This document shows positions 1 through 64,000 of a stretch of 64,000 nt of DNA, piece by piece (positions within the stretch are counted from its first letter, which is position 1; every line of letters starts with the position of its first letter). The position numbers and the translations under genes were made by a program. The stretch spans positions 1,094,216 through 1,158,215 of the forward strand of contig CAVSWU010000003.1 in the NCBI GenBank assembly GCA_963731795.1. The letters run 5' to 3'. This DNA comes from an uncultured delta proteobacterium (GTDB lineage Bacteria; Myxococcota; Myxococcia; Myxococcales; Myxococcaceae). The notes under the pieces are model-generated. The model did no database searches, was not told the DNA's origin, and saw only the letters and a program-made list of their open reading frames with translations.

Positions 1-3000
1 CGGTGGCGTTGGCGGTCTGGCGCGCGGTCAGCTCCGAGGCTGGCAGGCGCACCATCTCCAGGGCCTCCCAGCCCTCACCCTCGGCCAGCCGCTGCAGCAG
101 CTCGCGGTAGGCCTGGAACATCGCGTCCACCAGGCCCGCGGGGAAGATCGCCACGAGCACGTCCCAGTGGAAGCGAAGCCCGCCGCGCGCCTCGCTGGCC
201 TGGTGATCGATCCAGACGTGGGGCGTCTCCAAGCGGGTGTGGACGGGGTGTCCCAGGAGCTGGGACTCGTCATTCGCCTGCGCATCCTCATACAGCGTGC
301 TGGCGAAGACGAAGGGCATGGCCGACGCGGCGCCCGTGCCCTGGGACAGGGCCAGCTCGCGGAGGACCTGGGTGCCGCTCACCTGGGTGTGCTCCAGATC
401 GCTCCACAGCCGCGCCTGCACCCGGCGAGCGCGCTGCGCGAAGGTGTCCCTCGGCCGGCAGTCCACCTCGAGCAGGAGGGTGGTGCTGAAGTTGCCGACC
501 ACCTCTCCGAGCCGCGGATGCAGGGGTGGCCGGTTCTGGTACAGGAGGTTGAGGGTGAAGTGGGGCGTCTGGCTCCACGCAGCCAGCACCTCAGCGTACG
601 CGGCCGCCAGCACGGCGGTGGGCGTGAGCCCCGCGCGCGTGCCGCGAGCCTTGAGGCGCTGCCATGCCTCCGCATCCACCTCGGCAGCCCACCGCTGGAA
701 GCCGCGCTCTCGCAGGGCCACCGGGGCGCTCACCTGCGGAAGCAGCGGAGCGGGTGGCAGCGTCGGCAGGCGGTCTCGCCAGTACGCCAGCGCCTTCTGG
801 TACCCCTCGTCCGCCTCGCGCGCGGCCTCCAGGTAGCGGACGTAATCCCGGTACGTCACCTCCAACGCCCCGAGGTCCGCGCCCGGATCCCGGTAGAACC
901 GCTCCAGGTCGCGGTTGATGACACGGAAGCTCTGAAGATCTCCCATCAGTAGCGGGAAGGCGAGGTGCAGCCGGTACCGCCGCTGATCGAGCCGGTGCCC
1001 CCGGAGCGTGAAGAGCGGCCAGGTATCCGGCCGCGGGTTGGCGCGAGACACGGCCGCTCGCGCCTCCTCGATGCGGCGCTCCACCTCGGCCTCGGGCAGC
1101 CCGCGCAGATCGACGACCTCCAGCTCGAACGCCGGGACCTTCGCGAGCACCTGCTGCTGTCCATCCGCGCGGACGATGCTCCGCAACGTGGCATGCCGCT
1201 CGATGACCCGCTGGAACGCGGCGTTGAAGCGCGCGACATCCAGGTCGAGCGTCTCGGCCTCGATGTAGCCCACGGCCGTCGCGCTGCTGCGCTCGAAGAG
1301 GCCCGTCTGCCCCAGCCAGTACGCCTGCTGCAGCTCCGTGAGCGCGAAGGGCTCTAGGCTGCGCTCGGGCTCGGGGATGAGCTGAACCCGCGTGGAACCC
1401 GAGCCCGCCGCTCCCCGCGCATGGGGCTGCTCCCGGGCGAGGAACTCGGCCTGCCGGGCGATGGTGGAGAGCTCGAACATGCGGGAGAGCGGCAGCTCGG
1501 TGCCAAACCGCTCTCGCAGGCGGATGATGAGCTTGACGGCCAGCAGCGAGTGTCCACCCAGCTCGAAGAAGTTGTCGTGGATGCCGACGCGCTTCACGCC
1601 GAGCAGCTCGGACCAGAGGGCCACCAGCGCGGTCTCGGTGTCGTTCCGAGGAGCCGCCACGAGCGCTGGGCGTTCCGCCTGAGCGCCCGGCTTGGGGAGC
1701 GCCCGGCGATCCGCCTTCCCGTTGGCGTTGAGAGGGAGCACCTCCAGCACCACCCACGTGGAGGGCACCATGTACTCGGGCAGCCGCTGGCGGAGGTACT
1801 CGCGGACCGCCTCTTCCGAGATGGCCGGGCCGGGCCGCGGGACGATGTAGCCCACCAGGTGCACGCTGCCCGAGGCATCCGGCGCCGCTGTCACCACCGC
1901 GTCGCGCAGCGCCTCGTGCCCGCGCAGGACGGATTCGATCTCACCCAGCTCGATGCGGATGCCGCGCACCTTCACCTGGTGGTCGGCGCGGCCCAGGAAC
2001 TCGATGTCACCGCTCGGCAGGTGGCGCGCCAGATCCCCGGTGCGGTACAGGCGCCCGGCGTCGTCCCCGGAGAACCGATCGCTCACGAAGGCGCTGGCGG
2101 TGCGCTGAGCGTCGTTGAGATAGCCCCGCCCCACGCCGACGCCGCCGACATACAGCTCGCCCACCACTCCCACGGGCACCGGCTCCATCCGGGAGTCGAG
2201 GACGTAGAGGCGCGCATTGGCGACGGGACGCCCGATGGGCAGGTGTGCCAGATCCTCGCGGGGCGGCGTGGTGATGGCGTAGTGCGCCACGTCATCCGAG
2301 CACTCGGAGCTGCCATAGGCGTTCAGCAGGGGAATGGCTGGGTAGAGCGCGAGCCACCGGCGGCAGAGGTCGGGCGGGAGCGCCTCGCCCGTGGGGACCA
2401 GCCAGCGCAGCGAAGGAAGGGCGGGCCGGGCCTGCCCTCGCGCCTCGGCATCATCCAGCATCAGGCGCATCACGGAGGGGACGATCTGCAGGACGGAGAT
2501 GCCATCCTCCGCCACCCGGTCGAGCAGGCGCCTTGAATCGCGCGCCACCGCGTCCTCCACCACGTCCACCTCGGCGCCCATGAGCAACGGCGCCAGGGTC
2601 TGCCAGATGCAAATGACGAAGGAAGGCGGAGCGGTCTGCGCCACCACGTCGCGTGCGGTGATGCCCAGATCCGTCGCCTTCGCGTAGAGGTGGTTGAGCA
2701 TGCCCCGGTGCTCGATCATTGCCCCCTTGGGCACCCCCGTGGACCCGGACGTGAAGACGACAAAGGCCAGGTTGCCGGGGGCCACACGCGCACGCTGCAC
2801 CCCGGTGCGAGCACGGATCGCGAGCAACTCCTCCACGCCCCAGAGCGCGGGACGCCCCTGCGCGGGCACCAGCGCCAGGGCCTGGGCGAGCGCGGCCCTC
2901 CGAGCCTGGGACACGAGGACACCCACGGCGCCCGCCTGCTCCAGGATCTGCGCCACGCGCTGGACGGGGTGGGAGGGCTCAATGAGCACGCACGCCCCAC

Positions 3001-4669
3001 CCGCCTCATGGACAGCCAGGATGGAGGCCAGGAAGTCGACCCCGCGATCCAGCGCGACGACGACGAGCGCCTCCGGCTTCACGCCCTGCCCCGCCAGCTG
3101 CGTGGCCAGGTGATCGACCCGCTCGGAGAGCTGCCGGTACGTCAGGCGCGCGCGGCCGGAGCGCACGGCGATGGCCTCGGGGGTGCTCGCGGCCTGCCGC
3201 CGGAAGAGCTCAGGCAGGCACAGCTCGAGAGGAAAGTCCTGGCGGCGGTCATTCCACTCCACCAGCAACCGGCGCCGCTCCGACTCGGGCAGCAGCGGCA
3301 GCTCCTTCACCGAGCGCGACGGATCCGCCAGGGCCGCGTCGAGCAGCAGGGCGAAGCCCCTGGCCATGTGGGCGATGGTCTCGGGCTCGAACAGGGCCGT
3401 GTCGTACTTGAGCTCGCAGTGGAGCCGGCCGTGGATCTCGGTCATCTCCAGGGAGAGGTCCATCAACCCCTCCTGCTGGCTCACCGGGATGGGCTCGAAG
3501 ATGAGCCCTCCGAGCTCCACCTCCACCGGCCGATCGGTGTGGAGGAAGAACGCCGACAGCTCCTCGCGAGGTGTCCGCTGGAGCATGATCATGGACTGGA
3601 AGATGGGCGAGCGGCTCGCGTCGCGCGTGGGGACGAGCCGCTCCACCATCATGGGGAAAGGGCACTCCTGGTGGGCCCGTGCATGCGTGACGGTGCGCCC
3701 GGCTGCCGCGACGAACTCCCGGAAGCTGGGCTCCCCGGCGAGGCGCGAGCGCAGCGGGAGCATGTTGATGAAGGAGCCCGCGATGCGGTCCAGCCCCTCG
3801 AGGCCCCGCCGCCCAGGCACCGGAGTGCCGACGATGACATCCTCCTGGCCCGTATAGCGGTGGAGCAGCACCTGATACGCGGCCAGGAGCACCGTCAGGA
3901 AGGTGGAGCCCTCCGCCTTGGCGAGCGCGCGGATGCGCTCGACCGTCTCCGCCCCCAGCGTGAAGGGATGCGAGCCGCCCTGGTACGACTGCACCGCGGG
4001 CCGCGAGTGGTCCAACGGCAGGTTCAGGACAGGCAGCTCGCCCGACAGCGCCTCCTTCCAGTAGCTCCAGAGCCGCTCCCCTTCAGGGCCCGCGAGCAGC
4101 TCCTCCTGCCACCGCACGTAGTCCCCGTACGTGAGCCTCAGCGGCGGCAGCTCCGCTGGCCTCCCCTCTCGCACGGCGCGGTAGAGCGTGCCCAGCTCCT
4201 CGAGCAGGACGTTCATCGTCGCCAGGTCCACGGCGATGTGGTGCAGCGTCAGGACGAAGACATGCTCTCGCGCCGAGCGCGTGAAGAGCTCCAACCGCCA
4301 CACGGGCTCGCGCTCGAGATCGAAGGGACGCCTGCCGAGCTCCTTCGCCCGCGCCTCCAGCTCACGATCGCTCTCGGAGGGCACCCTCCACTGGCGGATG
4401 TGGAAGTCCATCCGCTCGTGGACGAGCTGCATGGGCACGCCCTCGTGCACGGCGGACGTGGAGCGCAGCACCGGGTGACGCTCCGCCAGCTGGAGGAACG
4501 CCTCCCTGAGCGCGAGGAAGTCCACCTCGGACCTGACGCGCGCCGCCACGACGACGTTGTAGGCCGAGCTCTGGGGGGAGAGCTGCTGAACGAACCAGAT
4601 GGCCCGCTGCCCCTGCGACAGGGCCTGACGGCTGACAGGACGGGAGGAGACAGGCAGCGCGAGAGGCAT
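1..4669 (-). CDS. Non-ribosomal peptide synthetase, N-terminal part (C - A - PCP - Cy-like domain; gene continues past window start)
   Basis: Minus-strand frame open from ATG at 4669 (RBS AAGGAG) to position 1. Hand-translated motifs: C-domain HHIAVDLAT; A3 LAFVVFTSGSTGVPKGA (~2700-2750); A7/A8 YRTGDLARHLPSGDIEFLGRADHQVKVRGIRIELGEIE (~2040-2160); [17 protein letters not shown] (~1560-1600); downstream Cy-like FALTELQQAYWLGQ and PLLMGDLQS (~900-1400). Confidence 0.9.
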   Translation of the reverse strand, partial: MPLALPVSSRPVSRQALSQGQRAIWFVQQLSPQSSAYNVVVAARVRSEVDFLALREAFLQLAERHPVLRSTSAVHEGVPMQLVHERMDFHIRQWRVPSESDRELEARAKELGRRPFDLEREPVWRLELFTRSAREHVFVLTLHHIAVDLATMNVLLEELGTLYRAVREGRPAELPPLRLTYGDYVRWQEELLAGPEGERLWSYWKEALSGELPVLNLPLDHSRPAVQSYQGGSHPFTLGAETVERIRALAKAEGSTFLTVLLAAYQVLLHRYTGQEDVIVGTPVPGRRGLEGLDRIAGSFINMLPLRSRLAGEPSFREFVAAAGRTVTHARAHQECPFPMMVERLVPTRDASRSPIFQSMIMLQRTPREELSAFFLHTDRPVEVELGGLIFEPIPVSQQEGLMDLSLEMTEIHGRLHCELKYDTALFEPETIAHMARGFALLLDAALADPSRSVKELPLLPESERRRLLVEWNDRRQDFPLELCLPELFRRQAASTPEAIAVRSGRARLTYRQLSERVDHLATQLAGQGVKPEALVVVALDRGVDFLASILAVHEAGGACVLIEPSHPVQRVAQILEQAGAVGVLVSQARRAALAQALALVPAQGRPALWGVEELLAIRARTGVQRARVAPGNLAFVVFTSGSTGVPKGAMIEHRGMLNHLYAKATDLGITARDVVAQTAPPSFVICIWQTLAPLLMGAEVDVVEDAVARDSRRLLDRVAEDGISVLQIVPSVMRLMLDDAEARGQARPALPSLRWLVPTGEALPPDLCRRWLALYPAIPLLNAYGSSECSDDVAHYAITTPPREDLAHLPIGRPVANARLYVLDSRMEPVPVGVVGELYVGGVGVGRGYLNDAQRTASAFVSDRFSGDDAGRLYRTGDLARHLPSGDIEFLGRADHQVKVRGIRIELGEIESVLRGHEALRDAVVTAAPDASGSVHLVGYIVPRPGPAISEEAVREYLRQRLPEYMVPSTWVVLEVLPLNANGKADRRALPKPGAQAERPALVAAPRNDTETALVALWSELLGVKRVGIHDNFFELGGHSLLAVKLIIRLRERFGTELPLSRMFELSTIARQAEFLAREQPHARGAAGSGSTRVQLIPEPERSLEPFALTELQQAYWLGQTGLFERSSATAVGYIEAETLDLDVARFNAAFQRVIERHATLRSIVRADGQQQVLAKVPAFELEVVDLRGLPEAEVERRIEEARAAVSRANPRPDTWPLFTLRGHRLDQRRYRLHLAFPLLMGDLQSFRVINRDLERFYRDPGADLGALEVTYRDYVRYLEAAREADEGYQKALAYWRDRLPTLPPAPLLPQVSAPVALRERGFQRWAAEVDAEAWQRLKARGTRAGLTPTAVLAAAYAEVLAAWSQTPHFTLNLLYQNRPPLHPRLGEVVGNFSTTLLLEVDCRPRDTFAQRARRVQARLWSDLEHTQVSGTQVLRELALSQGTGAASAMPFVFASTLYEDAQANDESQLLGHPVHTRLETPHVWIDHQASEARGGLRFHWDVLVAIFPAGLVDAMFQAYRELLQRLAEGEGWEALEMVRLPASELTARQTANAT

Positions 4670-4764
4670 GCCCACTCCTTAAAAGCTGCAAAAGCCTAAA
4701 TCCAAACCTTACCGTTCATAGTGGCCATTCACGCGGTTCATACCGGGACGAGGAGGGCGCCCCT

Positions 4765-5685
4765 TCAGCCAGGGGAGAGCTCCTGGGAGAGCTGCTTGAG
4801 GACTCCGCGGAGCCAGGTGTGGGCGGGCTCTTGCCGCGAGCGCTCATGCCAGTACTGGCTCATGGTGAACCCTGGCAGCTCGAGCGGCGGGCGCAGGATG
4901 CGCAGGTGGAACGGCTTCTCGAAGGCGTGGGCGATGCGTGCGGGGATGGTGAGCAGCAGATCCGAGCCAGCGATCGCGTAGGGGGCCACCAGGAAGTGCG
5001 GGACGGACAGGCTGACGCGCCGCTTCTTCCCGAGCTTCGCCAGCGCGGTGTCCACGATGCCGGTGTCCTCGAACTCCCGGGGGGAGACCAGCGCGTGGGG
5101 AAACTCGAGGAAGCGCTCCAGCGTGAGCCCGCGCCGCGCCACGGGGTGCTCCGCCCGCACGAGGCAGACGAACCGCTCGGAGAACAGCTCCTGCCGGTAC
5201 CCGTCCTCCATGTCCGAGTCAAAGAGGCCGATCGCGAGATCCGCGTCTCCCCGCTCGAGCCGTTCGAACAGCAGGCTGCGCGCGGTGCGAATCGTGATGT
5301 CGATCCCCGGTGCATGCCGCTCGAGGTAGCGCACCAGGGACGGCAGCAGGACGAACTGGGCGTAGTCGGAGGCAATGATCCGGAACTTGCGCTGAGCGGT
5401 CGCTGGATCGAAGCGGGGCTGGTCGAGGACGTGCTCGACTCCCTTCAAGATGCGCTCAATCGGGTCGGCGAGCTCTTGCGCGCGAGGCGTGGGCTGCATT
5501 CCCCGGGGCGTCGAGACGAAGAGCGGATCCTCGAAGAGGTTCCGCATCCGGCGCAGCGCATGGCTCATCGCGGACTGGCTGATGCCGAGCCGAGCCGCTG
5601 CTCGCGTGACGTTCTTCTCCCGAAGGAGCGTGTCCAGGGCGACGAGCAGGTTCAGATCAATGCTCACCAGGCGAGGAGGAGGCAT
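4765..5685 (-). CDS. LysR-family transcriptional regulator
   Basis: 306-aa ORF; N-terminal wHTH (LLVALDTLLREKNVTRAAARLGISQSAMSHALRRMR) plus LysR substrate-binding region. Directly upstream of the NRPS gene and co-oriented. Confidence 0.9.
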   Translation of the reverse strand: MPPPRLVSIDLNLLVALDTLLREKNVTRAAARLGISQSAMSHALRRMRNLFEDPLFVSTPRGMQPTPRAQELADPIERILKGVEHVLDQPRFDPATAQRKFRIIASDYAQFVLLPSLVRYLERHAPGIDITIRTARSLLFERLERGDADLAIGLFDSDMEDGYRQELFSERFVCLVRAEHPVARRGLTLERFLEFPHALVSPREFEDTGIVDTALAKLGKKRRVSLSVPHFLVAPYAIAGSDLLLTIPARIAHAFEKPFHLRILRPPLELPGFTMSQYWHERSRQEPAHTWLRGVLKQLSQELSPG

Positions 5686-5861
5686 CGGCGGAGCATAACC
5701 GCCGGTTCAAGAGATGAGGCTCCAACCTTCAGCGGAAACCCGGACTTCCTGGAGGGAGCGCCCCCAGCGAGTCATGCTGGCTGCTGACGTGGATGGGTTT
5801 TCGGGTAAAAGGGGCGCGGCATCCGCGCGACCGCGCCACCGCCCCTGTCGAGGTTCCCACC

Positions 5862-6353
5862 ATGGCTGAAGTCACCCTGGATCTGCGCGGCAAGCCGAAG
5901 GCGGAAGCGTACGCGGAGTTGAAGCAGCACGTCGAAGCGGTGCTGGAGGGCCTCGACGACGAGATCACCGCCATGGCCACCATGAGCTGCCTGCTGCACC
6001 ACGCCTTCGGGCACCTGTGGACGGGGTTCTACCGGGTGGTACAGCCGGGGAAGTTGCTGCGGGTGGGGCCGTATCAGGGGACGCTCGGGTGCCTGGAGAT
6101 CACCTTCGGCAAGGGCGTGTGTGGCGCCTCGGCGGCCACGCGCGAGACGGTGGTGGTGCAGGACGTGCACGCCTTCCCCGGGCACATCACCTGTGACGGG
6201 CGCTCGGCGTCGGAGATCGTCGTGCCGGTGTTCGGGCCCACCCGCGAGCTGATCGCGGTGCTGGACATCGACTCGGAGCACAAGGCCACCTTCGACGAGG
6301 TGGATCGGCGAGAGCTCGAGTCGCTCATGGGTTGGTTCTCGCGCGAGCGCTAG
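5862..6353 (+). CDS. GAF-domain free methionine-(R)-sulfoxide reductase (fRMsr/YebR-like)
   Basis: Strong similarity to E. coli YebR pattern (GFYRV..G..L.VGPYQG...C..I.FGKGVCG..A...T..V.DVHAFPGHI.CD..S.SEIVVP). Start MAEVTLDL chosen inside the longer ORF. Confidence 0.8.
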   Translation: MAEVTLDLRGKPKAEAYAELKQHVEAVLEGLDDEITAMATMSCLLHHAFGHLWTGFYRVVQPGKLLRVGPYQGTLGCLEITFGKGVCGASAATRETVVVQDVHAFPGHITCDGRSASEIVVPVFGPTRELIAVLDIDSEHKATFDEVDRRELESLMGWFSRER

Positions 6354-6586
6354 CCGCGCTGCCTGTTGAAGTGCCACGGCAGGGCTGGTATGGGACGGCT
6401 CCAGTAAGGGGAGTAGTTCACGTCGGGTTCAATCGACGTCGGGACGCTCGACACACTGGCTGGTGACAGCCCGGGCCCCCACCTCGCCGCGCGAGGCGAA
6501 CGAGACCTTCGGACAGGGAAACCTGGCCGAGGCTCGTGCGCGCGCAAGGCTCCCACGACACTCGGCCGAAGACAGGGAGTGTCGTG

Positions 6587-7153
6587 ATGGAAGCGGTGGT
6601 GACTTCGTTCCTCCTCGTGGCCGCCAGTGAGATGGGCGACAAGACGCAGCTGCTCGCGTTCTCGCTGGCCGCTCGGTTCCGCAAGCCGTGGGTGGTGATG
6701 GCGGGCATCCTCACGGCCACGCTCTTCAACCACACGCTGGCCTCGAGCGTGGGCAGCTGGCTGTCGGCGCACGTGCCCCATCGCGTGATGGCGGGCATCC
6801 TCGCGGCCACCTTCATCGCCTTCGGGCTGTGGACGCTCAAGCCGGACACGCTCGAGGAGTCGGAGAAGCCTCCGCGCTTCGGAGCGTTCCTGACGACGGT
6901 GGTCCTCTTCTTCCTCGCGGAGATGGGAGACAAGACGCAGCTGGCCACGGTGGCCATGGCCGCGCGCTACCAGAGCGTGCTGCAGGTCACCACGGGGACG
7001 ACGCTGGGGATGATGTTCTCGGACGGGCTGGCGGTGCTCCTCGGGGACAGGCTCGCGGGCCGGGTGCAGATGAAGTGGCTGCGGTGGACCGCCGCCTCGC
7101 TGTTCTTCATCTTCGGCGCCGTGTCTCTGTGGAGCGCGGTGCGAGGGACGTAG
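6587..7153 (+). CDS. GDT1/TMEM165 (UPF0016) family cation (Ca2+/Mn2+) transporter
   Basis: Two copies of the E-x-G-D-K-T motif (ASEMGDKTQL, LAEMGDKTQL) in a 6-TM hydrophobic protein. Confidence 0.85.
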   Translation: MEAVVTSFLLVAASEMGDKTQLLAFSLAARFRKPWVVMAGILTATLFNHTLASSVGSWLSAHVPHRVMAGILAATFIAFGLWTLKPDTLEESEKPPRFGAFLTTVVLFFLAEMGDKTQLATVAMAARYQSVLQVTTGTTLGMMFSDGLAVLLGDRLAGRVQMKWLRWTAASLFFIFGAVSLWSAVRGT

Positions 7154-7177
7154 CGGATTCCCTCGCTCTCCCTGGGC

Positions 7178-8092
7178 TCAGCCGCGAGCCAGGGCCACGG
7201 CCAGCTCACCGGCGAACCGGGCGTTGTTCGTGAGCAGCGCCAGGTTGGCCTTGAGGCTCTTGCCGCCCGTGCGCTTCGCCATGTCCGAGAGCAGGAACGG
7301 GGTGACGGCCTTGCCACGGATGCCCTGGCGCTCGGCCTCGGCCAGCGCGGAGGCGATGTGCAGCTCCACCTCCGCCCGAGGCAGGGCCACTTCCTCGGGC
7401 GGGGGCAGCGTGAACACGAGGCCCCCCTGCCCCAGCTCGCCCCGGGCGCGGACGATGCGAGCGGCCGTCGCGGCGTCATCCACACGGTGCTCCAGCGGAA
7501 GGCCCGAGCTGCGGCTGTAGAAGGACGGCAGCTCGTTGGTGCCGATGCCGATGACGGGCACACCCGCCGTCTCCAGTGCCTCCAGGGTCTTGGGCAGATC
7601 CAGGACGGACTTGGCCCCCGCGCACACCACTGCCACCGGGTACCGAGCGAGCGCGCCAATATCCTGGGAGATGTCCCAGTGCTCGCTGACGCCCCGGTGC
7701 ACGCCGCCCAGTCCGCCGGTGGCGAAGACACGGATGCCCGCGGCGGCGGCCAGCTCGCAGGTGGCGCTCACGGTGGTGCCGCCCGAGGCCTTCAACGCCA
7801 TGGCCACGGCCAGATCCCGCGAGCCGAGCTTCATCAGCCGCTCCTTGCCCTCGGCGAGCCGGCGCATGGAGGCCTCTTCGAGTCCGATCCACACCTCACC
7901 ATCCACCACTGCGATGGGAGCGGGCACGGCGCCCGCACGGCGGACGGCCTCCTCGCAGGCCCTGGCGGCGCTGAGGTTGTCCGGGTACGGCAGCCCCTGG
8001 GCCACCACGCTCGTCTCGAGCGCCACCAGCGGCGCCTTCGTGTCCAGCGCGCGCCGCACCTCATCGGAGTAACGGAAGCTCATCCGAGGCAT
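7178..8092 (-). CDS. psuG: Pseudouridine-5'-phosphate glycosidase
   Basis: Full-length similarity to PsuG/IndA family (PLVALETSVVAQGLPYP..., VFATGGLGGVHRG..., VVCAGAKSVLD...). No psuK kinase adjacent. Confidence 0.9.
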   Translation of the reverse strand: MPRMSFRYSDEVRRALDTKAPLVALETSVVAQGLPYPDNLSAARACEEAVRRAGAVPAPIAVVDGEVWIGLEEASMRRLAEGKERLMKLGSRDLAVAMALKASGGTTVSATCELAAAAGIRVFATGGLGGVHRGVSEHWDISQDIGALARYPVAVVCAGAKSVLDLPKTLEALETAGVPVIGIGTNELPSFYSRSSGLPLEHRVDDAATAARIVRARGELGQGGLVFTLPPPEEVALPRAEVELHIASALAEAERQGIRGKAVTPFLLSDMAKRTGGKSLKANLALLTNNARFAGELAVALARG

Positions 8093-8124
8093 CTACGCTG
8101 CGGGGGCGTCCAGGGACAAGCGGG

Positions 8125-9099
8125 ATGGCGCGGGAAGCGTCTCCGATGTACAGGAGCCCCGCGCCTCTGGGCGCCTGCCCGCCCACCGTGAGCACCTCCT
8201 CCCCGTCCACCCCGCCCTCCCGCTCGGCCCCCACCTTCTCCCTGTCGGATTTGGCCATCCTCTGTGTGGTGGTCATCTGGGGGACGAACTACACGGTGGT
8301 GAAGGACGCGCTGGACTCGATCCCGGCACTGGCCTTCATGTCGCTGCGCTTCGGCGTGGCCGCGCTGGCCATGGGAGCGCTGCTGCTCTGGCTAGAAGGA
8401 TGGAAGCCCCTGCCCCGCGCCACGCTGCTGCGGCTCACGGCGCTGGGTCTCATGGGCAACACGCTGTACCAGATCCTCTTCATCCTCGGGATCGCCCGCA
8501 CCACGGCGGCCAACAGCGGGATGCTCACGGCGGTGACGCCCGTGCTGGTGACGATCCTCTCCGGAGCCTTCGGACTGGATCGGATCACGCGCCCCGTGGT
8601 GATCGGGCTGGTGCTCTCGGTGCCGGGAATGCTGCTGGTGGTGGGCGCACGCGGGCCAGCCTTGAGCGCGGAGACGCGGCTGGGAGATCTGCTCATCCTC
8701 GGCGGGTGTGTCTGCTGGGCCATCTACACGGTGGGCCTGCGCTCCCTGGGAAGCGAGCTGTCCGCCATGCGCGTGACGGGGCTGACGATGCTGACGGGAG
8801 CGCCGGGCGTCGTGCTCGCGGGGCTGCCGACGGTGCTGAAGCTGGAGCCCTCGCGCATCGGGCCGGGCGCATGGGCGGCGCTCGTGTACTCGGCGCTGAT
8901 CCCGCTGGTGCTCTCGTACATCATCTGGAACCGCAGCGTGCAGCAGGTGGGCAGCAGCCGCACGGCGCTCTACAACACGGGCATCCCGGTGGTGGCCGCG
9001 CTCACGTCCTGGGCCATCCGCGGCGAGCCTCCCACGCTCCTCCAGGTGCTGGGCGCGGCGCTCATCCTGGCCGGAGTGCTGATCAGCCGCAGGCGCTGA
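8125..9099 (+). CDS. EamA/DMT-family transporter
   Basis: 10-TM hydrophobic profile with two EamA-like halves; low-complexity N-terminus, so true start may be the internal Met at 8146. Confidence 0.8.
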
Positions 9100-9285
9100 A
9101 ACCGTATCCAGGGGTTCGGTGGATGAGAGTCAGGTACCACCAGCAGAGCCCGCAGCTTGATGTAAGCAGCTGAAGACTCTACTTCCGGGATGAACGGGCC
9201 TGAAGCCCCCCAAGCTGGAGTTTCCTCTTCAGAAACCCCACCGTGTTCGCCACGCTGAACTTCGGCAGGATGCTCACTTGAAGAG

Positions 9286-9335
9286 TGGAGGCGGCGGGAT
9301 TCGAACCCGCCGCTCGGAGCTTCTGGCGAGAACGC
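9286..9335 (-). other. tRNA 3'-end-like fragment (T-arm + acceptor 3' strand), probable att-site remnant
   Basis: Minus strand reads ...GCGGG-TTCGAAT-CCCGC-CGCCTCC-A (perfect 5-bp T-stem, canonical T-loop, 7-nt acceptor strand, discriminator A). No matching 5' acceptor strand GGAGGCG within 95 nt, so not a complete tRNA. Confidence 0.35.
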
Positions 9336-9516
9336 TCCGACTTGGTCGAGCGCAGTTCCCGTAGGACTTCCAGGCACGGCACTCCCAGGGCGGGCTTGGC
9401 GAAACTCTGTGGGTACCCATCGATAGCGTGTGCCCTGGCGAGGTGTGGCTGGGGAGGGGCTGGTGGGAACGCACGGGTGGGCGTACCGGCGAAGGCAGCC
9501 GGAGGGGACGGTGCTG

Positions 9517-10216
9517 TACGAGGCGGTGAGGGACAACCTGGCCACATTGCTGGCGGAGGCCAGCGAGGTAGGGCGCGGCCTGCCCCGGTACGTGGAGCGG
9601 GACTTCGCCAAGTACCTGGAATGCGGAGTGCTGGCGCACGGCTTCGCGCGGGTGAGCTACGAGAGTTGCAAGGACGAGCTGCTCGTCGCCTTCTCGTGCA
9701 AGGGCCGAGGGGTGTGCCCGTCCTGCAACGCGAAGCGGGCGCATGTGACGGCAGTGCATCTGGTGGAGCAGGTGCTACCGCATGTGCCCTACCGGCAGTG
9801 GACGCTGTCCTTTCCGCACCGGGTCCGGTGGGTGCTGCTCAAGGATGTGGGGCTACTCTCGGACGTCCTCTCCCTCTTCCTGCGCGCGGTGTTCGCCTTG
9901 CAGCGGCGGAGGGCACGGCGGCAGGGCCTACGTGGCGGCCAGGTCGGGGCCGTGTCGTTCATCCAGTTCTTCGGCTCCGCCTTGCAGGTGACTCCTCATT
10001 TCCACTCGCTGGTGCCGGACGGCGTCTTCGTGCCGTGGGAGGGCGGCGTGCGCTTCGAGGCGTTGCCGCCGCCCACGCAAGCAGAGGTGGAGAAGTTGCT
10101 GAAGGTGGTGCGGCACCGGGTGCTGCGGCTGTTGGAGAAAAGAGGAGCCCTGCCCGCGCAAGGACCCGAGGACGCGCTGCAGGCGTACCAGGCGCATTCC
10201 CTGCAACAGCGACTGC
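9517..10216 (+). mobile_element. IS91-family (HUH/Y2 rolling-circle) transposase gene, truncated relic (copy 1)
   Basis: ORF 9430..10605 contains the N-terminal Zn-binding region and HUH motif of IS91-type transposases ([52 protein letters not shown]...PYRQWTLSFPHRVR...SFIQFFGSALQVTPHFHSLVPDGVF). Homology ends near aa 262; catalytic Tyr region and C-terminus missing. Confidence 0.75.
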
Positions 10217-10788
10217 GCTGGACGGAGGTGGATCAAAGTCCTCCACTCAGCGCTATGGCGAATTGGAGCTCGCTCCCAGCCGCGACACAGTCTTCAACTG
10301 CGTCGACCTCGCCCTCCACGCTTACGACTTCAGATAGCGGAGAACTTTTCACTCATGAGTTACTTTTGTTAGGCGCTCTTACTCTTGTCCGCACGGGAGG
10401 CGGCACCCAGCTTCCAGGAATGAGGCTTCGCGCCAAGGAGGCAGCGGACGAGGGGCACATCCATTTGCTGCTCCCGCGCATCTCGTGGCGTTGGGTAGAG
10501 GTGGACGACGTGCGCGCCCAAGTGCTTGCAGCCGGAGAGGGGCCAGTTCACCCATGCCTTGCTCGCGTTCGCGGGCTCCGGCCGAAGGAGCGGAGAAGAG
10601 TGTGAGAGAGCAGAATCAGCAGACGCGTCGGAGTTGGGTGGTGTCGAATCGTGCCTGAAAGGAATAACTCATCTGGATCCACGTCGGCGTACCGGGTTCC
10701 TCCGGGCGCTGAGCCGCCCGGAGGCGTGAGAGCCCCTGAGCCAACGAACGTCAGGGGCGCTCGCACCAGAGCGGTGGTCTCATCCCGA

Positions 10789-12360
10789 CTACTGCTGCAC
10801 CTCGAGCGGCGTATACAGCTGTGGCGTCGGGAAAGTCTCCTGAGCGCAAGAGGTCCCTTCGTCAACGATCGAGTTGCAGTTGTTGTCCTTCCCGTCGCAT
10901 ACCTCGGCGGCTCCGGGATGCACACTGGGGTCCGTATCGTCGCAGTCGTTGGACGTGGCTCCGTAACCCGGGGGCGGAGTGCAGCCCCAGGGGGCGGGGC
11001 TGATGGCCCAAATGTCGCCGTACCCGTCCCCATCAAAATCCTGAGAGAAAGCGCGAGGCAGCGTGGCGTCCGCATCGTTGCAGTCGCTGGAGTCAGACAC
11101 GTAGCCAGCCGGCGCGGAGCAGGCTTGGATGCTCTCCGCGGCATTGCCGCGCCCGTCCCCATCCGCGTCACGGTAGTAAGTGGTATCTCCCCCCACCCCC
11201 TCGTCGATGGAGCCATTGCAGTTGTCATCCACTCCATTGCACGCCTCGGCAGCCCCGGGCTTCACGCTGGCGTTGGAATCGTTGCAGTCGCTGGAATTGG
11301 ACACGTAGCCCGCTGGCGCCGAGCACGCCTGGGTGCTCACCGCCGCATTGCCGTACCCGTCCCCATCCGCGTCACGGTAGTAGGTGTTCAGGGGCCCTCC
11401 CTCACCCGACGGTCCGTCACAGTCGTTGTCGTGGCCACCGCAGCTCCCGCCGATGTCGCGGTCACTCAGCGCGTTGATGTGGCCCTCCGCGTTGCCTGTC
11501 AGTGATCGGGCATAGATTCCGCCGTCCCAACTGCCATTGCTGAAGTGGATATGAGCCTGGGGGGCCAATAACGTACCCCAGAAGCCAAAGCCGTCGGCGT
11601 TGATGCTCGTCGCCTCCGGAAAGTTGTAGAGCACGCCGTGCTGGTCGATGCCGCCGCTAAACGAGTGGCCGAAGCCCGTGAAAGTGGCTGTGCTGCCGGA
11701 GATGTTCACTACGGCCAGAGAACCCGCTGGCGCGTCGATAGACAGCAGCTTGGCGCCGGTGAAGGAGTTGGCGTTCACCTGGAAGACGTTCACGTCTGGA
11801 GCTGTGCCGCGCAGCATGACACCGCCCCAGGGCTCAACGGTCGTCATGCCGTTGACCGCCAGACCGGCCAGCCGGGAGGACAGGCCGCGCAACTCAGCAA
11901 ACCGGGCTGCAAAGTCGATAGGTGTCCCGTGCGCCGCGGTGCCTCGAGGGAAGACCACGGATGGATCGGTGGTGTAATCGCCCCCGTACCAGGCATCTCC
12001 CCAGACGCCGCCGCGAGAGAGCGTCAAGTGGCCACCCGCCACCAACACCTGGGCCGTGTTGCTGTCCGGCACACCCGCCCCCACCGCAAAGTCAGTCAGG
12101 GTGATGTTGCCGCCCGCCGCCACCTTGCCTTGTACGTCATGTCCCTGGCTGTAGTCCTCGAGCAAGAACAGGTTGTGGCCACTCAGGCGGATCTGAATGC
12201 ACGCCAGGAGTGGCGGGGAGGTGGGGGAAGTCTCAATCAGCTTCCCGGCGGCAGCGCGATCACCCGCTTCGTCTTCGTGGACAAAACCGCAGGCCCCTAC
12301 AAGCGCCCCCAGAAGCAACCAAGACAGATGAACGCGGACGACTCTCCAAGCGCCTCTCAT
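10789..12360 (-). CDS. Secreted lipoprotein with choice-of-anchor-A-like N-domain and three MopE-type Cys-rich putative metal-binding repeats
   Basis: Start ATG at 12360 (RBS GGGGGA); signal plus lipobox LLGALVGAC. Repeats YYRDADGDGYGNAA.S.QACSAPAGYVS.SSDCND...PGAAE.C.G.D.NCN match the PF11617-like consensus (CDDxD..V.PGA.E.CDG.DNDC). Confidence 0.8.
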   Translation of the reverse strand: MRGAWRVVRVHLSWLLLGALVGACGFVHEDEAGDRAAAGKLIETSPTSPPLLACIQIRLSGHNLFLLEDYSQGHDVQGKVAAGGNITLTDFAVGAGVPDSNTAQVLVAGGHLTLSRGGVWGDAWYGGDYTTDPSVVFPRGTAAHGTPIDFAARFAELRGLSSRLAGLAVNGMTTVEPWGGVMLRGTAPDVNVFQVNANSFTGAKLLSIDAPAGSLAVVNISGSTATFTGFGHSFSGGIDQHGVLYNFPEATSINADGFGFWGTLLAPQAHIHFSNGSWDGGIYARSLTGNAEGHINALSDRDIGGSCGGHDNDCDGPSGEGGPLNTYYRDADGDGYGNAAVSTQACSAPAGYVSNSSDCNDSNASVKPGAAEACNGVDDNCNGSIDEGVGGDTTYYRDADGDGRGNAAESIQACSAPAGYVSDSSDCNDADATLPRAFSQDFDGDGYGDIWAISPAPWGCTPPPGYGATSNDCDDTDPSVHPGAAEVCDGKDNNCNSIVDEGTSCAQETFPTPQLYTPLEVQQ

Positions 12361-12447
12361 ATGGATCCCCCTGCTGTGGCAGTCTATTTCAGACCTATCA
12401 CGCTTGCCTTCTTCAGATCCATCTCGACTTCGAACTGATCCAGCGGC

Positions 12448-13072
12448 TTGTACCCAACGCGCCCAGCGGGCGTGAAGATGTACGTCGTTGTGAGGCGCCC
12501 ACAGCAGTACGAGGCGGTGAGGGACAACCTCGCTACGCTGCTGGCGGAGGCCGGAGTAGGGGGTGTTGGCGCACGGGTTCGCGCGGGTGCAGTGCGAGAG
12601 TTGCAAGGACGAGCTTCTGGTGGCCTTCTCGTCTGTGACGGCAGTGCACCGGGTGGAGCAGGTGCTGCCGCAGGTGCCCTACCGGCAGTGGACGCTGTCG
12701 TTTCCTCACCGGGTGCGGTGGGTGCTGCTGAAGGAGGCGGGAGTGCTCTCGCAGGTGCTCACCCTCTTCCTGCGCGCGGTGTTCGCCCTGCTCCCCCAAG
12801 CAGGTGCGGAGGAGGCGAGCGCGGGGAAGGAGGCAGCGGCCAGAACAGAGCGGATGAAGCAGGGGACGCCACGAGTGGACTGGGCCGAGTTGCTCAGCAG
12901 GACGTTCGACTTCGACGTGTTCGCCTGCGTGAGGTGTGGAGGCAGGCGCCGGGTGTTGGCGTACGTGAAGGGAGCACGAGGGGTGCGGGCGATTCTGAAG
13001 CACCTGGGCCTGCCCACGGCAGGTGCGAGGCTGGCCCCGGCGCGAGGGCCACCCCAGGCAGCGTGGTGTTGA
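12448..13072 (+). mobile_element. IS91-family transposase gene, internally deleted/frameshifted relic (copy 2)
   Basis: Frame 1 (12448..) has [16 protein letters not shown] (N-term). Frame 2 (12563..13072) has [22 protein letters not shown]...VPYRQWTLSFPHRVRWVLLKE... then the typical IS91 C-terminus VDWAELLSRTFDFDVFACVRCGGRRRVLAYV...ILKHLGLPT; central HUH/Tyr catalytic region is deleted. Same orientation as copy 1. Confidence 0.7.
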
Positions 13073-13316
13073 AGCTCAAGCCAACAAGGCCAAGAGAGCC
13101 AAGCGCCTGCCGCGCACCTGAAGGCAGGGCGGCCAGGGCCAGCGTGTACCCCAAGAGGCTGCGCGGCTTCTCCACCCGCTTGGCTCACTGCTCGGGCGGC
13201 CCCCGTCAGCGCTCCTCCTCGGCACCTCCGCTCCAGCCCTCACCTTCCACATGGCCTCTATCCCGCCTATACGCTTCCACCTGCAGAGCAGCGTCTTGCG
13301 CACGTCGTTTCCGTCT

Positions 13317-13360
13317 CCGGTTTGGTCCTTTTTTGGTCCCCAAAAACCGGATTTGGTCCC
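13317..13360. repeat. Low-GC hairpin / triple TTTGGTCC repeat
   Basis: CCGGTTTGGTCCTTTTTTGGTCCCCAAAAACCGG (stem CCGGTTT/AAACCGG) with TTTGGTCC occurring three times; sits between the IS91 relic 3' end and the convergent activator gene. Confidence 0.4.
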
Positions 13361-13423
13361 GAGACGCAGGCGTCGCCCCAGTTCTCAGAGGGCGGCGCCT
13401 TGAAAGCGGCGGGTTCCTCGGCT

Positions 13424-13453
13424 TGGGAGCGGCGGCATTCGAACCCACAGCCC
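13424..13453 (-). other. Degenerate tRNA-3'-end-like repeat (partner of 9286-9335)
   Basis: TGGGAGCGGCGGCATTCGAACCCACAGCC shares the core GCGGCGG.ATTCGAACCC.C.GC with the 9286 fragment, in the same orientation; T-stem no longer pairs. Confidence 0.25.
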
Positions 13454-15154
13454 TCAGCCCCGCCGTGAGCGCTCCACGCGGATGGCGTACTCCTCGATCT
13501 TCTTGTCCAGCGTGGGGCGGCTGATCCCCAGCCGCTGCGCCGCGCGGATCTTCCGCCCGCCCGCCGCCTGGAGCGCCTCGACGATGGCCTCCCGCTCCAG
13601 GCGCTCCACCATCTGCTGCAGGCTGCTCGGCTTCGAGGCCACGGAGCCCTCCTGGATCTCCGGGGGCAACCGCAGCGCGTGCACCTCGCCGCCCGCATAC
13701 ACGCGCCCGAGCCGCTCGCTCACCAGCCTCAGCTCGCGGATGTTCTGCGGCCACGCGTAGTCCTCCAGCAGGCGCCGCGCCCCCGGGCTGAGCACGGGCG
13801 GAGGCTTCCGGGCTTCACCCGCGCTCCGCTGAGCGAAGTGCTCGAACAGCGCGAGCACGTCCGCTCGGCGCTCGCGCAGCGGAGGCACTTCGATCTCCAC
13901 CCCGGCCAGCGCCATCGCCAGGGCCGTGTCCAGCCCCCCCTGAGTAGCCAGAAGCTGCGCGGGCGCGCTCGCCGTGGCGATGAGGCGCAGATCCACCGGC
14001 TCCTCGCCGCCCTGCCTCGCCGGAGCCACCTTGCGCGTGAGCAGCCGCGTCAGCCGCTCGACGACCGCGCCCGAGAGCCCCTCCACATGCTGGAGCAACA
14101 ACGTGCCCCCATCCGCGCGCAGGAGCGCGGAAGAGCGCGGCGGCAACCCGGGAGCGCTGGCTTCGCCGAAGAGCTGCTCCTCCACGGTTGGCTGCCGGCA
14201 ATCCACCGCCACCAGCGGCCCGAGCCCTCGCGGGGAATGCGCGTGGATGAGCCGGGCCAGCAGGCTCTTCCCAGTCCCCGGCTCGCCGGAGATGACGACG
14301 GGCTCGGCTCTGGCGGCCGCGCGTCGGGCCTGCTCCACCATCCGGCGGAACGGGCGGGACGTGCCCACCAGCTTCAACCGGGCCTGCTCCTCCTCCGCGC
14401 GGGAGCGCATGGCGGCATACGCCTCGCCGCCCATGCGCCCGAGTGCCGCCACCACCTGGATCTCCAACGTGGTGAAGCGCGGCTCGTTGCACCCCACGTA
14501 CAACAACCCGAAGGCCATGCCCCCCGAGGCCACCAGCGGAGCGCACAACTCGGAGCCCGAGGAGGCCACCTCCTTCAGCTCCAGCGCCATGCTCGCCATG
14601 GTGCGGGGGACCTCCACGGAGGATGCGCCGGACACCACCGCGGTGAGCAGCCCCTCCGGCCCGCCCAGCAGCGCCGCGGCCCGGTCCGCGTTGAGCGCAT
14701 GGAGGGCCTCCTCCACCAACCGCCGCAGCACCATGGCCTGGCTGGTAGCCCCCAGCAGCGCCACGCCCGCCGAGAACAGCGCCGCCTCGGGCCCCACGTG
14801 CGGCAGCACCTCCGCGATGGGCACGTGGCTGGCATCGAGCGGCTCCGTCTCCGCCAGGGCCGCATGGCTGAGCGGCTCGTAGATGGCGATGGTCTCCCCT
14901 ACCTGGACGCGATCGCCCGGCAGCAGGCGCGCCTCGCCCGCCACTCGCTCGCCATTGATGAGCGTCCCGTTGCGCGAGTCGAGATCGATGAGCCACGCCT
15001 GCCCCTCGCGCACGAAGAGGCGCGCGTGCCGCCGCGACGCCTTGTCGTCGTTGATCTGGATCTCGCACGAGGGGCTGCGGCCGATCGTGACCTCCGTGAC
15101 CACCTCGCAACGGCGGCCGGCGGAGGGACCGGTGAGCAGCAACAGGGCTGGCAT
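13454..15154 (-). CDS. FHA-GAF-AAA+ NtrC-family transcriptional activator (sigma-54 EBP-like, GAFTGA motif absent)
   Basis: N-terminal FHA (TIGRSPSCEIQINDDKASRRHARLF...GTLINGERV), central GAF-like region, AAA+ core (VVISGEPGTGKSLLARLIH, GGTLLL), C-terminal Fis-type HTH (RKIRAAQRLGISRPTLDKKI). The GAFTGA loop reads EASAPGLPPRS. Confidence 0.9.
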   Translation of the reverse strand: MPALLLLTGPSAGRRCEVVTEVTIGRSPSCEIQINDDKASRRHARLFVREGQAWLIDLDSRNGTLINGERVAGEARLLPGDRVQVGETIAIYEPLSHAALAETEPLDASHVPIAEVLPHVGPEAALFSAGVALLGATSQAMVLRRLVEEALHALNADRAAALLGGPEGLLTAVVSGASSVEVPRTMASMALELKEVASSGSELCAPLVASGGMAFGLLYVGCNEPRFTTLEIQVVAALGRMGGEAYAAMRSRAEEEQARLKLVGTSRPFRRMVEQARRAAARAEPVVISGEPGTGKSLLARLIHAHSPRGLGPLVAVDCRQPTVEEQLFGEASAPGLPPRSSALLRADGGTLLLQHVEGLSGAVVERLTRLLTRKVAPARQGGEEPVDLRLIATASAPAQLLATQGGLDTALAMALAGVEIEVPPLRERRADVLALFEHFAQRSAGEARKPPPVLSPGARRLLEDYAWPQNIRELRLVSERLGRVYAGGEVHALRLPPEIQEGSVASKPSSLQQMVERLEREAIVEALQAAGGRKIRAAQRLGISRPTLDKKIEEYAIRVERSRRG

Positions 15155-15275
15155 GGGGCGCGGAGCCTAGCGTCCCTCGCGCTGCGGGCAAGCCACGTCA
15201 CGCGAGCCCCGCACGACGCACCGGTCCACCGCACCGCGCCAGCCCGCCGCGTCGCACCGCCCGACGCCCGACACC

Positions 15276-16451
15276 CTACATGGGCCGCTCGGCGATGAGC
15301 AGGGCGCGCATCTCCTCTTCGTCCAGCGTGCGCCCCTCTCGGCTGATGGCCAGCGCGTTGAGATGCTCCTCGTCCACCTCGACGTGGGCCCCCTTGCGCC
15401 ACTCCGTGGTGTGGACGGCGCCATCCACCAGCTTGCCCACCACGGTGCCCTCCTCCCAGGCCACCACCTCCAGCCAGAGGTTCTCCTCCACCGCCTGGCC
15501 CTCGGGGTGCGTCTCGAAGGGGGCTCGCGCCAGGAAGGTGAGCGGCTCCATCAGCCCCTTGCGCTGGAAGCGGGCCTTGAAGGCCGGCAGCAGGGCCTGG
15601 GACTCGAGCCGCAGCGACTCGGTGCGCTCCTCGGGCTCGGGGATGAAGCGCTCGCGGTAGGGGCGCAAGAGCTCCGCGGTGTTGTGCCGCCCCAGCGGGG
15701 ACACCACGCTGAGGAAGAGCGACTCGTGGCCCTCGAAGGTCTCCAGCGGCACGCCCAGCAGGTTCACCCGAGCCTCCTCGGAGGGCACCAGCATGAAGGA
15801 CTGGCCCTCGCTGGTGTGGACCTCCTTGCGCAGCTCCGGCCCCTGCCCGAAGGCCATGTCCGTGCACAGCTCGTGGAGGAACATCTCCGCGGCCAGCAGG
15901 TCCTCCTCGCCCAGGTGGAAGATCTCCAAGTCCCGCGTGCCGAACTTCTCCATCCCGTGCGAGTGCACCCACAGCGGCGTGTCGCCCTCGATGGCCGCCA
16001 CCGCGTGCAGGTTCACGTGATCGCGGATGTCGAAGTCCAGCTCGGTGATCTCCACCACGTCCGCCACGTCGTGCAGCTTGTAGGCGGTGAGATCCAGCAG
16101 CACCCCCTGGGTGCGCTCCATCAGCGTGCGAGCACACCACAGCGCCTCGAACACGGGCACGGTGGGCTGGGGCCCGGAGCCCGGCTCGACGGAGAGGTGG
16201 TAGAAGCCCTTGGCCGCCCGGAAGGTCTGCTGGGCCTCCTCGCTGCCCGTCAGCAGGCGCGGCGCCCAGTCCCCGGAAGGCCCCGTGCTGTCAAAGCGGA
16301 CCTCCACCCGAGTCCCCTCCGCGTGGACGGCGAACCCCTCGCCCTGCTCGAGCGGGGAGAAGCGCACGTCGTCCGTCTCGAACGTCTCGCGCAGCTCGGC
16401 CAGCGGCACCGGAGCGGAGGACTCGACAGCGAGGACGTAGACCTCATTCAC
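15276..16451 (-). CDS. Hypothetical protein (conserved, myxobacterial)
   Basis: 391-aa ORF with coding-like composition; its start overlaps the stop of the upstream dNK gene (ATGA), suggesting one operon with the activator downstream. No confident family assignment. Confidence 0.7.
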   Translation of the reverse strand: MNEVYVLAVESSAPVPLAELRETFETDDVRFSPLEQGEGFAVHAEGTRVEVRFDSTGPSGDWAPRLLTGSEEAQQTFRAAKGFYHLSVEPGSGPQPTVPVFEALWCARTLMERTQGVLLDLTAYKLHDVADVVEITELDFDIRDHVNLHAVAAIEGDTPLWVHSHGMEKFGTRDLEIFHLGEEDLLAAEMFLHELCTDMAFGQGPELRKEVHTSEGQSFMLVPSEEARVNLLGVPLETFEGHESLFLSVVSPLGRHNTAELLRPYRERFIPEPEERTESLRLESQALLPAFKARFQRKGLMEPLTFLARAPFETHPEGQAVEENLWLEVVAWEEGTVVGKLVDGAVHTTEWRKGAHVEVDEEHLNALAISREGRTLDEEEMRALLIAERPM

Positions 16452-17062
16452 AGGTGCTTCTCGATCTGGCGGAAGAGATCCACGCGATCCACCAGGTTGG
16501 TCAAGTAGTCCAACTTGTCCGTCGGGAGAACGAGCACGGGGGACATCTTGTAGTTACTGAACCATTCCTCATACAGGGCGTTGAGGCGCTTGAGGTAGAG
16601 CGTGGGGATGTCCTTCTCCATGGCTCGGCCGCGCAAGCGGATGCGCTCCTTCAGCGTCTGCACCGGGCAGCGCAGGTAGATCATCAGGTCCGGCGGGGTC
16701 AGCACCTGGGAGATCGTCTCGTACAGCTCCCGGTACATCTGCCAGTCGCGCCGGTCGATGAAGCGCTGGCGGTGGAGGTTCTTGGCGAAGATCTCCGCGT
16801 CCTCGTAGATCGTCCGGTCCTGGAGCACCGTGCCGGCATGGCGCTCCAGCTCCCGGTGCAGGCGGAACTTGTGGGTGAGGAAGAAGATCTGTGAGCGGAA
16901 GGCCCACTTCTTCATGTCCTTGTAGAAGTCGGCGAGGTACGGGTTCTGATCGTTCGGCTCGAAGTACGGCGTCAGCCCGTACTTGCGGCAGAGGAACGAA
17001 GTGAGCTCTGTCTTCCCGGCGCCAATGTTGCCCGCGACGGCGATGAACTTTTTCCTGGCCAC
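16448..17062 (-). CDS. Deoxynucleoside kinase (dCK/dGK family)
   Basis: P-loop IAVAGNIGAGKT, then YFEPNDQNPYLADFY, ERS-like region and LYLKRLNALYEEW typical of dNK. Start taken as GTG at 17062 (RBS GGGGGT); an ATG at 17125 is an alternative. Confidence 0.75.
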   Translation of the reverse strand: MARKKFIAVAGNIGAGKTELTSFLCRKYGLTPYFEPNDQNPYLADFYKDMKKWAFRSQIFFLTHKFRLHRELERHAGTVLQDRTIYEDAEIFAKNLHRQRFIDRRDWQMYRELYETISQVLTPPDLMIYLRCPVQTLKERIRLRGRAMEKDIPTLYLKRLNALYEEWFSNYKMSPVLVLPTDKLDYLTNLVDRVDLFRQIEKHL

Positions 17063-17339
17063 GCCACCCCCGCTTGTAACCCCACCGGGCGGCGCATACC
17101 AGCACCAAAGGCGGTGACCACTCATGGTAGAACCCGCCGCGCCATGCCCCCGCCCTGCTCCACCCCGCCCACACTCAGTGTGGCCTCTGGGGTAGCGCCT
17201 CCAAGCCTCGGCCGGCACGAGAACGCCGCTGCTCGCCCGGGAGCCCTCCGAGGCGCCAGGGAGGCCGCGTGGGCACAACTCGATCAACGAGCCCACGCTC
17301 ATGCTCTGGGTGTGGCAGGCTCTCACTTCAAGGTCTCAC

Positions 17340-18134
17340 ATGGGACGTAAGCTCTTCTGCATGTTCATAGCGGGGGTGTGGACCGCGGTCCTCTTCCCGC
17401 TCACCCTCGTGACTACGCTGGTGCTCGGCGGGGATTCCACGGTGTGGATCTGCCGCCACCTGTGGTCCCCCGTGCTGCTGTGGGCCGGCGGAGCCCAGAT
17501 GGTGATTCACGGCCAGGAGAACGTGGACCCCAAGCGCCCCACCATCTACGTGGCCAACCACCAGTCCACCCTGGACATCCCCGCGCTCTTCGTCGCCGTG
17601 CCGGCCAACTTCCGCTACGTGGCCAAGAGCCAGCTCAAGTGGGTGCCGTTCATCGGCTGGTACCTCTGGTTCGCCGGGCACATCTTCGTCAACCGCTCCA
17701 ACCGGCAGGCGGCCATCAGCTCGCTGCAGGCGGCGGGGCGGAAGATCCGCGGTGGCACCAGCATCTTCCTCTACCCGGAGGGCACTCGCTCGCCGGAGGG
17801 GCGCATCCTCCCCTTCAAGAAGGGGCCCTTCGCCCTGGCCCTCGAGGCCCGCGTGCCCATCTGCCCGGTCACCATCGAGGGCACTCGGAAGATCATGCCC
17901 AAGAACTCCTGGAACATCGTCCCAGGCCCCGTGCACGTAAAGATCGGCAAGCCCATCGACACCTCGGGCTTCGCCGCGGAGGACCGCGAGGGGCTCGCCC
18001 GCGCCATCCGCGAGATGATCATCCAGCAGAACGTGGAGCTCGGCGGCCTGGGCGGAGACGTCGAAGACGCCATCGCCGCCGCGGGTTACGAAGGCATCGG
18101 TCACGCGTCCCCTCCCGCCCGGAAAATCTCCTGA
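17340..18134 (+). CDS. plsC: 1-acyl-sn-glycerol-3-phosphate acyltransferase
   Basis: LPLAT motifs NHQSTLD (block I), FIFVNR, LYPEGTRS (block III), VPICPVTIEG. Confidence 0.9.
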   Translation: MGRKLFCMFIAGVWTAVLFPLTLVTTLVLGGDSTVWICRHLWSPVLLWAGGAQMVIHGQENVDPKRPTIYVANHQSTLDIPALFVAVPANFRYVAKSQLKWVPFIGWYLWFAGHIFVNRSNRQAAISSLQAAGRKIRGGTSIFLYPEGTRSPEGRILPFKKGPFALALEARVPICPVTIEGTRKIMPKNSWNIVPGPVHVKIGKPIDTSGFAAEDREGLARAIREMIIQQNVELGGLGGDVEDAIAAAGYEGIGHASPPARKIS

Positions 18135-18136
18135 CC

Positions 18137-19525
18137 TTGAACGTGAAGCTCCCTACCCTCCACTCCTCCCTGCTCCGCCGCCAGGCCTTGGCCACCGTGC
18201 TCGGCTTCAGCCTGCTCACGGGCTGCAGCCACGGCAATTCGATGGAGCGCGTGCTCAGCCCTCGCGAGCAGGCCCGCGTCTACCTGGAAGAGAACCAGCC
18301 CGCCAAAGCCCTGCCCTTGCTGGAGGAGCTGCAGGCCAAGAGCCCGGATGATCTCGACATCGCCCGGGCCCTCACCGAGGTCCAGGTGAAGGCCGGCCAC
18401 ACGGATGCCTGGATCGCGGAGCTCCAGCGCCGCAACACCCAGTCCGAGCGAGCAGTGAACCACTACATGCTCGGCCTGGCCTACTTCTCCCGGGCCTCGG
18501 ACGCCGGAGCACCCGCGGTGGCCGCCTTCGAGCGCGCCATCGCCATGGCCCCCCGCGAGGCCGAGTTCCACTACCGCCTCGGCATCGCCTACCTGGAGTC
18601 CGAGCAGTACGCCGCCGCCCTGGGCCCGCTGCGCCGCGCCGCCGAGCTGGCTCCGGATCGCGCCGCCATCCGGCTCCCGCTGGCCAAGGCGCTGCACCGC
18701 ACCGGCGACAGCGTGGGCGCCGTGGCCTCGCTGAACACCGTCGTCCGAGCCTCTCCCACTCCGGCCGAAGTGGCGACGGCGCGGGCGTTGATGGACCAGA
18801 TCGCGGACCCGTTCTCCGGCTTCCCGAAGGCGGCCCAGGGCAAGCTCGAGGAGGGCATGCGCTTCCTCCAGGAGATGGACGCTCCGCAGCAGGCCATCCT
18901 CGCCTTCGAGGAGATCCTCCACGACTACCCGGACCTGGCCGTGGTGCACGCGCTGCTGGGGCTGGCCTACGAGCGGCTGGATGACGCGGGCCGGGCCGTG
19001 GACGAGTTCAAGCAGGCCATCGAGCTGGCTCCCCGGGACGGCAAGAACCAGTTCTACCTGGGCGAGCTGTACCTCTCGCGCCAGCGCGCGGACGCGGCCC
19101 GCGAGGCCTTCACCAAGGCCGTGGCCTTCAACCCGCTGCTGGACGACGCCTGGTCCCGGCTCGGAGACTTGAGCCTGGATCGGCGGGATCTCCCGGCCGC
19201 CCGCGAGGCGTTCCGCATCTTCACCTCGCTGCAGCCGGACGTGGCGCCCCCTCGGGGCAAGCTGGCCATGGTGTACCAGCTGGAGGGCGACTTCCCGGCG
19301 GCCGAGCGTGAGCTGCGGCGTGTGGTCGAAAAAGACCCGGAGAACATGGAGTTCGCCTTGCGCCTGGGGCTGCTCTTCACCGAGGAGTCCCTGAAGGCCC
19401 GGAAGCCGGAGGAGCGCAAGGCCTCGAGCCAGGAGGCGGAGAAGTGGCTCCTCAAGGTCCTCGAGGAGCAGCCGGACAACGCCCTGGCCTCGAGGGCGCT
19501 GCAACAGATCAAGGCTCAGGAGTAG
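18137..19525 (+). CDS. TPR-repeat lipoprotein
   Basis: Signal with lipobox LLTGCS; multiple TPR units (HYMLGLAYF, FHYRLGIAYLESEQYAAA, HALLGLAYERLDDAGRA, YLGELYLSRQRADAA). Start TTG 18137 or GTG 18143; the 17378 ATG gives an out-of-frame overlap with plsC. Confidence 0.8.
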   Translation: MNVKLPTLHSSLLRRQALATVLGFSLLTGCSHGNSMERVLSPREQARVYLEENQPAKALPLLEELQAKSPDDLDIARALTEVQVKAGHTDAWIAELQRRNTQSERAVNHYMLGLAYFSRASDAGAPAVAAFERAIAMAPREAEFHYRLGIAYLESEQYAAALGPLRRAAELAPDRAAIRLPLAKALHRTGDSVGAVASLNTVVRASPTPAEVATARALMDQIADPFSGFPKAAQGKLEEGMRFLQEMDAPQQAILAFEEILHDYPDLAVVHALLGLAYERLDDAGRAVDEFKQAIELAPRDGKNQFYLGELYLSRQRADAAREAFTKAVAFNPLLDDAWSRLGDLSLDRRDLPAAREAFRIFTSLQPDVAPPRGKLAMVYQLEGDFPAAERELRRVVEKDPENMEFALRLGLLFTEESLKARKPEERKASSQEAEKWLLKVLEEQPDNALASRALQQIKAQE

Positions 19526-19561
19526 CCACCGGGCGGCCCTCGCCTCTACACTCGGGATTCG

Positions 19562-20230
19562 ATGAGCGAAGGTCGCAAGGTGCCTGAACACAACGCTCCG
19601 CCCGCGGGGGGCTCCGAGTCCCCCGGGGCTCCTCAGCGCACGGTCTCCAGCCCGGGCATGCCCCGCACGGTGACGAACCCGGGCATGCGGGCGATCAGCG
19701 CCGCGCGCACGGCCCCGGTCGAGAAGAAGCCCGATGGTAAGGTGAGCAAGCGCCTCGCCTCCGAGGCCTCCAACCAGCTCCTCAACGCCCTGGCCATCGT
19801 CAAGGAGCTGGTGCAGGACTTCCGCGGCTCGGACCGCTTCGTCAAGACCAAGGCCGGGATCGTCGGCGGCTGGGTCTTCATCTCCCTGCTGAGCATCATC
19901 ATCGCGTGCCCGGGCCGTGGCGTGAAGACAGCGGATCTCGGCGCGCGCGTCGTCGTGCTGCCGAACGCGGATCTCCCCAAGGCGGCTCCCAGCCTGACCG
20001 TCACCAACACGACCAAGGATCCCTGGGAGGACGTCATCTTCGTGGTGAACGGCAAATACCGCGCGACGGTGGAGAAGATCGACGGTAACGAAGGAAGCTT
20101 CACCCTCACGCCCAAGAACCTGCTGAGCCCCAGCGGGCCCATGCCCGCCGATCAGCGCTTCATCAGCGCGGAGATGCGCACGAAGCACGGCAACGCGGAG
20201 CTGGTGAAGAACGGCCAGCCGCTGGAGTAG
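19562..20230 (+). CDS. Hypothetical membrane-anchored protein
   Basis: 222-aa ORF with one TM segment (IVGGWVFISLLSIIIACPG) and a C-terminal extracytoplasmic region; coding-like codon usage. Confidence 0.6.
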   Translation: MSEGRKVPEHNAPPAGGSESPGAPQRTVSSPGMPRTVTNPGMRAISAARTAPVEKKPDGKVSKRLASEASNQLLNALAIVKELVQDFRGSDRFVKTKAGIVGGWVFISLLSIIIACPGRGVKTADLGARVVVLPNADLPKAAPSLTVTNTTKDPWEDVIFVVNGKYRATVEKIDGNEGSFTLTPKNLLSPSGPMPADQRFISAEMRTKHGNAELVKNGQPLE

Positions 20231-20339
20231 TCCTCCGGCCACGTGCCGGGCGGAGCCCCCTCCCCCCAAAAGCACGAGAGCGCCCCTCCCTGCCGGGAAG
20301 GACGCTCCGTGACGACTTCACTTCAGAGCAGAGCTCGAA

Positions 20340-20753
20340 CTACTCGCTCTTCTCCTCGGTCTTCTCCTCGCCACCCTCGGCGGGAGCGGCCTTCGCGGGG
20401 CGATCCACCAGCTCCAGCAGCGCCATCTCGGCGGCGTCGCCGCGGCGGAAGCCGAGCTTGACGATCCGGGTGTAGCCACCGTTGCGGCTGGCGTAGCGCT
20501 CCTTGTACTGGCTGAACACCTTCTGGAGGACGTCCTTGTCCTTCACGATGCGAGCCGCGAGCCGGACATTGGCCAGACCGCCGCGCTTGCCGAGGGTGAT
20601 GATCCGCTCCGCCATCTTCCGGGCCTCCTTGGCCTTGGGGACGGTGGTGCGGATGGCCTCGTGCTCCAGCAGCGAGGTGACCATGTTGTTGAGCATCGCG
20701 AGCCGGTGGCTCGTGGTGCGGTGGAGCTTCCTCTGTCCAATCCTATGACGCAT
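20340..20753 (-). CDS. rplQ: 50S ribosomal protein L17
   Basis: Full-length L17 similarity ([23 protein letters not shown]..). Confidence 0.95.
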
Positions 20754-20927
20754 GTCCGCGACTCCGGAGCCTTCTGGGCTCCACCACTCCGGCCGTATCA
20801 GGTACCGGGTGGGAAGAGCGGGCCTGACACGAGGTCCGCCATTGCCAATGGGCCCTTTTGAGGGGCCCCCTCTGCCCGCGCCGCGTGAGGCCGTGTCACG
20901 GCGCGGGTGGAGGCACTACGGGAAGGC

Positions 20928-21974
20928 CTAGGCCTTGGGCGCCGCGCTGGCTGCCGGAGCGGCCGGAGCCGCCACCGGAGCCTGCTTCGGAGGCCAGTTC
21001 TCCAGCTTCATGCCGAGCGACAGGCCCATCTCCGCCAGGATCTCCTTGATCTCCTTCAGAGACTTGCGGCCGAAGTTCTTCGTCTTGAGCATCTCGGCCT
21101 CGGTGCGCTGCACCAGGTCGCCGATGGTCTTGATGTTGGCCTGCTGCAGGCAGTTGGCCGAGCGCACCGAGAGCTCCAGCTCATCCACCGAGCGGAACAG
21201 GTTCTCGTTGAGCTTGGCCTCCTCCTTCGGGGCCTCGGCGACGACGGGCTCCTCGGTCTCGTCGAAGTTCACGAAGACCGTGAGCTGCTCCTTGATGATC
21301 TTCGCCGCGTACGCCACCGCGTCCTGCGGGGTGACCGAGCCGTCCGTCCAGACCTCCAGCGCCAGCTTGTCGAAGTCGGTCACCTGACCGACGCGGGCGT
21401 TGGTGACCTGGTAGTTCACCTTGCGGATGGGCGAGAACAGCGAGTCGATGGGGATGGTGCCAATGGGAGAGCCAGCCACCTTGTTGACGGTGGCGGCCAC
21501 GTAGCCACGGCCGCGGCGGCACGTCAGCTCCATGCGCACCTTGCCGCCCTCGGACACCGTGCAGATGTGGTGGCCGGGGTTGAGGATCTCCACATCCTGG
21601 TCCGCGATGATGTCGCCGGCCTTGATCTCCTTGGGGCCCTCCGCCTCGATGCGCAGGGTCTTCGTCTCGTTCGTGTGCATCCGAAGGAGGACTTCCTTCA
21701 GGTTCAGCACGATGTCCGTGACGTCCTCGGCCACCTCGGGGATGGTGGTGAACTCGTGGTCCACGCCCTCGATCTTCACCGAGGTGATGGCCGAGCCCTG
21801 CAACGAGGACAGGAGCACGCGGCGCAGCGAGTTGCCCAGCGTGGTGCCGAAGCCGCGCTCGAGCGGCTCGGCGACGAACTTGCCGTAGGTGGTGGTGAGC
21901 GAGTCCTGATCGACTTCCAGGCGGCGCGGCTTGATGAGGTCGCGCCAGTTCTTTGCGATGAACGTATCAGCCAT
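20928..21974 (-). CDS. rpoA: DNA-directed RNA polymerase subunit alpha
   Basis: Start [10 protein letters not shown] inside the longer ORF; NTD and CTD motifs ([11 protein letters not shown]). Confidence 0.95.
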
Positions 21975-22160
21975 GGTGTTGCTGCTCCTCGAGGCGTGCG
22001 CCACCACCGACTTACCCGCCAGGGTGGCAGGAGGATGGGCACGCAGGGGTACGACAAATAGCCAGGGCCGGACATGCCGGCCAGAAAGAAGCACGACGCC
22101 CCGGCGGTGGCCGCCAGGGCGCCTGAAGCAAGGAAGCAGGCCCTCGGGGGGCCTCACGCC

Positions 22161-22787
22161 TTACTTGGAGTAGAGCTCGACGATGAGCTGCTCCTGGATC
22201 GGCATGGTCAGGTCTTCACGGTTCGGAGCGGTCTTCACCGTGCCCTTGAAGCCCTTCTTGTCCAGATCGATCCACTGCGGCACGCCGCGGCGGTCCACCG
22301 TCTCCAGCGCCTCGGAGATGCGGAGCACCTTGCGGCTCTTCTCCGCCACCTCGACGGAGCTGCCCGGCTTCACCGCGAAGGACGGGATGTTCACCCGCTT
22401 GCCGTTCACCGTGAAGTGGCCGTGACGCACCAGCTGGCGCGCCTCGTTGCGCGTGTCCGCGAAGCCCATGCGGAACACCACGTTGTCCAGGCGGAGCTCG
22501 AGCTGCTGCAGCAGGTTCTCACCCGTCTTGCCCTTGGCCGCGGACGCGCGGTGGTAATACCCGCGGAACTGGCTCTCGAGCAGGCCGTACATGCGCTTGA
22601 CCTTCTGCTTCTCGCGCAGCTGCACGCCGTAGCCGGAGAACTTCACGCGGCCCTGGCCGTGCTGACCGGGGGGATACGGGCGCCGCTCGATCGCACACTT
22701 GTCCGTGTAGCAGCGGTCACCCTTCAGGTACATCTTCAGGTTCTCGCGCCGGCAAATGCGGCAGGCGCTGGCGGTGTAACGAGCCAA
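22161..22787 (-). CDS. rpsD: 30S ribosomal protein S4
   Basis: [15 protein letters not shown]...; full-length S4. Confidence 0.95.
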
Positions 22788-22847
22788 GGTACTTCTCCTT
22801 CGACAGGTGGTCTGGGGCCGCGCCTTCCGGAGCGGCCCGGATGGGAA

Positions 22848-23294
22848 TTAGACGCGGCGGCGCTTGGGCTGACGGCACCCGTTGTGCGGGATGGGCGTCA
22901 CGTCGCGGATGAGGTTGATCTTCAGGCCCGCGGCGGCCAGGGCGCGCAGCGCGGACTCACGGCCAGCGCCGGGGCCCTTCACCAGCACCGTCACGTTCTT
23001 CAGCCCGTGCTCCATGGCCTTGGCGGCGGCATCGCCCGCGGCAACCTGCGCGGCGAACGGCGTCGACTTGCGGCTGCCCTTGAAGCCACGGGCGCCAGCG
23101 GAGGACCAGGAGATCACGTTCCCGGACACGTCCGTGATCGTGATGATGGTGTTGTTGAACGTGGACTGGATGTGGACCACGCCGTTGAGGATGTTCTTCT
23201 TGCCCTTGCGCTTGGCCTTCTTCGCCGCGGCGGTCTCACCACCAGCCTCGGGGGCGGCGGGAGCGGCGGCAGGGGTGTTGACTTCTTCAGCCAT
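22848..23294 (-). CDS. rpsK: 30S ribosomal protein S11
   Basis: [22 protein letters not shown]...; Ala/Lys-rich N-terminal extension. Confidence 0.95.
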
Positions 23295-23367
23295 GAGAGT
23301 CGGTGCTCCTCAGGAGTAGATGATCGACGCCGGCACCTCGACGGGCCGGCGCAGGTAGGGGAACGGG

Positions 23368-23754
23368 TTAGCGGCCCGCCGGAGCAGCCGGCTTGGCGCG
23401 AACAATGCCACGCTTCGGGCCCTTGCGGGTGCGGGCGTTGGTGTGGGTGCGCTGGCCGCGGACGGGCAGGCCCTTGCGGTGACGCAGGCCCCGGTAGCAG
23501 CCCAGGTCCATCAGGCGCTTGATGTTCATCGTCACCTCGCGCCGCAGATCGCCTTCGACCTTGAGGTTCGCCTCGATGTACTCGCGGATCTTGCGGGCCT
23601 GCTCGTCGGTCAGGTCCTTGGTCCGCGTGGCGAGTTCGATCCCTGCGTGGGCGCAGATGTCATGGGCGGTCTTGTTACCGATCCCGTAGATGTACTGAAG
23701 CGAGATCACCGCGCGCTTGGCAGGCGGGAGATCGACACCGGCGATACGAGCCAT
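23368..23754 (-). CDS. rpsM: 30S ribosomal protein S13
   Basis: [26 protein letters not shown]... Confidence 0.95.
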
Positions 23755-23801
23755 CGTTCGTTCCTTCTAGTTGAGTTGGTCTGGAGCCAACGGTGTGGCC
23801 G

Positions 23802-23918
23802 TTAGCCCTGGCGCTGCTTGTGCCGAGGGTTGGAGGCGCAGATCACGCGCACGATGCCCTTACGGCGGATAACCTTGCACTTGTCGCAGATCTTCTTGAC
23901 GGACGCCCGAACCTTCAT
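23802..23918 (-). CDS. rpmJ: 50S ribosomal protein L36
   Basis: Hand-translated 38 aa [38 protein letters not shown]; too short for the ORF track. Confidence 0.9.
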
Positions 23919-23989
23919 GGCGCTACTTCCTTCCTTCGTGAAAAGAAAAGCCTTCAAGGGAGCCCCCGCCTGGCGCGGAGGCGACCCGA

Positions 23990-24208
23990 CTACTTCGCCC
24001 GATACGTGATCCGTCCACGGGTCAGGTCATAGGGCGACAGCTCGACCTTGACCTTGTCGCCCGGCAGGATTCGGATGAAGTGCATCCGCATCTTGCCGGA
24101 GATGTGCGCGAGCACCTTGTGGCCGTTGTCCAGCACCACACGGAACATCGCGTTGGGCAGGGGCTCCATCACGGTCCCCTCGACTTCGATCGAATCATCC
24201 TTCGGCAA
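23990..24208 (-). CDS. infA: Translation initiation factor IF-1
   Basis: 72 aa from TTG start ([72 protein letters not shown]); the listed 96-aa ORF is an upstream in-frame extension. Confidence 0.9.
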
Positions 24209-24356
24209 TCGAAAACCCTCTTCCGGACCACGGAACTCTTGGAAGCGCGGCGGGATAGCACTTTGGTCCCGAAGTGGCAAGTACCGTGTCGCGCTCGGTT
24301 CAAACTTCTACCAACCCCGTATGATAACAACGTATTTCACTCCGCGTCAGGCCCTA

Positions 24357-25115
24357 TCAGGACCTGCGCGTGAGCACCTCGGGGCCGTGGTCCGTGATCA
24401 GAACCGTATGCTCGAAGTGCGCGGAAAGCTTGTGGTCGAGCGTCACCGCCGTCCAGTCGTCCTCGAGTAGCGCTACCTCAGAGGTCCCCATGTTCACCAT
24501 GGGTTCAATGGCGATCACCATGCCGCGGCGCAGCTTCATGCCAGCACCCGGCTTGCCGACATTGGGCACCTCTGGCTCCTCGTGGAGCTTGCGGCCGATC
24601 CCGTGGCCGGTGAAGCCCTCTGCCACCGAGTAGCCGCGGGCCTCCACGTAGCTCTGCACCGCATGGCCGATGTCGCCCAGCCGGTTGCCCACCACCGAGG
24701 CGGCAATCGCCTTCTGGAGCGACTCCCGGGTCGCATCGATCAGGGCCCTGGCCTCCCGCCCCACCTTCCCCACCGGCACGGTCCGCGCCGAGTCCCCGAA
24801 GAAGCCCCGGTACACCACCCCGAAGTCGAGCTTCATCAGATCTCCCTCGGCCAGCTTCCGCTTCTTCGAGGGGATGCCGTGTACGACTTCATCATTGACG
24901 GACGCACACAGGCAGCATGGGAAGCCAAGGTAGCCCTTGAACGCCGGCTTGGCCCCCTTCTCGTAGATGAGCTTCTCGGCCAGGGCGTCCAGCTCCCAGG
25001 TCGTCACGCCGGGGGCCACGGCCTTCTCGAGCTCGTCGAGGATCTCGCACACGATCCGCCCAGCCTCTCGCATGAGGGCGATCTCGTCCGGGCTCTTGAT
25101 CTCGACAGAACTCAT
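24357..25115 (-). CDS. map: Methionine aminopeptidase type I
   Basis: Full-length MetAP-I; metal ligands D..D..H..E..E present. Confidence 0.95.
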   Translation of the reverse strand: MSSVEIKSPDEIALMREAGRIVCEILDELEKAVAPGVTTWELDALAEKLIYEKGAKPAFKGYLGFPCCLCASVNDEVVHGIPSKKRKLAEGDLMKLDFGVVYRGFFGDSARTVPVGKVGREARALIDATRESLQKAIAASVVGNRLGDIGHAVQSYVEARGYSVAEGFTGHGIGRKLHEEPEVPNVGKPGAGMKLRRGMVIAIEPMVNMGTSEVALLEDDWTAVTLDHKLSAHFEHTVLITDHGPEVLTRRS

Positions 25116-25205
25116 GGGCTTCTACGCGGGCGTGCTCAAGGGAGAACCTGGAGGCCAGGGGGCGCCACTGCGTGCGCGGCCCCCGGTGGCTCGCCCGCTC
25201 TCCAC

Positions 25206-25853
25206 TCAGGCCTTGCCGATGGCCGCCCGGATCTCGGCGTAGATGCCGTCCGGAGTGCCCACGCCGTCGATGCTCTTCAGCAGCCCCTTCTTGCCGTAGT
25301 AGTCCTTCAGGGGCGAAGTCTCGGCATCGTACTTCTTGAGCCGCTTCTCGATGACCTCGGGGTGGTCATCCTCGCGCTGGACGAGCCCCGCGCCGCACTT
25401 GTCACAGAACCCCGCCCGCTTCGGGGGGTGCTGGTAGACGTGGTAGACGCTGCCATCCACCGGGCACGAGCGCCGCCCGGAGCCGCGCTCGATGAGCTTG
25501 GCGTGCGGCACCTCGAGCGAGACGACGGCATCGATCTTCTTGCCGTTCTTCGCCAGCATCCGCTCCAGCGCATCCGCCTGGGGGATGGTGCGAGGGAAGC
25601 CATCCAGCACGAAGCCGTTGGCGCAGTCCGGCTGCTTGAGGCGCTCCTCGACGATGCCGATGACGATGTCATCCGGGACGTAGGCTCCCGAGGCCATCAG
25701 CGGCCCCGCGATCTTGCCCAGCTCGGTCCCCTCCTTCACGGCCTTGCGGAGGATGTCCCCGGTGGAGATCTGCGGGATCTGATAGTCCCGGAACAGGTTC
25801 TTCGCCTGGGTACCCTTCCCCGCGTTTGGCGGGCCCAACAGGATCAGGTTCAT
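25206..25853 (-). CDS. adk: Adenylate kinase
   Basis: P-loop LGPPNAGKGTQ and LID region with Cys pair (CPVDG...CDKCG). Confidence 0.95.
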   Translation of the reverse strand: MNLILLGPPNAGKGTQAKNLFRDYQIPQISTGDILRKAVKEGTELGKIAGPLMASGAYVPDDIVIGIVEERLKQPDCANGFVLDGFPRTIPQADALERMLAKNGKKIDAVVSLEVPHAKLIERGSGRRSCPVDGSVYHVYQHPPKRAGFCDKCGAGLVQREDDHPEVIEKRLKKYDAETSPLKDYYGKKGLLKSIDGVGTPDGIYAEIRAAIGKA

Positions 25854-26000
25854 GTGCTCCTCTCAGCTCCTCCGAAGGAACGCACGGAAGCCCAATGCGA
25901 TGACTCCGAAAGCGCCCCCCGTACACGACTGACTACCCCTGAACGACAAGGCGCCCCTCCCCGGCCATCCGGAGAGAGGCGCCCTGGAAAAACCCACCGG

Positions 26001-27349
26001 CTAGGCAGCCACCCGCACCCGGCCGCGGATGCGCGGACCGCGAGGCCCGGCGAAGCCCTCGTAGTTGCGGCTGATGAGGTGGCCCTCGATCTGCTGCACC
26101 GTGTCCAGCGCCACGCCCACGACGATCAGGAGCGCGGTGCCACCGAACTGGAAGCGCACCCCCATGATGTTGCTGACGACGGACGGGATGACGCAGATGG
26201 CGGCCAGGTAGATACCGCCGCCGAAGGTGATGCGGTTGAGCACCCGCTCGATGAAGTCGGCCGTCTGACGGCCCGGGCGAATGCCGGGAATGTAGCCGCC
26301 CTGCTTCTTGATGTTGTCGGCCACGTCATCCGGCCGGAACGTCAGCGCGGTGTAGAAGTACGTGAAGAAGACCACGAGCAGGACGAACAGCCCGTTGTAG
26401 AACCACGGGTTGCTCTCCAGTCCCTGGCGGAAGGCGGTCAGGAACGGGAACCAGGTGCCCAGCGTGGCCGGGAAGGACAGCAGCGCGCCGGCGAAGATGG
26501 GCGGGATCACGCCCGCGCTGTTCACCTTCATCGGGAAGTACGTGGCCTGGCCCGCGAACATCCGCCGCCCCGCCATGCGCTTGGCGTACTGGACGGGGAT
26601 GCGCCTCATGCCTCGCTCGACGTAGACCACCACCGCGACCACGATGAGCATGAACACGCCCAGCGCCACCAGCGTACGCGAGACTCGATGGCGCCCTGCG
26701 CCGTCATGTCGAACAGCGTCTTGGCGGAGGGCATCATGCGCGCCACGATGCCGGCGAAGATGATGAGCGAGATGCCGTTGCCGATGCCGCGCTCGGTGAT
26801 GCGCTCGCCCAGCCACATGATGAAGGCGGTGCCCGCCGTGAGGCTGATCACCGTCATGAAGGTGAACCAGGCGCCGCCATCCGGAACGACGATCTGGTTG
26901 AAGCCGCCCTGCGCCGCGTCGCTGCGGCCCAGGGACACCAGCCAGCGCGAGATGCCGATGCCCTGGACGATGGACAGGACGATGGAGCCGTAGCGGGTGT
27001 ACTGGTTGATCTTCTGCCGGCCCGCCGCGCCCTCCTTCTGCAACCGCTCGAGGCTGGGGACCACCACCGCCACCAGCTGCATGATGATGGAGCTGGACAC
27101 GTACGGCATGATGCCCAGGCCGAAGATGGACATCTGCTCGAGGGCGCCGCCGGAGAACAGGTTGAACAGCGACACCAGGCCGCCCGACTGTTTCTGGGCG
27201 TCCATGAACGCGTTCATCGCCGCCCGGTCCACCCCCGGCGTGTTGATGAAGATGCCGATGCGGTACACCACGAGCAGCATCAGCGTATACGCCAGCCGGT
27301 TTCGCAGCTCCGCGATCCGGAAGATGTTGGTGAAGGCATTCAGAGCCAC
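26001..27349 (-). CDS. secY: Preprotein translocase SecY, interrupted by a frameshift near 26680-26700 (probable indel error)
   Basis: N-terminal 2/3 in frame of ORF 26606..27403 (to ...[12 protein letters not shown]), C-terminal third in frame of ORF 26001..26816 (from [14 protein letters not shown]...). Start taken as GTG 27349 ([18 protein letters not shown]) with RBS GAAGGGGA. Confidence 0.85.
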
Positions 27350-27476
27350 GTCGGAGCCATCCCCTTCAAAAAGTCCAGACAAGACGACAGCGCCCCTATC
27401 CACGAAGGAGAGGGGCGCGTGAGCCTACACAAGGGAACCGGCGCGCACCACCCAAAGTGACGCGCGCCGGCTCGGC

Positions 27477-28004
27477 CTAGGCGGTCGGCTGCTTGGGGGC
27501 CTTGACGCCCTTGCCCGCGTGCGCCTTGGAAGCGGACTCGGGCTTGTGCGCCACCAGCGGGAGCACCTCCACCGCGCCGCCCGCCTTCTCGATGGCCTCC
27601 CGGGCCTTGCCCGACAGCTTGTGCACCCGGACGGTCAGCTTCTTGGAGAGCTCGCCCTGGCCCAGCACCTTCACGCCGTCGTAGCGGCCCTTCACCAGGC
27701 CCTTGCCCTTCAGCGCCGCCTCGTCCACCGTGGCGCCCGCGTCGAACCCGTTCAGGTCCGCCAGGTTCACCACCGCGTAGATGACGCGGTTGGGCGAGAT
27801 GAAGCCGAACTTCGGCAGCCGGCGCTGCAGGGGGCTCTGGCCGCCCTCGAAGCCCTCGAACCGCATGTTGCCGGAACGAGCCTTCTGGCCCTTGCCACCG
27901 CGGCCCGCCGTCTTGCCCAGGCCGCTACCCTGGCCACGGCCCACGCGCTTCTTGCGGTGCCACGAGTTGTGCGGCCGCTTCAGGTTGTTGAGAGTGTTCG
28001 ACAT
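27477..28004 (-). CDS. rplO: 50S ribosomal protein L15
   Basis: Full-length L15. Confidence 0.95.
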
Positions 28005-28061
28005 CTTGAAATCCTCGCGCGCGATGGCCCCGCTTCACGGAGCCCCGCGGAATGAGTCGTG

Positions 28062-28322
28062 CTAGCTCTTCGCCGCCTTGGCGCGCGCCCTGTCACGGAC
28101 GACGATCTTGCGCGGCTTGCGGCGCTTGGGCGCCGGAGCCTCCTGGGCCACCGTCTCGCTGGAGACCAGGTGCTTCACCTTGAACACCAGGCCGCGGTTG
28201 GACGGCGTGTCCTTGAGCAGCCGCTCGTCGCCGAACTTCTTCAGGCCGAGGCCGCGGATGGTGTCGAGCATGTCCTTGGAAGAGCCAGAGGAGCTCTTCA
28301 CCAGCTTCACCTTGAGCGCCAT
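28062..28322 (-). CDS. rpmD: 50S ribosomal protein L30 (C-terminal basic extension)
   Basis: [29 protein letters not shown]... inside the longer ORF. Confidence 0.9.
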
Positions 28323-28324
28323 GA

Positions 28325-28846
28325 CTAGGTCCTCGCCTCTCCGGCCAGCTTCGCCGACTCGACGTCCTTGCCGCGCAGCCGGGAGACCTGCTCGGCCGAG
28401 CGCAGCTTCTTCAGGCCCGCCACCGTGGCCTTCAGCACGTTGTGCGGGTTGCGCGAGCCCTGGCTCTTGGTCAGGATGTTGCGGATGCCCGCCGCCTCGA
28501 GGACCGCGCGCACCGCGCCACCGGCGATGACGCCGGTACCCTCGCTGGCCGGCTTCAGCAGCACCCACCCGGCGCCGAAGTGCCCGAGGATCTCGTGCGG
28601 AATCGTGTGCCCCATCAGCGGCACGCGGAACAGGTTCTTCTTCGCGTTCTCGCCGCCCTTGCGGATGGCCTCGGGGACCTCGTTGGCCTTGCCCAGGCCC
28701 ACGCCCACATGGCCGTTGCCGTCGCCCACCACCACGAGGGCGGCGAACGAGAACCGGCGGCCACCCTTCACCACCTTGGCCACGCGGTTGATGTTCACCA
28801 CGCGGTCGGTGAGGTCCAGGTCGTTCGGATTGATCGGAGTTGCCAC
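28325..28846 (-). CDS. rpsE: 30S ribosomal protein S5
   Basis: Full-length S5. Confidence 0.95.
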
Positions 28847-28869
28847 TTGGAGTGCTTCCTTTCGAATTT

Positions 28870-29223
28870 CTAGAACTTCAGCCCGGCCTCGCGCGCGGCG
28901 TCAGCCACGGCAGCGATGCGCCCGTGGTACGGGAAGCCGTTGCGGTCGAACACCACCGCCTCGACGTTGGCCGCCTTGCACTTCTCGGCGATGAGCTTGC
29001 CCACGCGCTTGGCGTCCGCCTTCTTGTCACCCTCGTCCTGGCCCTTGAGTTCCTTGGAGAGCGACGAGGCGTAGGCCAGCGTCTTGCCCGTGGAGTCATC
29101 CACCACCTGGGCGTAGATGTGCTTGAGGCTCTTGTACACCGTGAGCCGCGGCCGCTCGGTGGTGCCCGAGAGCTTCTTGCGGATGCGGTTCTTCCTCTTG
29201 ATGCGCGGATCGACAGTCGGCAT
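28870..29223 (-). CDS. rplR: 50S ribosomal protein L18
   Basis: Full-length L18 (..[22 protein letters not shown]). Confidence 0.95.
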
Positions 29224-29331
29224 GGCTGATTCCTTTTCCTTCCGGCGGCGATCAGGCCTTCCGCCGCCGGATGATCGCGAGCCCCCAGAGGCGCTCGCGG
29301 GGTTGAACGTTCAGGGCACGGAGGACCTTTA

Positions 29332-29898
29332 TCAGGTCGTACCGGTCTTGCCCTCCTTGCGACGAACCTTCTCCTCCGCGTACTTGATGCCCTTGCCCTT
29401 GTACGGCTCGGGCGGGCGCAGCGCGCGGATCTTCACGGCGGCGGCCCCCAGGGCCTCCTTGTCCGCCGAGCGCAGGGTGAGATCCACCGTGGGGAGGCTC
29501 TCCTCGGTGCGGGCCGTCTTGTCCACCTCGGCCGTCACACCCTCCGGCAGGTTGAACACCACCGGGTGCGAGTAGCCCAGCGCGAACTGGATCGTCTTGC
29601 CCTTGACCTCGGCGCGGAAACCGACGCCGCGGATGCTCAGGCGGCGCTCGAAGCCCGTGCTCACGCCCTTGGCGGCGTTGGCCAGGATGGTGCGGGCCAG
29701 GCCGTGCAGGCTCCGGGCCTCGCGCGAGTCATCCTCGCGGACCACCAGCACGTTCCCGTCCTTCACCTCCACCTTCACCTTGGCGGGGAGGTTCACGGAC
29801 AGCTTGCCCTTGGGGCCCTCGAAGTTGACCTTCTTGCCGGCGACGCTCACCTTCGACTTGTCGCCCAGCTTGATCGGCAGTTTTCCAATGCGACTCAT
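29332..29898 (-). CDS. rplF: 50S ribosomal protein L6
   Basis: Start MSRIGKLPI inside the longer ORF. Confidence 0.95.
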   Translation of the reverse strand: MSRIGKLPIKLGDKSKVSVAGKKVNFEGPKGKLSVNLPAKVKVEVKDGNVLVVREDDSREARSLHGLARTILANAAKGVSTGFERRLSIRGVGFRAEVKGKTIQFALGYSHPVVFNLPEGVTAEVDKTARTEESLPTVDLTLRSADKEALGAAAVKIRALRPPEPYKGKGIKYAEEKVRRKEGKTGTT

Positions 29899-29959
29899 GA
29901 TGGCCTCGTAAGGTCTGCCCGGCACGCGCCCCTCTCGGGTCGCGGCGCCAGGCCACTGG

Positions 29960-30370
29960 CTAGTAGACGGTGCAGAGCAGCTCGCCGCCGATGTTCTGCT
30001 TGCGCGCCTCGCCGTCCGACATGATGCCCTTGGACGTGGACAGCACGGCGATGCCCATGCCGCCGAGCACGCGGGGAATGTCACGCACCGCCACGTAGCG
30101 GCGCAGGCCCGGCTTGGACACGCGCTTGATGCCGGTGATGGCGGAGCTCCGGTCCTGCCCGTACTTCAGCTGGACGGTGATCTCGCTCTGCGGAGCGCGC
30201 TCGTGGACGGTGAACTCGCCGATGTAGCCCTCATCCTTGAGGACGCGAGCGATCTCGACCTTGAGCTTCGAGTGGGGAATGACGACCTTGTCGTGCCGCG
30301 CACGCGAGGCGTTGCGCAGGCGGGTCAGCATATCGCCGACAGGATCATTGACCGGCTTCATGGGTGACAA
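29960..30370 (-). CDS. rpsH: 30S ribosomal protein S8
   Basis: Full-length S8 ([13 protein letters not shown]...). Confidence 0.95.
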
Positions 30371-30529
30371 CCTTCCGTGCGGGAGCCTCCTGGGCTTCCC
30401 GCGCTTTCGACCGCCGCGCCTGCCGGGCCCATCCCGGGGGTTCGCCGCGTTCGCACAACTCTGGGGCTTCGGCGCTTCAGCCGCGCCAGGAGGCCCCGGG
30501 CCACTCAGGCCCCGGGCACCCTCTTCCGG

Positions 30530-30715
30530 CTACCAGGACGACTTGGTGACGCCGGTGATCTCACCGCGCAGCGCGCGCAGGCGCAGGCAGATACGGCACA
30601 TCTGGAACTTGCGAAGGAACGCGCGCGGCCGGCCGCACAGCGGGCAGCGGTTGTACTTGCGCACGGAGAACTTCGGCTTGCGCTTCGCCTGGGCGATCTT
30701 GGAGAGCTTGGCCAT
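30530..30715 (-). CDS. rpsZ: 30S ribosomal protein S14 type Z (Zn-ribbon form)
   Basis: 61 aa with CPLCGR...CRIC. Confidence 0.95.
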
Positions 30716-30736
30716 GGAGCTTGGATTCCTCGGGAG

Positions 30737-31402
30737 TTACTGGCGGAACGGCATGCCGAAGTGACGCATCAGCGCCAGCCCCTGCTCGTCGTTCTTCGCG
30801 GTGGTGACGAAGCTGATGTTGAGCCCCTTCACCTTCTCGATCTGGTCGTAGTTGATTTCCGGGAAGATGATCTGCTCGCGGATGCCGAGCGTGTAGTTGC
30901 CCTTCCCGTCGAACGCCTTGGGGGACACGCCCTTGAAGTCACGCACGCGCGGCAGCGCCACGGAGATGAGGCGGTCCAGGAACTCGTACATCCGGTCGCC
31001 GCGCAGCGTGACGGCGCAGCCGATGGCCTGGCCCTGGCGCAGCTTGAAGTTCGCGATCGACTTGCGAGCGCGCGTGACGACCGGCTTCTGGCCGGTGATG
31101 GCGCCCAGCTGGTCCACCGCCGACTCCAGGATCTTGTTGTTGGCGAGCGCCTCGCCCAGACCCATGTTGACGACGATCTTCTCGAGCCGCGGCACCTGGA
31201 AGGGGTTCTTCAGGCCCAGCTCCTTCATCAGGGCGGGCACTCCCTCCTTGCGGTAGCGCAGCTTCAGCCGCGCCGGCTTCGCCTCGAGGCCCTCCTCGAT
31301 GTTGGCCGCAAAGCCAGCCTTCTTGACGTCTTCCTTCTTGCGGCCCTTCTTTTCCTTCTTTTCCTTCTTCTCTGCCTGCTCGGGCTTCTTCTCATCAGCC
31401 AT
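30737..31402 (-). CDS. rplE: 50S ribosomal protein L5 (Lys/Glu-rich N-terminal extension)
   Basis: L5 core preceded by [28 protein letters not shown]. Confidence 0.95.
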
Positions 31403-31576
31403 TGTGTCAGTCCTCTGCTTCGGAGCGCCGTCGTGGACCCAGCGGCCCCGATCAGTACGTCTGGAATCTCAAAAACACCGAGAGGGCCCCGCTACTTCAG
31501 GCCCTCTGTATGCATGCCTGCTCGCCCCTGGCCTCGGGTGGCCAAAGGGCGCGCATACATGCCCGAACCCGCCTTC

Positions 31577-31906
31577 CTAGTCAATCAGGGCGTCGCAGTT
31601 CTTGCAGAACCGCTTCTGGGTCTCGCCCTCGGCCCGGATACCCACCCGGGTCGGCTTGTCGCACTTGCCGCACACCACTTGGACGTCCGAGAGAGCGATG
31701 GTGCCCGCCTTCTCGATGATGCCGCCCTCGGGGTTCTGCGCCGTCTTGCGGAGGTGGCGCTTGACCATCCGCAGCCCCTCCACCGTGACGCGCCCGGCCT
31801 CGCGGTCAATCTTCAGCACCTTGCCGCGCTTGCTCGCCGGCGTCTTCTCCGAGCGCTCGGCGCCTGAGATGACCTGCACGGTGTCTCCAACCTTCAGCTT
31901 CTGCAT
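31577..31906 (-). CDS. rplX: 50S ribosomal protein L24 with C-terminal C4 zinc-ribbon-like extension
   Basis: KOW region MQKLKVGDTVQVISG... then CGKCDKP...CKNC. Confidence 0.95.
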   Translation of the reverse strand: MQKLKVGDTVQVISGAERSEKTPASKRGKVLKIDREAGRVTVEGLRMVKRHLRKTAQNPEGGIIEKAGTIALSDVQVVCGKCDKPTRVGIRAEGETQKRFCKNCDALID

Positions 31907-31947
31907 GGCTTCCTCTCTGGCTGCTCGCCGGCAGGCCTGGTGTCCTC

Positions 31948-32316
31948 TTAGAGGACCTCGGGCGCGAGCGAGATGATCTTCATGAACTTGCGGGCGCGGA
32001 GCTCGCGGGCAACCGGCCCGAAGATGCGCGTGCCAATGGGCTCCATGTCCTTGTTGATGAGGACGGCGGAGTTGCCATCGAACTTGATGTAGCTGCCGTC
32101 CGCCCGGCCCACCTCGTGCCTGGTGCGGACGATGACGGCCTTGGCCACGTCGCCCTTCTTCACCTTCGAGTTGGGCAGCGCCTCGCGGATCGACACGACG
32201 ATCACGTCGCCGATGGACGCATACTTGCGCTTCGAGCCGCCGAGCACCTTGATGCAGAACACCTTCTTGGCGCCCGAGTTGTCGGCCACGTCGAGCACGC
32301 TCGTCATCTGAATCAT
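31948..32316 (-). CDS. rplN: 50S ribosomal protein L14
   Basis: Full-length L14. Confidence 0.95.
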
Positions 32317-32415
32317 CTGGAAGTCTCCTCTAAGGTCCTACGGCAGCCCCTACCCGGCGAGGGGCGGGACCGCGCGGCTCGAGCCGCCCGCGCCCAAGGG
32401 TGCGGGCCACGTGGC

Positions 32416-32733
32416 TCAGACGTTCTTGCTCTTCTCGATCACCTCGACCACCCGCCACCGCTTGTCCTTCGAGGCCGGCCGCGTCTCGGCGATGCGCACG
32501 CGGTCACCCTCGTTGATGGTGATCTTCTTCGGGTAGTCGTGGTCCTCGACGTGCGCCTTGTACTTCTCGCGCATGCTCATGATCTTGCCGTACTTGGCGT
32601 GCGGCGCGCGGCGCTGGACGGTGACGATCACCGTCTTCTGCATCTTGTTCGAGGTGACAATCCCCACGCGCGTCTTGGGACGGCCGCGGGAGGAGCTCTC
32701 GGGAGCGGAGGTGGTCTGGGTCTCTTCAGCCAT
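32416..32733 (-). CDS. rpsQ: 30S ribosomal protein S17
   Basis: Full-length S17 with N-terminal extension. Confidence 0.95.
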
Positions 32734-32809
32734 CGTGAATCTCGCCTGTCAGTCAGTGTTCCCGGGACGTCCCGGTGAGGGTGCCCCTGGTCCAGGGGCA
32801 CGCCGGAAG

Positions 32810-33013
32810 CTACTTCTTCTCCGCCCGCTTCTTCTCCGTCATCACGGTGAGGACACGGGCCAGGTCACGGCGGTGCTGGGTGCGCTGCGAGGGGCTGTCC
32901 AGATTGCCCGTCCGCATGCTCAGCTGGTCCTGGAACAGCGTGCCGCGCAGTTCATCCGCGCGCCGCTGCAGGTCCTCCACCGACAACTCCTTCAGTTCCT
33001 TCGCAGTCGCCAT
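32810..33013 (-). CDS. rpmC: 50S ribosomal protein L29
   Basis: Full-length L29. Confidence 0.95.
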   Translation of the reverse strand: MATAKELKELSVEDLQRRADELRGTLFQDQLSMRTGNLDSPSQRTQHRRDLARVLTVMTEKKRAEKK

Positions 33014-33035
33014 CTTCAGTCTCCAGGCCGGGCAG

Positions 33036-33455
33036 CTAGATCGACAGCTGGCCGCGGTTCACGATCTTGGTGAGGACAGGCAGCTTCGCCTGCGCGAGCT
33101 TGAGCGCAGCGGTGGCCACGTCGGCCGTCATGCCCTCCATCTCGTAGAGGATGCGGCCCGGCTTCACCACGGCCACGTAGTACTCCACGCCACCCTTACC
33201 GGTACCCATACGGGTCTCGGCGGGCTTCTTCGTGATGGGCTTGTCCGGGAAGATCCGGATCCAGATCTTACCGCCGCGCTTCACGTGGCGGGTCATCGCG
33301 ATACGGGCCGCCTCGATCTGGCGCGAGGTGATCCACCCCGGCTGCAGGGACATGAGGCCGTACTCACCATAGGTGAGATCGCTGCCGCGGTAGGCCTTAC
33401 CGGGGGTGCGGCCCTTGTGCATCTTGCGATACTTGGTACGAGCAGGCTGAAGCAT
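33036..33455 (-). CDS. rplP: 50S ribosomal protein L16
   Basis: Full-length L16. Confidence 0.95.
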
Positions 33456-33510
33456 CGTCGGTGTCCTTCATCCCCGCAGGGGCACCCGTGGGCGCCCCGG
33501 GGAGCTCAAG

Positions 33511-34173
<663 letters not shown>

Positions 34174-34206
34174 CGTGCTTCTCCTTAAAGTTGAAGGCCC
34201 GGAGGG

Positions 34207-34551
34207 CTACTTCTTGGCCTCGGCGAGCACCACGTGAACGTGGGCGCTCTTCTTGTTGATTCGCGTCGCGCGGCCCATGGCGCGCGGCATGTACCGGCGC
34301 TGGGTGGGGGCCTGGTCCACGGAGATGGTCTTCACGTAGAGCGTGTCCACGTCGACCTGGCCCTTGGACTTGTCGGTGGCGTTGGCCACGGCGCTCTTGA
34401 TGAGCTTGCCGAGCGGAGCCGCCGCAGCGCGGGGGGTGAACTTGAGGATGTTGAGGGCAGCCTCGACGGGCTTGCCTCGGACGAGCGCAGCCACCGTGGA
34501 CAGCTTCCGGGGCGACATGCGGACGTAGCGCAGATGTGCAGTGGACTCCAT
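34207..34551 (-). CDS. rplV: 50S ribosomal protein L22
   Basis: Start MESTAHLRYVRMSP (second Met of the listed ORF). Confidence 0.9.
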   Translation of the reverse strand: MESTAHLRYVRMSPRKLSTVAALVRGKPVEAALNILKFTPRAAAAPLGKLIKSAVANATDKSKGQVDVDTLYVKTISVDQAPTQRRYMPRAMGRATRINKKSAHVHVVLAEAKK

Positions 34552-34575
34552 CGTCATCTCCTAGAGCGGTCCGGA

Positions 34576-34863
34576 CTACTTACCGGGGGCCTTGGCGACC
34601 TTCTTCTCGGCCGAGTGCCCACCGAAGGTCCGCGTCGGCGCGAACTCGCCGAGCTTGTGACCCACCATGTTCTCCGTGACGAACACCGGGACGAACTTCT
34701 TCCCGTTGTGCACCGCGAAGGTGTGTCCGACGAACTCCGGCAGGATGGTGGAGCGCCGCGACCACGTCTTCACGACCTTCTTCTGGTTCGTCTTGATCAT
34801 GTCCTCCACCTTCTTGAGGAGATGATCGTCGACGAACGGTCCCTTCTTGATCGAACGAGCCAT
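34576..34863 (-). CDS. rpsS: 30S ribosomal protein S19
   Basis: Full-length S19. Confidence 0.95.
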
Positions 34864-34885
34864 TTCGGAATCCTTGGGCTACGAG

Positions 34886-35731
34886 CTACTGGCTGCGCGG
34901 TCCCTGCCGGCGCTTGCTCACGATGAACTTGTCGGTCCGCTTGTTGGTGCGCGTGGTGAGACCCTTGGTCTTCTGGCCCCACGGCGACACCGGGTGCGGG
35001 TTACCCTGGCCGGACTTACCCTCACCACCACCGTGCGGGTGGTCGACAGGGTTCATGGCCAGACCGCGGACGGTGGGCCGGATGCCCAGCCAGCGGCTCT
35101 TACCCGCCTTACCGATGCGGATGATCTCATGCTCGATGTTGCCGAGCTGGCCCACGGTGGCCCGGCACTCGATGAGCACCTTGCGCACCGCGCCCGAGGG
35201 CAGGCGGATCTGGGCGTAGCGGTCCTCCTTGGCCATCAGCTGACCGGAGGTGCCGGCCGAGCGGATGATCTGGGCGCCGCGGCCCGGCTTCAGCTCCACG
35301 TTGTGGATGACCGTACCCACCGGGATGTTCAGCAGCGGCAGGCAGTTGCCCGGCCGGATGTCCGAGTTCGGACCGGCGAACAGGGTGTCACCCACCGCCA
35401 GGCCCACGGGGGCCAGGATGTAGCGCTTCTCGCCGTCCGCGTAGTGCAGCAGCGCGATGTTGGCGGTGCGGTTCGGGTCGTACTCCACGGAAGCGACCTT
35501 GGCCGGCACGCCATCCTTGTCCCGGCGCTTGAAGTCGATGACGCGGTAGCGGCGCTTGTGGCCACCGCCCTGGTGACGCCGGGTGATGTGGCCGTGAACG
35601 TTGCGGCCGCCCGAGCGCTTCAGCGGAGCGGTGAGCTTCTTCTCCGGCGTGTCCTTGGTGATGTCCGCGAAGTCGGACACCGTCATCAGGCGACGGGCTG
35701 CTGAGGTCGGCTTGTACTTCTTGATGCCCAT
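34886..35731 (-). CDS. rplB: 50S ribosomal protein L2
   Basis: Full-length L2. Confidence 0.95.
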
Positions 35732-35768
35732 GGTGATTATCCTCGATCAGGCGGTCAGCGCGGTGCGC

Positions 35769-36062
35769 CTAGGCCGTCGTTCCCTCGAAGAGCTCGATCT
35801 TGTCGCCCTCCTTGAGGGTGACGACGGCCTTCTTGTAGTTGGGGCGCTGGCCGATGCTCTTGCCCACGCGCTTGACCTTGCCGCGGACGATGTTGGTGCG
35901 CACGCCCTCGACGGTGACCTTGAACAGGTTCTCCACCGCGCGAGCCACATCCACCTTGGTCGCCTTCTTGTCGACGATGAAGGAGTACTGGCGGAACTTC
36001 TCGCGGGCCTGGTCCAGCTTCTCGGTGATGAGCGGACCCTTGATGACGTCGTGGATCTTCAT
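35769..36062 (-). CDS. rplW: 50S ribosomal protein L23
   Basis: Full-length L23. Confidence 0.95.
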
Positions 36063-36682
36063 GACAGGGCCTCCTGGATGGCCTTGGCGGCCGCGGAGGT
36101 CAGCACGAGCTGCTTGTGGCGCAGCACGGACTCGAGGTTGAGCCCCTCGGGCGGCAGCACGTCGAACTGAGCCAGGTTGCGCACGCTGCGGTGCAGGTTG
36201 GTGTTGCCCTTCTCGTCGATGACGAGGGCGTTCTCCAGCTTCAGGCGCTTGGTGAGCACGTCGAAGGCCTGCTTGCTCTTCGCGGCGTCCAGCTTGAAGC
36301 CGTCGAGGATCACCAGGGCGTTCTCCTTGGCGCGCAGGGACAGCGCCGCGCGGAGCGCGCCGCGACGAACCTGGCGGGGAGGACGGTAGGTGTAGTCCCG
36401 GGCCTTGGGAGCCATGGCCTTACCACCGCCCACCCAGTGGGAGGCGCGGATGGAGCCCTGACGAGCGCGGCCAGTGCCCTTCTGCTTCCAGGGCTTCTTG
36501 CCACCACCGCTCACCAGCGAGGTGTTCTTCACACCCACGGTGCCGCGGCGCCGGTTGATCTGCTGCATCTTCGCCACCTCGTAGAGGAGGTGGGGGTTCG
36601 GCTCGGCGCCGAACACCTCGTCGGAGAGTTCGATCTCCGACACCTGCTTGCCATCCAGGTCGATTACCTTGAACTTCGCCAT
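36059..36682 (-). CDS. rplD: 50S ribosomal protein L4
   Basis: L4 signature [22 protein letters not shown]; follows rpsJ with only a ~50-nt spacer, with no rplC. Confidence 0.95.
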
Positions 36683-36732
36683 GACATTTCCTCGGGGGTC
36701 GGAGTGGAACTGCGCCAGTCCTCACCCGCGTC

Positions 36733-37041
36733 CTAGGACTTGATCTCCACGTCAACGCCAGCCGACAGATCCAGCTTCATCAGCGCATCCAGCGTCTGCT
36801 GGGTGGGCTCGAGGATGTCGAGCAAGCGCTTGTGCGTGCGGATCTCGAACTGCTCGCGGCTCTTCTTGTCCACGTGCGGCGACCGCAGAACCGTGAACTT
36901 GTTGATGCGCGTGGGCAGGGGGATCGGACCGGCCACCTTGGCGCCCGTGCGCTTGGCCGTCTCAACAATCTCCCCGGCGCTCTGGTCCAGGAGCTTCGAG
37001 TCGTACGCCTTCAGCCGGATGCGAATCTTCGTTGTCGCCAT
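36733..37041 (-). CDS. rpsJ: 30S ribosomal protein S10
   Basis: Full-length S10. Confidence 0.95.
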
Positions 37042-37224
37042 TTCGAAAAAACCTCTTAGACGGCCCCGCTGTTGGAGGCGTTACGACCGACGTCCCCTGG
37101 ATGTCACAGAGCCGTGCTTCAGACGAGGGGCGCGGCATTTACCACCCCACCCCTCTGGTTGCAACTCTATTCCGACACCACCCCGGCGAGCCACTGTCTG
37201 GCCGCCGGGGTGCAGTCAGCCAAA

Positions 37225-38415
<1,191 letters not shown>

Positions 38416-38541
38416 GACTTCTCCTGGTGGGGGCCAGCCCGGTGGCCGGCATTTTTCGGCAAAACGAAGGTGCTGCGTCCTGCTCCAATGTGACTGAAAG
38501 ATCAACAGAAATCGGCAGGGTGGGCACCCTGCGGGCAGCCG

Positions 38542-40617
<2,076 letters not shown>

Positions 40618-40755
40618 GGCCCAATACCCTTCTTCGAATCGGGAGCCTGGTTGCTCCCTCTCCCTGATTCACGACCACCCAAACGGATTGTCAGAGAACT
40701 GCAACACCCGGATACGCCAGGCGCATCCGGGTGTCAGACCGCGAGGCCGTCAGGC

Positions 40756-41226
40756 CTACCAGCGGTAGTGCGCGAAGGCCTTGTTCGCCTCCGCCATCTT
40801 GTGCGTGTCCTCGCGCTTCTTCACGGCGTTGCCGCGGTTGTTGGCGGCATCCATGATCTCGCCGGCGAGCTTCTCCTGCATGGTCTTCTCACCACGCGCC
40901 TTGGCGTAGGAGATGATCCAGCGCATGCCGAGCGCCACGCGGCGGTCCTGACGGACCTCGACGGGGACCTGGTAGGTGGCGCCACCGACGCGGCGGCTCT
41001 TCACCTCGAGGACGGGCTTGACGTTGTCCAGGGCCTTCTTGAACGTCTTCAGGGGCTCTTCCTTCGCCCGCTCCTCGATGAGGGCAAAGGCGCCGTAGCA
41101 CACGCCCTCGGCGATGGACTTGTTGCCCTTGCGCATCAGGTCGTTGACGAACTTGGTGACGAGCCGATCCTGATACTTCGGATCAGGCAGGATCTTCCGC
41201 TTCGCTACTACGCGACGACGAGGCAT
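40756..41226 (-). CDS. rpsG: 30S ribosomal protein S7
   Basis: Full-length S7. Confidence 0.95.
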
Positions 41227-41367
41227 CTCTTCTTCCCTTACGCCCCACCCCCGCTAGGCGGGAGCCAACAGGGGCTTCATGAACTGCACGGAACAACGAA
41301 ACAAGGCGCGCTCCCCAGGGTGTGGGGCGAGCGTCCTGATCCGACTTCTGGAGGTGATCGAACCGCT

Positions 41368-41739
41368 TCAGCTCGGGCGCTTGGCGCCGTACTTGGAGCG
41401 GCTCTGCTTGCGGCCCGCCACGCCCACGGAGTCCAGCGTGCCACGGATGATGTGGTAGCGGACGCCCGGGAGATCCTTCACGCGGCCTCCGCGGATCATC
41501 ACCACGGAGTGCTCCTGGAGGTTGTGACCCACGCCCGGGATGTACGAGGTGACTTCAATCCCGTTGGTGAGGCGCACGCGCGCCACCTTGCGAAGGGCCG
41601 AGTTCGGCTTCTTCGGCGTGGTGGTGTACACGCGGGTGCAGACACCACGCTTCTGAGGGCTCTCCTTCAGAGCGGGGCTCTTCCCCTTGAAAACCATCTT
41701 CTCGCGGCCCTTGCGGACCAGCTGGCTGATCGTCGGCAC
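41368..41739 (-). CDS. rpsL: 30S ribosomal protein S12
   Basis: Full-length S12 ([14 protein letters not shown]..). Confidence 0.95.
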
Positions 41740-41823
41740 TGACGCTTCCTTCTCTCATGGCCCCCAGCGCTGGACACGTGGCGGCACATATAGACCTACA
41801 ACTACGCTAGAAAAAGGGCCGCG

Positions 41824-41851
41824 AGTATAGGGAGGGACCTTCCCGTGTCAA
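41824..41851 (-). promoter_or_regulatory. Near-consensus sigma-70-type promoter of the rpsL (str) operon
   Basis: Minus strand reads TTGACA-16 nt-TATACT about 85 nt upstream of the rpsL ATG, inside a locally low-GC stretch (41790-41850). Confidence 0.5.
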
Positions 41852-41906
41852 GCACCGCTTGACCCTCGGAGGGTAGAAACCGTCCGGCGGGAGGGGATCC
41901 ATTCCT

Positions 41907-41929
41907 GAAACGCGCAGTTTGCGCGCTCC
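41907..41929 (-). terminator. Hairpin downstream of rimI (possible terminator/insulator before the rpsL promoter)
   Basis: GAAACGCGCAGTTTGCGCGCTCC: 6-bp GC stem CGCGCA/TGCGCG with loop AAC; no strong U-tract. Confidence 0.3.
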
Positions 41930-41945
41930 TCTACCCCTCGTGCGA

Positions 41946-42380
41946 CTAGAAGTCGAGCACCATGACGAGCGCGTCCTCTTTCTCGTCCACGTAGTAGTTC
42001 GGCCGCACCCCCACCGAGCGGAAGCCCAGGGACTTGTAGAGGCCAATGGCCGCCTCGTTGCTCTGGCGGACCTCCAGGGTGGCCAGGACGCAGTGGCGGT
42101 ACTGGCCCCGAGCGAGCACCTCGTCCATCAGCACCCGCCCTACCCCGCGGCGGCGGTGCTCGGGCGCCACCGCGACGTTGAGCACGTGGACCTCGTCCTG
42201 GACGATCCAGAAGATGGCCAGGCCCAGCAGGAGCCGGCCCCCTGCTGGCTGCGGCTCCTCGACCAGCAGGATCGTGGACCAGTCGTGATCCAGCTCGCGC
42301 CGCAGCAGCTCGGGCGACCAGGGGTTGCGGAAGGCCGCCTTCTCCAGCGCGATCACCGCCGGCATGTCCTCGTGGGTCAT
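41946..42380 (-). CDS. rimI: Ribosomal-protein-alanine N-acetyltransferase (GNAT)
   Basis: GNAT motifs (LAVAPEHRRRGVGRVLM, YKSLGF); start at MTHEDMPAVIALE. Confidence 0.85.
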   Translation of the reverse strand: MTHEDMPAVIALEKAAFRNPWSPELLRRELDHDWSTILLVEEPQPAGGRLLLGLAIFWIVQDEVHVLNVAVAPEHRRRGVGRVLMDEVLARGQYRHCVLATLEVRQSNEAAIGLYKSLGFRSVGVRPNYYVDEKEDALVMVLDF

Positions 42381-42436
42381 CTGCCGGATCAGGAACGGGT
42401 GCTTGCCCTGCCGCGGAGCTTCCTCGCGCATCTGCC

Positions 42437-43171
42437 TCATCGCCGCGCCTCCCTGGCGAAGGGAGCCACCCGCCTCACCTGCGCGGAGGCTCGAAGTTGG
42501 GCCAGATCCTCCGCGGTGAGCAGATCGTAGCGCTCCTTCTTCAGCTTGTTCTGGAGCTGGACCTTCACCGCCGTGTAGCCCTCCGGGTACTCGCTGGCGT
42601 GCTGCTGGTAGTAGCGCAGCGTCTCCGCCTCGCTTACCTGGACTCGCGGGCGAATGCGACTGTCCAGGATGCGCTCGGCCCGCACGCGCCGGCCCAGCAC
42701 CTCCGTGAGCAGCTTCAGATCCGCCCCCGAGCGCGCCAGGAAGGCTTGGAAGGCCTCCTCGCTGTCGAAGAGCTGGCGGAACTTCGCCAGCCGGGCCTCC
42801 ACGTCCGCCTGCTCCGTGGGGGATGCCTCCTGCCGATCCGCGCTCAGCACCTGCAGCCGCAGGTTGATGGCCAGCTCGAGCCCCACCTTGAGTGCCTCCT
42901 CATCGAGCGGCTCCACGGCCGCCTGCAAAGCTCCCTGCTGGACGAACGCCACGCGCGTCTCGAACTCCAGCTCGCTCCGGGTGAGGACCTGGCCCTCGAT
43001 GACCGCCACCACCTGGTCGATGATGCGCCCCTCGGACGCCTCGGAGGCCGCCGTGGGCACACCGCTCTCTGGCGCCTGGGCCATCGCGGCGGCAGGCACT
43101 ACCATGAGCCAGCCCGCCCACCCGAGGATGATCGCTCGACGGGGGCGCGGCGATGCCAGGGCCACCTTCAT
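42437..43171 (-). CDS. Periplasmic chaperone, SurA N-terminal-domain protein
   Basis: Signal peptide [31 protein letters not shown] then SurA_N-like region ([19 protein letters not shown]...). Confidence 0.7.
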
Positions 43172-43275
43172 CACCGGCCACTTTATACATCGCGCCCATC
43201 CGCACGCATTGTGCTGGCGCAGCCCGTCAGGCTGGTTACGTTCTTGCAGAAGGAATTTTTCAGGACAGATCGGCA

Positions 43276-44448
43276 ATGGCGGACGACTACTACCAGATTC
43301 TCGAGGTCCCTCGGACTGCGTCCGCGGAGGACATCAAGAAAGCCTTCCGGAAGCTGGCCCGCAAGCACCACCCGGACGTGAACCCGGGCAACAAGGCGGC
43401 AGAGGAGCGCTTCAAGCAGCTCAACTCCGCCTTCGAGGTGCTGTCGGATCCCAAGAAGCGCAAGCTCTACGACGAGTTCGGCGAGGACGCCGCGAAGATG
43501 GGCTTCGACGAGAAGAAGGCCGAGGCGTATCGGGCCTATCGCTCGGCTCGGGCCGGCGGCGGAGGCCCGGGTGGCATCCCCTTCTCCGGGGGCGGCGTGG
43601 ACTTCGACCTGGGCGACATCTTCGGAGACATCTTCGGACGGGCGGGCGGCGGGGGCGGCGGCTTCGACATTGGCGAGATCCTCGGGCGTCGCGGGGCTGC
43701 CGCCGCCAGGGGGCCCGAGCGCGGTGAGGATCTCACCGCCCAGGTGACGCTCTCGCTGGGTGAGGCCGTCACTGGCACCGAGCGCGCCCTCTCTGTCCAG
43801 CGTCCGGGACGCTGCCAGCGCTGCAATGGCCGAGGCGAGGCGGGCGCTTCCGGCCCCTGCCCTACCTGCAAGGGCACCGGCCGCGCACGGCGAAGCGCGG
43901 GGATGCCCTTCGGAGGCGCCTGCCCCACCTGCAACGGCACGGGCCGCGCCGCGGAGCCCTGCCCCCAGTGTGATGGGACGGGCGTCGTCGAGGAGATGAC
44001 GCGGCTGACGGTGAAGATCCCGCCCGGCGTCCAGACGGGCTCCAAGGTCCGGCTCGCCGGCCAGGGCGCGGCGGGTCCCCACGGAGGCCCTCCGGGCGAT
44101 CTCTACATCGAGACCGAGGTGGCCGAGCACCCGTTCGTACGCCGTGAGGGGGATGATCTCTACATGGACCTGCCCGTGACGGTCCCCGAGGCCCTCCTCG
44201 GCGCCGAGGTGAAGGTGCCTACCTTCCAGGGCGAGGTGACCGTCCGAGTGCCTCCTGGCTCCCAGTCTGGCCGGAAGATGCGCCTCAAGGGTCGCGGCGC
44301 GCCCTCACTCAAGGGGGGCAGTCCTGGGGACATGTACCTCGTCCTCCAGGTGAAGGTGCCCGAGGTGGCCTCCCCCGAGGTGAAGGCGGCGGCCGAGACG
44401 CTCGCCCGTGCCTATCCTGGAGACGTTCGACGGGAGCTGAAGCTCTAG
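43276..44448 (+). CDS. dnaJ: Molecular chaperone DnaJ (type I)
   Basis: J domain (DYYQILEV...HHPDVNPG), G/F-rich linker, four CxxCxGxG Zn-finger repeats, C-terminal domains. Confidence 0.9.
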
Positions 44449-44556
44449 GCCCCCACCGAACGATGGGAATGGGCTCGGCTTCTTGCCTATTGCCTTGACG
44501 GGCGCCTCGTCCTACACGGCGCATCCACATCTCGACCTTTTTTGGAGCACTCGCAT

Positions 44557-45288
44557 ATGGGCCTCTTCGACTTCTTTGGTGGCTCCGGCCCCGAGAAAGC
44601 CCTCAAGCTCAAACCCAAGGTGACCCAGAAGTATGGGGATCCCGCCTCGCGCCAGAAGGCCATCCAGCAGCTCGGGGAGATGAAGTTCCCCGAGGCCGTC
44701 AGCGTGCTGCTGTCGCGCTTCACCCTCACCGTCGAGCCGCTCACCACGGACGCCGACGAGAAGGAGCACGTCTTCGAGCTCATCAAGGGCTTCGACAAGG
44801 ACGCGATCGCCCCCATCCAGGAGTTCCTCCGCAAGAGCGACCAGGCCACCTCCTGGGCGCTGCGGCTGCTCGGCGACCTGCTGCCGGAGCCCGAGGTCAT
44901 CGGCATCTGCGTGGACACGCTCACCCACCTGAGCAGCCACTACACGCGCGATCCGGAGAAGAAGGTCGTCCTGCTGCACCACGTCACGGGCAAGGAGGAT
45001 CCCCGCATCGCCTCCCGCCGTCCTCCCCTTCCTCGAGGACATGTCGGACGACGTGAAGATCGCGGCGCTCAAGGTGCTCGGGCCGCTCAAGTACGAGGCC
45101 GGCCCGCGAGCCCATGCTCAAGCTCCTCACCGCGGAAGAGACCGCGCGCCGCGTGCAGACGGCGGCCCTGGCGGCGCTCCAGGAGAGCGGCTTCGGCGTC
45201 CAGGGCTTCAGGGAGAAGGTAGAGCCCCTGCTCGTGGAGCCCTACGCCCTCGACAAGTCGGGCTTCATCATCAAGCGTCAGGCTTGAG
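44557..45288 (+). pseudogene. HEAT-repeat protein gene with two +1 frame changes
   Basis: Three successive frames carry coherent sequence: ...LLHHVTGKEDPRIA | AVLPFLEDMSDDVKIAALKVLGPLKYE | PAREPMLKLLTAEETARRVQ...IIKRQA*. Shifts near 45015 and 45100 in GC homopolymer contexts. Confidence 0.65.
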
Positions 45289-45381
45289 ACGTACGAGGGG
45301 GCCGCGGTGTCGGACAGCCGACACCGCCACTGTCCTTTCGGCCGCATCTGCCCGCACGGGTCATTCCCCTCCCGTGGAGGC

Positions 45382-47151
45382 ATGGAGGAGGATGGGCCCG
45401 CTCGGGCGTTCCCCCTGGGAATGCCCGCAGCCCCTCTCCGAAGCTCCGAGATTCCCGTGCCCTCGTCCAAGAAGAAAGGTCCCCGCCTCGCCGAGGTCGT
45501 GGCGCTCCGCCCCCAGCTGAGGAAGCAGCCCAAGCGCACGGTGCGGCCTGCCCCCCCGGTCGAGCCCGAGGCCGCCGAGAGCGCCCTGCTGGAGATGGCG
45601 CGCCACCTCACCACCAGCGCCGGCACCACCGAGGTGCTTCGGATCTACCTGCAGATCGTCTTCAATCTGCTCAAGCCCAAGGTCTGCTACGTCGCGCGCT
45701 ACTTCGCTGAGCGCAAGCAGCTCCACGTCGAGCACGTGCGCGGCCGCTACGACGACCGCGTCACCGCCGCCGTCCCTGACGAGGGCGTGGTCGGCCGGGC
45801 CTTCTCGCAGAACACCGTGCTGCGCGAGGACGACACCGTCGTCGTCCCGCTCGAGAGCCCTCAGGGCGTCACCGGGTGCCTCGCCATCATCGCGCCGCGT
45901 CGTGAGGCCTCGGAGACGCTACTGAGGGCGCTGGCGGGCCAGCTCTCCGCCGCCTACGAGGTGGCGCGCCTGCGCGATGACTCGGCGCGGCGCAACAAGG
46001 ACCTCCAGACGGCCATCGCCGGCCTCAAGAGCCTGGAGCAGCACCGCGAGGAGCTGCTCGGCAACGTCTCGCACGACCTGAAGAACCCGCTCACCACCAT
46101 CAAGGCCTACCTGGCCATGGTGGGCCGCGAGAAGCTCGGCCCTCTCACCGATGCCCAGCGCCGCGCGCTGCAGACGTGCGATCGGAACTCGGATCGCATG
46201 CTGCGCATGGTGAATGATCTGCTGCTCATGTCCCGGCTCCAGTCCGGGAAGATGCAGCTCAACCAGCGCCCCTTCGGCCTCAAGGCCGTGGCGGAAGAGG
46301 TGCTGCGCGGGCTGGCGGCGCTCTCCGAGCACAGCAAGGTGCGCCTCCACCTCCCCCCGTGCACGGAGGTCTTCGTCCGCGGCGACCGCGAGCGCATCGC
46401 CGAGGCCATCCACAACCTCGTGGAGAACGGCATCCACCAGAGCGAGGAAGGCGGCACCGTGGAGGTGCGCGTCTCCGCCGAGGAGGGGCTCGCCGCTCTG
46501 TCCGTGAAGGACACCGGCCCGGGCCTGTCCCAGGAGGAGCTGGAGAACATCTTCGATCCGTTCTACCGCGCCCGCTCGGGCACTCCGCGCCCGCTGGGTG
46601 GCCGGCTCGGGCTGCCGCTGGTGGCCAAGATCCTCTCGCTCCACGGCGGCCGGGTGGAGGCCAACAGCACGCTGGGGGAGGGCTCCACCTTCCAGATGGT
46701 GCTCCCCATGTTCGCCGGGGCGGTGAGCGCGCCAGATCTGTCCCAGGCCGCCCCTCGCGCCGGTGGCATCCTCCTGGTCGAGGATGATGCGGACTGCCGC
46801 GAGGTCCTCCAGCAGGTGTTGGAGCAGGAGGGCTACCGCGTCATGTCCACCTCAGGAGCGGCGGAGGCCCGCTCCGTGCTCTCGCACATCCGCCCGGCCA
46901 TGGTGCTGCTGGATCTGCGGCTGAGCCAGGAGGATGGGCGCTCGGTGCTGCACTTCATCCGCGCCACCGAGTTGCTCTCGGATGTCGTCGTCTACATCAT
47001 CTCCGGAGCCAGCGAGGTGGCCTCGCTCACCTCGGGCCAGGGGCTGGATCGCATCGATGGCTTCTTCGAGAAGCCGCTCCAGCTCCCCCGGCTGCTGGAT
47101 ACCGTGGCGTCGGTGGTCCGCCCCAGCCGTCGCAGCCCAGGCATGCCCTGA
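45382..47151 (+). CDS. Hybrid sensor histidine kinase (GAF - HisKA - HATPase_c - REC)
   Basis: H-box LGNVSHDLKNPLTTI, N/G boxes (NLVENGIHQS, DTGPGL, GGRLGLPLV), C-terminal receiver (LLVEDDAD...LLDLRL). Start at MEEDGP taken inside the longer ORF. Confidence 0.85.
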   Translation: MEEDGPARAFPLGMPAAPLRSSEIPVPSSKKKGPRLAEVVALRPQLRKQPKRTVRPAPPVEPEAAESALLEMARHLTTSAGTTEVLRIYLQIVFNLLKPKVCYVARYFAERKQLHVEHVRGRYDDRVTAAVPDEGVVGRAFSQNTVLREDDTVVVPLESPQGVTGCLAIIAPRREASETLLRALAGQLSAAYEVARLRDDSARRNKDLQTAIAGLKSLEQHREELLGNVSHDLKNPLTTIKAYLAMVGREKLGPLTDAQRRALQTCDRNSDRMLRMVNDLLLMSRLQSGKMQLNQRPFGLKAVAEEVLRGLAALSEHSKVRLHLPPCTEVFVRGDRERIAEAIHNLVENGIHQSEEGGTVEVRVSAEEGLAALSVKDTGPGLSQEELENIFDPFYRARSGTPRPLGGRLGLPLVAKILSLHGGRVEANSTLGEGSTFQMVLPMFAGAVSAPDLSQAAPRAGGILLVEDDADCREVLQQVLEQEGYRVMSTSGAAEARSVLSHIRPAMVLLDLRLSQEDGRSVLHFIRATELLSDVVVYIISGASEVASLTSGQGLDRIDGFFEKPLQLPRLLDTVASVVRPSRRSPGMP

Positions 47152-47250
47152 GCAGGGGAGCCCGTCCACAGGTACGAAAGAGGCTGGAAAGCCGCTTTCC
47201 TCCGCTAGTATCCGCCTGGCTCGGAAGCACTTCCTCCGGAGGAAGCCAAC

Positions 47251-49811
47251 GTGGAGAGTGCGGTAGCTCGGACAGCGAACCAGGAAACGGCCGTGCTGAA
47301 GGAAGAGTTTGGACCGATCTCCCGGTGGCTGGGGGCTCGCTACTTCGACGGCGTGCACTTCCCTCCGGAGTCCGAGGTCGAGCTGCGCGAGCTCCACACC
47401 CAGGGCTTCGTGGTCCACGTCATGCGCTCCACGGCGTGGATCAACTTCCTCTACCTGGCCTGGGCCATGGTGCGCCGCGCCCTGCCCCCCATCCGCGCGG
47501 TGGTGAACCTGCGGCCCTGGTTCACCCGCCCGTTCCGCAACACGGCCCAGCGCGGCGACTTCGACGTGCGCTTCACCTACGCCCGGCGCCACGGCGGCAG
47601 CGGCCTCATCTTCCTGAAGAAGACGGCGCTGATGAGCCCCTCGGGCAAGGACATCGAGGAGAACCCCTTCCCGGCCCTGGTGGCCATGGCGCGCAAGGGG
47701 GATCGCAACGTCTTCCTGGTGCCGGAGCTGTTCGTCTGGGAGAAGCGCACCGCGCGGATCAAGCCCGGCCTCATGGACCGGGTGTTCGGCAGCCCCGAGG
47801 CCCCGGGCTTCGTGCACTCGATGGTGGCCTTCTTCCGCAACTACCGCCGCGCCCAGTTCCGCGTGGGCGAGCCCATCGATCTGCAGCGCTTCATCGCTGG
47901 AGAACCCGCAGGACTCGGACGAGGTGATCGCCCGCAAGGTGCGCAGCGCCCTGCACCACCACCTGGCCCGGGAGACTCGCGCCGTCTTCGGCCCGCCCAC
48001 CAAGCCGCCCGAGCGGCTCATCGACGAGACGATGCGCGACCGGCAGCTGCGCAAGGCCCTGGACGCGTACGCCGCCTCCGTGGGCCGCCGCCCGGAGAGC
48101 GTCTACCGCGAGGCCCGGCGCAACCTGCAGGCCATCGCCGCGCGCCCCAGCCCCACGACGCTCGCCTTCGCCTCGCCCGTACTGGACTGGGTCTTCCAGC
48201 GCATCTACGACGGCATCGAGGTGGATGAGGCCGGGCTCCACCGCGCGCTCAAGGCCGCTGGCACGCGCGCCCATCGTCCTGTGCCCCTCGCACAAGAGCC
48301 ACGTGGACTACCTGGTGATGAGCTGGGTGCTCTGGAACCGCGGGCTACGCGGTGCCGCTGGTGGCCGCCGGCGCCAACCTCTCGTTCTGGCCGCTCGGGC
48401 CCTTCCTGCGGCGCTGCGGCGCGTTCTTCCTGCGCCGCTCCTTCAAGGGCGACCCGATCTACTCCGAGGCCTTCCAGGCCTACGTGCACAAGCTGGTGCC
48501 ACGACGGCGTGCACCAGGAGTTCTTCCCCGAGGGCGGCCGCTCCCGCACCGGCAAGCTGCTGCCGCCCAAGCTGGGCATGTTCACCTGGCAGGTGGAGGC
48601 CGTGCTCGAGGGCGCGCGCGGCGATCTGATCTTCGTCCCCGTCTCCATCGACTACGAGAAGGTGGTGGAGTCCGGCAGCTACTCGAAGGAGCTGGCCGGT
48701 GGGGAGAAGAAGCCCGAGGACCTCAAGGCCCTGCTCAGCGCGCCCAAGGTGCTCACGGCGCGCTACGGCCGCATCCACCTCACCTTCGACGAGCCGCTGT
48801 CGCTGGTCGGAGCTCATGAGGAGCCGTGGGCTCTCCCCCGGCGAGCCGGTCACCGACGATCAGAAGAAGGGCCTGGTGCGCGCGCTGGGCAACCGGGTGA
48901 TGTACGGCATCAGCAAGGTGTCCACCGTGACGCCGCACGCCCTGGTGAGCGCGTCGCTGCTGGCCCACCGCCGCCGCGGCATCACCCAGCGCGAGCTCAC
49001 CGACCGCATCACCCTGCTGCGCCGCATCGCCGAGGAGGAGCGCACGCCCCTCTCCACGACGCTGGCCAACGCCCCGAGCGACCCCGAGACGATGGGCGCC
49101 ATCCGGGACGCCATGCAGACGTTCCGCAGCGGACGGGATGATCCGCACCCAGCAGGCGCGCGGCGAGGTCATCTACCAGCCCGAGGACGAGCGCCGCGCG
49201 GAGCTCTCCTTCTACAAGAACACCTTGATGAACCTGGTGGCGCCGCGCAGCCTGGTGGCCAACGCGCTGCTGGTGGGGGCCCCCGCTCCGTACGAGACGC
49301 GTGAAGGCCCGCGCGCTGTTCCTCTCGCGCCTCTTCAAGGTCGAGTTCATCTACCGGGTGGGCACCACCTTCGACACCATCTTCTCGGAGACGGTGGAGG
49401 CGCCTGGTGCGGCTGGGCCTGGTGCTGCGCTCGAATGACACGCTCCAGCTCGCCCCCGAGGCTCACGCCCGGCCCACACTGGAGTTCCTCGCGGACCTGC
49501 TGCGCGACTACCTCGAGGCGTACCTGCTGGCCGCGCTGACGCTCAAGGACGTGGCCGAGGACGCGGTCACGGACCGCAAGGCGTTTCGTCAAGCTCGCGC
49601 TGGAGACGGGCCGCGCCGAGTTCCACGCGGGCCGCATCGGCGCCGCCGAGGCCCTCGCCAAGACGACGCTGGAGAACGCCGTGGCGTACCTGCTCGACCA
49701 GAAGTACCTCGTCGAGGAGGACAAGAAGCTGAAGCTGGGCCCGGCCGCCGCCGAGCCCTCGGCTCGCGAGCAGCTCGCCCACGAGATCCGCCTGTACCTG
49801 CAGCGCGCGTG
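47251..49811 (+). pseudogene. plsB: Glycerol-3-phosphate acyltransferase PlsB gene, interrupted by >=8 frameshifts
   Basis: Recognisable PlsB pieces spread over ORFs 47251, 47924, 48225/48352, 48699, 49138, 49407 (PSHKSHVDYLV, FFPEGGRSRTGKLLPPKLGMF, IFVPVSIDYEKV...). The first shift at ~47905 is explained by one extra G in GCTGGAGAAC. Confidence 0.8.
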
Positions 49812-49827
49812 AGCCGCCGGCCCTGCT

Positions 49828-50266
49828 CTACGGGCCGGTGCGGAACGGGACGCGCACCTCTTCGACGAGCGCGTTGCCCTCGTAGTCGGTGAGGCTCGTG
49901 CGCAGCACCAGGATGAAGGCGGAGTTCGCGGGGAGGGTGCCCGACTCCGCGTTCACCATGACCGTGTACGGGATGTCGCCGCGCTCGACGTTCTCGTCCA
50001 CGCCCGTGTGCGCCGGGCACGGTGATGTGCAGGGGCACCTCATCGCTCCCGGAGAACACGGCGATCCCGGGGCGCAGGGTGCGCACATCCATGAACTCCG
50101 AGAAGGTGATGCTCAGCGTGTCGTCCGGATCGAAGGTGGCGTTGGCCGCCGGATCCGTGGACTGAACCGTGGGGGGCGTGGTGTCACGCACCGCGAGGAG
50201 CGGATCGCCGACCTCCAGGCAGCCGGTGAGGCTCAGGAAGGCACAGGCAGTCAGCAGGTGGCGCAT
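49828..50266 (-). CDS. Lipoprotein with Ig-like (SbsA-type) domain, one frameshift near 50040
   Basis: Signal plus lipobox MRHLLTACAFLSLTGC...; N-part in ORF 49589..50317, C-part in ORF 49828..50088. Confidence 0.6.
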
Positions 50267-50268
50267 CA

Positions 50269-51448
50269 CCGGCACCCCTTCTGCACGAGGCTGGTCTCCG
50301 TGTGGCACTTGAGGCACGGGCGATCATTGGCCGCCGCGAGCCGCTGGCAGCTGCTCGAGAAGCCGGTCGGGTGGGGGTTGACCTGCTGGCGCTGGGACAG
50401 CTCCGAGTGGCAGCTCATGCAGGTCTCCTCGCGGTGGCAGGCCGTGCAGCTGGCTGATGTCTCGCGAGGCGACGATCCCGTGGTGCTGGGGCCCGAGCTG
50501 CACTGCACCCACGTGTTGTAGTCCGGGTGCACCTTGGTGTTGTGCGGGCGCAGGGACTGGTCCGCGTCCATGCCCACGCCGACGCGCTCGTGGCAGGCGG
50601 CGCAGAAGGACTGGAGGCGGTGGCAGCTCTCGCAGCGCGGCGCGTCCGTGCGCGCCTGGATCGGGTGCAGGGTGATGTAGTCGTTCGGGTGCACGGACAG
50701 CGGCTTCTGCAGCGAGTCGTGGCACCGCTGGCAGAACGAGTCCGAGTGGCACTGGGAGCATGTCTGCCGGGACACCGAGGCGCGCGAGCCGTGGTTGAAC
50801 TCGAAGCGCGGGCCATGGTCCATGCCCAGCGGGTCGCCCTGCATGGGCCGGAGGATGCCGGAGGTGAAGTTGAGCTGGAGCCGCCCCGAGGCCTCCTTCA
50901 GGTGGCACGTCGTGCACTCGTTGGGGGCCGGCTTGCCGTCATGGCACTCGAGGCAGGTGGCCATCTTCGGCAGCTGCTGCCGCGTGGCCAGGTTCACCTT
51001 CGTCATGTCCCCGTGGCACGTGACGCAGTCCACCTTCCGGTCCAGGTGCGACCTTGTGGGTGAAGCGCATGTTGGCGGGCGGGAAGTCCAGCTTCGCCGG
51101 CTCCTTGCGCACGGTGGCGATCGAAGCTCGGGTGACACGTGCCGCAGCTTGCCGGCGGGTCCGTCTTCTTGCCCTGCTGGGCGTCCTCGATGTCGTGGCA
51201 GGTCTCGCACTGCTCGTGGCCCGGGAGGTTGCGGTCCTGGGCGCTCTCGCTCTTGGCCGACGGACTCGTGACAGGTGGTGCAGTCCGCGCCGGCATCCAG
51301 GTGCAGCGCGTGATCGAAGCGCAGGGGGATGTTCTGCGCGGGGAAGATGGCGAGGCTGCGCTCGCGGCCCGAGGCGGCCCAGGCCACTCCCGCGGTCGCG
51401 AGTGAGAGGGCAATCAGAGCCCAGTGCGTTCCGGAACTGGCGGTCCAT
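50269..51448 (-). pseudogene. Multiheme c-type cytochrome (about 12-13 CxxCH), >=4 frameshifts
   Basis: CxxCH motifs CTTCH, CETCH, CGTCH, CVTCH, CLECH, CTTCH, CSQCH, CQRCH, CESCH, CAACH, CTACH, CMSCH, CLKCH across three frames; signal peptide ALIALSLATAGVAWA out of frame with the ATG at 51448. Confidence 0.75.
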
Positions 51449-52859
51449 CTAGAGGTTCGCCTTGAGATCGAAGAGGAAGAAGACCTTGGAGTCCGAGCGG
51501 GAGAACGGGTTGACGTTCTCCTCGACCACCAAGGAAGCGCGGGTCGCGCGGCTCAGCGCCCGGCTGGCCCAGACCTGCGCCCCGAAGAAGTTGCCGCGGA
51601 GTTGTGGATTGAACTCATCACCGACGTGCGCCACCGAGAGCCGCCCGTCCAGATCGTAGAGGCCCTGGTCGAAGCTGTAGCCGCCGGTGAGATCCACCCA
51701 GAGCTGGTTGCCGCCAAAGCCAGTCCGGTACGTCACGTCCAGCGCCGAGCGCAGACTGCCCCGCCGCAGCGAGGCGCCCACGCTCCCGCCCACGTTCGTC
51801 GAGCCCGGAGCGCCCGGCTCGTCCACATGGCTCGCGAGCCCGAGGTTGCTCGTTGATGTTGGTGTGGTACAGGCTGGCCAGCGCCTGGACGTAGTAGCGG
51901 AACGGGCCCACCGGGTAGAAGTCCGCTCGCAGGCGGGCCTCATCCCGAGGAGCAAAGGCGAAGTAGTACCAGATGGAGTCCGAGGAGAAGACCGGGGTGA
52001 AGCGCATCGCCTCGCACGCTGAGGGCGTACAGCTCGCGATCCCAGCGCACCTGCGCGCGAGCCTGCGCCAGCGTCAGCTGCATCAGATCGAAGTCCACGC
52101 CCGCCAGCGCGCTCACCCCACGCCCGCGCGTGTAGCGGAACTCCAGTCCAGCGCGCTCCAGGTCCGTCTTCCCGGCCAGCATCGCCTTGCGGAAGCCGAG
52201 CGAGCCGCTGAAGCCCTTCAGGTCCCCCATCAGCAGCTTCGCGCCGAACACGGGCTCCAGTGAGCCCAGGCTGCTGTCCGCGCCGACAACGCCCTGGTCC
52301 AGGCGCCGTGAGTCGCTCTCGCGCGTGCCGTCCGGCTGGTACACCGAGGAGGACAGGAAGCCCGCGCCCTTCACCCACAGGCCACCGTAGGCCTCCACGC
52401 CCACGCCGAACCGCGACATGTACCGCAGCCGCAGGCCGTCGAAGGCCATGATGTCCATCGAGTCGATGTAGAGCTGCCGCCCCAGCTTGCCCTCGAAGCC
52501 ACCCGAGGCGTAGCGGGCGTACGCGTACATGAGGTCCGCGTCCTCGGCCCGTCAGCCCGTCCACCTTCGCGGCCTCGCCGCGCGGCAGCCCGAAGTCCGC
52601 GAAGATACGCAGGCTGGACTCGAAGCCGAGATCCTGCCCGGTGACCAGCTCGAAGGCGTTGAGGCCCAGGTACTGGACGATCCGCCGCCGAGGCAGCAGC
52701 ACCACGTCGTCTGGCGTGGTGCCCCGCCAGGCGCGAATCTGGTACGCCTGCGCCTCCGTGCGCGCTTCGATCTGGTACTGCCGCCGCCGACGCCGACCCC
52801 GCCGCCAGCACCCCCAACACCAGGCTCACGGCCCGGGTGGTGTGCGCGGCCCTCCTCAT
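51449..52859 (-). pseudogene. Outer-membrane beta-barrel protein gene, multiple frameshifts
   Basis: Signal MRRAAHTTRAVSLVLGVLAAG; alternating beta-strand pattern; C-terminal ...KVFFLFDLKANL; pieces in ORFs 52371..53813, 51940..52530, 51618..52007, 51449..52705. Confidence 0.65.
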
Positions 52860-53018
52860 GCTTCGCTGCGCTCGATCCAGGAAGAACCTCACAGTGCCGG
52901 CATTATATGGAGAGCGCCTCGGTTGATTCAGGTTTTCGCGCCCCTCCTTTCGTGAGGAGAGGAGAACACGGTGGAAGATTCCACCCTTAGCCCCCCGCCA
53001 GAGCCTCTTGCCCCAACG

Positions 53019-54124
53019 ATGAGCCCCTGGCCATGGCCGCCATCTGCGGGGGCCTCGGGCTGGTGGCTCTTCCTGACACTCGGCTTCATCACCCAGATCC
53101 TCAACGCGGCCTTCGGCATCTGGTTCACGGAGATCTTCATCTTCCTCGCCGTGCCCTGGGTGGTGCTGCGCGCGGCTCGCTATGAGCCCCTGGGGTACAC
53201 CGGCGCGCAGTTCCCAGGGCTGGCGCCCGCGGCGCTCGGCTTCGGACTGGGGGTGGCCAACTTCTTCGCGCTCGTGGTGCCCATCCAGTACGCCGCGCAG
53301 TCGGTGGCCCCCCAGTGGCTGCGGGATATGTTCGATGGGAGCCGCATCTTCGAGGGCCAGAGCCCGCTGGAGCTGACCCTCATGCTCGCCGGCGTCTCCG
53401 TGGCCGCGCCCGTCTGTGAGGAGTTCTTCTTCCGCGGCGTCTTCCAGAAGGGCCTGCTGGCATCCTCGCTCTCGCGGCCTGCCGCCGTGGTGGTCACCGC
53501 CGTGGTGTTCAGCGCGTTCCACATGGATCCGGTGGGCTTCCTGGCGCGGGTGGAGCTGGGGGTGCTGTTCGGCGCGCTGAGGCTCTACACGGGCTCGCTG
53601 TGGCCGAGCATCCTCGCGCACTCGGCCAATAACGTGGTGTCCTCGTTCCTGTTCCTCTCGTCGCGGCAGATGGGGCCCGAGAGCGCGGACGAGCGTCCCC
53701 CGCTGAAAATCGTCCTCATGCTGATCGCTCGCGGGCATGGTGGCCATGGGGATTCTGCTGGTGCTCGCGCGTATGTTCCCTGCGCTGTGGGGGCCGAGGC
53801 AGGAGCCGCCCACCTACACCCAGCCCTCCCCTTCCCTCGCGCGGCTGCTGCTGCCGTGGGTGCTGGGGGCAACACTCTCCGTGGGGGCCCTGGTGCTCGT
53901 GGATGCCCGAGGCATCCGGCTGAGCTGGATCGACCTCCAGTACCACCTGCCCAAGCTGCCCCAGGACGCTCCGGAGGGGCTCAAGACGGAGCGCGAGAGC
54001 CTACTTCGGCTGAGGCGAGGAGGCTCGCAGCGGACGGGCACCCGTGGAGGCCTACAAAGAGGAGCGCACCCGGCAGGCCCAGGAGCGCCCGTCACAGCCA
54101 GAGCCCACTCCAGAGAAGCCATGA
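53019..54124 (+). CDS. CPBP-family (CAAX/Abi) intramembrane metalloprotease, two frameshifts (~53740, ~54010)
   Basis: Motifs EEFFFRG, FSAFH, HSANN in ORF 52971..54179; C-terminal membrane or coiled part continues in ORF 53737..54495. Confidence 0.7.
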
Positions 54125-54150
54125 GGCCCCGAGCAGCTCCCAGCCCGGGG

Positions 54151-54366
54151 CTACAAGAACCGGTAGGAGGCCACGTTGAAGACGGGCCCCACCATGTGAA
54201 TCGTCACCGCGTCGTTGTCCACCTTGCCTTCGACCTCGACGCGCTGGCCGTCCTTCTTGATCTTCCGATCCCCGCCGGCGAGCTGGTAGGTGCGGCCGTC
54301 ATCGCCCTCGAGCACCCACACGCCGGTCTCGATGTCGCGGAAGACGATGCGCCCGCTCAGCTTCAT
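54151..54366 (-). CDS. Small hypothetical protein (71 aa, beta-rich)
   Basis: MKLSGRIVFRDIETGVWVLEGDDGRTYQL...; start overlaps the stop of the upstream membrane-protein gene. Confidence 0.5.
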   Translation of the reverse strand: MKLSGRIVFRDIETGVWVLEGDDGRTYQLAGGDRKIKKDGQRVEVEGKVDNDAVTIHMVGPVFNVASYRFL

Positions 54367-54761
54367 GCCGTCTCCTTCTTGAGCATCGCGCGAGCGATGA
54401 AGACGCAGATCAGCGTGTTCACCACGAGCCACGGAATCGCCAGGAAGGTGAAGGGCATGTACGCCAGCCCCGGCGCCTTGGACCAGGCCGCGTAGCCCAG
54501 GAAGCCCGCGAAGCCGAGCGCCAGGCCACCGATGGCCGGCCGCAGCCCGCGGAACTTGATGGCGATGAACGACAGCACCGCCGGGATGATCGCGCTGTAG
54601 AAGAGCGGGTTGGCCAGCTTGCCGCGGCCGAAGATGATGCGCTGCCAGTCGGGGATCGGCAGCGACACCGCGTTCACCACGTCCCCGGCCGTGCCGGAGG
54701 CCCCGCCGAAGATCGAGCGAGCGAAGAACACGCCCACCGTGGCCAGCACCAGCGGCACCAC
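54363..54761 (-). CDS. Hypothetical integral membrane protein
   Basis: 132 aa with 4 predicted TM segments. Confidence 0.55.
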   Translation of the reverse strand: MVPLVLATVGVFFARSIFGGASGTAGDVVNAVSLPIPDWQRIIFGRGKLANPLFYSAIIPAVLSFIAIKFRGLRPAIGGLALGFAGFLGYAAWSKAPGLAYMPFTFLAIPWLVVNTLICVFIARAMLKKETA

Positions 54762-54818
54762 GAAGCTCGGGTTGAAGAGGAGGTTGAGGTAGCCCGGCCG
54801 CTGCGCGACGGCCCAGCG

Positions 54819-56190
54819 TCAGCAGCACCAGCGCCAGCAGCGCCAGCGCCCACCAGAGCGAGCGGCCACTGCCCGCCCAGCGCCACCGAGCGCCTCCAGC
54901 GAGCCCTCCGCGTTGAGCAGGCCGTGACCGTACTCCTCGCTCCAGGCCTGGCCGTTCACGCGCCTGGCGCCCTCGAACAGCGCCTTCTCCACCTCGTCCG
55001 GGCCGCTGGCGCCCGCCGCGTACAGGAGCGCCGCCACCGCCGCCACGTGCGGAGTGGCCATGCTGGTGCCCTGGTACGAGGCGTAGACGGAGCGCGACGG
55101 GTCCTTCGGATCGATCGTGTTCTGGATGATGCCGTTCTGGTCGCCCTTGCGCTTGTCGCCGCCCGGCGCCGCGATGTCCAGCTCCTTGCCGTAGGACGAG
55201 TACGGAGCGCGAGTGCCCATCCGGCCCCACGGCGGCCACGGCCACCGCGCCCGGGTAGGCCGCGGGGAACTCCACGCGGCCGCGCGCCGGCGTTGCCCGC
55301 CGCCGCCACCACCGTCACGCCCTTCTTGCGCGCGTACTCCACCGCGTCGGCCATGACCTTCGAGTACCCGCCACCGCCCAGCGACATGTTGATCACCTTG
55401 GCGCCCTTGTCCGCCGCGAAGCGGATGGCGTCCGCGATGTCCGCGGAGGTGCCGCTGCCGAAGTGGTTGAGCACCTTCACCGGCATCAGCGTCGCCTCGA
55501 AGGCCACGCCCGCCACGCCCTCGCCGTTGTTCGTCGCCTGGGCGATGGTGCCCGCCACGTGCGTGCCGTGGCCGTGGTCGTCGTTGGCGTGCTCGTCGTC
55601 GTTCACGAAGTCGTAGCCCTCGACGAACTTCACGCCCTTCAGGTCCGGCACCTGCTTGAAGTCGCTCGTAGTCCTCGTAGGCGATGCCGGTGTCGAGCAC
55701 CGCCACCACCACGCCCTTGCCCCGGCTGCGCGTCCCAGGCCTTGGGCATGTCGATCATCTTCAGGTTCCACTGCTTGCCGTAGTCCGGATCGTTCGGCGT
55801 GAAGCTGGAGTGGTACTCCAGCAGCGGCTCGGCGGACTCGACGGCCGGGTTCTGGCGGATGCGCTCCAGCGCACTCTCCACGTCATCCACGCCCACCGCC
55901 ACGGTGAGGCCGTCGTCGTTGCCCTCGATCGAGTTGAACTCGAGGTCCACGCCCCACTCGGCCTCCCAGGCGTCGAACTGCTCCTTGGTGGTGCCGTCCT
56001 TGAAGTCCACCACGATGCTGCCGGGCACCACCTCCGCCTCGGAGAGATCCAACGTCGGGGCCGACTGACTCGCCTCGGGGGAGGCCGGCGAGGCCGCCTC
56101 ATTGCTCTTGGAAGAAGAGCAGGCCGCGGTTACCACCACCGCGAGGGCTACCACCGCGTTCGCCAGGATCCTTCGCATCATCTGGGGCAC
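54819..56190 (-). pseudogene. Subtilisin-like S8 serine peptidase with N-terminal lipoprotein signal and I9 propeptide, >=3 frameshifts
   Basis: ORF 55639..56190: signal VVTAACSS plus inhibitor-I9-like propeptide. Catalytic D (VAVLDTGI), H ([11 protein letters not shown]), S ([15 protein letters not shown]) in other frames (54956..55771, 54819..55712). 3' end uncertain. Confidence 0.7.
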
Positions 56191-56343
56191 TCCTCAGAAA
56201 CGAGGCATTCCTTCAACAGACCCGTACGAACGAACGGCGAAACGATTGGGTCTGTCTTGCAGTCTGTTCGACCGAACGGTCAGCCGGCAAGCGCCGGAGT
56301 ATTGAGAAACCTTAAGAAGTCTGAACGTTTGCACGCGCATCGG

Positions 56344-56979
56344 TCACTCGCCCGACAGCCGCTTCAGCCACGCGGCCACGAACCTCCCGACCTGGGGGAG
56401 ATTCCTGTGGAAATTCGGGCCCGCGTCATCCACCACCTCCAGCTCGCCCCGCGCTGCTTCCCCCACCGCCGCCGCCAGGGCTGCCCGGGGCAGGCGCTTG
56501 TCCTCCTCGCCCACCACCACGAGCAGGGAGCGCTCCAGCCGCGACAGCTCCGCCAGCGTCACGTCCGCGGGCGCCACCAGACACAGCCCGCCCACCGCCG
56601 GATGCCGGGCCTGCAGCGCCAGCGCCACCTGGGCGCTGCCATGGAGCGAGGCCACCGCGAGGCGGGGGCTCTGGGCGTTCTCCAGCAGCACGCGCATGGC
56701 GGCCTCGGCGTCCTGCACAAGCGCCTCCCCCGTCCCGCGAGCGCCCTGGCTTCCGCCGACGCCCCGGTAGTTGAACCGAAGCGTGGGAAAGCCGGCGGTG
56801 GCCGCGGCCCACGTCAACTCCGCCGCAATGACGTGGTCCATCCCCCCGCCCTCCTCGGGCCGAGGCGAGAGCACGAGCAGGGGCGGCCTCTTCACGCCCC
56901 GGTGCGCCGTGCCTTCCATCACCTCACGGCCGACAGGAATGAGCGTCGGCCGCTCGAGGAACTGCCCTTTCGTGACCAT
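56344..56979 (-). CDS. Alpha/beta hydrolase (dienelactone-hydrolase-like)
   Basis: 211 aa from MVTKGQFLERP...; nucleophile elbow ASLHGSA. Confidence 0.7.
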   Translation of the reverse strand: MVTKGQFLERPTLIPVGREVMEGTAHRGVKRPPLLVLSPRPEEGGGMDHVIAAELTWAAATAGFPTLRFNYRGVGGSQGARGTGEALVQDAEAAMRVLLENAQSPRLAVASLHGSAQVALALQARHPAVGGLCLVAPADVTLAELSRLERSLLVVVGEEDKRLPRAALAAAVGEAARGELEVVDDAGPNFHRNLPQVGRFVAAWLKRLSGE

Positions 56980-57219
56980 TCGCGGTGACCTTAATCCTCG
57001 CGAGCCCCTGCGGCCTGCCTCATCGGCGGGAACTTCCGCTCCCGTGCAACCCTTCAGACTTCGGACAGTGAGTCTCTTTGGACTCAGAGAACATCCGTTC
57101 AGAAAAACCGCCCATCCTGATCGCGAAATGATCCAAGAATGATCCGGAGGCACGGGCCAGATTCCATGTCTGCTAGGCTGCCGGGCCTCGCTTTCCCCCT
57201 CCCGGAGATCCAGCCCCCT

Positions 57220-57642
57220 ATGATCCGAGAAGAAGCGCAGCGCCTGGCGCAAGCGTTCCTGGCAGCCACCGGCAACCCCGACAGCCCCGGCCTCAACCCG
57301 CAGGGCTTTGGCGGCGTCGCCATCGAGGGCGCGCAACTCTACTTCGAGTGGCGCGACAAGGAGCAGGCGCTGGAGTGCAGCGCCCTCGTGTACAAGTTCC
57401 AAGATGCTCCCAAGCCCGGCATCATCGAGGGCTTCCAGCAAGAAGAGTGGTCCGGCGCGGACACCGGCGGCGGCACCGTGGACTACGAGCCAGAGAACAA
57501 GTCCCTCTTCCTGAGCCGCACCTATACCGAGGCGCCTCCGCAGTCGGCGTTCGTCGAGGACATGAAGCGGCTGATGGCGGCCAGCCTCGTGTGGGGCGAT
57601 GAGGTGCTGGACCGCGTGGCCTCGCGCGTCTTCAAGAGATAG
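57220..57642 (+). CDS. CesT/YbjN-like type-III-chaperone-fold protein, paralog A (candidate chaperone or immunity)
   Basis: ~140 aa acidic protein; helix-beta-beta-helix pattern (AQRLAQAFL...VAIEGAQLYFEW...ALECSALVYKF...SLFLSRTY...MKRLMAASLVW) typical of class-I T3SS chaperone/YbjN fold. About 60% identical to paralog B. Confidence 0.6.
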   Translation: MIREEAQRLAQAFLAATGNPDSPGLNPQGFGGVAIEGAQLYFEWRDKEQALECSALVYKFQDAPKPGIIEGFQQEEWSGADTGGGTVDYEPENKSLFLSRTYTEAPPQSAFVEDMKRLMAASLVWGDEVLDRVASRVFKR

Positions 57643-57744
57643 GCCACTCGACGCACCGCGTTATCCCTGGACGGCAACTTTTCCGTCTCAGGTACGACAA
57701 TTCCTCCCAAAGGCAGCACTCCCTCACGAATTCACGGAGTCCCC

Positions 57745-58708
57745 ATGAGCCTCATTGATCGCAGCCGGAACCTGGTGAACCAGGTGCGCACCGGCGTCGA
57801 GAACACCGCCCACAAGGTCGAGAACGCCGTCAGCAACACCGTCCACAAGGTGGAGGACGTAGCGGCCCAGACGGGCCAGAAGATCCACAACGTGGTGGAC
57901 GGCTTCGAGACCAAGGCCGTCAACGGCGCCAAGGCCGTGCAGGGCTTCTTCGGCGGCGGCAACCAGCCGGACAAGGTGTACGACGGGCAGTTCGTGGGCG
58001 CTGGCGGCAAGACGTACCCGCCCGGCACGCTCGCTGAGCGACGTCCCCGGCGTCACCCCGAAGAACAACCCGAACCCCTCCGAGACGATCGTCTACGTCA
58101 ACGGCATCAACACCACGAAGGACGGCCAGGCCAGCAGCCTCCAGTCGATCGCGGACACGACGGGCGCCAAGGTGGTGGGCATCCACAACGCCACCGAGGG
58201 CATGGGCGCGGACCTGGCCCAGTGCGTGAAGGACAAGCTGGACAAGGGCACCAACCCGGCCGTGGATACGCTGGCGGACACGCTCTACAAGGAGCTCAAG
58301 GCGGGCCACTCGGTGCACGTGATGGCGCACAGCCAGGGCGGCCTGATCACCAGCCGCGCGCTCGACCACGTCTACAACCGGCTGCGCATCGAAGATGGGA
58401 TGTCCAAGGCCGATGCGCAGAAGACCATGAGCAAGCTGAACGTGGAGACGTTCGGCGCGGCGGCCGCGCACTACCCGGACGGCCCCAACTACGTGCACTA
58501 CGTCAACAAGAGCGACCTGGTCCCCGACGCCTTCGGCCTGGGCCCGGCCAAGTGGAACCCCCTCACCGACGGCGGCAAGGGCGCCGTGGTGCACCGCTTC
58601 AACGAGTTCCACGCCAACCCCATCGCCTCGCACGGCTTCGAGTCCGTGTACCTGCAGCACCGCGTGCCGTTCGATCAGGCGCGGGCCGGTAACTTCGGCG
58701 ACAAGTAA
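57745..58708 (+). CDS. Candidate secreted effector/toxin with C-terminal lipase-like alpha/beta-hydrolase domain (GHSQG), one frameshift near 58030
   Basis: No signal peptide. C-terminal domain has VYVNGINTT (oxyanion region), VHVMAHSQGG (nucleophile elbow), KSDLVPD (Asp) and ASHGF (His), resembling Bacillus LipA-type lipases. N-part in ORF 57745.., C-part in ORF 58172..58708. Confidence 0.6.
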
Positions 58709-58797
58709 CAATGGCGACCGCACCTCGAAGTGGCCTGGCGGGCCTCCTGATGTCGTGGGTGGCCGGCCTGGCGCCTGCGTCCCCGGCGGGCGCGCCC

Positions 58798-59238
58798 ATG
58801 ACGCGGGAGGGCGCGCAGCGGCTGGTGCAGTCCTTCGTCCGGCCCCACGGCTCATTGCAGAGCCAGGGGCTGAACCAGGAGGGCTTCGGCGGCCTCATCA
58901 TGGGCGGGGCGCAGCTCTACTTCGAGTGGCACGAGGACACGAAGGCGCTGGAGTGCAGCGCCCTCGTGTACAAGTTCCACGATCCGCCCAAGCCCGGCGT
59001 GCTCGAGACCTTCCAGGCTGAGGAGAAGGAAGGCACGGACACCGGCGGCGGCACCGTGGCCTACGAGCCCGAGAACCGCGGGCTGTACCTCAGCCGGACC
59101 TATACGCAGGTGCCGGATGAGCGCGCCTTCGCCAAGGACATGAAGCGGCTGATGAAGGCCAGCCTCAAGTGGAGTGACGAGGTGCTGGACCGCGTGGCCT
59201 CGCGCGTGTTCCACCCCGAGGAGCTGGAGCAGCGCTGA
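58798..59238 (+). CDS. CesT/YbjN-like type-III-chaperone-fold protein, paralog B
   Basis: MTREGAQRLVQSF...LIMGGAQLYFEWHEDTKALECSALVYKFHDPPKPGVLE...GLYLSRTY...MKRLMKASLKW; paralog of 57220..57642. Confidence 0.6.
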   Translation: MTREGAQRLVQSFVRPHGSLQSQGLNQEGFGGLIMGGAQLYFEWHEDTKALECSALVYKFHDPPKPGVLETFQAEEKEGTDTGGGTVAYEPENRGLYLSRTYTQVPDERAFAKDMKRLMKASLKWSDEVLDRVASRVFHPEELEQR

Positions 59239-59295
59239 GCCTCGAGGAGCGGGTGGAGTCGACTCCCCCGCTCCACCGAGGCCGCGGGCCCAGAC

Positions 59296-60493
59296 TCACA
59301 CCGAGGCGAGCACGTAGAACTTGAGGTACTTCCCCTCGGGGAACTGCAGGCGGACCGGGTGATCCGGCGGCTGGTAGCGCTCCTCCACCAGCGCGAGATC
59401 CACGCCGGCCTTGAAGCTCGCCTCGCGCACCGCGCCCATGAAGTCATTCGGGCTGACGCGCGCCGAGCACGAGGCCGTGGCCAGCAGCCCTCCCGGCCGC
59501 AGCAGCGCGAGCGCCTGCCGGTTGAGCGAGGCATACCCGTCGATCGCCGCCTGCACCGCGCGCTGGCTCTTCGCGAAGGCGGGCGGGTCCAGGATGATCA
59601 GATCGAACGTGCGGCCCTCGTCCTTGAAGGACTGGATGATCTTGAAGACGTCCGCGGCGAGGAAGTCGTGCTTCTCCGCCGGCAGCCCGTTGCGCGTGAA
59701 GTTCTCCCGGGCCAGCGCGATGGCGTCCGGATCCAGGTCCACCGAGAAGACGCTCTTGGCCCCGCCCAGCGCCGCGTTCACCGAGAAGCCGCCGCTGAAG
59801 CAGAAGCAGTTGAGCACGTCCCGGTCCTTCGCCAGCCGGCGGATGAGGAAGCGGTTCTCGCGCTGGTCCAGGAAGAAGCCCGTCTTCTGCCCCCGCCACG
59901 CGTCCACGAGGAAGGTGGCGCCCCGCTCGCGGATGGGGATGAGCTCCGGCGCGGGAGGCCCGTGGAGCATCCGCCCGGAGCCGCGCCCGTCGTCGTCCTC
60001 CACGTCGTCGCGAGCCACCTCGTCCCGGCCGAGGATGCCCTTCAGCTCGGGAATCGCCGCCTTGAGCGCCTCGACGATGAGGTGGCGGTAGGGCGTGAGG
60101 CCCGCCGAGTACAGCTTGAGCACCACGTAGCCCGCGTAGAGATCCGCAACCACGCCCGGCAGCCCGTCGCCCTCGCCGTGGAGGAGGCGGAAGCTGTCCG
60201 TGTCGGTGAGATCGATGAGGGCCTCGCCGCTCGGCGAGCGCCTGCTTCACCCGCCGCGCGACGAAGTCCGCGTCGATGTTCTCCCGCGGATCACGCGTGA
60301 GCACGCGCACCGCGATGGCCGAGTGCGGATCGAAGTAGCCGCGCGCGACGAACTTCCCGTTCTCGGTGAGGTCCACCACGCTGCCGGCGGGGATCTTCGG
60401 CACCTGCTCCAGCGCCTTGCGGAACACCCACGGGTGGCCTGCGCGCAGGTGGCGGCCCAGTCCGCGGGCCAGCTCAAGCTTGACGACGTTCAC
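59296..60493 (-). CDS. rlmI: 23S rRNA (cytosine-C5) methyltransferase RlmI-like (PUA + class I SAM MTase), one frameshift near 60235
   Basis: N-terminal PUA-like VNVVKLELARGLGRHLRAGHPWVF (GTG start 60493, RBS GGAG). MTase motifs VLNCFCFSGGFS, DLIILDPPAF in ORF 59296..60153. Confidence 0.7.
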
Positions 60494-60497
60494 GAAG

Positions 60498-61310
60498 TCA
60501 CTCCTGAAGAGCCGGGCGGCGGCCTCGCTGGGCGAGGATGGCGCGGGCCAGCTCCTCGAAGCCCCGCCCCTCGGCGGCCCGGGTGATGAAGGCCGGCGGC
60601 GCGTCGATGCGGTCCAGCACGCCGCGCACGTTGGCCACCCCCACACTGAGGGCAAAGGCCTGGAACATCGGGGCGTCGTTGAAAGAATCCCCGGCGTAGA
60701 CGGAGCGGCCGTCCTCGGGCGTCAGCCGCTCGCCCCACGCCACCCGGGCGAAGCGCCGCGCCATGGACAGCTTGTCGAAGCGCCCGATCCAGCAGTTGAC
60801 GTGCACCGAGGAGCGCACCGCCGTCACGCCCCGCGCGCGCAGCAGCGACTCGATGCGGCTGGCCGCCGCGTCCCCGAGCCGGGCCTCCTCGTTGTAGTCG
60901 ATGGCCAGATCCACTTCGGTGTACGCGCTGTCCGAGGACAGCCGGGCGCCCGGCACCTTCTTCAGCACCCGGAGCACCTCCGAGCGCAGGCGCTTCCGGT
61001 TCGCCACTCGCTCGGCGGGCGCCTCCGCGTACACCTTGCGCAGCACGCCCTGAGCGCCTCGGACGAAGAAGAGCCCTCCGTTCTCCACGATGACGCCATC
61101 CACCGGAAGCGTGCGTGCCCAGGCCTCGCCCCACCCCGCCGGGCGGCCGCTGACGAGCACCACCTTCAGCCCCGCCGCGGACAGGCTCTCAAGCGCACGA
61201 ATCGTCTGGCTGCGCAGCTTGTGGCCCGTGGTGAGCGTGCCGTCCACGTCGGTGAAGACGCTCCTCCACCTGGGACAGCTCCGCCTCCCGGAGAGGCCGG
61301 GGGAGGGTTG
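60498..61310 (-). CDS. HAD-IIB family hydrolase (mannosyl-3-phosphoglycerate phosphatase-like), N-terminus frameshifted
   Basis: Motif I FTDVDGTLTTG (needs a frame change to reach an ATG), then VLVSGRP, GDSFNDAPMF. Stop at 60498 abuts the rlmI start. Confidence 0.65.
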   Translation of the reverse strand, partial: QPSPGLSGRRSCPRWRSVFTDVDGTLTTGHKLRSQTIRALESLSAAGLKVVLVSGRPAGWGEAWARTLPVDGVIVENGGLFFVRGAQGVLRKVYAEAPAERVANRKRLRSEVLRVLKKVPGARLSSDSAYTEVDLAIDYNEEARLGDAAASRIESLLRARGVTAVRSSVHVNCWIGRFDKLSMARRFARVAWGERLTPEDGRSVYAGDSFNDAPMFQAFALSVGVANVRGVLDRIDAPPAFITRAAEGRGFEELARAILAQRGRRPALQE

Positions 61311-61339
61311 CTAGCATGCTGACTCTCGCCGACTTGGAA

Positions 61340-62518
61340 GAAGGAGACTGCCTCACGTCACACCCAGGTTCGCCAGCAGGCTCTGGCAGGTTCTCCAGCG
61401 TGGCGCGCAGCTCCGGGCCGGTGAGGCTGGCCAGCGGCGCCTTGCGCGCCTTGCGCAGGAAGGCATCCATGTTCGCCTCGCGCCCATAGAGGGACTGACC
61501 GATGGCGGCCGCCTCGGCCAGCAGGCGCGCGGCGTTGGCCGGATCCGAGTCCAGCAGTCCCATGGCCCGCTCCAGGCGCACGCCGCAGGCGGCCCACACC
61601 TCGCGGTCGTTGATGATGAGCACCTGCCGCTGGTTCACCGCGGACAGCGAGCGCACCAGGCCATCCAGCTCCTCCAGCACGGTGAGCAGCTCGTCCTTCG
61701 GCGGGTTGGGCAGAGGAAGCCAGGGGCCCCACCTTCCCGCGGAGCTCGATGATGTGCCGCTTGTCCTGCGCGCGCAGCGCCCCGGTAGGCGGCCGTCCGG
61801 CCGAAGGCGTCCAGCTCGTTCTGGAGCTGCTGGGCGTTCGTCTGGATGTCCCCGGGCGCGGCGTCGCGCACCTTCGCCAGACGCGCCGAGAGGATGCGCC
61901 CCAGATCGGCCACGATGGCCCGCACCGTCATCGAGGCCTTCACCTCCGCCTCGTAGCCCGGCACCACTTCCTTCCGGGACACGTCCGCGAAGGCGCTGAT
62001 GGACGAGTAGACGAGGTTGCTGATCTGCTCTCGGAAGGCGGACCGGAAGCGCTGGATCTCCGCCAGCAGCGTCCACCGGTCGGACACCACGGAGGGGTTG
62101 CGCATGGCCTCGCCCAGCTGGGTGATCTGCTGGGCCATCTGGATCATCGCCTCATGCAGCAAGGCCGCCGCGTCCCTCGCCCGCCCCTCGTGCGTCGCGC
62201 GCGTCGCCGCGTCCGCGCTGGCTCCCGGCGGCTGCGCCGGGAACTCCTCGCGGATGACGTGAGCAGCGCGTTGACGTCCATCACCGTGTCGCGGATGACA
62301 GGGGCCATCTCCTCCCACAAGGACAGGTCCGCGCCCGACTCGGTGGAGTCGGTCTCGTACTTCACCAGGTCCATGTCACTGAGCCGCGCGATGGCCTGCG
62401 CGGCGGCGGCGTACACCTTCCTCAGGCGCCCGGCGAATGCCGGATCCGGGAGCGTCTGGAGGATCTGCTCGAGCCTCGAAGACAGGGGGCAGGAGTCGTT
62501 TCTGCGGACACGAGGCAC
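61340..62518 (-). pseudogene. Hypothetical protein gene with >=2 frameshifts
   Basis: Coherent segments across ORFs 62144..62518, 61635..62318 and 61189..62076; no family assigned. Confidence 0.45.
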
Positions 62519-62617
62519 ACTCTAGACCGATCTGACGCCGCTGGGCCCTCGACTTCTCACCCGGTTGGTTCTACCCATCATGAGCGCGTCGCGTTCCACC
62601 GTTGGGAGTACCGCACC

Positions 62618-63566
62618 ATGAAGATACAGGTCTGTCTCCTGGAGGGAGGTCGAACCCTCGTCGGCGGCGAGGAGCTGCTCGACAAGCCTGGCCCCAAGTG
62701 GATCGACGTGCTCGCGCCCAATGAGGAGGGGCTCAGCAGGCTCGGCGAGCGCTACTCCCTGCACCGGTTGGCCGTCGAGGACTGCCTCCACCTGGATCAG
62801 CGCCCCAAGATGGAGGAGTACCCCGGACCACCAGTTCATCGTCCTCCAGGGCTTCACCGCCGGGCAGGACATCTGCGACCTGACCCTACAAGAGCATCAC
62901 TTCTTCCTCGGGCCCGGACTGGCTGATCAGCGTCCACGAGCTCCCCTTCGACGCGCACGATGAGGTGCGCCGTCGGATAGAGGCCGATCCCGAGGGGACG
63001 CTCGGGCGGGGGGTGGACTTCATCCTCTACCTGCTGGCGGACGTGTTGATCGACCGGCAGTTCCCGATTCTGGACACCTTCAGCGACGAGCTCGAGGACC
63101 TGGAGGCGGCCATCTTCGAGCAGGCGGAGAAGCGACCACCTGCAGCGCATCTTCGAGCTGAAGCGCATGCTGATGCCGTTCCGTCGCGTGCTCTCGCCCC
63201 AGCGGGATGTGGTGGGGCTGTTTGCCCGGCGAGGCATCCCCCACGTCCAGGATCGAAACCACCCTGTACTTCCGGGATGTGTACGATCACCTCGTCCGGC
63301 TGTACGAGCAGATCGACTCCGGGCGCGACATCCTGGGCAACGTGATGGACGGCTACCTGTCCATGGTGGCCAACAAGACGAACGACATCACCAAGCAGCT
63401 CACCATCTTCGCCACGATCTTCCTGCCGCTGTCCTTCATCGTGGGGTTCTTCGGACAGAACTTCCCGCAGATCCAAGGCCCGGGCGAGTACTACGCCATG
63501 TGGGTGACGATCGCGGTGATCCCTATCGCGCTCATCTTCTGGTTCAGGCACAAGCGGTGGTTCTGA
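62618..63566 (+). pseudogene. corA: Magnesium/cobalt transporter CorA gene, >=4 frameshifts
   Basis: CorA N-domain (WIDVLAPNEEGLSRLGERYSLHRLAVEDCLHLDQRPKMEEY) and C-terminal TM region with YGMNF-like GQNF (FLPLSFIVGFFGQNFPQI) spread over ORFs 62618, 62721, 62965, 63167/63207. Confidence 0.75.
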
Positions 63567-63582
63567 GCTTCCCGGAGGCGCC

Positions 63583-64000
63583 TTGCTGACCGTGACCGTC
63601 GATGGCATCCCCCTGCACTACCGAGATGTGGGCCAGGGGATGCCCGTGCTGTTGCTCCATGCGTTCCCGCTGAATGGCTCGGCGTTCGACGCGCAGGTGA
63701 AGGCGCTCTCGGGCCGCTACCGCTTCATCATCCCGGACCACCGAGGCTTCGGGCAGAGCAAGCTGGGTGAGGGGCCCACGGAGATGAGCCGCATTGCCCG
63801 GGACGCGCTGGCGCTGCTGGATGAGCTGAAGCTCGACTCGGCGGTGGTGGGAGGCGTGTCCATGGGTGGGTACGCGACCATGGCGCTGCTGCGCGAGGAC
63901 GCGGGGCGCGTGCGCGGGCTGGTGCTGGTGGACACCCAGGCCACGCCGGACGACGAGGCGGGCCGGGCGCGGCGCGAGGCCTCGGCGAAGGAGGCGCTCG
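63583..64000 (+). CDS. Alpha/beta hydrolase fold protein, partial (runs off window end)
   Basis: TTG start after GGAGG; LLLHAFPLNGSAFDAQ...IIPDHRGFGQS...VVGGVSMGGYA (HGxP-like and GxSxG motifs). Confidence 0.7.
   Translation, partial: MLTVTVDGIPLHYRDVGQGMPVLLLHAFPLNGSAFDAQVKALSGRYRFIIPDHRGFGQSKLGEGPTEMSRIARDALALLDELKLDSAVVGGVSMGGYATMALLREDAGRVRGLVLVDTQATPDDEAGRARREASAKEAL

Follow-up and report, generated by a model that had tools for sequence, protein, structure and literature searches.

Three adjacent genes of an uncultured member of the Myxococcaceae raise the question of whether a hydrolase encoded between two paralogous small proteins is an effector accompanied by its chaperones, a toxin accompanied by its immunity proteins, or an enzyme that stays inside the cell. 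The genes lie in the window, i.e. the whole 64-kb stretch of DNA that was analysed, on the + strand and co-oriented, in the order small protein A, alpha/beta hydrolase, small protein B. An earlier note, made from the sequence alone, had described this arrangement and read it as a candidate lipase-like effector or toxin flanked by duplicated chaperone or immunity genes. The three genes are present as described, and the chaperone-effector-chaperone arrangement is the best reading of them, with additional and independent support from type III secretion system (T3SS) clusters of Acidobacteriota that hold the same pair.

Organization of the cassette

The features of the cassette are as follows:

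57220-57642, + strand: small protein A, 140 aa, 15.5 kDa, pI 4.57; CesT-fold, putative class I type III secretion chaperone
57745-58708, + strand: alpha/beta-hydrolase gene, 320 aa with the extra base at 58029 removed (two-frame translation); orthologue of M. xanthus MXAN_2037
57745-57966, + strand: N-terminal ~74 residues of the hydrolase; amphipathic helix, variable and modelled at low confidence, with a periodicity of 3.6/11 residues
57967-58708, + strand: catalytic domain of the hydrolase, with Ser196 at 58331-58333, Asp257 at 58514-58516 and His296 at 58631-58633
58029, + strand: extra G that causes the frameshift, located by DNA alignment; most likely an indel introduced by sequencing or assembly
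58711-59238, + strand: small protein B, 175 aa; paralogous to A, with a conserved extension of 29 aa at the N-terminus and a tail reading HPEELE
59246-59274, no strand assigned: near-perfect palindrome in the gap between B and a convergent methyltransferase gene, read directly from the sequence

The start of A was placed at the ATG at 57220 because its homologues, every one of them 139-140 aa long, begin at this internal Met, which rules out the longer version starting at 57139. For B the upstream ATG was chosen, since the N-terminal extension (MATAPRSGLAGLL...) is conserved in the orthologues and the internal Met is replaced by Leu in Pyxidicoccus and M. xanthus. This extension was also considered as a signal peptide and rejected, as it is not hydrophobic enough and its central part contains an Arg in orthologues. 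A signal-peptide-like or membrane-spanning hydrophobic segment was found in none of the three proteins, in agreement with the earlier view that the hydrolase has no signal peptide. The hydrolase motifs on which that view of the enzyme was built are all there (VYVNGINTT at 58091-58117, VHVMAHSQGG at 58313-58342, KSDLVPD at 58508-58528 and ASHGF at 58625-58639), and so are those quoted for the small proteins.

Gene B begins 2 nt past the hydrolase stop codon (TAA-CA-ATG), and translational coupling of the two genes is likely. The palindrome at 59246-59274 may be a bidirectional terminator closing the cassette; it was missed by a T-tail terminator scan. Scans for sigma-70 promoters and T-tail terminators gave no match of either kind, as expected at the GC content of this DNA.

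A frameshift in the hydrolase gene

A correction of the hydrolase reading frame had been proposed near position 58030. The need for it is real, and aligning the DNA with that of three orthologues from Hyalangium (L002, L003 and L083) placed it exactly at 58029, where the window has a single extra G (GGCAC[G]CTCGCTG). Removing this base yields a 320-aa ORF that reads PPGTSLSDVPGVTP, like the full-length homologues of ~320 aa. Instead, this strain could have a genuine pseudogene, or the gene could undergo a programmed +1 frameshift: the assembly was deposited with the shift, public protein collections contain precisely the truncated ORF of 178 aa (P0103) and the site has no homopolymer. However, every hydrolase orthologue stays in frame here, and 3' of the shift the coding signal stays strong (GC3 0.91), with 78% identity to the orthologue. 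Moreover, within 12 kb five or more of the neighbouring genes also change frame with respect to their H. rubrum orthologues, including those for an S8 protease, a CPBP protein, a conserved rRNA-methyltransferase-like methyltransferase and CorA. Given the in-frame orthologues and the frameshifted neighbours, we rejected both alternatives, which we regard as improbable. As neighbouring housekeeping genes are affected as well, a pattern that indicates pervasive indel errors, the shift at 58029 most likely reflects an assembly error and not biology, in which case the organism itself probably has an intact hydrolase gene.

The middle protein is a putative serine hydrolase

The Ser-Asp-His set recognised by the earlier note holds: Ser196, Asp257 and His296 are invariant across 61 hydrolase homologues (693 homologues were found). 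The predicted structure has a generic alpha/beta-hydrolase fold, in which the Ser of AHSQG forms the nucleophile elbow between strand 189-194 and helix 196-215, the Asp follows strand 247-253 and the His follows strand 280-284.

The designation as lipase-like stood in part. Fold and triad agree with it; lipase activity as such is unproven, because the fold is that of a generic alpha/beta hydrolase and the Pfam matches are sub-threshold. The protein fell below all thresholds for the named lipase families of Pfam (DUF676, DUF900, Lipase_2/3, PGAP1 and others), scoring 18.2 bits with DUF900 (cut-off 20.5) and 15.5 with DUF676 (cut-off 20.3), and it had no Pfam match to a Tle family. A profile of the hydrolase family against PDB sequences gave only five marginal and irrelevant matches with E values of at least 0.02, while a Foldseek search of the PDB returned weak, generic hydrolase matches, one of them to the T6SS lipase effector 9cys_A (E 6e-4, TM 0.26). 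Some orthologues are labelled DUF676 in UniProt, and one is named "putative lipase" by NCBI. We thus describe the middle protein as a putative serine alpha/beta hydrolase, esterase or lipase-like, that may act on a lipid substrate.

Ahead of the catalytic domain, residues 1-73 were modelled with pLDDT below 50. Their hydrophobic moment and periodicity mark them as amphipathic, in the form of one long helix. The number of N-terminal repeats differs between hydrolase homologues, and in the hydrolases of Acidobacteriota the first ~75 residues are unrelated to the myxobacterial N-terminus, the enzyme domain being conserved. Overall, comparisons between genera and phyla give 63-91% conservation for the C-terminal enzyme, whereas the N-terminus varies or is replaced. 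A constant enzyme with a swapped N-terminus is the pattern that would be expected if the latter were tailored to the secretion system or chaperone at hand, and this region is probably a secretion signal together with a chaperone-binding or membrane-docking segment. A match of the N-terminus to Phasin (E 0.0047) was below the Pfam threshold and was rejected as a domain assignment.

The small proteins are predicted to have a chaperone fold

A and B are paralogues, as had been proposed, although at 66% identity over 139 residues (E 7e-69) they are closer than the ~60% estimated before; they form separate ancient clades, both of which have been kept. Both are acidic (the B core has a pI of 5.4). 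The AlphaFold2 model of A (pLDDT 95.9) has the alpha-beta-beta-beta-alpha-beta-beta-alpha topology of class I chaperones, and in fold comparisons true type III secretion chaperones scored above YbjN-like proteins. A and B are thus predicted to have the type III secretion chaperone fold, in line with the CesT-like reading of the earlier note, and the higher scores favour this over its YbjN alternative.

Sequence profiles were silent on this point. With E values up to 1, none of 61 members of the small-protein family matched the Pfam models of CesT and relatives or that of YbjN (PF10722); the NCBIfam chaperone families gave no match, and neither did a small-protein profile against PDB sequences. 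When the three cassette proteins were scanned with Pfam, NCBIfam and PADLOC, all matches were sub-threshold. Several small-protein records have nonetheless been named automatically by NCBI as "type III secretion system chaperone". Such names, together with the "putative lipase" of one hydrolase orthologue, qualify the idea that the combination is undescribed. We found no published work on MXAN_2036, MXAN_2037 or MXAN_2038, and nothing on them in the supplementary data of a predation transcriptome study.

A conserved cassette that is unlikely to be a toxin-immunity module

The order A-hydrolase-B recurs in Hyalangium, Myxococcus and related genomes, and is thus not due to chance. The cassette is conserved across the Myxococcaceae (MXAN_2036-2038 in M. 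xanthus, with MXAN_2037 as the hydrolase), and across two phyla many genomes have the genes arranged as A-hydrolase-B, hydrolase-B or hydrolase-A-B. The neighbourhood of the trio differs by genus: in the window and in the L083 locus the flanks encode an S8 protease, a Hydrolase_4 protein, an RlmI-like methyltransferase and a HAD hydrolase, while the M. xanthus cassette, unlike those of the window and H. rubrum, is flanked by metabolic genes.

This gene order is also that of effector-immunity cassettes, and the earlier note had left room for A and B being duplicated immunity proteins; the hydrolase would then be an antibacterial toxin, either a polymorphic one or a Tle-like lipase of a T6SS. 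The weak structural match to 9cys_A would fit such a role, and many scattered T6SS and outer-membrane-exchange toxin loci exist in myxobacteria (PMC10433427). We nevertheless consider it very unlikely. Immunity proteins to periplasm-acting lipases (Tli proteins) are periplasmic, whereas A and B have no signal peptide or lipobox and their fold is that of type III secretion chaperones. The flanks contain no VgrG, PAAR, Hcp or adaptor genes, nor any other T6SS or outer-membrane-exchange machinery, and a Tle match is missing from Pfam as stated above. Finally, the cassette is an orthologue set with 60-90% identity across genera and not a polymorphic one, and it is the N-terminus that varies and the catalytic domain that is constant, the reverse of a polymorphic toxin.

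A proposed link to type III secretion

Homologues from a second phylum connect the cassette to type III secretion. In Pyrinomonadaceae genomes and soil contigs the hydrolase is 63-67% identical over residues ~74-316 and is accompanied by one small homologue with ~50% identity. At five loci (L077, L078, L084, L085 and L093) the two genes lie directly 3' of sctQ-fliO-sctR-sctS-sctT, and at two others (L060 and L086) they are convergent with this operon. The acidobacterial SctR clears the NCBIfam SctR cut-offs and falls short of the FliP cut-off; a related acidobacterial cluster encodes SctD, SctV, SctU, SctO, SctL and a 285-aa SctJ, which argues for a non-flagellar system. When the acidobacterial SctT was used as query, all of the matches listed (at least 120) were close relatives; those with names belonged to Pyrinomonadaceae or Blastocatellia, except for one record labelled Actinomycetota, and the nearest named representatives at 50% identity came from other Acidobacteriota and from Eisenbacteria. 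Among these matches a link to the myxobacterial T3SS* did not emerge. For T3SS in Acidobacteria, Blastocatellia and Pyrinomonadaceae, a search of the literature returned nothing relevant.

In myxobacteria the only T3SS described is T3SS*, which has neither needle nor secretin. According to reviews and a 2025 study it is required for prey lysis, and its effectors were reported as unknown in 2023-2025 (PMC10433427, PMC12075869). No T3SS genes were found near the cassette, be it in the 64 kb of the window or in the 4 kb on either side of any of ~80 myxobacterial loci, and MXAN_2037 is ~400 locus-tag numbers away from the T3SS* cluster (MXAN_2434-2464).

The hydrolase might for that matter not be secreted at all, but act in the cytoplasm or on lipid surfaces, with YbjN-like partners that regulate or stabilise it and an N-terminus that anchors it to membranes or developmental lipid bodies. 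The single long amphipathic helix with its Phasin match, the myxobacterial loci without nearby secretion genes and with housekeeping flanks, the many myxobacterial paralogues that stand without an adjacent small gene and the DUF676 label of some orthologues would all agree with this. Against it, genuine type III secretion chaperones outscore YbjN-like proteins, no family member matches the YbjN model, the Phasin and DUF676 matches are below the Pfam thresholds and the pair is embedded in acidobacterial T3SS operons in two different arrangements; we hold an unsecreted enzyme to be doubtful. The presence of the hydrolase-chaperone pair inside the acidobacterial clusters makes the cassette a concrete candidate cargo of the myxobacterial prey-lysing system, and on balance we lean slightly towards a T3SS chaperone-effector module that in myxobacteria is probably carried by the needle-less T3SS*. 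For the myxobacterial proteins, the T3SS* link, secretion and chaperone binding are what we infer.

Comparison with known systems

The cassette resembles class I T3SS pairs such as SpcU-ExoU and SicP-SptP in having a small acidic alpha-beta-beta-beta-alpha-beta-beta-alpha protein encoded beside its presumed partner enzyme, in the disordered ~75-100 residues that precede the catalytic domain of the latter and, in Acidobacteria, in being encoded within a T3SS cluster. It differs from them in that A and B have no detectable sequence similarity to known chaperone families, in the two paralogous chaperone genes that flank the effector, and in its hosts, which are soil predators or Acidobacteria, with bacteria and not eukaryotic cells as presumed targets. 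Also, ExoU, a phospholipase effector of Pseudomonas aeruginosa, is a patatin, whereas the cassette hydrolase is an alpha/beta-fold Ser-Asp-His enzyme. We hypothesize that A and B could form a heterodimer, as do SycN and YscB, the chaperone of Yersinia YopN; unlike A and B, those two are not close paralogues and do not flank the gene of their substrate.

As for the YbjN and DUF2170 proteins (E. coli YbjN, Erwinia AmyR, Tll0839, DR_1245), they scored lower than the type III secretion chaperones and, unlike A and B, as a rule neither have an enzyme gene as partner nor lie within T3SS operons. Yersinia enterocolitica exports its phospholipase YplA, a lipolytic enzyme, through the flagellar T3SS and not through a classical host-injecting needle; YplA belongs to another enzyme family than the cassette hydrolase and depends on another accessory protein. 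The acidobacterial clusters differ from this flagellar route, since they look non-flagellar (SctD, short SctJ, SctO). With the Tle/Tli pairs of the T6SS the cassette shares an antibacterial candidate of the alpha/beta-hydrolase type with small adjacent genes; it lacks their T6SS linkage, periplasmic targeting signal and Tle signature, and the fold of its small proteins is different. In contrast to polymorphic toxins, in which a constant N-terminal delivery region is followed by variable C-terminal toxins with their immunity proteins, the enzyme is the constant part here and the N-terminus the variable one.

A model for the cassette

In the chaperone-effector model that we propose, the hydrolase would be the effector, a serine esterase or lipase-like enzyme whose first ~75 residues, flexible and amphipathic, would carry the secretion signal plus a chaperone-binding or membrane-docking segment. 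A and B, as small acidic class I chaperones of the CesT fold, would work as a dimer, perhaps one made of A and B, keeping this N-terminus unfolded and masked in the cytoplasm of the producer and passing the enzyme to the T3SS sorting platform. In the Myxococcaceae the machine would be the needle-less T3SS*, working with the Kil/Tad pilus and needed for prey lysis. A more tentative extension is that the MXAN_2036-2038-type cassette, possibly together with the stand-alone paralogues, might be the missing lytic cargo of the T3SS*/Kil predation apparatus, the A/B heterodimer delivering a membrane-attacking hydrolase that disintegrates the prey, and that horizontal exchange might have moved the module between this apparatus and the non-flagellar T3SS of Pyrinomonadaceae.

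Curated profiles are absent for both protein families, and defining them would improve annotation in hundreds of genomes. A hydrolase with dedicated CesT-fold chaperones provides a specific and genetically tractable candidate for the cargo of T3SS*. Furthermore, the occurrence of the module in T3SS clusters of Pyrinomonadaceae points to an acidobacterial type III system and to a cross-phylum exchange of bacterial-warfare cargo; if this is true, abundant soil Acidobacteria would also turn type III secretion on other microbes.

Results

The window has a GC content of 65-72% and is most closely related to Hyalangium and other Myxococcaceae. All the peptide motifs quoted in the earlier note were found in its sequence, and the paralogy of the two small proteins that the note had described was confirmed at 66% identity. 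The three genes of the cassette are:

57220-57642, + strand, small protein A, 140 aa
57745-58708, + strand, alpha/beta hydrolase, with a change of reading frame near 58030
58711-59238, + strand, small protein B, 175 aa, starting two bases past the hydrolase stop codon

B and a methyltransferase gene converge, and their ends are separated by a 29-nt near-perfect palindrome (GGAGCGGGTGGAGTC/GACTCCCCCGCTCC, 59246-59274), possibly a bidirectional terminator that has no T-tail.

A protein search with the fused two-frame hydrolase retrieved 693 homologues; the full-length ones, of about 320 aa, span 99-100% of the fused query, and therefore the two-frame reading is correct. The earlier note had called for a frame correction near 58030, and DNA alignment against three Hyalangium orthologues located a single extra G at 58029, the removal of which gives a 320-aa protein with PPGTSLSDVPGVTP, matching the orthologues. 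The truncated 178-aa ORF is present verbatim in public protein sets (P0103), implying that the frameshift belongs to the deposited assembly. When the window was compared with the translated genes of L083, the syntenic locus of Hyalangium rubrum, five or more other genes within about 12 kb (52941-63560) each showed at least one change of frame with respect to the orthologue.

Genes changing frame with respect to H. rubrum
52941-54091, CPBP/Rce1-like gene
54372-56181, S8 protease
59299-60493, RlmI-like methyltransferase, shift near 60222
61387-62491, 391-aa protein
62618-63560, CorA

The indel density at 52941-63560 is apparently roughly one per kb, making an ORF-based reading of the window unreliable. 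With indels throughout, an error of sequencing or assembly is the best explanation of the frameshift in the hydrolase gene; since the neighbouring genes are frame-switched too, neither a pseudogene nor a programmed shift is likely.

Three residues do not vary among the 61 aligned homologues of the hydrolase: Ser in AHSQGG, Asp in (K/R)xD(L/P)VP and His in (A/S)H (Ser196, Asp257 and His296 in corrected numbering). In the AlphaFold2 model (overall pLDDT 75.5, mostly >85 from about residue 80 on) a strand precedes the Ser and a helix comes after it, with the Asp and His placed behind later strands, as is canonical for alpha/beta hydrolases. The Ser-Asp-His and alpha/beta arrangement of a lipase-like enzyme, as first proposed from the sequence, thus stands; the name "lipase" is plausible but unproven, because the Pfam matches to DUF900, DUF676 and Palm_thioest were all sub-threshold. 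Residues 1-73, modelled as a low-confidence helix, show periodicities of 3.6 and 11 residues and behave like a single long amphipathic helix; the number of repeats differs among homologues.

Neither A nor B matched any Pfam, NCBIfam, PADLOC or PDB-sequence profile, and no signal peptide or membrane segment was found in either. The AlphaFold2 model of A (15.5 kDa, pI 4.57), with 61 homologues as input, is very confident (pLDDT 95.9) and has the order alpha-beta-beta-beta-alpha-beta-beta-alpha. Its lower matches include SigE, YscB and SycN, SpcU, SycH, InvB and SycT; SpcU is the chaperone of the phospholipase effector ExoU. B carries an N-terminal extension of 29 residues (58711-58797), MATAPRSGLAGLL(M/R)SWV..LAPA, conserved across genera. 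Translation must include it, given that Pyxidicoccus and M. xanthus have Leu in place of the internal Met; its hydrophobicity is too low for a signal peptide. In a neighbour-joining tree A, B and a third clade (A2) are separate within the myxobacteria and the acidobacterial homologues fall outside, indicating that the A/B duplication is old and that both copies were retained.

The trio was found repeatedly, in Hyalangium, Myxococcus and related genomes. The arrangement is hydrolase-B in Pyxidicoccus, Archangium and Cystobacter and hydrolase-A-B' at other myxobacterial loci; in addition, many genomes contain one to three hydrolase paralogues that stand alone, without a small gene close by. In M. 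xanthus DK1622, where the hydrolase is MXAN_2037, the trio lies among metabolic genes. The H. rubrum trio shares the neighbours of the window: Rce1-like, DUF5818, S8 protease and Hydrolase_4 genes on one side, methyltransferase and HAD genes on the other. At the syntenic site of Archangium violaceum CP069338 (L082, 6001-7746) only an A-type gene is present, followed by a 266-aa DUF4261 protein where the hydrolase and B would stand; in Archangium, hydrolase-B pairs sit elsewhere.

Tandem hydrolase copies occur at the myxobacterial locus L027 (4001-6019), with family expansion also at L021, L054, L057, L059 and L066. Together with the hydrolase-A-B' cassettes and the several stand-alone paralogues per genome, this expansion suggests a small effector family, possibly sharing chaperones. 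A Myxococcus-type trio was also found in BNCN01000011.1 (L014, "Comamonas sp. KCTC 72670"); this locus and proteins labelled Comamonas sp. JC664 are about 90% or more identical to M. xanthus (same 90% clusters), so that the assembly is probably mislabelled or actually a myxobacterium.

A partial Pfam scan of the larger ORFs of the window identified an NRPS module, regulators, an rpoA/EF-Tu/EF-G region and a DnaJ gene. The NRPS C-A-T module, an FHA/GAF sigma-54 activator, rpoA, EF-Tu and EF-G occupy 5-4675, 13454-15154 and 20928-41739, the last three within a run of small minus-strand ORFs resembling a ribosomal-protein cluster. These surroundings place the cassette in the core chromosome, with no obvious island. 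T3SS export-apparatus genes were absent from the ±4 kb around every myxobacterial locus and from the entire window; in myxobacteria the cassette and T3SS genes are unlinked.

Homologous loci were detected in three Pyrinomonadaceae (Acidobacteriota) genomes and, by metagenome scan, in nine contigs. Over residues ~74-316 their hydrolase domain shares 63-67% identity with the window protein, a very high value between two phyla, and the N-terminal ~75-90 residues are unrelated to it, starting Ser/Ile/Thr/Asn-rich. After the hydrolase comes one small homologue, with about 50% identity. In five loci (L077, L078, L084, L085, L093) this pair is directly downstream of sctQ-fliO-sctR-sctS-sctT, and in L060 and L086 it is convergent with that operon. 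L085 and L093 reach further upstream, and there the block is preceded by sctN, FGE-sulfatase-domain, TPR/PEGA and FliK/SctP-like genes, and in L093 also by sctL. SctR scored above the NCBIfam SctR cut-offs and below that of FliP. A related cluster (L094) encodes SctU, FHA/YscD-type SctD, SctV, SctO, SctL, a 285-aa SctJ, a lytic transglycosylase and a weak needle-protein match, a set that implies a non-flagellar system. A conserved enzyme domain, a lineage-specific N-terminus, a CesT-fold partner and a position at the end of a T3SS operon together constitute the classical signature of an effector with its chaperone.

An 811-aa protein (L085, 15515-17950) has C-terminal 230 residues 41% identical to the hydrolase domain, and an Exo_endo_phos family gene (L093, 2338-3675) lies between sctN and the remainder of the cluster; both products are possibly other T3SS cargo. 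Small TPR (LcrH-like) genes also occur in these neighbourhoods. Non-flagellar T3SS with FliO, FHA-type SctD, short SctJ and SctO (L060, L077, L078, L093, L094) appear to occur widely in Pyrinomonadaceae and Blastocatellia, with over 100 distinct SctT clusters counted, mostly auto-annotated as flagellar FliR; our literature search found no paper describing T3SS clusters in Acidobacteriota. Searches for SctT relatives did not establish the acidobacterial T3SS as sister of the myxobacterial one.

Discussion

The best supported mechanism has three parts. A and B, which we infer to be class I chaperones, possibly a heterodimer like SycN-YscB, would attach to the hydrolase's amphipathic N-terminal region and shield it within the producer, and would direct the enzyme to a type III export apparatus. 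The candidate apparatus in Myxococcaceae is the needle-less T3SS* (MXAN_2434-2464), of which the hydrolase may be a cargo. T3SS* clusters with the Kil/Tad pilus where prey is contacted, and prey lysis depends on T3SS*; the literature explicitly describes its effectors as unknown (PMC10433427, PMC10849154, PMC12075869).

The main rival is a non-secreted hydrolase acting at lipid surfaces with YbjN-like partners, which fits both the housekeeping gene context and the amphipathic N-terminus, but leaves the acidobacterial copies embedded in T3SS clusters unexplained. The earlier note had proposed chaperone or immunity proteins flanking an effector. The chaperone part is supported by the CesT fold and the T3SS-embedded acidobacterial pair. 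A toxin-immunity cassette is poorly supported: the small proteins lack export signals and their fold is that of chaperones, T6SS or outer-membrane-exchange linkage is absent, and the pattern of variation is reversed relative to a polymorphic toxin. The cassette is a conserved orthologue set (60-91% identity) and not a polymorphic locus.

A class I chaperone with its effector is a well-known kind of system, and some of the small proteins already bear the NCBI pipeline name "type III secretion system chaperone"; the claim that this combination had not been described holds only in part, insofar as our literature search found no paper mentioning MXAN_2036-2038. What is new is that both protein families lack curated profiles and solved structures, that two ancient paralogous putative chaperones stand on either side of a candidate effector, that the cassette occurs in bacteria whose T3SS is needle-less and acts on bacterial prey, and that it is common to myxobacteria and acidobacterial T3SS clusters. 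Its interest lies mainly in making the question of the T3SS* effectors directly testable by experiment.
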